A DNA stretch of 20,442 nt from Candidatus Woesearchaeota archaeon (GTDB lineage: Archaea; Nanobdellota; Nanobdellia; SCGC-AAA011-G17; GCA-2687815): NCBI GenBank assembly GCA_964609195.1, contig CAZSRE010000002.1, positions 22,286 through 42,727 on the forward strand. The letters run 5' to 3'. Below, in pieces: positions 1 through 20,442 of the stretch (positions are counted from its first letter, which is position 1; each line of letters begins with the position of its first letter). Both the position numbers and the translations under genes were made by a program. Under the pieces are notes generated by a model that was given only the letters and a program-made list of their open reading frames with translations, did no database searches and was not told where the DNA came from.

Positions 1-291
1 TTAAGTTTATGGCTTGTTTGGATTTTTGTAAACATTGCATTTATAATAATAATCCTTGGAGTTATAGGCTATGGCACTTGGAAGAAACAACCACAGATTG
101 TAAACCTTGGTATGATGTTCTTTGCGTTAGACATAGCTACAAGATACATAGGATTTATGATTGATTTCTGGGGTTATACAAGCCTAAGCATATTATTTAT
201 TTCTGGAGGGATTATCTTATTAGTTGGTGGGTGGTTATTTGAAAAATGGAGAAGAACTTTAATAGCAAGGGCAAAATCAACGAGCCAATAA
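1..291 (+). CDS. 3' end of a polytopic membrane protein gene (DUF2157/DUF4401-like, the usual partner of GDYXXLXY proteins); 5' end lies outside the window
   Basis: Frame 1 is open from base 1 to TAA at 289-291. It is missing from the ORF track because it has no in-window start. The translation (..WLVWIFVNIAFIIIILGVIGYGTWKK..MMFFALDIATRYIGFMIDFWGYTSLSILFISGGIILLVGGWLFEKWRR..) is a series of hydrophobic helices. The family call rests only on the known DUF2157-GDYXXLXY gene pairing. Confidence 0.45.
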   Translation, partial: LSLWLVWIFVNIAFIIIILGVIGYGTWKKQPQIVNLGMMFFALDIATRYIGFMIDFWGYTSLSILFISGGIILLVGGWLFEKWRRTLIARAKSTSQ

Positions 292-791
292 GATTAATAT
301 TAACTCTTGTAATCTTAATTGGGATTGCAGGTGGATTTTTATTGTACTTAGCATGGCCTTCTCTTACAGGAGTGACTGCTGTTCTTGCAACTAGGCCAGT
401 AGACCCGTTTGATCCTTTAAGGGGGCAATATATCACGATATATTATGAAATAAATAACATACCTATTGTCGAGGGAGCGAATATAAATGATGATGTGTAT
501 GTTGCTTTACAGCCAGACGCAAACGGTACCTATAGATATAAATCCGCATCGCTGTCCAAACCAGAGAATGGCATATTCATTAAAGGTAGAGTGAAAAGTT
601 TATACAGTGGAAGAATGAATATGGAATATGGGATAGAACAATACTTTTTTGAAAGAAATGCCCAACTGCCACGAAATAGCATTACTGTAGAAGTAAAGAT
701 AAGCAGTTCTGGGCAAGCTAGAATAACTAGACTGCTTTATAAAGGAAGACCTGCTGAGCTAGTATATAAAAATTTTTCAATAACTTCTTAA
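246..791 (+). CDS. GDYXXLXY-domain membrane-anchored protein
   Basis: An N-terminal TM helix (IRLILTLVILIGIAGGFLLYLAW) is followed by RPVDPFDPLRGQYITIYYEI. This matches the DPxDxxRGDYxxLxY signature of the GDYXXLXY family, with Gln in place of Asp. The start overlaps the upstream membrane-protein gene by 46 nt. Confidence 0.7.
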   Translation: MEKNFNSKGKINEPIRLILTLVILIGIAGGFLLYLAWPSLTGVTAVLATRPVDPFDPLRGQYITIYYEINNIPIVEGANINDDVYVALQPDANGTYRYKSASLSKPENGIFIKGRVKSLYSGRMNMEYGIEQYFFERNAQLPRNSITVEVKISSSGQARITRLLYKGRPAELVYKNFSITS

Positions 792-805
792 TTTTATAGA
801 CATTT

Positions 806-852
806 CAGAAAAGCTTTGGCGGAAAAAGCCTTTAGGGAAAAACTTTGAAAAA
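806..852 (+). repeat. Spacer made of three degenerate tandem units GAAAA(A)GC(C)TTT
   Basis: cAGAAAAGCTTTGGC / GGAAAAAGCCTTTAG / GGAAAAACTTTGAAAAA lies directly before the ATG at 853. GGAAAAAGCCTTTAGGGAAAAA (821-842) recurs as GGAAAAAGCCTGGGGAAAAA at 18569-18588 inside a CDS. Confidence 0.6.
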
Positions 853-1263
853 ATGACTAAAAAAGGATACATAAGAACATTGGAAGCGATACTTGCCATA
901 CTTATAATATTTGTATTCATATTTAGTGTGCTGCCACAAGAAGAAGAAAACGTATCTGTACAACAACCAGCTGAGATAAGATTATTGCATCAATCTATGT
1001 TAAGAGAGATCCAGAACAATCAGGCATTTAGAGATGATGTATTGATTAATGATGATAGCAGGATAATAGTTTATGTCGGAGATACGCTCTCCCTAGTTGG
1101 AAGCTATGGCTATCTTGTCTACATACAAGATGCGAATGGTGCGGTGTTTCAACCAGGCACTGGATTGCCAGCAGATAAGAATGTTTATGCTGATAGTGCT
1201 GTTATTGGGAGCAGCCTAAACACTTATAACCCTAAGCTTGTAACTCTTTATATATGGGAATAA
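853..1263 (+). CDS. Small exported protein with a prepilin-like (type IV pilin / class III signal) N-terminus
   Basis: MTKKGYIRTLEAILAILIIFVFIFSVLP has basic residues, then Gly, then LEA plus about 20 hydrophobic residues. The remainder has no motif I recognise. Confidence 0.5.
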   Translation: MTKKGYIRTLEAILAILIIFVFIFSVLPQEEENVSVQQPAEIRLLHQSMLREIQNNQAFRDDVLINDDSRIIVYVGDTLSLVGSYGYLVYIQDANGAVFQPGTGLPADKNVYADSAVIGSSLNTYNPKLVTLYIWE

Positions 1264-1299
1264 GAACCTAGGTTCTTATCATCTCCTGAGGAAAAGAAA

Positions 1300-1743
1300 A
1301 TGTATAGATTCTTGAAGCATACAGCAGATGTATTGTTTGAGGTAGAGGCAAGTAGCCTGAATATGCTTTTTGAAGATGCTGGGAAGGCTGTCATGGCAAC
1401 TATGGCTGAGCTGAAGACTGTAAAACCCAGAGTTAAAAAAGAAATAAAACTAAAAGCAGGTAATATTGAAGACTTGCTTTACGATTTCCTTGCTGAACTG
1501 GTATATTTGAAAGATTCTGAGTTTACGATGTTTTCAGATTTTAATGTTAAGGTAGATGAGAAAAATGTTAGTTTAAGTGCTGAGATAATGGGGGATAAGA
1601 TTGATGCTGTAAAACAAAAGCTTGGAGTAGATGTAAAGGCTGTTACTATGCATATGTTTAGTGTGGAAAAGAAGCTTTTAGGAAAAGCTTCAGCAAAAAC
1701 TAGGAGATACAAGTGGTTTGCAAGAGTGCTTTTGGATGTTTAG
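1300..1743 (+). CDS. Archease (RtcB activator/chaperone)
   Basis: It has the N-terminal FLKHTADVLFEV block (archease HTAD motif) and VKAVTMH plus ..WFARVLLDV at the C-terminus. It is 147 aa and sits immediately upstream of rtcB, which is the conserved pairing. Confidence 0.9.
   Translation: MYRFLKHTADVLFEVEASSLNMLFEDAGKAVMATMAELKTVKPRVKKEIKLKAGNIEDLLYDFLAELVYLKDSEFTMFSDFNVKVDEKNVSLSAEIMGDKIDAVKQKLGVDVKAVTMHMFSVEKKLLGKASAKTRRYKWFARVLLDV
1671..1698 (+). repeat. Hairpin repeat module inside the archease CDS (GAAGCTTTT-agg-AAAAGCTTC + AGCAAAA)
   Basis: A perfect 9-bp stem with a 3-nt loop at 1671-1691 is followed by AGCAAAA. The same module occurs at 6235-6262 and 10062-10088. Here it is translated as KLLGKASAK. 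Confidence 0.75.
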
Positions 1744-1788
1744 AAATATATTTTTGCAAAAGTAATATAAATAGGAGTAAGATTATTT

Positions 1789-3264
1789 ATGCTTATGGAA
1801 GAAAAAAAGCAAGTAATCCCTAAAGAGATTAAACATATTAGTGACGTGGTATGGGAAATTCCAACTAGCTATAAGCAAGGAATGCAGGTGCCAGCTAGAA
1901 TCTATGCAACAAATAAATTGATGCAACAAATGGATGCTGGCGTGTTTGACCAGATAACGAATGTGGCTTGTCTGCCTGGAATTCAGAAGTACGCAATGTG
2001 TATGCCGGATGCTCATTGGGGCTATGGCAGTCCAGTGGGTGGTGTCGCTGCTTTTGATCCGGAAAAAGGCGGGGTAATCTCGCCAGGAATTATCGGTTAT
2101 GACATTAATTGTGGCATGAGATCAATTGTGACAAACCTAACATTGGAAGATGTCAGACCAAAAATAAAGGAGTTAATAGATGCTTTATTTAAGACGGTGC
2201 CTGTAGGAGTTGGTGCAAAAGGAGTTGTTAGAGTAAACAAACAGCAATTTAAACAAGTGATGGAAGATGGGAGTAAATGGTGTGTTGATAATGGTTATGG
2301 TTGGGAAGAAGATTTGCAAAGAACAGAGAGCTATGGTAGAATAGATTGGGCAGATTCTAGTAAAGTTAGTGAAAAAGCTATTTCTCGAGGTATTAATCAA
2401 ATCGGCACATTAGGTAGTGGAAATCACTATCTTGAGATACAGTATGTCAAAGAAGAAGAAATATTTGATAAAAAGGTGGCTGAGAAATTCGGCATTTTTC
2501 CTGGTCAGATCTTGATAATGGTGCATTGTGGATCTAGAGGAATGGGACATCAAGTTGCAACAGATTATATTCAAGTTTTCGATAAGGCTATGAAGAAATA
2601 TAATATTACTATAAAAGACCGCGAATTAAGTTGCGCACCCTTTAATAGTGATGATGGTCAAGATTATTATAGAGCAATGGCATGCTCTGCTAATATGGCT
2701 TTTGCCAATAGGCAAGTAATATTGCATAGAATAAGAGAAGGATTCTCGCAGGTTTTTAAGAAATCTCCAGAAGACTTAGGCATGCATTTGATTTATGACA
2801 CTGCTCATAATGTGGCAAAAATTGAAGAGCATAGAATAGAAGGTAAAAAGAAAAAACTAATCGTTCACAGAAAGGGAGCAACTAGGGCATTCCCCCCAGG
2901 AGATCCGGAATTATCTCCTATATTTAAGGAAATAGGACAAATTTGTGTATTGGGGGGAAGTATGCAGACTGGTAGTGCTTTGTTGTTGGGTATAAAAGAG
3001 GCAGAAGAAACTTTTTATACAACAGCACATGGAAGCGGAAGAACAATGTCAAGGACTAGAGCTAGAAATGAGATAAGGGGAGAAAAGCTGTTAAAAGAAA
3101 TGGAAACTCAGGGAATTTATGTAAAAAGCGTCTCAATGTCTGGATTAGCTGAGGAGGCTGGTTCGGCATATAAGGATTTTGGAGATGTTCTAGATTCTAT
3201 TATCAAAGCTAAATTGAGTAGACCACTTGCGATTCTTCGTCCACTGGGAAATCTAAAGGGTTAA
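1789..3264 (+). CDS. rtcB: RNA-splicing ligase RtcB (3'-phosphate/5'-hydroxyl tRNA ligase)
   Basis: This 491-aa ORF has the RtcB signature blocks in order: CMPDAHWGYG, GYDINCGMR, GSGNHYLEIQ, HCGSRGMGHQ, HGSGR and C-terminal PLGNLKG. It has no intein-sized insertion. An alternative start is the ATG at 1795. Confidence 0.97.
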   Translation: MLMEEKKQVIPKEIKHISDVVWEIPTSYKQGMQVPARIYATNKLMQQMDAGVFDQITNVACLPGIQKYAMCMPDAHWGYGSPVGGVAAFDPEKGGVISPGIIGYDINCGMRSIVTNLTLEDVRPKIKELIDALFKTVPVGVGAKGVVRVNKQQFKQVMEDGSKWCVDNGYGWEEDLQRTESYGRIDWADSSKVSEKAISRGINQIGTLGSGNHYLEIQYVKEEEIFDKKVAEKFGIFPGQILIMVHCGSRGMGHQVATDYIQVFDKAMKKYNITIKDRELSCAPFNSDDGQDYYRAMACSANMAFANRQVILHRIREGFSQVFKKSPEDLGMHLIYDTAHNVAKIEEHRIEGKKKKLIVHRKGATRAFPPGDPELSPIFKEIGQICVLGGSMQTGSALLLGIKEAEETFYTTAHGSGRTMSRTRARNEIRGEKLLKEMETQGIYVKSVSMSGLAEEAGSAYKDFGDVLDSIIKAKLSRPLAILRPLGNLKG

Positions 3265-4711
3265 CGTTGGGTAAATTCCACTTCTTAAAGTCATCATTAA
3301 ACTTTATCTTATCGCTCAGGTTTTTAATTCTCTCAACCTTGTTAATTCGTTCTACCTTTATTATATTTGCAATTTCAAATATTCTTAAAACTTTTTCTAT
3401 ACTCTTATAATGTAGATTAGCCTCTTTGCATAAAGTGTATCTGTTAAATTGCTTTAATCTTATAATTTTTTCTAAAATAACTACAAAATCAATTTTACTA
3501 TTATTTTTGTTTGTCGGAAAAGCTGCTCTTAATTTAGTTTTTGCATCTTCTAATGAGCTAATATATGGATTATTTCCGTAGGTATACCAATATAATCTAT
3601 TATATTTAAATGTTGATTTATTGAAATAATCCAAAAAGCCTTTATTAAAAGAACTTTCAAATGAGAACTCCCCATCCTTTCTGATCCACCTATTTATATT
3701 TAACCCATCTTCTTTTAATACATTTTCTATAAAATCTATTATCTTTTTACTTCTCACATTTAGACTAACTCTACCATCAAATTTAACAGAACCATCAAAT
3801 TGTAAAAACCCATTACAAAATGCCTTCTTTACAATAAAGTCAGAATTTTCAATTATTTCAGGTGGTTTAACATCTTTGCATTTGTATCCTAGAGGGAAAT
3901 TAAAAATATTATTTAAATATCTTCCAATAACCTTATTAGATATAGAAATTATAGATTTATTTCTAGAGTGTTTCACTTTGACATTTATCCCAAATATCTC
4001 TTTTATTAGCCCCTTTAGAAATATCATGTCACTTTTATAGCCATCTACAATACCTATGTAATAACCTAATCTATACTTTATATTATTTCTTTTCAAAAAT
4101 TTGAATATCCCGATTTTTAAATCTTCCCTTACGTTAAAATTGAAGTAATACATATCTTTCAACTTCTTTCTTATTTTGCTTAGATTCAATAGACTAAAAT
4201 TATTTTTTATAAGTTCTTTGTAATCAAGCAATTTGATATGGTCAGTAGATTCTATACTTACTTGCAATCCTAGAGTTCCATCTGCAGCGTGAGCCCCGCA
4301 AAGCTTACTAACATCTTCATCACATAATTTATGAGCTTTGACAATCATTTTAGATTTTGGCATAGGTTTTAAGTAGTCTATAGAGGCAGTTAATTTATTT
4401 AAATAACAATTATACCTCTTTTCATCCTTTTCTTTGATCATAGATAATAATGATTCTATTAGATTTAAATGTATCCACAATGTCTTTCTTCTTAGTATGT
4501 CATTTAAGAGGTCTATAGAGCAATTTAGTTTAAGAGAAATTTCCTTGCATAGTCTAAGTTTCTTGTAATTATATAAAGCCATTACTTCTTTGACTATATT
4601 GTAGAAGTTGTCATATAAGCCAATCCCATTACATACTATCCAAGAGCATGGTCCACTATCTATAAGTGGGTCATGTAGCCTAAATAAATCTAACTGTTTC
4701 ATTCTTTTCAC
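3209..4711 (-). CDS. Free-standing double-motif LAGLIDADG homing-endonuclease-like protein with extra N- and C-terminal helical (HTH-like) regions
   Basis: This is a 500-codon ORF starting at GTG 4711, with the first ATG at 4702. It has two LAGLIDADG-like helices: KLCGAHAADGTLG (about residues 137-149) and KKAFCNGFLQFDGSV (about residues 295-309). The usual FLKGLIKEIFGINVKV block lies between them. The last 18 codons are antisense to the rtcB 3' end. Confidence 0.65.
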   Translation of the reverse strand: MKRMKQLDLFRLHDPLIDSGPCSWIVCNGIGLYDNFYNIVKEVMALYNYKKLRLCKEISLKLNCSIDLLNDILRRKTLWIHLNLIESLLSMIKEKDEKRYNCYLNKLTASIDYLKPMPKSKMIVKAHKLCDEDVSKLCGAHAADGTLGLQVSIESTDHIKLLDYKELIKNNFSLLNLSKIRKKLKDMYYFNFNVREDLKIGIFKFLKRNNIKYRLGYYIGIVDGYKSDMIFLKGLIKEIFGINVKVKHSRNKSIISISNKVIGRYLNNIFNFPLGYKCKDVKPPEIIENSDFIVKKAFCNGFLQFDGSVKFDGRVSLNVRSKKIIDFIENVLKEDGLNINRWIRKDGEFSFESSFNKGFLDYFNKSTFKYNRLYWYTYGNNPYISSLEDAKTKLRAAFPTNKNNSKIDFVVILEKIIRLKQFNRYTLCKEANLHYKSIEKVLRIFEIANIIKVERINKVERIKNLSDKIKFNDDFKKWNLPNVNPLDFPVDEESQVVYSI

Positions 4712-4740
4712 CTTATAATTAATGGATTTTTCTTTATAAA
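3265..4740 (-). mobile_element. Possible homing-endonuclease gene island, compositionally distinct from its flanks
   Basis: I hand-counted G+C in sampled 60-nt lines. Inside the island it is 13-33% (3421, 3661, 3901, 4141). In rtcB it is 37-52% (1981, 2461). No terminal repeats were identified. Confidence 0.3.
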
Positions 4741-4753
4741 GGCTGCGCGCCCG

Positions 4754-4777
4754 TTTGTCTAGATGTCATTTGTCTAG
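4754..4777. promoter_or_regulatory. Operator-like direct repeat TTTGTCTAG x2, 15-nt spacing, in a divergent promoter region
   Basis: TTTGTCTAG occurs at 4754-4762 and 4769-4777. It is preceded by the GC-rich GGCTGCGCGCCCG (4741-4753), which abuts the palindromic TATA TTTATAAA (4733-4740) of the minus-strand gene. A 7-bp inverted repeat ATATGCT/AGCATAT lies at 4788-4805. Confidence 0.35.
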
Positions 4778-4813
4778 CGGCTAGAAAATATGCTTTGTAG
4801 CATATCAAAAATT

Positions 4814-4821
4814 ATTTAAAA
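4814..4821 (+). promoter_or_regulatory. TATA box for the leaderless Zn-ribbon gene
   Basis: ATTTAAAA is centred about 27 nt upstream of the ATG at 4845, with no SD sequence in between. Confidence 0.45.
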
Positions 4822-4844
4822 TGTGCTGTATTAGACTTATATAA

Positions 4845-5057
4845 ATGTACATCAAATGCCCAGTTTGTGGAAGTAGCGAACTAAGAATTGAGTATCATGA
4901 ACTTATGGGTAAGTATGTAATGTGTACTTCATGCGGATTTGATGAAAGCAAGGAATATGACGAGGGTTATGATGAAGAAAAGACCTCTGGAAAAGGAAAA
5001 GGGGGGAGCGTTTACAAAAGAGGCGGTCCAGGAAGGACACAAAAGAGCAGAAAATAA
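4845..5057 (+). CDS. Zn-ribbon miniprotein with a Gly/Lys-rich basic tail
   Basis: CPVCGS..(19 aa)..CTSCG forms a four-Cys ribbon in 70 aa. The tail is GKGKGGSVYKRGGPGRTQKSRK. Confidence 0.6.
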   Translation: MYIKCPVCGSSELRIEYHELMGKYVMCTSCGFDESKEYDEGYDEEKTSGKGKGGSVYKRGGPGRTQKSRK

Positions 5058-5066
5058 GCTTTTTAC

Positions 5067-5127
5067 AACCTTTTAGAAAAACGTTGACGAAAACAAGCCT
5101 TGAGGGAAAAGAAAAGCTTAAGCAAAA
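5067..5127 (+). repeat. Two degenerate copies of the hairpin spacer module
   Basis: One copy is AACcTTTT-ag-AAAAAcGTT (5067-5085). The other is CAAGCcTT..AAGCTT followed by AAGCAAAA (5094-5127). The spacer begins with AAGCTTTTT overlapping the stop codon at 5055-5057. Confidence 0.5.
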
Positions 5128-5184
5128 TACAACTTTTTCATAACCAAAAACTTTATAATATAATTCCAGTCTCTAATTGATGTA

Positions 5185-5814
5185 ATGGGTGGATTTAGCA
5201 AATTTTGGGAAAAGATGTTTGGCAACCTTTTCCGGAAAAAGAGGCAGCTTAAGCTAGGGATTTATGGTCCTCCTAATGGGGGGAAGACTACTCTTGCCAA
5301 TAGGATATGTACTGACTGGCTTGGAGAAGAGATGGGAACTACTTCTAAAATACCACATGAAACCAGACAGATTCAGACTAAGGAGAATATTACTATCAAA
5401 CACAAAAATAATGAGATCAAACTTAACCTTGTAGATACTCCTGGAATAGCAACTAAGATTGATTATGAAGATTTCTTGAAGTTCAAGCTGCCTATGGCTA
5501 AGGCCAAGCAAAGAGCTAAGGAAGCAACTAAAGGAGTTGTTGAGGCTATAAAATGGCTTGATGATATGGATGCTGTTCTTGTCGTGCTTGATTCAACATT
5601 AAATCCCTATAGCCAGGTAAACATTACAATCATAGGAAATCTTGCTGCTAGAAACATTCCAGTGTTGATTGTAGCAAATAAGGTTGATTTAAGGAATGCA
5701 AACATAAAGAAGATTGAGGCAGCTTTCCCGCAATATGAAGTAGTTGGGGTAAGTGCATTAAAAGGGGATAACCTGCAAGAGTTCTATGAGAAATTATTCA
5801 AGGTGGTAAGGTAA
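5185..5814 (+). CDS. Small TRAFAC-class GTP-binding protein
   Basis: The GTPase motifs are in canonical order: G1 GPPNGGKT, G2 region HETR, G3 DTPG, G4 NKVD and G5 SALKG. Confidence 0.85.
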   Translation: MGGFSKFWEKMFGNLFRKKRQLKLGIYGPPNGGKTTLANRICTDWLGEEMGTTSKIPHETRQIQTKENITIKHKNNEIKLNLVDTPGIATKIDYEDFLKFKLPMAKAKQRAKEATKGVVEAIKWLDDMDAVLVVLDSTLNPYSQVNITIIGNLAARNIPVLIVANKVDLRNANIKKIEAAFPQYEVVGVSALKGDNLQEFYEKLFKVVR

Positions 5815-5815
5815 A

Positions 5816-6217
5816 ATGCTGACGCTGCAATTTGTTCCATATGACGAGATTGAGCCATTGGATTCTGATGGAAGAATAAACAAATTGCTGAGCTTGGTAA
5901 AAGATAACAAGATAGTACTGATGCAGGGAAGATTAAAGGTTACTGAGGAAGCGAAGCTCATAGAGACTACGATGAATGAAATTAATGGAAACTTCAAAGG
6001 CATAGAGGTTTGTACAATATACCCTGAGAAAAGAAGGGGCGAATCTATTGGCACTAAAGTGAAGAAGGAAGTGGCAAAGATGCTGCTTGGTAATAGAGAA
6101 GGCTTGACTATAATCGGACCAAGTAGCTTGATAAAGGAAATAAAAAGAGATCCTAATAAGATACAGCTGCTGGCTACTGAGCTTTCAAGAAAAAGAAGAA
6201 GCGTAAGTAAAAAGTAA
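5816..6217 (+). CDS. Conserved archaeal protein, DUF2073/COG3365-like, translationally coupled to the GTPase gene
   Basis: The ATG lies 1 nt after the GTPase stop, with AGGTGG 9 nt upstream. The segment IVLMQGRLKVTEEAKLIETTMNEINGNFKGIEV fits my recollection of DUF2073, which I cannot verify here. Confidence 0.55.
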   Translation: MLTLQFVPYDEIEPLDSDGRINKLLSLVKDNKIVLMQGRLKVTEEAKLIETTMNEINGNFKGIEVCTIYPEKRRGESIGTKVKKEVAKMLLGNREGLTIIGPSSLIKEIKRDPNKIQLLATELSRKRRSVSKK

Positions 6218-6222
6218 AGCCT

Positions 6223-6290
6223 AGAGCTTTCTTAGAAGCTTTTAAAAAAAGCTTCAGCAAAAAGAAACCTCGGAAAGAAAGGCTTAAGAA
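6223..6290 (+). repeat. Composite spacer repeat: module X interrupted by hairpin module Y
   Basis: Module X is AGAGCTTTCTTAGAA ... AAGAAACCTCGGAAAGAAAGGCTTAAG. It is split by GAAGCTTTT-aaa-AAAAGCTTC + AGCAAAA (hairpin at 6235-6255). Uninterrupted X occurs at 10149-10190. Coding versions occur at 17874, 18588 and 18648. Confidence 0.7.
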
Positions 6291-6302
6291 AAAGGAAAAT
6301 AA

Positions 6303-6749
6303 ATGCCCCACCAATGTGTAAGATGCAGCACCATGTATGATGATGGTGCTAGCGAATTGCTTAAAGGCTGCAACTGCGGTAGTAGGTTCTTTTTCTATGT
6401 CAAGAAGAAAGATATTGAAACTGCTAAGCAATTGACTGTTGATCTGAAACCTGAGGAAAGACTGCAGATTGAGAAAGATGTCAAGGAGATAATAGGAGAG
6501 ACTATTGAAGATGATAAGCCAGTTATACTCGACCTGGAGACTATCAGATTGATGAAACCAGGAAAGTATGAGCTTGACATTGTAAACTTGTTTAGAGGAA
6601 AACCTTTGATATACAAGCTTGAGGAAGGCAAGTACTTCATTGACATTGCAGCAAGCTTCAAGAAAGGCTCTTTAGTTACATCTTCTAAGAAAGATGAGGA
6701 CAAAATGAAAACTGAGAAAGCTGATGATGATATTGATGATATCGAATAG
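6303..6749 (+). CDS. Zn-ribbon protein, DUF2072/COG3364-like
   Basis: It has N-terminal CVRCSTMYDDGASELLKGCNCGSRFFFYVKK (C-x2-C ... C-x-C) and an acidic tail DDDIDDIE. The family call is from memory. Confidence 0.55.
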   Translation: MPHQCVRCSTMYDDGASELLKGCNCGSRFFFYVKKKDIETAKQLTVDLKPEERLQIEKDVKEIIGETIEDDKPVILDLETIRLMKPGKYELDIVNLFRGKPLIYKLEEGKYFIDIAASFKKGSLVTSSKKDEDKMKTEKADDDIDDIE

Positions 6750-8624
6750 CTACTTATTAAAAAATTCTTTTATCATGATTTCTGGATTTATCGAAGTTTT
6801 TATTTCCCAGTCTTTAGGGAAGCAGCGTGAGTAGCTTGGCTGGATATATCTCTCATCAATAAATGCAATAATGCCTCGATCTGTTTCTGAGCGGATACAT
6901 CTTCCTGCTGCTTGCAAGGCCTTTATTACTGCAGGCATTATATAGCCATAATCCCAGCCTTTCTGGAACTTCTCATCATAATAACGAATAAGCTCTTGTG
7001 TCTCTAGATTTGGAGTTGCTAATGGCAAGCCAACAATTACTACAGCTTTTAGAAAATCGCCAGGCAAGTCAATCCCTTCTGAAAAACTGCCTGTACTAGT
7101 TGCTAGTAAAATAGCTCCAGAGTCTTTGTAGGATTTGAAGTTTTCAAGTAAAATGTTTCTGTCTGCTTTGCTTGCTCCTTGCTGCTCTAAAAATATTGTC
7201 TTATTTGCTTGTATTTTTAGATTCTCATAAACTCTGTCACGAATGTCATAGCTTGGGAAAAAGACAAGAACATTCCCAGGAATCTGGTTGATTGCATTTA
7301 CTGTTGTATTTGCTATATCCATGTACATCTTATCGCTTCTTGTACTGAACTTAGTTGATGTTTTTGGAACTATGATATTAAGGCGATTATGCTTTGGGAA
7401 TGGATCCTGGAACTCAGCGGTTAATGAATTGTCTAATCCAAGGATGTCTTTGTACATATTAACTGGGGATAATGTGCCTGACATCATTATGGTAGAGTAA
7501 GCTTCCTGGATTACATCTTTAGTTGCAACTGAGGGATCTAGACAATGATATGCCAGTGTTAGGTTAGTATATCCTCTTTTAGACTTTGTTTTTGACAGTA
7601 TCCTGGCAAAACCAAAATCCTCCCCTGTCCAGGCAGACAAGAAAGATGAGATAGCTGCAAGAAAGCTTCGTCTTTTTTCTTCTAATATGATATCTGATGC
7701 TTTATTAAACATGTTTATTATATCTTCATAATAGCCTAGCAATTCTATCTCTTTTATTAAATCTATTTTCTTTATTATTACTTCATTGCCATTCTTGATT
7801 TTCTCAGCAAGCTTTTCAAGAATATTAGATATTTTTTCTGTAGTTGAAATCAATTTTTCATCTTTTAACTGTCTTGCTTCTTTTAATGCTTGAGACATTA
7901 CATAGCTGGAAAGATCTATTGATAACAAATCTCTGATTCTTGATGGAAGGTTATGGGCTTCATCTACTATTATTATGCAATCGCCAAGATTTCTGTTTAT
8001 CTTGTTTAATATGTTGTCCCTGATTGACTTGTTAAATAGATGATAATAGTCTGCTATTACTACCTTTGCGTCTTTTGCCAGAAGAAGAGAAACCTCATAT
8101 GGGCATAGCTTGTGGTTGCTAGAGATATTTATAGAATTTTCCACATCTAATGGGCTTAATTGTGTTAGTGTGTTAAGTGCTTGTCTAGTAGCAATGCTTA
8201 ACTGCCCTTTAGATTTAAGATTAAGATAATACTCACATTCATCTTTTTCTCTCAGGTCACGGCAGTATTCTAAAAACTGGCCAGGTGGAAGGATAGAGGC
8301 ACCAGGCTGCAGGCACATCCAACGTTTTCCTATAAGGTCGACAACGATTGCATTCTTATTGTATTTCTGCTTGATCTTGCGCAGGCTGTCTATTGCTATC
8401 TTATGCTGGGTATGCTTTGAAGTTAAGAAGAAAACCACCTTATTATTGTTTAGCGCATAAGAAAGAGCGACAGGCAATGTAGAGTCTGTCTTTCCTATGC
8501 CTGTAGGAGCGTTAAGAATCAGATTCTGCTTATTGTCGAGAACAGTTTTTACTTTAGTAATCATACTTTCTTGATGGTCTCTAAACTCTGGATGTGGGAA
8601 TAATATAGAATCTTTATCTATCAT
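6750..8624 (-). CDS. xpd: XPD/Rad3-family Fe-S DNA helicase (SF2, DinG-like)
   Basis: It has Walker A NAPTGIGKT and DEAH box VDEAHNL. Four Cys lie between them (RWMC, EYC, DEC, KLCPYE), consistent with a 4Fe-4S domain. Motif VI is QAAGRCIRSETDRG. The ORF is 624 aa. Confidence 0.9.
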   Translation of the reverse strand: MIDKDSILFPHPEFRDHQESMITKVKTVLDNKQNLILNAPTGIGKTDSTLPVALSYALNNNKVVFFLTSKHTQHKIAIDSLRKIKQKYNKNAIVVDLIGKRWMCLQPGASILPPGQFLEYCRDLREKDECEYYLNLKSKGQLSIATRQALNTLTQLSPLDVENSINISSNHKLCPYEVSLLLAKDAKVVIADYYHLFNKSIRDNILNKINRNLGDCIIIVDEAHNLPSRIRDLLSIDLSSYVMSQALKEARQLKDEKLISTTEKISNILEKLAEKIKNGNEVIIKKIDLIKEIELLGYYEDIINMFNKASDIILEEKRRSFLAAISSFLSAWTGEDFGFARILSKTKSKRGYTNLTLAYHCLDPSVATKDVIQEAYSTIMMSGTLSPVNMYKDILGLDNSLTAEFQDPFPKHNRLNIIVPKTSTKFSTRSDKMYMDIANTTVNAINQIPGNVLVFFPSYDIRDRVYENLKIQANKTIFLEQQGASKADRNILLENFKSYKDSGAILLATSTGSFSEGIDLPGDFLKAVVIVGLPLATPNLETQELIRYYDEKFQKGWDYGYIMPAVIKALQAAGRCIRSETDRGIIAFIDERYIQPSYSRCFPKDWEIKTSINPEIMIKEFFNK

Positions 8625-8660
8625 TTTACCTATATTTATATTGGTTACTTATAATTGTTC

Positions 8661-8677
8661 CGAAACCTTTATTTATA
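8661..8677 (+). promoter_or_regulatory. BRE/TATA for the leaderless gene at 8699
   Basis: CGAAA is followed by CCTTTATTTATA. The TATA centre is about 27 nt upstream of the ATG at 8699. Confidence 0.45.
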
Positions 8678-8698
8678 CTTGAGAACAACTATTATTAT

Positions 8699-9265
8699 AT
8701 GAGAAAAGAGGTAAAGCAGGACATATATAATGTTATCAAAAATAGTATTAAAGCGATAAGAAGCAAGAATGTTTCTCTGCTAAAAGATCTTAGCAACCAT
8801 ACAATACATGATGCCAGCATTTACCAGGATGAACATTCTGTAAGCATTGCTGTAGTTATTTATTCATTATATAAGATATTTGAAAGGAGCGATTATAAGA
8901 AGTATAGTGACTGGAACTTATTCTATAGGGGAGTAGTTGATAATCTGAAGAAAGCTTTCTTTGCACTGAAGAAGAATGAGGATGAGCATTATGAAAGGCA
9001 TATTAGGGATATTTTCAACATGATTGACAAGTTAGACAGCAGACTTAGAATCTATGCTAAGGATGTATTTGAACAGGCAAAAGTGCATAGAGCTTCTAGA
9101 CTGCATGAACATGGTGTATCTGTGGGAAGAACAGCAGAGATACTTGGAATTTCCGAATGGGAATTGATGGACTATATTGGAAAAACAGGGATAAGCGATA
9201 ATGACCTTAATATGAGTATGGATGTTAAAGACAGGCTGAAATATGCGAGGAGCTTATTCAAATGA
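8699..9265 (+). CDS. UPF0175/COG2886-like HTH protein (antitoxin-type C-terminus) with a long helical N-terminal extension
   Basis: The C-terminal ASRLHEHGVSVGRTAEILGISEWELMDYIGKTGIS matches the UPF0175 pattern (..klSlgkAAelaGlsrweF.e.L...gI). It overlaps the next gene by 4 nt (ATGA). Confidence 0.55.
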   Translation: MRKEVKQDIYNVIKNSIKAIRSKNVSLLKDLSNHTIHDASIYQDEHSVSIAVVIYSLYKIFERSDYKKYSDWNLFYRGVVDNLKKAFFALKKNEDEHYERHIRDIFNMIDKLDSRLRIYAKDVFEQAKVHRASRLHEHGVSVGRTAEILGISEWELMDYIGKTGISDNDLNMSMDVKDRLKYARSLFK

Positions 9266-9954
9266 AGAGCATTGTCTTTGACACTAGCACTATAATAAGT
9301 ATAGCCACAAATAACTTGCTGCACGTTCTTGAAGATATGAAGAAAAGATTTGGAGGGGAGTTCTATATTGTAGATGCTGTTAGAAGAGAGGCAATTGAAG
9401 TGCCTATGAAAGGCAAGCTCTATAAGCTAGAAGCTATAATGGTAGCAGATTTAGTAAATAGAGGAGTAATTAAAATATATAGCAGTAAAGAACTGGTTGA
9501 TAAAGCAAATAAGATAGCAGAGCTGGCCAACAACATATACAAGGCTAAAGGCAACCACCTTAAATTGATACATTCTGGTGAGGTTGAAAGCCTGGCAATT
9601 GCATGCGATGTAAACGGGACTTTAGCTATAGATGAAAGAACTACAAGACTGCTTATTGAGAATGCTGATCTGCTTGCCAAAATACTAAGGAAAAAATTGC
9701 ATACAAATGTATTCGTAGATAGGAAAAAACTAGCAGAGTTCAAAGACATGGTTTGTAATGTTAATGTAATCAGGAGTGCTGATTTGCTTGTTGTTGCTTA
9801 TGAACTTGGATTGCTAGATAAGTATCTTAACAAGAGCATATTTGCTACAAGCAAGAGAGAGTTACTAGATGCTTTACTATGGGGGGTGAAGCTGAGAGGA
9901 TGCAGCATAAGTGGAGAGGAGATTGATAAAATCATTGAGCTTGAAGGACTGTAA
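9262..9954 (+). CDS. PIN-domain protein, COG2405/DUF3368-like, with a C-terminal extension
   Basis: Acidic PIN residues appear in the expected contexts: IVFDTS (N-terminal Asp), SGEVESLAIA and LAIDERTTR. It also has IVDAVRREAIEV and IRSADLLVVAYELGLL, as in COG2405 proteins that pair with UPF0175. Confidence 0.7.
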   Translation: MKSIVFDTSTIISIATNNLLHVLEDMKKRFGGEFYIVDAVRREAIEVPMKGKLYKLEAIMVADLVNRGVIKIYSSKELVDKANKIAELANNIYKAKGNHLKLIHSGEVESLAIACDVNGTLAIDERTTRLLIENADLLAKILRKKLHTNVFVDRKKLAEFKDMVCNVNVIRSADLLVVAYELGLLDKYLNKSIFATSKRELLDALLWGVKLRGCSISGEEIDKIIELEGL

Positions 9955-9980
9955 ACTTTTAGGAAAAGTTTAACCAAAAA
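9953..9980 (+). repeat. Hairpin spacer module, variant AAACTTTT-agg-AAAAGTTT + AACCAAAA
   Basis: An 8-bp stem at 9953-9971 overlaps the stop codon at 9952-9954. Compared with the 1671 copy, the inner G:C pair is replaced by A:T on both arms. Confidence 0.65.
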
Positions 9981-9987
9981 AGGAAGG

Positions 9988-9995
9988 TTTAAAAG
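9988..9995 (+). promoter_or_regulatory. TATA box for tRNA-Trp
   Basis: TTTAAAAG, preceded by GGAAGG, is centred about 31 nt upstream of tRNA position 1 (10023). Confidence 0.4.
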
Positions 9996-10022
9996 ATGCT
10001 ATTTTCTCGATACTTATGTTAA

Positions 10023-10147
10023 GGGGTCGTAAGCTAACTTGGCAAACTGGCCGCCTCCAGACAAGCTTTTAAAAAAAGCTTGAGCAAAAGGTAAAAAAGG
10101 CTAAAGGAAGAAAGCGGCACTTGTGGGTTCAAATCCTGCCGACCCCA
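10023..10147 (+). tRNA. tRNA-Trp: tRNA-Trp (anticodon CCA) with a 52-nt intron at the canonical 37/38 position
   Basis: The acceptor stem is GGGGTCG/CGACCCC (7 bp). The D arm is AGCT/AACT, with one C-A mismatch and GG in the loop. The anticodon stem is GCCGC (10050-54)/GCGGC (10114-18), with loop C-U-CCA-G..A. The T arm is GTGGG-TTCAAAT-CCTGC and the discriminator is A. The mature length is 73 nt, and CCA is not encoded. Confidence 0.85.
10061..10112 (+). other. tRNA-Trp intron (boundaries approximate)
   Basis: This is the insert between G37 (10060) and A38 (10113). It contains CAAGCTTTT-aaa-AAAAGCTTG + AGCAAAA at 10062-10088. No C/D boxes (RUGAUGA / CUGA) are present. Confidence 0.7.
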
Positions 10148-10148
10148 T

Positions 10149-10238
10149 AGCTTTCTTAGAAAGAAACCTAGGAAAGAAGAAAGAAAGCTTAACCAAAGAA
10201 ATTAAGAGAATTATAAGAAAGCTTAATCAAAACTTTTT
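10149..10238 (+). repeat. Spacer repeat module X plus AAAGCTTAAYCAAA units downstream of the tRNA
   Basis: AGCTTTCTTAGAA (10149-10161) is identical to 6225-6237. AAGAAACCTAGGAAAGAA (10161-10178) matches 6262-6279 at 17 of 18 positions. AAAGCTTAACCAAA and AAAGCTTAATCAAA follow. Confidence 0.65.
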
Positions 10239-10356
10239 AAAATATAAATTATATATCATCTAGGATATAGTGATTGTAGTTGTTACTTTTATATAATAGT
10301 AAATAGTGGAAAGTTTTATATATCTTTAGGTTATAAAAAAACACGGGGGTTTCGAA

Positions 10357-11289
10357 ATGAAAGATTATTTTAGAAAAGGATTAAGCGGCTTGGTTTTAGG
10401 AACATATCTTGCTACTGGTGGATATATAAGAGCGAGCGAGGGAGCTCCTGATAGGATAGACATAAATCATGCTGACAGTATTGAAGTCTTATTTGAGCAA
10501 CCTAGATATTTCCAAGTTGGAAGGAAAATACTAAATTGCGGCAAGACTTATCTGATTGACAAAGATTCACATATAGACAAGCCGGAAGTAGCATTGAGTT
10601 CTATTCTCGAGTATTTTAACAAAATAGAAAGCAATTATAAAAGTGTAGAAGGCAGAAGGAAAATTGAGGATGCAATAGGCAAGACTAATCATTTATTGAC
10701 TGAAGAAACAGGGAATTATAATCCTATTACAAAAACTAGATCTTCAGGGAGACAATTAACCGATGCAGGAATGGCTAAATTCAAGGAAGCTGCAAGTGAT
10801 GGAATGATAACTCCAAAAGAGTATGAGCAACTTGGAAATGGCGATGTTTATGTTGCTGAAAGAGTTGGGAGCAAGATAGAAGCACAAGGGAGATTAGATC
10901 AGGGAATAATTGTTAGAGTAGACCATAGCAGAGATGATTGCTATGAGCCTAGCGTTGTTGCCAGAAAATTACCACAGGCTCCACCTGTAGATAGAAGAGA
11001 ACCTACTGTGAAACAGCCTGCTCCAGTATATCAACCAGTTCCACAGCCAACACCTGTGCCAGAGCAGCCAGGTAGATTAGAAGAAACTGTTCAAGAATAT
11101 AAACCAAGTCAAGAGACAAAGGGAATTGTTGAAGAAGAGCTCAAAGATAAATGGGGGAAGAGACACCCTATTGCTAAAAAGGTCTTAATCGGCACGGGAA
11201 TCGCTGTAGGATTGGCAGCAGCACTTATAGGATTACAGAAAGAAGAAGATAAACCATCTAATAGGATAACTGGGGGCCCACCATATTGA
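10357..11289 (+). CDS. Membrane-anchored surface protein with a Pro-rich stalk
   Basis: It has an N-terminal hydrophobic segment (GLSGLVLGTYLATGGYI) and a stalk QAPPVDRREPTVKQPAPVYQPVPQPTPVPEQPG. A C-terminal TM helix (VLIGTGIAVGLAAALIGL) is followed by the tail ..NRITGGPPY. GGGGG lies 7 nt upstream of the ATG. Confidence 0.65.
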   Translation: MKDYFRKGLSGLVLGTYLATGGYIRASEGAPDRIDINHADSIEVLFEQPRYFQVGRKILNCGKTYLIDKDSHIDKPEVALSSILEYFNKIESNYKSVEGRRKIEDAIGKTNHLLTEETGNYNPITKTRSSGRQLTDAGMAKFKEAASDGMITPKEYEQLGNGDVYVAERVGSKIEAQGRLDQGIIVRVDHSRDDCYEPSVVARKLPQAPPVDRREPTVKQPAPVYQPVPQPTPVPEQPGRLEETVQEYKPSQETKGIVEEELKDKWGKRHPIAKKVLIGTGIAVGLAAALIGLQKEEDKPSNRITGGPPY

Positions 11290-12689
11290 CAAGAATTAAG
11301 ACACCTGGATTACTTGCATTAATACTATTGATAGCTATACCATTAGCTTTAGCCGTATCTGTAAGCGTAAAATGGACAGCAAACCTTAATGACTTTAATG
11401 GAGTAGTGTATCATTGCACAGACTCTAGATGTAATAATTTAGATAATAAATTGCTTGAACTAAACTCTGGCAACAATAATTTCTTAATCACTAACTTTAC
11501 TGCACCAGATGGCTTGACAGATTCTCATGCTGCATACTTTACAAAGCAATGTTATGTACCAAATGAATTCATAATACAAACTATCGGCGATGTTAACTAC
11601 AATACAGCTAAAGATGTGTTCTTTGGCAAGAAGACAGGATGCCAGGCAGAAATTGATGATGAAGATTTTGTATTTCTAAACCTTGTGAATGATATTGGAA
11701 CTGTTGGAAGCCCATTCAGCATTGTAGTACCTGTAAAAAGCGCATTTTCAGGCAGGAATGGTGCTGCAGGCACACCTGGATTTATACCTGATAATCTAAA
11801 AGATGATTATTATTCTTCATTAGTTAGAGTAAGCGTAGATGTTAAAAATAGTCATGGTGTAAGCGTATTTACTGAATCTAAAGATGTTAAAATATTAGTA
11901 GATGATATGCAGAATGTTTTATTTACATGGGTTCCAGAGCAAAGAGGAACATACACGATGATCTTAAAGACAAGAGTGATAGATTGTAAGTGTTCAAGCA
12001 CAAAAGATGACCAAATAAATAAGTATGTCCTCATAAAGCAAGGAACAGGAACAACCACCACAACAACCACAGTTACTACAACTACTACACTTGGTAGCAC
12101 GACAACAACTACAATTCCTGGAAATACTACAACAACAACCCAGACAACTACTACAACAGTTTCATCTGGAGGTGGGGGCGGAGGAAGCAGTTCATCTGGC
12201 AGTAAAGATGTATTTTACTTAGATAATGTAAGACTAGATAGCTATAGTTTTATGCCTGGAGAACAGTTAGAGATTAATGTTGACTTAAGAAAGGATGTTG
12301 GCAGAGACTTAAGAGGAATAGCAATAAGAGTAAACATACCTGGATTAGGAATATCAAGAACTTCTGATGAATTTATATTAGATGAGAAAGAAGAGACAAA
12401 GCAGTTTGAAATAACTATTCCCGGAGATGCAGAACCTGGAGATTATGTGATGGACATAATTGTCTTTAATGATGATAGGACATTAGACAGATATGTCAAG
12501 TTTACAGTAACTGGAGAGATAACTCAGGCAGGAACAGGCACTACCTCTGCAACCAGCGGTTTGGAGAGAATTACAGGAAGTGCTGTGGGAATACCAGATA
12601 CTGGAAGCTTGTTAAACTCTGGATTGTTTAGGATTGGATTGATGGCAATTCTTACAATGGTTATTTTCTATATTATATGGAGAATATAG
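11286..12689 (+). CDS. Secreted, C-terminally anchored surface protein with a poly-Thr/Gly/Ser linker and a CARDB-like Ig domain
   Basis: The TTG start overlaps the upstream stop (TTGA), with GGGGG 9 nt upstream. The signal peptide is GLLALILLIAIPLALAVS. After a Thr-rich linker comes a beta-sandwich-like block (PGEQLEINVDL..PGDYVMDIIVFN..VKFTVTG). This is followed by ERITGSAVG and a terminal TM helix. Confidence 0.7.
   Translation: MTRIKTPGLLALILLIAIPLALAVSVSVKWTANLNDFNGVVYHCTDSRCNNLDNKLLELNSGNNNFLITNFTAPDGLTDSHAAYFTKQCYVPNEFIIQTIGDVNYNTAKDVFFGKKTGCQAEIDDEDFVFLNLVNDIGTVGSPFSIVVPVKSAFSGRNGAAGTPGFIPDNLKDDYYSSLVRVSVDVKNSHGVSVFTESKDVKILVDDMQNVLFTWVPEQRGTYTMILKTRVIDCKCSSTKDDQINKYVLIKQGTGTTTTTTTVTTTTTLGSTTTTTIPGNTTTTTQTTTTTVSSGGGGGGSSSSGSKDVFYLDNVRLDSYSFMPGEQLEINVDLRKDVGRDLRGIAIRVNIPGLGISRTSDEFILDEKEETKQFEITIPGDAEPGDYVMDIIVFNDDRTLDRYVKFTVTGEITQAGTGTTSATSGLERITGSAVGIPDTGSLLNSGLFRIGLMAILTMVIFYIIWRI
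12042..12203 (+). repeat. Low-complexity coding tract (poly-Thr, then Gly6, then Ser-rich)
   Basis: It encodes GTGTTTTTTTVTTTTTLGSTTTTTIPGNTTTTTQTTTTTVSSGGGGGGSSSSGS using mixed ACA/ACC/ACT codons. Confidence 0.9.
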
Positions 12690-12691
12690 GC

Positions 12692-12701
12692 TTTTATTTT
12701 T
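12692..12701 (+). terminator. Oligo-T archaeal terminator candidate
   Basis: TTTTATTTTT begins 3 nt after the stop at 12687-12689. Confidence 0.4.
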
Positions 12702-12754
12702 CCCTTTAGATAGCTTTATAACTGTTTTGGTAGCCATGAAATAATTAGTTACTA

Positions 12755-12770
12755 CCGAAAGGTTTAAATA
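12755..12770 (+). promoter_or_regulatory. BRE/TATA promoter of the major surface-protein gene
   Basis: CCGAAAGG is followed by TTTAAATA (12763-12770), a near-consensus archaeal BRE/TATA. A strong SD AAGGAGGG follows at 12811-12818. Confidence 0.55.
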
Positions 12771-12825
12771 CGTATTATCATGGTTTAATGATAACATGTT
12801 ATTAAAGACTAAGGAGGGTATGAAA

Positions 12826-14208
12826 ATGGGTAACAAAAGTAAATTGTTTAGTTTAGTTCTAGTATTGTTACTTAGCTTTGCAGCTCTACCTGGCTTCGTA
12901 AAGTCTCTAGTAGTGACAGATGGCCCATTTGGTTTCCAGACTCTGGAAGTGGATGGAGAAAGTGTAGACACTAGTAGTGTGCTATCTGTTGAAAGAGGAG
13001 ACTCTGTTGAGGTAAAGGTAAGATTTACACCACCTACAAATGCTGAGGGTGTAAGAATAGATGCAGAGTTGAGAGGATTAGAAGATGAGAATGTTGAGGA
13101 TAGAACTGATACATTCGATATTTTGGCTGGAAAAACCTATGTCAAAACATTGACATTAGACATACCAGAAGACTTGAGTGAAGATGATCTAGACAAAGAA
13201 TTTACCCTAAAGGTAGACTTTGACGGTGATGTTTGTGATGCAACTGGTGCAAATTGCACTGCAGAAAGTTATGCAACAAGCACAGGCTTGATTGTAACAA
13301 GTGCAAGACATGATTTAAGGATACAGGATATTGTATTCAGATCTGGAAGCACTGTAGATGCTGGCGGAAACTTATTCGTTACAGTATGGGTCGAGAATAA
13401 GGGAAGCAAGGCTGAAGAGGACATTAATGTCCAGGTAAGCGCACCTGAACTCGGCTTGTCTGCAAGAGACAAGATAGATGAGCTTGTAACTGCAGGCGAA
13501 GAAGATAAAGCTGGTGCAAGAGACAGAGATACTGACACTGAAGCAGTAAACTTTGCTCTAAAATTGCCAAGCGATGCAACTGCCGGAGACTATGACCTAG
13601 TAGTCGAAGTAGATTACAACAGAGGAAGAGAAACTGTCAAGCAGACAGAAACTTTCACTGTAACTGGTGGAGCAGCTCCTAGAGTTGAGGCAGAGACTAT
13701 AGTAACAGTTGATACTACAAGTCAAAGCGTAAACAGAGGGGAAGGAACTATCTACAAGTTCAGCTTCGCAAACTTAGGCAAACAGGCAAAGACATTTAGT
13801 GTAGATGTCACAGGAGCAGAGCCATGGGGAAGCGTAAGAGTTGACCCATCTTTCGTAACTGTGCAGCCTGGAGCAACATCTGAAGCATTTGTATTTGTGA
13901 CTGCCAAAGATGATGCAAGCCTAGGAAAGCACTTGCTAACAGCAAATGTAAAAGATGGCAGCATGCTCTTGAAGTCTGTCAGCCTAGAAGCTGATGTCAA
14001 GGGACAGGCACCAACAGCTGTTACAGGAGCAGCTTCATGGGATCAAGTCAGAAAAGGCCTTGAGATTGGATTTGCAGTACTATTGATAATCCTAGTAATA
14101 CTAGGAATTATAATAGCAATTGGCAAGCTAAGAAAAGGCGATGGTTCAAATGAAGAAGAACCTGGTCAAGCAGAAGGACAGAGTTATTACTATTACCCAA
14201 GGTATTAG
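12826..14208 (+). CDS. Major surface (S-layer-like) protein with CARDB/COG1470-type Ig-like domains, a C-terminal TM anchor and a Tyr-rich tail
   Basis: The ORF is open from 12796, but GGAGG (12813-12817) is 8 nt from the ATG at 12826 and only 2 nt from the ATG at 12820. The signal peptide is KLFSLVLVLLLSFAALPGFVKS. The domains show ..VWVENKGSKAEEDINVQV..AGDYDLVVEVDY..TFTVTG and ..FVTVQPGATSEAFVFVTA.. patterns. The TM helix is IGFAVLLIILVILGIIIAIG and the tail ends QSYYYYPRY. Confidence 0.75.
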   Translation: MGNKSKLFSLVLVLLLSFAALPGFVKSLVVTDGPFGFQTLEVDGESVDTSSVLSVERGDSVEVKVRFTPPTNAEGVRIDAELRGLEDENVEDRTDTFDILAGKTYVKTLTLDIPEDLSEDDLDKEFTLKVDFDGDVCDATGANCTAESYATSTGLIVTSARHDLRIQDIVFRSGSTVDAGGNLFVTVWVENKGSKAEEDINVQVSAPELGLSARDKIDELVTAGEEDKAGARDRDTDTEAVNFALKLPSDATAGDYDLVVEVDYNRGRETVKQTETFTVTGGAAPRVEAETIVTVDTTSQSVNRGEGTIYKFSFANLGKQAKTFSVDVTGAEPWGSVRVDPSFVTVQPGATSEAFVFVTAKDDASLGKHLLTANVKDGSMLLKSVSLEADVKGQAPTAVTGAASWDQVRKGLEIGFAVLLIILVILGIIIAIGKLRKGDGSNEEEPGQAEGQSYYYYPRY

Positions 14209-14216
14209 TAGTTCTC

Positions 14217-14230
14217 TTTTTTTCTTTTTT
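14217..14230 (+). terminator. Oligo-T terminator (T7-C-T6)
   Basis: TTTTTTTCTTTTTT begins 9 nt after the stop codon at 14206-14208. Oligo-T tracts are the established archaeal termination signal. Confidence 0.6.
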
Positions 14231-14243
14231 ATAATTTTATAAA

Positions 14244-14693
14244 ATGATAGCGTATAGGAAAAGATTACAAGAACAGCTTTCTAAATTAGGATTAGAACAA
14301 GCAGGCGTTTATGCAGCAAGAATCCCTTTGTATGAGACAATATCTGATATTTTAGATAAACGTGGTGCTATATTTGCACCCCATGTTTCAGAGTTATTTA
14401 GGGGGATTATTGCTACTGAGCGAGCCGCAACTACAACAGATTTAGCTAGATATGGGGCGTTAATTGGAAAGGATTATGGAATTAATGTAATCAGTCTTAA
14501 TGAGGCAATTAGTAATGTATATGGTCGTAATTTTATATATAAAAATCGCGATAGACATGTTAATAAGACTACTAGTATTTTTTATAAATCTACAAATAGT
14601 TTGGATAAATTTATTAGGAAGCATACATCAAAATTAGAGTTAATTATTATTGATTGTGATTTTCCAAAATTGATTAACGAAAAAATAAAATGA
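14244..14693 (+). CDS. Hypothetical protein (orphan) in an AT-rich stretch
   Basis: This 149-aa ORF has no motif I recognise, and its 3' third is very AT-rich. Coding status is uncertain. Confidence 0.4.
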   Translation: MIAYRKRLQEQLSKLGLEQAGVYAARIPLYETISDILDKRGAIFAPHVSELFRGIIATERAATTTDLARYGALIGKDYGINVISLNEAISNVYGRNFIYKNRDRHVNKTTSIFYKSTNSLDKFIRKHTSKLELIIIDCDFPKLINEKIK

Positions 14694-14884
14694 AAAATTA
14701 TTCACAAATTCTAAAAAAAGAATTCCACAATTATGGTATTATGGTATTGACGTACATTCAGAGCTAGAAGAAATGGTTGATCCTTTGTATAAAGTAATTC
14801 TCTTTTTTCTTTCTTTTATCTATTTGCTATATATTCTTTGCAGTATAATATACATTTATATATTGTCTAGAGTTTTCTGTTGTT

Positions 14885-15202
14885 ATGTCACTAAAAGACT
14901 ATCAGATGAAAGTTGATGAGGCTGTTAAGGTGTATAAGCAACCATATTGGGATCCTATCTGGATTAGCTCACAGATTAGCGAAGAGTCTGGAGAGGTAGC
15001 GAGAGAGATAAATCATATGTATGGTCCAAAAAAGAAAAAGATTACAGAGGATACTAACAGTAATCTTGGAACAGAGCTCGGTGATTTAATCTTTGCAATA
15101 ATATGCATGGCCAATGTCCATAATATTGATTTGGATGAAGCATTTGACAAGACTATGCAGAAAATCTATGAAAGAGACAAAGATAGGTTCGAGAGGAAAT
15201 AA
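14885..15202 (+). CDS. MazG-like all-alpha nucleoside triphosphate pyrophosphohydrolase
   Basis: EESGEVAREI and ELGDLIFAIICMAN form the MazG EExxE ... ExxD metal-binding helices. The C-terminal DLDEAFDKTMQKIYERD also fits. The ORF is 105 aa. Confidence 0.85.
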   Translation: MSLKDYQMKVDEAVKVYKQPYWDPIWISSQISEESGEVAREINHMYGPKKKKITEDTNSNLGTELGDLIFAIICMANVHNIDLDEAFDKTMQKIYERDKDRFERK

Positions 15203-15238
15203 CTTTCTTTAAGTTTGATTGGTATAAAAACTTTATTG

Positions 15239-16111
15239 CTAAATCTTGGTTACTTTAACATCGTCTATCCAGTAGGTTACAGCAGTATTAAAAGGAATCA
15301 TAATGCCAGTAAGTGGTCGTGTGGTAGTACAAGTGTTAGAATATTGAGCCCAATCTAGTCCTAGAGTATGAGTTGTTGGGCAGAACAAGCAGTCTGCAGT
15401 ATCACATAAGGCTGAGCGCATAGTAGCAGGAGTGGAGTCGGCCTTTGCCCAGAAAGTAATGATGTATGTCCCTGCTGGAGGATAAATTGAGTAAAATTGA
15501 TACATAAATGGCCACCACACATCGTAAGGAGTGATAGTATCAACTTTGAAGGAATTAGAACCTGTATGGGGATTAGTTGAGTCTATAGAGCCTGTACCTG
15601 CTGATGATAGGTGATTATATAACCCCCAGTAATTAGCGCCATATACGCCATATTCCAAGCCGCCATTTAATACGTAATCATTTTCAACTTGGGTAACTAT
15701 GCTGCCTTTTCTTGTGTGGGTTACACCTAATGGTGATTCATAGGCGATGTCTATATCATTTTTAAATCTTGAGTTTGTTGTTAGAAGTGGATCACATGGT
15801 AGTATAATTATCTCTTTCTCTCCATCTAACAATCCATTATTAGCAGATACTGCTGTACATCCAGGAATGTTAACTGTAAATAGATTTAAATTCTGTCCAA
15901 GGCCATTCTGAACAACAAGACTGACTCCAACATTATTTGCAGTTACATCTGTACATGCAACACCTGGAAATAAGGTGCAGCTTTCTGGCAAAAATCTTGC
16001 AGAATTTAATACTCCAAAATAAGCAAGTGCAACTATAGTTATTAATACAGCTAATATTGCCCAACCATAGGTCATCAGGAACTCCATGGCAGCATGCCCT
16101 CTCTTTTTCAT
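15239..16111 (-). CDS. Archaeal type IV pilin-like protein (class III signal peptide) fused to a C-terminal CBM_4_9-like jelly-roll domain
   Basis: MKKRGHAAMEFLMTYGWAILAVLITIVALAYFG is the class III signal pattern ([KR]G-x-AAMEFL-x-TYGWAIL). The C-terminal ~140 aa (GGLEYGVYGANYWG..HTGSNSFKV..GTYIITFWAKAD..LDWAQYS..YWIDDVKV) follows the carbohydrate-binding-module pattern. Confidence 0.75.
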   Translation of the reverse strand: MKKRGHAAMEFLMTYGWAILAVLITIVALAYFGVLNSARFLPESCTLFPGVACTDVTANNVGVSLVVQNGLGQNLNLFTVNIPGCTAVSANNGLLDGEKEIIILPCDPLLTTNSRFKNDIDIAYESPLGVTHTRKGSIVTQVENDYVLNGGLEYGVYGANYWGLYNHLSSAGTGSIDSTNPHTGSNSFKVDTITPYDVWWPFMYQFYSIYPPAGTYIITFWAKADSTPATMRSALCDTADCLFCPTTHTLGLDWAQYSNTCTTTRPLTGIMIPFNTAVTYWIDDVKVTKI

Positions 16112-16132
16112 TAATATCTAAAAGAATAATGT

Positions 16133-16142
16133 GTTTAAATAT
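16133..16142 (-). promoter_or_regulatory. TATA box for the leaderless pilin gene
   Basis: On the minus strand this reads ATATTTAAAC, centred about 27 nt upstream of the start codon at 16111-16109. Confidence 0.45.
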
Positions 16143-16208
16143 CTTATTACTACATAAACATACTTCTGATGCAATTTTCTTAACCTATATATTTAATAAT
16201 CAAAATGT

Positions 16209-16218
16209 ATTTAAATAA
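16209..16218 (+). promoter_or_regulatory. TATA box for the leaderless surface-protein gene at 16242
   Basis: ATTTAAATAA is centred about 27-28 nt upstream of the ATG at 16242. Confidence 0.45.
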
Positions 16219-16241
16219 ACTATCTGCTAGCTAGTAATAAA

Positions 16242-16577
16242 ATGAGGAGATTTAACCACAGTAGTAAAAAGTTTGTTACATTCCTATTCTTGTTTATATA
16301 TATTTTAAGTATTGCTAATGCGCAGTCTGAAGACTTTTCTTTAAGCACAAATCAAAGCAGCAGCAGTGTATGCCCGGGCACAACTACGTTGTTTATTACC
16401 GAGATTACAAACACCGGAAGTTCAGATAGTGAGTATACAGTTAATACAGCTGGATCAGCAGGCAAATGGGCATTAAGTGTGCCTACAGGATTTATATTAA
16501 AGCCTGGAGAAAAGAAAAATATGTCACTCCTAAATCAAGTAGCCCTGCTGGAAGCTATACTGTTGATGTTTCTATAA
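16242..16577 (+). CDS. N-terminal fragment (signal peptide plus most of Ig-like repeat 1) of a surface protein split by a frame disruption
   Basis: The signal peptide is FVTFLFLFIYILSIANAQS. The repeat motif ITEITNTGSSDSEYTVNTAGSAGKWALSVPTGFILKPGEKK then breaks off into a nonsense tail after the A5 run at 16515-16519. Confidence 0.7.
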   Translation: MRRFNHSSKKFVTFLFLFIYILSIANAQSEDFSLSTNQSSSSVCPGTTTLFITEITNTGSSDSEYTVNTAGSAGKWALSVPTGFILKPGEKKNMSLLNQVALLEAILLMFL

Positions 16578-18709
16578 GCACAAGCAATGGACTGGTAAAA
16601 AGAGTAAGCTATACTGTTACTGTGAGAGATTGTTATGGTGTTCAAGTTTCTGGAGAACAGGGCAAGCAGATATGTCCTTGTGAATTAACTAAATATGATT
16701 TTGTTGTAAAAAACACAGGAGAGTTCCAGGAGACTTATAGATTAACAGTAAGCGGCAGTGCTGCTGGCTATGTTAAACTTAGCGAGAGTAGTGTTACTTT
16801 GCAGCCTGCAGAAAGCAAGACTGTATTTGCATATGTTCAGAATCTATGCAGCCTGGGAAGTGATGATTTCACAATAACTGCGACTGGCAGAGAGGTTGCA
16901 TCCTACACATCAAGCGTTGAAGTTAACTCCTGTTTCGATTACAGCGTGACGAGTGATAAAGATTTTATTACAATGTGCGACCACACGACAGAGACTTTAC
17001 CGATAAGCATCGGCAACAAGGGCAGTAAATCAAATGAGTACGCCTTAAGTATTGACGGACCGGCTTGGGCGAACCTAGAAAAAACAAGCTTAGTTCTGGG
17101 ATCTGGGCAGAGTGCTAGCATAAATCTTATTCTAAGTCCGGACTACAATGAAGTGGGCAACTTTAACGTCAATTTTAAGGCTGTATCTCAACTTGGAGAG
17201 GTAGAGGCTGTTAAGCCAATAAATGTCAACGTGAAAGAATGCAATAAGGTTGCTGTGGAATTAAAAGAAGAGAATGACAGGATATGTGCAGAGCTAGGAA
17301 AAAGCTACCAAGTTATTGTAAAGAATACTGGAGAGATAAAGAACGATTACAAGATTAGCCTGGATGGACCTGGATGGGCTGGCTTAGATAAGCAGCTTGT
17401 TAGCTTAAATGGTGGGGAAGAAGCTAGCCTAAACCTGAATTTAAAACCAGAGAAGAATGACATTGGAAAAAGGAATATAATAATCAGGACAGGAACATTA
17501 GACCAGGCAATAACCAGCCAGGATGAAATCCAGATAGAAGTTGTATCAAGCGAGAGTTGCTTTAAGCCAGAGCTTAGTCTTGAAAATGATAGGCTTGATA
17601 TAGAAACTGAGAGCAGTGCAACTATTCCGATTACAATTAAGAACTCAGGAGTTGAAGAAGCCAACTATGAACTAAGTGTTAGCGGAGATGCGGCAGGCTT
17701 TTCTCAATTAAACCCTAGCTCACTAAAATTAAACTCTGGAGAGAGCGAGACTGTCTATCTTTATGTTGCGCCAACAGAAGATGTTAATGAAGGACTGCAT
17801 AAGGCAACCATAACTGCCAAATTAGAAAATAGTGCTGTGCTTGACAGCCAGACACTAGATATAAATGTTAAACAGAGCTCTTTAGAAAAGACCTCGGAGA
17901 AACAAGGCTCTGAAGAAACTTCTACAGAAGAAAGCACTGTAGATCAGCAAGATGGAAATCAAACTGGATTGGAAGGTGTCACAGGCGGGGCGGTTGGTGG
18001 ATTTGGAAGAGTTGTAAATGATTATAAATATTATATCATATCTGCATTTGTTATACTGGTTATTATAATCTTATTACTAAGATTCAGAGAGAAAAAACTA
18101 TCTATAGAGCAATGGGAAAAAGAAGTAGAGAACGATAACAATTATGGACAGCGGAATAATGCAGATAACATGAAGTTATTTGGCTGGATAGCTGCCGGCG
18201 TAATTTTGGCAATATTTATAGTCCTCGGATGGATGTATGCAAGCTTTGTAAGAGCATATGTTTATTATATCATAACTGGAATTGTTTTGCTTATTGTAGC
18301 ATTATTCATCTTGAAATATAAAAGTTCTATATTCAATTTCTTTGAGGAAGACAACAAACCTTTTGAAAAAAGCTTTGATGGAAAAGGAAGCGTTGACGGG
18401 AAGAAAAGCGTTGACGGAAAAGAACAAACTCAATCTGGAGTGGCTGAGGTAAAAAAAGCAGTGGAAAGTAAAGCTGAACAACCAAAAACGCAAGTACAAC
18501 CTGGAATTATAGTTCATAAGAGTGAGAGCCCAGATCATAAAGCTGTAAGAGTAGAGCAACAGCCTTTTGGAAAAAGCCTGGGGAAAAAGAGCTCTTTGGA
18601 AAAGACCTCGGAGAAACAAGTAAAAGGCTCGCAAAAAGAAACACAAAAGAGCTCTTTGGAAAAGACCTCGGAGAAAGAAAAAAAGAGCGATGAAGAGCTA
18701 TATTACTAG
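16466..18709 (+). CDS. Main part of the same surface protein: Ig-like (CARDB/COG1470-type) repeats, three TM helices and a Lys/Glu/Ser-rich repeat tail
   Basis: Meaningful coding in this frame starts near 16517 (..KYVTPKSSSPAGSYTVDVSIS completes repeat 1). The ATG at 16466 is an artefact. With the N-terminal fragment there are five repeats of about 100 aa. TM helices are YYIISAFVILVIIILLL, LFGWIAAGVILAIFIVLGW and YYIITGIVLLIVALFIL. The tail carries SSLEKTSEK motifs. Confidence 0.8.
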   Translation: MGIKCAYRIYIKAWRKEKYVTPKSSSPAGSYTVDVSISTSNGLVKRVSYTVTVRDCYGVQVSGEQGKQICPCELTKYDFVVKNTGEFQETYRLTVSGSAAGYVKLSESSVTLQPAESKTVFAYVQNLCSLGSDDFTITATGREVASYTSSVEVNSCFDYSVTSDKDFITMCDHTTETLPISIGNKGSKSNEYALSIDGPAWANLEKTSLVLGSGQSASINLILSPDYNEVGNFNVNFKAVSQLGEVEAVKPINVNVKECNKVAVELKEENDRICAELGKSYQVIVKNTGEIKNDYKISLDGPGWAGLDKQLVSLNGGEEASLNLNLKPEKNDIGKRNIIIRTGTLDQAITSQDEIQIEVVSSESCFKPELSLENDRLDIETESSATIPITIKNSGVEEANYELSVSGDAAGFSQLNPSSLKLNSGESETVYLYVAPTEDVNEGLHKATITAKLENSAVLDSQTLDINVKQSSLEKTSEKQGSEETSTEESTVDQQDGNQTGLEGVTGGAVGGFGRVVNDYKYYIISAFVILVIIILLLRFREKKLSIEQWEKEVENDNNYGQRNNADNMKLFGWIAAGVILAIFIVLGWMYASFVRAYVYYIITGIVLLIVALFILKYKSSIFNFFEEDNKPFEKSFDGKGSVDGKKSVDGKEQTQSGVAEVKKAVESKAEQPKTQVQPGIIVHKSESPDHKAVRVEQQPFGKSLGKKSSLEKTSEKQVKGSQKETQKSSLEKTSEKEKKSDEELYY
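17874..17906 (+). repeat. Coding copy 1 of module X (SSLEKTSEKQ)
   Basis: AGAGCTCTTTAGAAAAGACCTCGGAGAAACAAG matches 18588-18620 at 32 of 33 positions. Confidence 0.85.
18585..18676 (+). repeat. Two perfect 32-nt direct repeats with a 60-nt period (coding copies 2 and 3 of module X)
   Basis: AAAAGAGCTCTTTGGAAAAGACCTCGGAGAAA occurs at 18585-18616 and at 18645-18676. Confidence 0.9.
18680..18709 (+). repeat. Left copy of a 30-nt direct repeat (gene terminus, encodes KKSDEELYY-stop)
   Basis: AAAAAGAGCGATGAAGAGCTATATTACTAG matches 19039-19068 at 27 of 30 positions. Confidence 0.85.
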
Positions 18710-18715
18710 GAGGAT

Positions 18716-19012
18716 ATGATGGAAAACAAACTGAAAATGATGATGGCCGGATTAGGATTGGCAGGATTAGTAAACTTATCTTGTGACCATATTGAAAAAG
18801 AGAATATGTTATTTGAATGCGAGGCTGGAAATGCTAGGGTTAAGATTATAGAAGAAGTAGTGAGCCGGGATTATGATAAAACAAGACTTGAGGTATATGA
18901 CAAAGATGGGAAGAATGTGCTTATTATGCAACAGTATGCAAATGGTTATATCAACTGCAATGATGGAATGAAAAGGATATATCAGGGGGAAGTAGCCAAG
19001 ACTAAAAAATGA
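18716..19012 (+). CDS. Small exported, possibly lipoprotein-like, protein
   Basis: GGAGG at 18709-18713 overlaps the upstream stop codon. ATGs occur at 18716 and 18719, and the 5-nt spacing favours 18719. The hydrophobic N-terminus ends in a Cys (MMMAGLGLAGLVNLSC), which is lipobox-like but not canonical. Confidence 0.55.
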   Translation: MMENKLKMMMAGLGLAGLVNLSCDHIEKENMLFECEAGNARVKIIEEVVSRDYDKTRLEVYDKDGKNVLIMQQYANGYINCNDGMKRIYQGEVAKTKK

Positions 19013-19068
19013 TTATTAGAGAACAGAAACCAGCAGACAAAAAGAGCGATGAAGAGTTATATTATTAA
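19009..19068 (+). CDS. 19-codon mini-ORF preserving the KKSDEELYY tail (speculative)
   Basis: The ATG at 19009-19011 overlaps the TGA at 19010-19012 (ATGA). It translates as MIIREQKPADKKSDEELYY-stop and contains the right copy of the 30-nt repeat (19039-19068). Confidence 0.25.
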   Translation: MIIREQKPADKKSDEELYY

Positions 19069-19090
19069 ATGAGTAGATATTCTAAACCTT

Positions 19091-19420
19091 ATGAAAAATA
19101 AATGGATTTTAATTTTTTATAATGCTATACCCATAATACTGATGATTGTTTTAATACCTTTGATAGTGAATGATTATCTGCTTAGTCTGGTTTACTTAAT
19201 AATAATTGGAATTTCTTTGTATGTAAAACATTATAAAAATGACTTCTTAGTTATGTGTTTTGGATTTGTAATAATGATTATAGCCGAGACAATATTCATT
19301 AGTACTGGAGTAGAGACATTTAATAGAACTAGTTTGCTTGGGATAATGCCAATATGGTTGCCTGTGTTGTGGGGATATTCTTTTATCGCTATCAAGCGAG
19401 TTGTGTTGTTATTGCGTTAG
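19091..19420 (+). CDS. Small integral membrane protein (3-4 TM helices)
   Basis: This 109-aa ORF is almost entirely hydrophobic (ILIFYNAIPIILMIVLIPLIV, LLSLVYLIIIGISLYV, LVMCFGFVIMIIAETIFI, IMPIWLPVLWGYSFIAI). I do not recognise the family. Confidence 0.55.
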   Translation: MKNKWILIFYNAIPIILMIVLIPLIVNDYLLSLVYLIIIGISLYVKHYKNDFLVMCFGFVIMIIAETIFISTGVETFNRTSLLGIMPIWLPVLWGYSFIAIKRVVLLLR

Positions 19421-20442
19421 ACCTTGACTGCTAAGCCTTTAAGCTTATCTTTATTCTGATAATAATTAGATAGAACGCTGCAGGCTCTAGAAAGATCTGC
19501 ATCTTCTGTTCCTGCAACCAACAGCACATAATAACCATTGTTGTTAAACAAACTGAGTATAGCTTCTCCCTGCTTGTACTGCCAGCCTTCCGGGACTAAC
19601 TTTGTGTATAACTGGTTAGACTTGCCTATCGCAATTATATTTTGATTATATTCTGACAAATCAGCTCCTTTAATTATATCTGGAACTGCAAGTGGCTGCG
19701 TTTTTGAAATTGACTGGCCATTAATCTTTATGTTTGCTTTTACCTGATTGTCTGGAATCCTCAGCTCAACATCTTCATCGTCTACACCATTCTTAATGTC
19801 TGAAATTATTATGCCATACCTGCTTCTCTGGTCAAGCTCATAACTGCTTATATCTTTTTCATCCTGCCCATACAATAGCTTATTTATACCATTGAGATTT
19901 GATTTTGTCCTTATGATTATATCATCGTTTGTAATTCCTGTGCCTGATGGGGCAAATACTATATCTAGGCTGGACAGATCCCCTTCAGATGATATCTTAA
20001 CATCATCTCCAGATGTCTTGCCAAATGATACAGATGCAAACTGCAGCACAGAATTTGTAGCTGAATATGTTCCTGCCCATTTTACCTGGTTAGAATCCTC
20101 GTACAGAACATCTACGGTGTTTGAGCTGTTGGGCCTGAGGTAGATAATAGATGCTTTCTTGCTGCCTGACTTATCTGTGAGAAAACTAGATGTTTTAATC
20201 TCCAAACCATTTGCATGCCCTGACATTATCTGTATAACATCTTGCGATGATAGATGAGGGAATGCATTGCTAACGTCTATGCTTTGTTTTGAGATGCGAT
20301 AGTTTGAATATAGCTCTGTGTTTAATGAATCAAAACAGATGCTGATGAACTTATTAGGAATATCTATGCAGCTCTTTATTCCAACCTCTCCTGTAATGTC
20401 AAAATCATTCCTTATTCCTATAGTTGGACCGCCTGACGAATA
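19417..20442 (-). CDS. Surface (S-layer-like) protein, 5'-partial (continues beyond the window end)
   Basis: I translated 20227-20442 on the minus strand by hand. It has no stop, so the ORF extends upstream of the Met at 20226. The C-terminal NIIAIGKSNQLYTKL..YYVLLVAGTEDADLSRACSVLSNY resembles the conserved C-terminal block of archaeal S-layer proteins. Its stop overlaps the stop of the convergent gene (TTAG). Confidence 0.55.
   Translation of the reverse strand, partial: YSSGGPTIGIRNDFDITGEVGIKSCIDIPNKFISICFDSLNTELYSNYRISKQSIDVSNAFPHLSSQDVIQIMSGHANGLEIKTSSFLTDKSGSKKASIIYLRPNSSNTVDVLYEDSNQVKWAGTYSATNSVLQFASVSFGKTSGDDVKISSEGDLSSLDIVFAPSGTGITNDDIIIRTKSNLNGINKLLYGQDEKDISSYELDQRSRYGIIISDIKNGVDDEDVELRIPDNQVKANIKINGQSISKTQPLAVPDIIKGADLSEYNQNIIAIGKSNQLYTKLVPEGWQYKQGEAILSLFNNNGYYVLLVAGTEDADLSRACSVLSNYYQNKDKLKGLAVKV

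Follow-up and report, generated by a model that had tools for sequence, protein, structure and literature searches.

Background

The MITEs known to us are roughly 100 bp and longer. Mobile GC clusters and the palindromic hairpin elements of fungal and algal organelles are short hairpin repeats that settle in spacers and introns and, now and then, in frame within coding sequence; we know of no such organellar-type elements from archaea. In Thermoproteales, tRNA introns are reported to have transposed (Fujishima et al. 2010), with related sequences in introns of different tRNAs at canonical and non-canonical positions, and the SDR of Nostocaceae (Elhai et al. 2008, Genome Res 18:1484) are reportedly 21-27-nt hairpin-forming repeats with nested insertions, a mobility inferred from presence/absence and no known enzyme.

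SDR are reported only in one cyanobacterial family (PMC5861425), and the SDR paper is also cited in PMC3733652. REP/REPIN elements are bacterial and are mobilised by RAYT, which are IS200/IS605-like Y1 transposases (PMC3116915, PMC3733652). RPE, the palindromic repeats of Rickettsia, lie in frame inside protein genes, at places where the structure tolerates them, and are translated (PMC10969869; Ogata et al. 2000); they are CGTC-tagged and confined to Rickettsia (PMC3733652).

Here we describe hairpin modules that make up most operon-internal spacers in a groundwater DPANN-type archaeon. The related modules H, H', X, X', Y and Y' all consist of a hairpin and a purine-rich tail. They were analysed in a stretch of 20,442 nt (the window), whose G+C content is 36% and whose spacers are A- and G-rich.

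Anatomy and enrichment of the hairpin module

In the H module a 9-bp stem (N-AAGCTTTT / AAAAGCTT-N') closes a purine-rich loop of 3 nt and is followed on the 3' side by a tail A-N-C-AAAA, which gives a 21-nt hairpin plus a 7-nt tail and about 27-30 nt per unit. The hairpin sequences and coordinates of the original prediction for this locus are correct: GAAGCTTTT-agg-AAAAGCTTC lies at 1671-1691, 6235-6255 and 10062-10082, and a AAACTTTT/AAAAGTTT variant at 9952-9972; AGCAAAA or ACCAAAA does lie directly 3' of each of the four best copies. Alignment and flank analysis showed a variable 5' flank, the conserved polar part being the 3' tail. When folded alone, an individual module forms a plain 9-bp hairpin with an uninterrupted stem and no 3-nt bulges. 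A covariance model for the module (R1) was used to search the window and three syntenic relatives with a cut-off of E<0.1. The features of the window are as follows.

809..853, + strand: degenerate array of AAAAGC(C)TTT units upstream of ORF 853-1263 (from sequence)
1671..1698, + strand: H module, hairpin 1671-1691 and tail AGCAAAA; exact pattern match, R1 52 bits
5055..5127, + strand: split H module, 5' arm TAAGCTTTTT at 5055-5064, 3' arm and tail at 5112-5127; fold of 5055-5064 with 5110-5119, dG -14.1, z -2.3
5067-5093 and 5095-5111: Y module and half Y' module in the loop of the split H; R1 match 5064-5096, E 0.039
6224..6279, + strand: module X copy 1, split by H; 5' arm GAGCTTTCTT at 6224-6233, 3' arm and tail AAGAAACCTCGGAAAGAA at 6262-6279
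6235..6262, + strand: H module nested in the X loop, OapB-OapC spacer; R1 48.5 bits, folds as a hairpin inside the X stem
9952..9979, + strand: H' module, TAAACTTTT-agg-AAAAGTTTA and ACCAAAA; R1 47.7 bits
10023..10147, + strand: tRNA-Trp(CCA) with a 52-nt intron at about 10059-10112; Rfam tRNA 33.8 bits, ARAGORN with introns allowed
10062..10089, + strand: H module at the 5' end of the tRNA-Trp intron; R1 48.2 bits
10148..10178, + strand: module X copy 2, intact, fold computed; starts 1 nt past the tRNA-Trp 3' end
10184..10231, + strand: two 3'-half H modules, AAAGCTTAACCAAA at 10184-10197 and AAAGCTTAATCAAA at 10218-10231; R1 match 10212-10235, E 0.094
17875..17902, + strand: X' module GAGCTCTTTAGAAAAGACCTCGGAGAAA inside ORF 16466-18709, translated SSLEKTSEK
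18356..18676, + strand: module-derived cluster in the C-terminal tail of ORF 16466-18709 (sequence, pattern and R1), with an H-like part at 18356-18386, Y 3' halves at 18388-18402 and 18406-18420, a Y'-like part at 18560-18589 and X' at 18589-18616 and 18649-18676

Several of these differ from what had been predicted. The stretch 806-852, where the predicted repeat range began, holds a degenerate array only, probably of decayed modules; at the orthologous spacers of the relatives L120, L146 and L148, Y', X and H' modules are well formed. The sequence at 5094-5119, formerly taken for one imperfect copy, instead comprises a half Y' module and the 3' arm of the split H module (5055-5064 with 5112-5127), whose first bases, TAA at 5055-5057, are the stop codon of ORF 4845-5057. 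The copies in the 3' part of ORF 16466-18709 are additional; its three X' copies share a common reading frame. Module X, with its nested hairpin, is real, and a C.C mismatch is conserved in its stem.

Tailed hairpins (hairpin plus tail, at most 4 mismatches) occur 5 times on the + strand of the window against 0.05 expected, the - strand matches of this search being palindromic mirrors only. The hairpin without its tail (at most 3 mismatches) is found 8 times, always on the + strand, against 0.69 expected, and none of 100 shuffles reached this count. Chance palindromes in AT-rich low-complexity sequence, a reading that the 36% G+C and the A/G-rich spacers might favour, are refuted by this enrichment, by the shuffles and by identical 27-mers at more than 140 loci elsewhere, and we give this reading practically no credence.

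The predicted compensatory stem changes hold over 74 distinct archaeal copies, in whose collection the covarying stem positions were left free. The closing pair is CG in 22, GC in 22, UA in 21, AU in 6 and other in 3, the inner pair at columns 6-20 is GC in 59 and AU in 13, and 99.1% of cells are paired versus 91.3% in shuffles, none of 500 being as high. The hairpin repeat is thus far above chance and its covariation is strong. These changes also bear on the idea that a dimeric protein binds the module as a double-stranded DNA palindrome, whether this be an operator, a site of the nucleoid or, as a BRE/TATA look-alike, a promoter element. The perfect dyad symmetry would suit such a site, and the AAAGCTTTTAAAA form resembles the local BRE/TATA-like consensus GAAAnnTTTATATA at 5146, 8660, 10308 and 12757. 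However, mirror-symmetric compensatory changes are unexpected for independent half-sites, most loops (AGG, GGA, AGA) abolish any TATA box, the tail is polar, copies lie in an ORF and in a tRNA gene, and real promoter-like boxes occur elsewhere in the same spacers; we therefore consider this explanation very improbable.

The polarity and co-orientation with + strand genes noted earlier were borne out, as 13 of 13 full-length R1 matches at E<0.1 are on the + strand in the window and two of the three syntenic relatives (L148 has none). All copies in the window are singlets in a single orientation. A role in 3'-end formation, one of three roles originally suggested, finds no support, as the stem lacks a U-tract and two of the four best copies lie away from gene ends. 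An intrinsic or archaeal oligo-T terminator was rejected: no hairpin was called as a terminator, the tail is A-rich, and the longest T-run (4-5 nt) lies within the stem. Ordinary oligo-T tracts follow other genes, at 12690-12712 and 14209-14235.

Copies inside genes

Sequences, enrichment and covariation of the predicted repeat thus stand, and its placement stands in part. Modules had been said to occupy spacers, which fails for two copies: 1671-1698 is in frame within the archease ORF, and 10062-10089, placed after the end of a tRNA, sits inside the 52-nt intron of tRNA-Trp(CCA), 10023-10147.

The archease gene carries a 30-nt in-frame insertion (1672-1701) that contains the H module, encodes KLLGKASAKT and falls at the beta-hairpin turn of PDB 4n2p. 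P0001 and L146 carry it, L120, L148 and every distant archease lack it, and it is missing in 65 of 68 homologues. Between the window and L146 it is 28/30 identical, in a gene that is 71.7% identical around it; the copy is conserved at synonymous sites, and one stem pair is broken in L146. Being in frame in two lineages, the insert is translated, not spliced. Reading the sequence, we could draw no bulge-helix-bulge around this copy; the exon end and the insert end are not complementary.

At ORF 9262-9954, the first three bases of the H' module 9952..9979 form the stop codon; in L120 the 27-nt insert is absent and the ORF continues to GLKDKV*. The borders of the tRNA-Trp intron are ambiguous by 2 nt, so that the hairpin begins at intron nucleotide 2 to 4 accordingly. 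Default ARAGORN finds no tRNA at this locus and recovers it only with introns allowed. The original prediction did not recognise the gene as split. Between the window and L120 the tRNA-Trp exons are identical and the introns carry different modules. A C/D box sRNA in this intron, as in Haloferax, was rejected: 10059-10112 contains no RUGAUGA or CUGA, and there is no Rfam snoRNA match.

Turnover of modules among relatives

From the window to its relatives, spacers gain or lack modules as wholes; the genes on either side of them are 86-98% identical. Against syntenic L120, the indels are module-exact: 30 nt in archease, 27 nt in ORF 9262-9954, and H in the X loop of the OapB-OapC spacer, where L120 has an uninterrupted X. 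The same operon-internal spacers hold modules in all four relatives, and individual modules are not conserved at orthologous sites. The X at the OapB stop codon is kept in the window, L120 and L146, its arms lengthened on both sides.

The copies of the window recur in strains that are 99.6-99.96% identical to it, and no insertion was caught in the act among them. Gene phylogenies are mosaic (between the window and L148, RtcB is 95.7% identical as protein and archease 75% as DNA), so presence and absence could travel by allele recombination and gain and loss events are not countable. Our inference is that active mobility, and not just recombination, lies behind the indels.

Neither a target-site duplication nor a flanking target motif was found in 76 copies, the lengths of flanking direct repeats being distributed as in a re-paired control; long direct repeats occasionally surround modules (14 nt in L120, 9 nt in L005, 16 nt in L109). 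A transposase or other candidate enzyme was not found in the window, nor did an enzyme gene recur among 150 ORFs adjoining modules in 30 DPANN loci, a test that is weak because RAYT-like genes are single copy. The module matches no Rfam family.

A classical MITE, with TIR and target-site duplication over 50-800 bp, is excluded by a unit of 27-30 nt that has no TIR beyond its hairpin and no target-site duplication. The selfish half of the proposed MITE-like selfish element is supported by module-exact presence/absence, nesting, the in-frame ORF insert and the tRNA intron copy; of the three suggested roles, it is the selfish repeat that we favour.

Spread and orientation beyond the window

The family comprises more than 116 loci and 24 viral-collection contigs. 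The 27-mer occurs in at least 7 DPANN lineages, Thermococcales, Methanosarcinales, giant-virus-binned contigs (as 28-nt tandem head-to-tail arrays) and three unrelated bacterial repeat families; in Komagataeibacter it is internal to a roughly 170-bp MITE with terminal inverted repeats. Other arrays have identical 11-nt linkers. A CRISPR repeat was rejected on these grounds: copies are dispersed, and arrays elsewhere run head-to-tail with a 28-nt period or with the 11-nt linkers. Inverted, REPIN-like doublets occur in some other DPANN loci, tRNA introns and virus-bin contigs.

Outside the window's lineage about 70% of copies are sense. By location, tRNA-intron copies are all sense, while copies near gene ends are biased 13:5 and those inside ORFs 4:0 towards sense; in other DPANN loci many copies start exactly at a stop codon. 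Such a bias might be expected if the 9-bp hairpin with its A-rich tail, lying at stop codons or just past them, were a functional RNA element acting in cis on polycistronic transcripts, and were recruited repeatedly as it works; it might be where transcripts are processed, block 3'-to-5' decay or be bound by an RNA-binding protein. Every copy of the window's lineage being on the sense strand fits this, as do the starts at stop codons, the presence of some module in the operon-internal spacers of all four relatives, the X kept with lengthened arms at the OapB stop, and an archease copy that is conserved at synonymous sites and more conserved than its gene. Yet copies also lie within ORFs and tRNA introns, orthologous sites do not keep individual modules, the L146 archease copy has a broken pair, sense bias weakens outside the lineage and inverted doublets exist, a U-tract and an Rfam family are lacking, and the 27-mer is also found within bacterial MITE-like repeats. 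We regard this explanation as rather unlikely.

About a quarter of the archaeal matches lie in tRNA genes, always sense, with the hairpin at intron nucleotide 1-4; the introns concerned are in tRNAs Trp, His, Arg and Tyr and in the D-loop. The module could accordingly be the core of a mobile splicing-endonuclease-type intron, or be spread through RNA from excised circular tRNA introns inserted sense into transcribed DNA. Circular tRNA-Trp introns are general in archaea (PMC12558985), which counts for this idea together with the tRNA matches, the introns of L046 and L027 holding two inverted modules each, the sense bias with an A-rich 3' tail and the long direct repeats at L120, L005 and L109. 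It is opposed by the plain hairpin fold without 3-nt bulges, an archease copy that is translated in two lineages and has no bulge-helix-bulge around it, the absence of any reverse transcriptase seen and of a general target-site duplication, and bacterial and virus-bin copies, which cannot be endonuclease-type introns; we judge it quite unlikely. A BHB intron proper (two 3-nt bulges and a 4-bp helix) was rejected, as the modules are uninterrupted 9-bp hairpins and copy 10062 is the cargo of a genuine tRNA intron.

In copies from outside DPANN the tail mostly reads N-ACC-A, so that hairpin plus ACCA resembles a tRNA acceptor microhelix. More speculatively, and with doubts of our own, the 27-nt hairpin and tail might be a single inter-domain module, kept identical by one conserved putative trans-acting machinery or by mimicry of a universal ligand, which in DPANN might also preferentially enter, reshape or even found tRNA introns.

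A proposed mobile hairpin repeat and how it may move

We propose, with somewhat better than even confidence, that the hairpins are copies of an ultra-small (about 27-30 nt) dispersed, non-autonomous mobile repeat, like REP, SDR and RPE, which persists where insertion is tolerated, and that they are not terminators. One strand would fold into the 9-bp hairpin with a single-stranded 3' tail A-N-C-AAAA, either as ssDNA during replication or transcription or as RNA. A putative trans-acting enzyme would recognise stem and tail and insert or excise the exact module without duplicating the target; the leading candidate, purely by analogy, would be an HUH/Y1 enzyme, a transposase of single strands like those of RAYT / IS200-IS605.

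Copies would survive only at sites of low harm: between co-transcribed genes, in the last codons of ORFs (where a T-closed hairpin supplies TAA), in frame in disordered protein tails or in loops at the protein surface, within the loops of other modules, and in tRNA introns, which splicing removes. Copies would decay in time, and half modules would be left where sequence is deleted between the direct AAGC(TT) repeats that the two arms contain. The hairpins may also have a secondary effect at the RNA level, perhaps on mRNA decay or translation.

Small and tightly packed as DPANN genomes are, the operon spacers of this lineage are yet filled with interchangeable 27-nt hairpin modules, which are also put up with in archease, a conserved enzyme cofactor, and in the introns of tRNAs. 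If mobile, the modules would to our knowledge rank with the smallest mobile elements on record and form the first archaeal family of the REP/SDR type, and would extend the question of how very short DNA copies itself. They offer a concrete route by which proteins could gain short loops and low-complexity tails, and archaeal tRNA introns could gain and exchange sequence. The module is usable as a strain marker. It is also a trap for annotation: stop codons arise from it, a split tRNA goes unseen by default tools, and ORFs run on through repeat DNA. An identical 27-mer in sequence bins of three domains is a puzzle that can be tested with R1.

Comparison with known small repeats

The modules resemble REP/REPIN elements: both are imperfect palindromes of 20-40 nt that carry a conserved polar tag, are numerous and mostly intergenic, lack a target-site duplication, are present as singlets, inverted doublets and tandem arrays, insert beside or into other copies and possibly have secondary RNA effects. 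As in REP, the palindrome is repeated (5 copies vs 0.05) and mostly extragenic, yet two of the four best copies are intragenic. The tag is a 3' A-N-C-AAAA tail, whereas that of REP is a 5' GTAG or CGTC head; the host is archaeal, copies also lie in ORFs and tRNA introns, and inverted doublets are not the main form, the window and its relatives showing a single orientation. No RAYT gene was found in the window, and none recurs among the 150 neighbouring ORFs. IS200/IS605 elements and their non-coding derivatives have an imperfect hairpin near each end and insert 3' of a fixed 4-5-nt target, and full copies carry TnpA or TnpB. The hairpin, the lack of target-site duplication and the seamless empty sites of the modules would suit such an origin; they have no fixed flanking target and one hairpin per unit, and neither the window nor the 150 neighbouring ORFs showed TnpA/TnpB.

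Like MITEs (PMC10969869), they are non-autonomous, multicopy and strain-polymorphic; the archaeal module is, however, several-fold shorter, has only its own stem as inverted repeat and lacks a target-site duplication. Related sequences common to introns of different tRNAs recall the tRNA-intron transposition of Thermoproteales and archaeal BHB introns, but the shared unit here is just a 27-nt hairpin and tail, common outside tRNA genes, and not the BHB motif. The GC clusters and palindromic elements of fungi and algae differ in being organellar and in having other sequences. The archease insert, palindromic, in frame and translated, is like RPE, except that RPE measure about 100-150 bp and the insert 30 nt (10 aa). 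Hairpin size, presence/absence between relatives and nesting are shared with SDR, and here too the enzyme is only putative; the sequences are unrelated, and the H module crosses phyla and domains.

A polar hairpin module in the window

The hairpin AAGCTTTT-N3-AAAAGCTT occurs eight times in the window at up to 3 mismatches, always on the + strand, where dinucleotide shuffles lead one to expect 0.69 copies. With its 3' tail (AAGCTTTTNNNAAAAGCTTNANCAAAA) the ~27-nt unit, denoted here module H, is present in three exact copies (at 1672, 6236 and 10063), one with 2 mismatches (9953) and one with 4 (5067); these five copies at up to 4 mismatches, against 0.05 expected, are again all on the + strand, and the - strand matches are nothing but the palindromic mirror of the stems. 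Each copy folds into an uninterrupted 9-bp hairpin with a 3-nt loop. The repeat sequences listed in the original prediction are present at its coordinates, and within the window they exceed the shuffled controls that it had proposed as a check.

The same prediction had placed the hairpins in spacers, after + strand genes or after a tRNA end. This does not hold for two of the four best copies (1671-1698, 6235-6262, 9952-9979 and 10062-10089): the first is in frame within the archease gene, and the last sits within the intron of tRNA-Trp, beginning at intron nucleotide 2-4 depending on the border chosen. The stretch 5055-5127, in which imperfect copies had been described, is instead a split H module, whose arms 5055-5064 and 5112-5127 pair (dG -14.1, z -2.3) and whose loop is occupied by two related units, a Y module at 5067-5093 and a half Y' module at 5095-5111. 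Further module sequence, beyond that listing, was found in the C-terminal part of ORF 16466-18709, where three identical 28-nt X' units in one frame are translated as SSLEKTSEK. The repeat observation is real, and was partly mis-located.

Protein-coding features of the window
246-791, GDYXXLXY protein
1300-1743, archease
1789-3264, RtcB
5185-6749, origin-associated trio OapA/B/C
6750-8624, - strand, XPD-like helicase

The window (G+C 36%) matches contigs of Rifle aquifer groundwater metagenomes. Its genes are archaeal, several of them encoding surface proteins with Ig-like domains. Homologues of its archease are named Woesearchaeota, Nanoarchaeota or Pacearchaeota, and the source organism is therefore a DPANN-type archaeon.

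Several other features of the window were recorded. Next to the archease-RtcB pair (cofactor and tRNA ligase, 1300-4711), a 500-aa ORF on the - strand (3209-4711) overlaps the 3' end of RtcB; it may encode a free-standing homing endonuclease, judging from the LAGLIDADG_3 match of its orthologue in L120, a syntenic relative of the window. The non-coding stretch 4727-4822 is nearly identical between the window and L120 (adjoining genes ~88% identical) and contains GTCTAG direct repeats, a hairpin (ATATGCTTTGTAGCATAT) and a BRE/TATA-like box upstream of a Zn-ribbon gene; Rfam gave no match in it. A 30-nt direct repeat, AAAAAGAGCGATGAAGAGYTATATTAYTAR, at 18680-18709 and 19039-19068 flanks ORF 18716-19012, which looks as if it had been inserted at the 3' end of ORF 16466-18709, duplicating that end. 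The + strand ORFs 16242-16577 and 16466-18709 overlap in different frames near an A-rich run; a single surface protein may have been split here, through a frameshift or by an error in assembly.

A family of related modules

Spacers in the window lineage are mosaics of the related modules H, H', Y, Y', X and X'.

Arms and tails of the modules
H: 5' arm AAGCTTTT, 3' arm AAAAGCTT, tail NAGC/ACC-AAAA
H': 5' arm AAACTTTT, 3' arm AAAAGTTT, tail NAWC-AAAA
Y: 5' arm AACCTTTT, 3' arm AAAACGTT, tail GACGGAAAA
Y': 5' arm AAGCCTTTT, 3' arm AAAAGCCTT, tail GAGGGAAAAG
X: 5' arm GAGCTTTCTT, 3' arm AAGAAACCTC, tail GGAAAGAAA
X': 5' arm GAGCTCTTT, 3' arm AAAGACCTC, tail GGAGAAA

Three pairs from the stem foot, modules X, X', Y and Y' all retain a C.C mismatch, and their closing pairs covary (G:C, T:A, A:T); this makes them imperfect palindromes, each bearing a polar tail rich in purines. 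Deletion between direct AAGC(TT) repeats common to both arms can account for the half modules (e.g. 10184-10197, 10218-10231 and 5095-5111); L148, a second syntenic relative, has a full Y' at the place of the window's half Y'.

The purine-rich tails are similar to local ribosome-binding regions. In L120 and L148, a 40-nt X' module lies just after the ancestral archease ATG (L120 4418-4455; compare window 1264-1299), with a new ATG directly 3' of its tail (GGAGAAAAAG-ATG).

The stem covaries

Copies were gathered from archaeal loci without constraint on the closing pair or on two inner positions of the arms, giving 74 distinct archaeal sequences (alignment A2). The closing pair is CG in 22 of these, GC in 22, UA in 21, AU in 6 and non-pairing in 3; the third pair is GC in 59, AU in 13 and other in 2. 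Paired cells make up 99.1% of the alignment, as compared with 91.3% after shuffling; none of 500 shuffles attained the observed pairing or covariation score, and slid controls collapsed. The compensatory changes first proposed from a handful of copies are thereby borne out on a much larger set. Some single-stranded nucleic acid folds into this stem; a duplex bound by protein at independent half-sites would not show such covariation.

Relatives differ by whole modules

The search of related genomes suggested in the original prediction revealed syntenic relatives that vary by whole modules. L120, whose genes are 74-91% identical to those of the window at the DNA level, differs from it by module-sized indels with module-exact borders. 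A 30-nt segment (AAGCTTTTAGGAAAAGCTTCAGCAAAAACT) is absent from L120 archease. The TAA stop of window ORF 9262-9954 comes from a 27-nt H' module, and the L120 orthologue continues as GLKDKV*. In the OapB-OapC spacer, X is whole in L120 and holds H in its loop in the window. The two share identical tRNA-Trp exons, but their introns show no sequence relationship and harbour different modules. L148 and a third syntenic relative, L146, have different module sets in the same spacers, between flanking genes that are 70-98% identical. Module presence/absence polymorphism between relatives is thus clear; contigs 99.6-99.96% identical to the window showed no module polymorphism, one loop base differing in the 6235 copy.

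The 10-aa archease insert is found in the window protein and in the homologues P0001 and P0003 only, among 68 homologues, and maps to the last beta-hairpin turn of the solved archease 4n2p. L146 has the module at exactly the same site, 28/30 identical to the window copy within a gene that is 71.7% identical around it; both differences change amino acids and one disrupts a stem pair. Between the window and L148, RtcB shows 95.7% identity (aa) but archease just 75% (nt), and for L120 and L146 the nearest RtcB of each is that of the other (82.5%). These conflicting relationships imply frequent recombination among these populations, so that gains and losses at the archease site are not countable.

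The excess conservation of the archease copy bears on the main rival explanation, in which the module would function as an RNA hairpin within polycistronic mRNAs. That the same spacers keep holding modules, and that modules are strictly sense in the window lineage, also speaks for such a role.

Modules in tRNA genes

With introns allowed, ARAGORN, like Rfam, finds a tRNA-Trp(CCA) at 10023-10147, split by a 52-nt intron; default ARAGORN reports no tRNA in the window. Neither a C box nor a D box is present in this intron, and a C/D box guide RNA there is rejected. About a quarter of the archaeal matches listed sit in tRNA genes, with introns of tRNA-Trp, -His, -Arg and -Tyr and D-loop introns represented; in these listed matches the module is always sense and its hairpin stands right at the beginning of the intron. 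Two tRNA introns each hold two inverted modules together.

At L005 (6709-6735) and L109 (692-718), two further module-bearing loci, the module lies between duplicates of the 5' segment of an adjacent tRNA gene (direct repeats of 9 nt and 16 nt, respectively); in L109 the segment recurs, inverted, after the module.

Distribution beyond the window lineage

Scanning one genome per species with the exact pattern yielded at least 116 loci. The matches listed include archaeal MAGs of Woese-, Pace-, Nano-, Micr-, Aenigm-, Alti- and Iainarchaeota, as well as Thermococcus, Thermococcaceae, Methanosarcinales and three bacterial repeat families. All archaeal relatives at 2 mismatches have the doubly compensated AAACTTTT/AAAAGTTT form. 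Outside tRNAs there is a moderate sense-orientation bias (13 sense and 5 antisense near gene 3' ends; 4 and 0 deep inside ORFs).

A ~170-bp MITE of Komagataeibacter, bounded by terminal inverted repeats, contains the 27-mer as an internal hairpin, and in Poribacteria and Oscillospiraceae the 27-mer lies within longer conserved intergenic repeats adjoining ordinary genes. In the viral collection (IMG/VR) 24 contigs carry the module, several of them binned as giant-virus MAGs, on which Pfam matches were uninformative; these bear inverted doublets as well as arrays of up to 8 head-to-tail units that repeat every 28 nt. Annotated phages and plasmids gave no meaningful match. None of six module 16-mers was found in the papers searched, and literature searches on DPANN/Woesearchaeota tRNA introns and repeats and on Thermococcales MITE/REP elements turned up nothing relevant.

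The ~170-bp MITE (terminal inverted repeats AGAGAC.GTTTGAAAAG) has two internal hairpins, of which the 27-mer is one, and many copies per genome in Komagataeibacter swingsii and other Acetobacteraceae (L008, L020, L034, L037, L053, L060, L065 and others). On the giant-virus-binned contigs (L133 11485-11707, L139 1239-1321, L125, L126, L140, L142, L145) modules often stand directly 3' of stop codons. In Thermococcus MAGs (L013, L064, L066, L071, L103, L106, L117) the module belongs to a conserved non-coding block of roughly 120-350 nt (CTTCCGCCAGCGCTG-hairpin-CACCAAAAGTTTGT...), often with a second module ~500 nt off and tRNA genes no more than a few hundred nt away.

Readings considered and rejected

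The 3'-end formation put forward in the original prediction is not favoured: a terminator scan calls none of the hairpins and no T-run follows any of them; ordinary oligo-T tracts are present after other window genes. Nor is the module a known RNA family, as Rfam at gathering thresholds, run on the window and 59 loci, gave tRNA, rRNA and two C/D sRNAs elsewhere and nothing else. A BHB mini-intron in the archease mRNA is rejected by the absence of bulges and of exon-insert pairing and by the frame kept in two lineages; a promoter (BRE/TATA) by the G in most loops; and CRISPR by the absence of spacers. Against a coding repeat stand the frame-shifting indels between hairpins in Acetobacteraceae copies, the 28-nt array period, which is not a multiple of 3, and the copies in introns.

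Among 76 copies, target-site duplications did not exceed the re-paired control and no flanking target was conserved, and the definition of a classical MITE fails. The window contains no transposase, and none recurs among 150 ORFs, housekeeping genes, that adjoin modules in 30 DPANN loci. The ORFs between inverted copies are likewise no transposases, being glgC/glgD-like in L074 and also ordinary genes in L021.

Discussion

The best-supported reading is that the modules are ultra-small non-autonomous hairpin repeats, gained and lost as units and persisting where tolerated. It rests on the module-exact indels, the nesting in hairpin loops and the creation of a stop codon; on the in-frame copies in a protein turn and a disordered tail and the occupied tRNA intron; and on the fast turnover of spacers, the lack of target-site duplications and the conserved stem with its polar tag. 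Of the MITE-like selfish element suggested originally, the selfish repeat is favoured by the module-exact indels and the nesting, and the classical MITE is not. By analogy, a trans-acting single-strand nuclease or transposase would recognise the folded strand. The selfish-repeat and RNA-hairpin readings do not exclude each other; REP elements, in their history, are a precedent.

Of the known systems, those closest to the modules are the bacterial REP/REPIN elements, which RAYT transposases mobilise (PMC3116915, PMC3733652), and the SDRs of Nostocaceae, 21-27 nt in size as cited in PMC5861425. For the in-frame copies within ORFs, the closest analogue is the RPEs of Rickettsia (PMC10969869). The element described here is a new, archaeal and unusually small form of the REP/SDR kind.

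Follow-up and report, generated by a model that had tools for sequence, protein, structure and literature searches.

How archaeal tRNA genes gain introns, above all at non-canonical positions, is an open question, and intron 'transposition' in Thermoproteales is, to our knowledge, the sole sequence-based clue cited to date. The locus described here lies in a 20,442-nucleotide stretch of DNA from a Candidatus Woesearchaeota archaeon (hereafter the window), where most of a tRNA-Trp intron is formed by a concrete and readily searched sequence unit, a hairpin module. The reading that we favor, with a probability of roughly 0.6, is that the module is a short palindromic mobile repeat of the MITE/REP type and that its intron copy plays a structural part as helix h' of the splicing motif.

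The tRNA-Trp gene

The Rfam tRNA model matched 10023-10147 on the + strand at 33.8 bits (gathering score, 29) and placed a 56-nt insertion in the anticodon loop. ARAGORN in its default mode reported zero tRNAs in the window, whereas the intron mode (-i) called the same span as tRNA-Trp(cca) with an intron of 52 nt, i(37,52). Neither program detected another tRNA in the window. In-silico removal of 10061-10112 (ACAAGCTTTTAAAAAAAGCTTGAGCAAAAGGTAAAAAAGGCTAAAGGAAGAA) yielded a clean 73-nt tRNA-Trp cloverleaf. These results agree with a previous sequence-only reading of this DNA, in which tRNA-Trp(CCA) was the sole tRNA of the window and was interrupted at 37/38 by an intron of about 52 nt (10061-10112).

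10023..10060, + strand: tRNA-Trp 5' exon, acceptor stem to G37 (Rfam, ARAGORN -i, in-silico splicing)
10057-10059, + strand: anticodon CCA, within the 5' exon
10061..10112, + strand: 52-nt intron at position 37/38 (ARAGORN; BHB-type fold with both cleavage sites at the borders)
10113..10147, + strand: tRNA-Trp 3' exon, A38 to discriminator (Rfam, ARAGORN -i, in-silico splicing)
9987..9996, + strand: putative tRNA promoter GGTTTAAAAG, a TATA-like box about 27-34 nt upstream of the tRNA 5' end (read from sequence)
1300-1743, + strand: archease (Pfam PF01951, 2.4e-36)
1789-3264, + strand: RtcB (Pfam PF01139, 2.1e-163)

The TATA-like box is separate from the module and conserved in the related loci L120 and L124, and it is the probable promoter of the tRNA gene. 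Archease and RtcB, which are context outside the element, are expected to act as the ligase pair that joins the tRNA exons. In Euryarchaeota such as Haloferax and Pyrococcus, the tRNA-Trp intron holds a box C/D guide RNA (PMC12558985). The window intron interrupts the same tRNA at the same position but has no C, D, C', or D' box and, at 52 nt, is too short for a guide. The absence of C/D boxes had been noted before, and it was upheld by a search of the intron for RUGAUGA and CUGA, neither of which was present, and by a permissive Rfam scan of 9930-10260 in which, the tRNA aside, all matches were below threshold and attributable to chance. Elsewhere in the window, 4745-4810 was considered as a small RNA or tRNA fragment and was without Rfam support. 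A metagenome scan with the ORF adjoining the tRNA (9262-9951) returned zero relatives.

Copies of the module in the window

The intron hairpin begins 1 nt past the 5' splice site. Within the 20 kb of the window, a hairpin scan detected four perfect copies with a 9-bp stem and a 3-nt loop, and degenerate and nested copies are also present. The hairpin in the intron genuinely belongs to this spacer repeat family, with C:G as its outer pair against G:C in two spacer copies, exactly the flip that the sequence-only reading had described.

10062..10082, + strand: module hairpin of the intron, CAAGCTTTT-AAA-AAAAGCTTG, 9-bp stem and 3-nt loop (hairpin scan, RNAfold, shuffles)
10083..10089, + strand: module tail AGCAAAA, start of the A-rich linker from h' to the 3' strand of the central helix
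1671-1691, + strand: module copy GAAGCTTTT AGG AAAAGCTTC + AGCAAAA (hairpin scan)
1671..1701, + strand: the same module inside the archease gene, with a 30-nt in-frame insert (1672-1701) encoding KLLGKASAKT
6235-6255, + strand: module copy GAAGCTTTT AAA AAAAGCTTC + AGCAAAA (hairpin scan)
6235..6262, + strand: the same module with its tail, GAAGCTTTTAAAAAAAGCTTC + AGCAAAA, in the OapB-OapC spacer
9952-9972, + strand: module copy TAAACTTTT AGG AAAAGTTTA + ACCAAAA (hairpin scan)
9952..9979, + strand: the same module with its tail, TAAACTTTTAGGAAAAGTTTA + ACCAAAA, beginning with the stop codon of ORF 9262-9954
5055..5127, + strand: composite module with outer arms TAAGCTTTTT (5055-5064) and AGAAAAGCTTA (5110-5120) and tail AGCAAAA
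10149..10198, + strand: variant module AGCTTTCTT ... AAGAAAGCTT + AACCAAAG, directly 3' of the tRNA
10218..10231, + strand: solitary half-motif AAAGCTTAATCAAA (half-motif search)

The composite module encloses a degenerate inner module, CAACCTTTTAGAAAAACGTTG + ACGAAAA (5066-5093); its outer arms pair in RNAfold, and a half-motif match lies at 5113-5126. Its first bases, TAA 5055-5057, are the apparent stop of a small upstream ORF (by eye; below the ORF-list cut-off). The variant at 10149-10198 is also the hairpin of the L120 intron and also stands 3' of tRNA-Trp in L009. No Rfam family matched the module, either in the window or in a Komagataeibacter repeat.

The window is 36% G+C with many A/G runs, and the likeness among copies could in principle be a chance product of AT-rich, low-complexity sequence. 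This is hardly credible: AAGCTTTT-N1-8-AAAAGCTT occurs three times in the window against 0.01 expected from shuffles, and genome collections contain over 116 occurrences of the 21 specified bases of the module, whose closing pair covaries. The half-motif AAAGYTTNANCAAA was found seven times exactly, always on the + strand, where about 1.07 would be expected even allowing one mismatch.

Predicted fold of the intron

In the RNAfold minimum-energy structure, 3-nt bulges lie exactly at the two splice sites, at 10059-61 (AG|A) and 10111-13 (AA|A), on either side of a central helix.

10055..10058, + strand: central helix H, 5' strand C32 U33 C34 C35 (RNAfold)
10106..10110, + strand: central helix H, 3' strand (GGAAG); the 3' bulge AA|A (10111-10113) comes next (RNAfold)
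10095..10102, + strand: degenerate second 3' arm AAAAGGCT (read from sequence)

The predicted pairs are 10055-G10110, 10056-A10109, 10057-G10107, and 10058-G10106. The helix, CUCC/GG(A)AG, thus has four pairs with A10108 bulged, or else three pairs and a C·A mismatch. L124 and L120 have kept GAAGAA|A at the 3' end of the intron, and the tRNA-Trp intron of L009 has a perfect CUCC/GGAG central helix.

The intron resembles the canonical archaeal hBHBh' intron in its position at 37/38, in the two predicted 3-nt bulges with cleavage after the second base, in restoration of the cloverleaf upon removal, in the anticodon stem serving as h beside a stable h', and in a central helix formed by nt 32-35 with the 3' end of the intron; exon joining by RtcB and archease would likewise be expected. 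It differs from the strict form (3-4-3) in that the central helix is interrupted by the bulged A or C·A mismatch, that h' is not continuous with the central helix opposite the 5' bulge, and that the h' sequence is common to a genomic repeat. Because a 23-nt A-rich branch (10083-10105) separates h' from the 3' strand of the central helix, the 5' site lies in an asymmetric loop, and the predicted motif is nearer to the relaxed hBH/BHL forms (PMC3239211). Structurally, the predicted fold has at least one bulge flanked by two helices, as do relaxed motifs (HBh'/hBH/BHL), which also presuppose a broad-specificity endonuclease in the organism. Such motifs are cleaved by broad-specificity enzymes (PMC3239211), and in DPANN archaea an insert present in many of the endonucleases is associated with a greater number of disrupted tRNA genes (PMC5829648); no splicing endonuclease gene was found within the window or the related loci. 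As modeled, the bulge-helix-bulge (BHB) motif of the intron appears relaxed, owing to the A-rich linker, rather than absent. The earlier statement that no obvious canonical BHB exists therefore holds for the arrangement of h' and the central helix, but not for the bulges, which RNAfold places at both splice sites at 3 nt each.

This linker layout is shared by the L124 and L017 folds and was also recognized, by inspection, in L009, L011, and L122; the predicted L124 fold also has the same two 3-nt bulges at the splice sites and the hairpin as h'. An alternative helix between 10064-70 and 10095-10102, proposed in the sequence-only reading, can be read from the sequence but is absent from the minimum-energy fold. 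The L124 counterpart of the 10095-10102 arm is a perfect AAAAAGCTT, and in L053 the second arm adjoins the central helix and would permit a continuous canonical BHB (partly by inspection). The sequence-only reading had also suggested that the spacer copies mimic endonuclease substrates. This found no support, since the RNA folds at 1671, 6235, 9952, and 5055 contained the hairpin only, with no flanking BHB.

Gain and loss between relatives

The window was compared with syntenic relatives that are approximately 75-91% identical across aligned stretches. Of the four window copies, three were missing from L120, namely the 30-nt insert in archease, the copy between OapB and OapC, and the 26-nt copy at the stop codon. 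At the OapB-OapC site L120 reads AGCTTTCTTAAAA|AGAAACCTCGG without the module (realigned by eye), and at the stop-codon site 26 nt are missing (9952-9977 by alignment) and the ORF is five codons longer. In L124, the loop of the stop-codon copy holds a 40-nt nested insert. Five of the 10 indels of at least 8 nt between relatives were module-like hairpins.

The archease insert was present in the window, P0001, and L122/P0003 and absent from L120/P0002 (87% identical protein), P0004, distant archeases, and PDB 4n2p. In L122 it is in frame but decayed, with amino-acid changes. This patchy distribution requires several events or recombination. An mRNA intron was considered for this insert and rejected, as it is 30 nt long, in frame, and stop-free, with the frame kept in L122, and no complement for a central helix lies nearby (by inspection).

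The tRNA-Trp exons were identical at 73 of 73 positions in the window, L124, and L120. The introns measured 52, 57, and 73 nt, respectively, with 48/57 and 32/73 identical alignment columns between the window and L124 and L120. The L120 intron hairpin is the TTTCTT/AAGAAA variant. Together with L009, all of these tRNA-Trp introns contain the module or a variant of it, so that relatives' introns devoid of spacer-repeat likeness, which would have spoken against a link between the two, were not encountered. The suggestion of the sequence-only reading that the repeat gave rise to the intron or was captured by it fits both the gain and loss among relatives and the presence of the module in other tRNA introns.

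The hairpins directly 3' of the tRNA and at the intron 5' end were retained in all three relatives, which suggests a function beyond parasitism. The hairpin and tail could be a functional RNA signal rather than a selfish repeat, with a conserved factor recognizing the module as a processing or punctuation site, a 3'-end stabilizer, or a splicing-endonuclease helper at gene ends, after tRNAs, and in introns. Copies are co-oriented with flanking genes in 33 cases and opposed in 3, many begin on a stop codon or only a few bases from one, and a hairpin with A-N-CAAA follows the tRNA in the window, L124, L120, L009, and Thermococcaceae; moreover, the loops are purine-rich and the primary sequence of the module is conserved across phyla. 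We nevertheless consider this explanation unlikely. A signal of this kind sits poorly with the loss of three of four copies at matching sites in a close relative, with an in-frame copy in a protein that has since decayed in L122, with copies nested in one another, and with a reverse-oriented copy in the tRNA intron of L020. The module copies of L120 have one C·C mismatch in common, which looks like descent from a master copy, and the orientation bias could stem from selection against reverse-strand T-runs in transcripts.

Distribution in archaea and in other tRNAs

Exact copies numbered 40, in 37 DPANN or unclassified archaeal loci covering Woese-, Pace-, Nano-, Micr-, Aenigmat-, Alti-, and Iainarchaeota, and the tail AGC/ACC/ATC + AAAA was present in approximately 60 archaeal copies. 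The closing pair was Watson-Crick in 38 of the 40, and all four types occurred. This variable yet complementary pair argues for a folded single strand over a duplex read by protein. It therefore counts against a reading in which the palindrome is a double-stranded DNA site (a BRE/TATA mimic, two-way terminator, or operator) whose presence in the intron is incidental. The half-site AAAAG(C/T)TT does resemble the start of local promoters, e.g., GGAAAGTTTTATATAT and AAAAACTTTATAATATA, and in the L124 intron recurs in direct orientation at a spacing of about 12 nt. However, the module lies 55-139 nt from the nearest following start codon or tRNA, and separate TATA boxes stand at suitable positions; it was rejected as a tRNA or gene promoter on this spacing, and an oligo-T terminator is unlikely because the sense strand has T4 only, against the T5-T7 runs that end other window genes. 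We regard a DNA site as very improbable.

About 18 of the 40 exact copies lay in or beside tRNA genes of several species, at anticodon-loop and D-loop positions (inspection, ARAGORN, and Rfam), a count that is drawn from exact-pattern matches and thus favors copies held intact by selection. The module or a variant occurs in the tRNA-Trp introns of the window, L124, L120, and L009. The Thr(GGU) tRNA of L122 has a module intron in the same layout, and this case is unbiased since the locus was fetched via archease and not via the module. The layout recurred in the fold of L017 Ser and, by inspection, in L011 Ala and L053 Val, whereas in L039 Ile the module is in a D-loop intron. For the multi-intron tRNAs in L011, L017, L053, L029, and L108, ARAGORN did not fix the exact splice borders, and the assignments are by inspection. 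After excision of the module, ARAGORN recovered a tRNA across the junction in about 10 archaeal loci and the window, with many alternative cuts, and a single-cut match in only one of the bacterial loci. Two-ended module forms were found inside the tRNA introns of L029 and L050, and Thermococcaceae have units of about 300 nt with inverted modules at their ends; the window copies are single-ended. Related hairpin repeat families occur in Thermococcaceae, some bacteria, and viral/giant-virus bins.

The association of almost half of the exact DPANN copies with tRNA genes, within them or alongside, raises the reverse direction. Here the hairpin would be an old native h' belonging to tRNA introns of DPANN archaea, and introns would be the source of the spacer and coding copies, through an excised intron copied back into DNA or through gene conversion. 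In line with this, the archease insert and its 3' flank, GAAGCTTTTAGGAAAAGCTTC AGCAAAAACTAGGAG, match the L009 tRNA-Trp intron (AGCAAAAACTAGGAG) base for base over its tail and central-helix strand. Yet the AGG of this shared 15-mer is also present at the L120 empty site, a reverse transcriptase or other RNA-to-DNA route is not evident, and both the two-ended inverted forms and the repeat families of bacteria and viruses that share the hairpin have the appearance of DNA elements. Overall, this direction seems quite improbable.

Comparison with known elements and proposed mechanism

In-frame insertions in protein genes have been reported for Rickettsia palindromic elements, and the copy within the archease gene is of this kind. 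The module shares with these elements, REP/BIME, and MITEs the form of a short, multi-copy, mostly intergenic palindrome with orientation bias, nesting, and insertion polymorphism. As for MITEs, copies are dispersed and polymorphic between related genomes, and as for REPs, the palindrome is imperfect. A Woesearchaeon with a high MITE density has been described (PMC11602168). Solo module copies, at 25-30 nt, are below the typical MITE size. Unlike REP/MITE systems, the module is strongly enriched in tRNA introns, where host splicing would remove it, and no RAYT or transposase partner was found in the loci examined. Inverted module pairs 0.5-3.5 kb apart were considered as ends of an autonomous element and rejected, as they enclose ordinary genes only, and no transposase domain was found in six ORFs between them. 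No clearly definable target-site duplication was found at the insert junctions, where module ends and targets are both A-rich.

Introns similar to one another in different tRNA species and positions, implying gain by movement, are the hallmark of Thermoproteales intron transposition (Fujishima et al. 2010, as summarized in PMC4033280). The module is likewise found in Trp, Thr, and the Ile D-loop, and by inspection in Ala, Val, and Ser. As far as that summary describes the Thermoproteales introns, the module differs in being a defined hairpin of about 27 nt with a tail, in lying also outside tRNA genes (spacers, stop codons, and protein-coding sequence), in strain-level presence/absence and two-ended, MITE-like forms, and in spanning several DPANN phyla rather than one order.

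Under the mobile-repeat reading, a module of about 25-30 nt, N-AAGCTTTT-NNN-AAAAGCTT-N' followed by A-(G/C/T)-CAAAA, would spread in a Woesearchaeota-like DPANN lineage. At the DNA level, spacers, gene ends, and even the reading frame of a protein gene would gain and lose copies within a short time. At the RNA level, the intron copy would form the h' helix, beginning one base past the 5' splice site, while nt 32-35 would pair with GGAAG near the intron 3' end as the central helix. Both splice sites would thereby lie in 3-nt bulges, with the A-rich module tail as a linker opposite the 5' bulge. Cleavage by the splicing endonuclease would then fall at 10060/10061 and 10112/10113, with ligation of the exons by RtcB and archease. 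What the data show is the family membership, the presence/absence polymorphism, the recurrence in other tRNA introns, and the predicted fold; we infer from these patterns that cleavage and ligation take place, that the DNA copies move, and which way the capture went. Since the module copy would be spliced out, tRNA introns may offer the repeat a safe haven, probably under selection.

A more far-reaching version is possible but tentative: a hairpin family of about 27 nt across DPANN phyla would be specialized as host-spliced introns, with the hairpin as the h' of the BHB. Because the terminal hairpin supplies h', insertion into tRNA genes would be tolerated at canonical or non-canonical positions. 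If this is true, a repeat that is mobile at the DNA level is a continual source that seeds or renews new tRNA introns.

Significance

The module is positioned where h' is needed, is gained and lost between close genomes, in a protein gene among other sites, and recurs in introns of many tRNA species across DPANN phyla. This points to small mobile repeats as a feed of archaeal tRNA introns, and a searchable module with these traits makes the question of intron gain testable by metagenomes, metatranscriptomes, and one enzyme assay. Module-interrupted genes also explain why standard finders miss tRNA genes in such genomes: most interrupted tRNAs were missed by ARAGORN in its default mode among the loci examined and by the Rfam gathering scan of 20 related loci. 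A search of the open literature found no earlier description of the module. If the family is indeed specialized as host-spliced introns, the related hairpins of Thermococcaceae, certain bacteria, and giant-virus bins would indicate an unrecognized cross-domain mobilizing system.

The tRNA-Trp Gene and Its Intron

The Rfam tRNA model matched 10023-10147 (+) at 33.8 bits (gathering score, 29) and placed an insertion of 56 nt in the anticodon loop. In its default mode, ARAGORN found no tRNA in the window; with introns allowed, it reported tRNA-Trp(cca) at 10023-10147 with an intron of 52 nt. This was the single tRNA detectable with the two tools. Splicing the intron in silico produced a clean 73-nt tRNA-Trp cloverleaf, bearing out the sequence-only reading of a sole tRNA-Trp(CCA) interrupted at 37/38 by about 52 nt. 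The same reading had noted that C/D boxes are absent, and indeed neither a C box nor a D box was present in the intron and a permissive Rfam scan found no RNA family within it; the intron is thus not of the C/D-box kind. As listed below, a perfect-hairpin scan found the intron hairpin (9-bp stem, 3-nt loop) at three further sites, confirming that the intron carries the module of the spacers.

Features of the tRNA-Trp locus (from sequence reading) and copies of the module in the window
10050-10054 and 10114-10118, +, anticodon stem, GCCGC and GCGGC
10055-10060, +, loop nucleotides C32 U33 C34 C35 A36 G37
10061-10112, +, intron
10113, +, A38
10062-10089, +, intron module, CAAGCTTTT-AAA-AAAAGCTTG then AGCAAAA, starting 1 base inside the intron
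1671-1691, +, module copy, G...C closing pair, tail AGCAAAA
6235-6255, +, module copy, G...C closing pair, tail AGCAAAA
9952-9972, +, module copy, AAAC/GTTT variant, tail ACCAAAA
5055-5127, degenerate and nested module copies
10149-10231, degenerate and nested module copies, 3' of the tRNA

One rival reading of the module is chance. The core pattern occurred three times in the window against 0.01 expected, and the half-motif AAAGYTTNANCAAA seven times, always on the + strand, against about one expected; these copy numbers far exceed chance. An unrelated 7-bp hairpin (ATATGCT-TTGT-AGCATAT, then CAAAAAT) lies at 4788-4811 in the spacer before a small zinc-ribbon ORF. Nearby repeats containing GTCTAG resemble a tRNA D-arm, and Rfam gave no support for an RNA at either the hairpin or these repeats.

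Predicted Fold at the Splice Sites

Folding of the anticodon arm with the intron placed a 3-nt bulge (A10111 A10112 / A10113) above the anticodon stem, followed by a central helix of C32-G10110, U33-A10109, C34-G10107, and C35-G10106 with A10108 bulged out. At the inner end, a second 3-nt bulge (A36 G37 / A10061) was followed by the 9-bp module hairpin. In this model, cleavage after the second base of each bulge would give the exact borders required for the mature tRNA. Measured against the strict 3-4-3 hBHBh' motif (bulge-helix-bulge, BHB; h', the helix on the intron side; definition in PMC3239211), the central helix is imperfect, and h' reaches the 3' strand of that helix via a 23-nt A-rich branch (10083-10105) rather than directly. 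The closest relative, L124, showed the same fold. Because the folds of the window and L124 give the two bulges, with two departures from the strict motif, the predicted BHB motif is relaxed, not absent. The earlier view that there is no obvious canonical BHB therefore holds for the strict motif but not for the bulges; where that reading could pair only U33-C34-C35 with GGA and had larger loops, the fold has four pairs (C32-C35) and two 3-nt bulges. By its predicted fold, the window intron belongs with the relaxed BHB introns of archaea, being neither strict hBHBh' nor C/D-box.

Module Introns in Other tRNA Genes

Scanning species-representative genomes with AAGCTTTTNNNAAAAGCTTNANCAAA returned at least 116 stretches, and among the matches listed, many archaeal ones lay within tRNA genes. 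tRNA genes with a module intron are given below.

Module introns in tRNA genes of other loci
L009 (Woesearchaeota), Trp, CUCC AG/U AAGCUUUU GAA AAAAGCUU A AGCAAAAACUA GGAG UC/A; ARAGORN, three introns removed
L039, Ile(GAU), module in a D-loop intron; ARAGORN, two introns removed
L122, Thr(GGU), 38-nt 37/38 intron, A TTAGCTTTTT AGG AAAAAGCTTAA GCATAAA CTAT AA; ARAGORN after splicing
L011, Ala(GGC); L053, Val(GAC); L017, Ser(UGA); inspection only

The Thr(GGU) gene of L122 matters most among these, since L122 was retrieved via its archease gene and not via the module, and is thus an unbiased case. By inspection, nucleotides 32-35 in L011, L053, and L017 pair with a four-base stretch that stands two bases ahead of the 3' splice site, leaving two 3-nt bulges, and the module hairpin begins 1 base past the 5' site. 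The 3' arm is present twice in L053, and its second copy adjoins the central helix directly, which, judged from its sequence, would allow a continuous canonical BHB. The window segment AAAAGGCT (10095-10102), whose counterpart arm is intact in L124, looks like a decayed second 3' arm of this kind. In a brute-force test, the module and variable flanks were cut out and ARAGORN was run across the junction; a tRNA was recovered with many alternative cuts in about 10 archaeal loci and the window, and among bacterial loci a single-cut match occurred in one locus only.

In L020, one tRNA (minus strand) holds two module introns of approximate borders: a D-loop intron with the module reversed, its hairpin adjoining the 3' splice site, and an anticodon-loop intron with a forward AAAC-type module. 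Upstream of a complete tRNA gene, at L113 676-760 and in L005 (minus strand, near 590-660), the module is preceded by a short duplicate of a tRNA 5' fragment; in L113, the fragment, the module, and the reverse complement of the fragment form a long stem. These arrangements may be traces of rearrangement or of a split-tRNA-like leader.

Nature and Turnover of the Module

Besides chance, rival readings of the module are a functional RNA signal, an intron-first origin, and a protein site in the DNA. We collected 40 exact copies from 37 DPANN or unclassified archaeal loci, leaving the closing pair unconstrained in the search. That pair was Watson-Crick in 38 of the 40 (CG 10, TA 15, AT 5, and GC 8), and this covariation argues for a folded single strand. 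With respect to both flanking genes, 33 copies were co-oriented and 3 opposed. When every perfect hairpin followed by A.CAAA was surveyed in 432 kb, nearly all fell into two classes, AAGCTTT/AAAGCTT and AAACTTT/AAAGTTT, the latter with about 30 copies not selected for by the search. Inverted two-ended forms occurred inside tRNA introns in L029, where the two tails pair with one another, and in L050.

By inspection, nearly half of the 40 DPANN copies (about 18) lay in or beside tRNA genes, in a count from an exact-pattern search that favors copies kept intact by selection. Two of these follow a duplicated 5' fragment of a tRNA, and one adjoins the 3' end of a tRNA. As tRNA genes make up an estimated <1% of such genomes, the enrichment is very large.

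Close relatives revealed gain and loss of copies. L120, a syntenic contig found via archease homologues, has an archease 87% identical to that of the window and DNA about 75-91% identical over aligned stretches; L124, found via the tRNA-Trp 5' exon, is about 90% identical to the window. In the window archease, AAGCTTTTAGGAAAAGCTTCAGCAAAAACT (1672-1701) is an insert of 30 nt that keeps the reading frame and encodes KLLGKASAKT. It is absent from L120, the homologue P0004, all distant archeases, and the solved Pyrococcus structure 4n2p. The homologue P0001 has it, and so does the more distant L122, where its stem is decayed. Archease, a member of the tRNA ligase pair, itself contains the hairpin module of the intron in translated form. 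L120 also lacks the copy in the OapB-OapC spacer and the copy at 9952, which provides the TAA stop codon of an ORF in the window; the L120 ORF is five codons longer. At the equivalent site, L124 has an extra 40-nt module-like insert within the hairpin loop. The tRNA-Trp exons were identical (73/73) in the window, L124, and L120, and their introns measured 52, 57, and 73 nt, respectively, with 48/57 and 32/73 identical columns in alignment; the L120 intron hairpin is a TTTCTT/AAGAAA variant. Module-like hairpins made up 5 of the 10 indels of at least 8 nt among the three.

No transposase was found between inverted module pairs, and no target duplication was definable at module inserts; MITE/REP-like palindromic repeat is the best label for the module. 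Copies at L120 721, 2161, and 14137 share a 5' arm AACCTTT opposite a 3' arm AAAGCTT, with a C·C mismatch, which suggests genome-specific subfamilies from a master copy. In the L124 intron (minus strand, 1150-1210), half-site direct repeats lie about 12 nt apart (AAAAGCTTGAGC / AAAAAGCTTAAG / AAAAAAAGC), and the tail of the module may represent such a repeat of the 3' arm in decayed form.

Proposed Mechanism and Known Systems

In the modeled pre-tRNA, the module hairpin would act as h' beside the 5' splice-site bulge, its A-rich tail would serve as a linker, and the last bases of the intron would pair with nucleotides 32-35. The splicing endonuclease would cut both bulges, and RtcB and archease, encoded at 1300-3264, 7 kb upstream of the intron-bearing tRNA, would presumably join the exons. 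At the DNA level, the repeat would spread and decay rapidly; introns would need the hairpin, so that their copies would persist or be swapped for sister variants.

Many DPANN endonucleases have an insert linked to more disrupted tRNA genes (PMC5829648), and a Woesearchaeon with a high MITE density has been described (PMC11602168). In the full-text literature available without subscription, we found no description of a defined repeat module tied to DPANN tRNA introns. For the sharing of intron sequences, the closest precedent is a proposal of intron transposition in Thermoproteales (see the summary in PMC4033280).

Neighboring Genes and Similar Repeats Elsewhere

A free-standing 500-aa ORF (3209-4711, -), antisense to rtcB and overlapping its 3' end, contains the LAGLIDADG-like motifs GAHAADGTLG and FCNGFLQFDGSV. 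Pfam gave no match for it; its positional counterpart in L120, with which it shares a weak alignment (28% identity, E = 2e-06), matched PF14528 LAGLIDADG_3. Since L122 has no such gene 3' of rtcB, the window gene looks like an insertion. At 5185-6749, a GTPase, which by its position we take to be OapA-like, is followed by OapB and OapC (Pfam) and then by an XPD-type helicase gene (6750-8624, -). As Pfam describes OapB and OapC as origin-associated proteins, a replication origin may lie in the vicinity. L120 has genes that the window lacks at 12310-13350 and 14248-14634, namely a 346-aa gene that separates the 188-aa gene from the PIN-like (DUF3368) gene and, downstream of the tRNA, a 116-aa ORF.

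The module hairpin with ACCAAAA also occurs within bacterial repeat families about 130-190 nt long (L008, L022, L037, L040, and other Komagataeibacter/Novacetimonas/Acetobacter loci; Poribacteria Bin_402; Oscillospiraceae/Clostridia MAGs). In acetic acid bacteria, for whose repeat Rfam has no family, the tail pairs with an upstream TTTTGGT, with a second GC-rich hairpin between. Four giant-virus MAG bins in IMG/VR also hold the hairpin with ACCAAAA (L138 11485-11706; L144 1239-1320; L132-L134, L126, L128, L131, L145, L147, L148, L151), some of them in tandem arrays of 28-nt period or at gene ends; the genes of L134 look viral or eukaryote-like. These copies may reflect shared ancestry, convergence, or mis-binning. 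In Thermococcaceae MAGs (L013 4995-5300; L110 54-365; L075, L107), units of about 300 nt, often directly 3' of a tRNA, lie between inverted modules (hairpin plus AYCAAAGTTTGTAGCTC) and may represent either a MITE or a family of small-RNA genes. Within the units, a conserved GACGCC..GGCGTC hairpin precedes GGTAAACCC, and adjacent units in L075 and L107 are spaced 504-522 nt apart.
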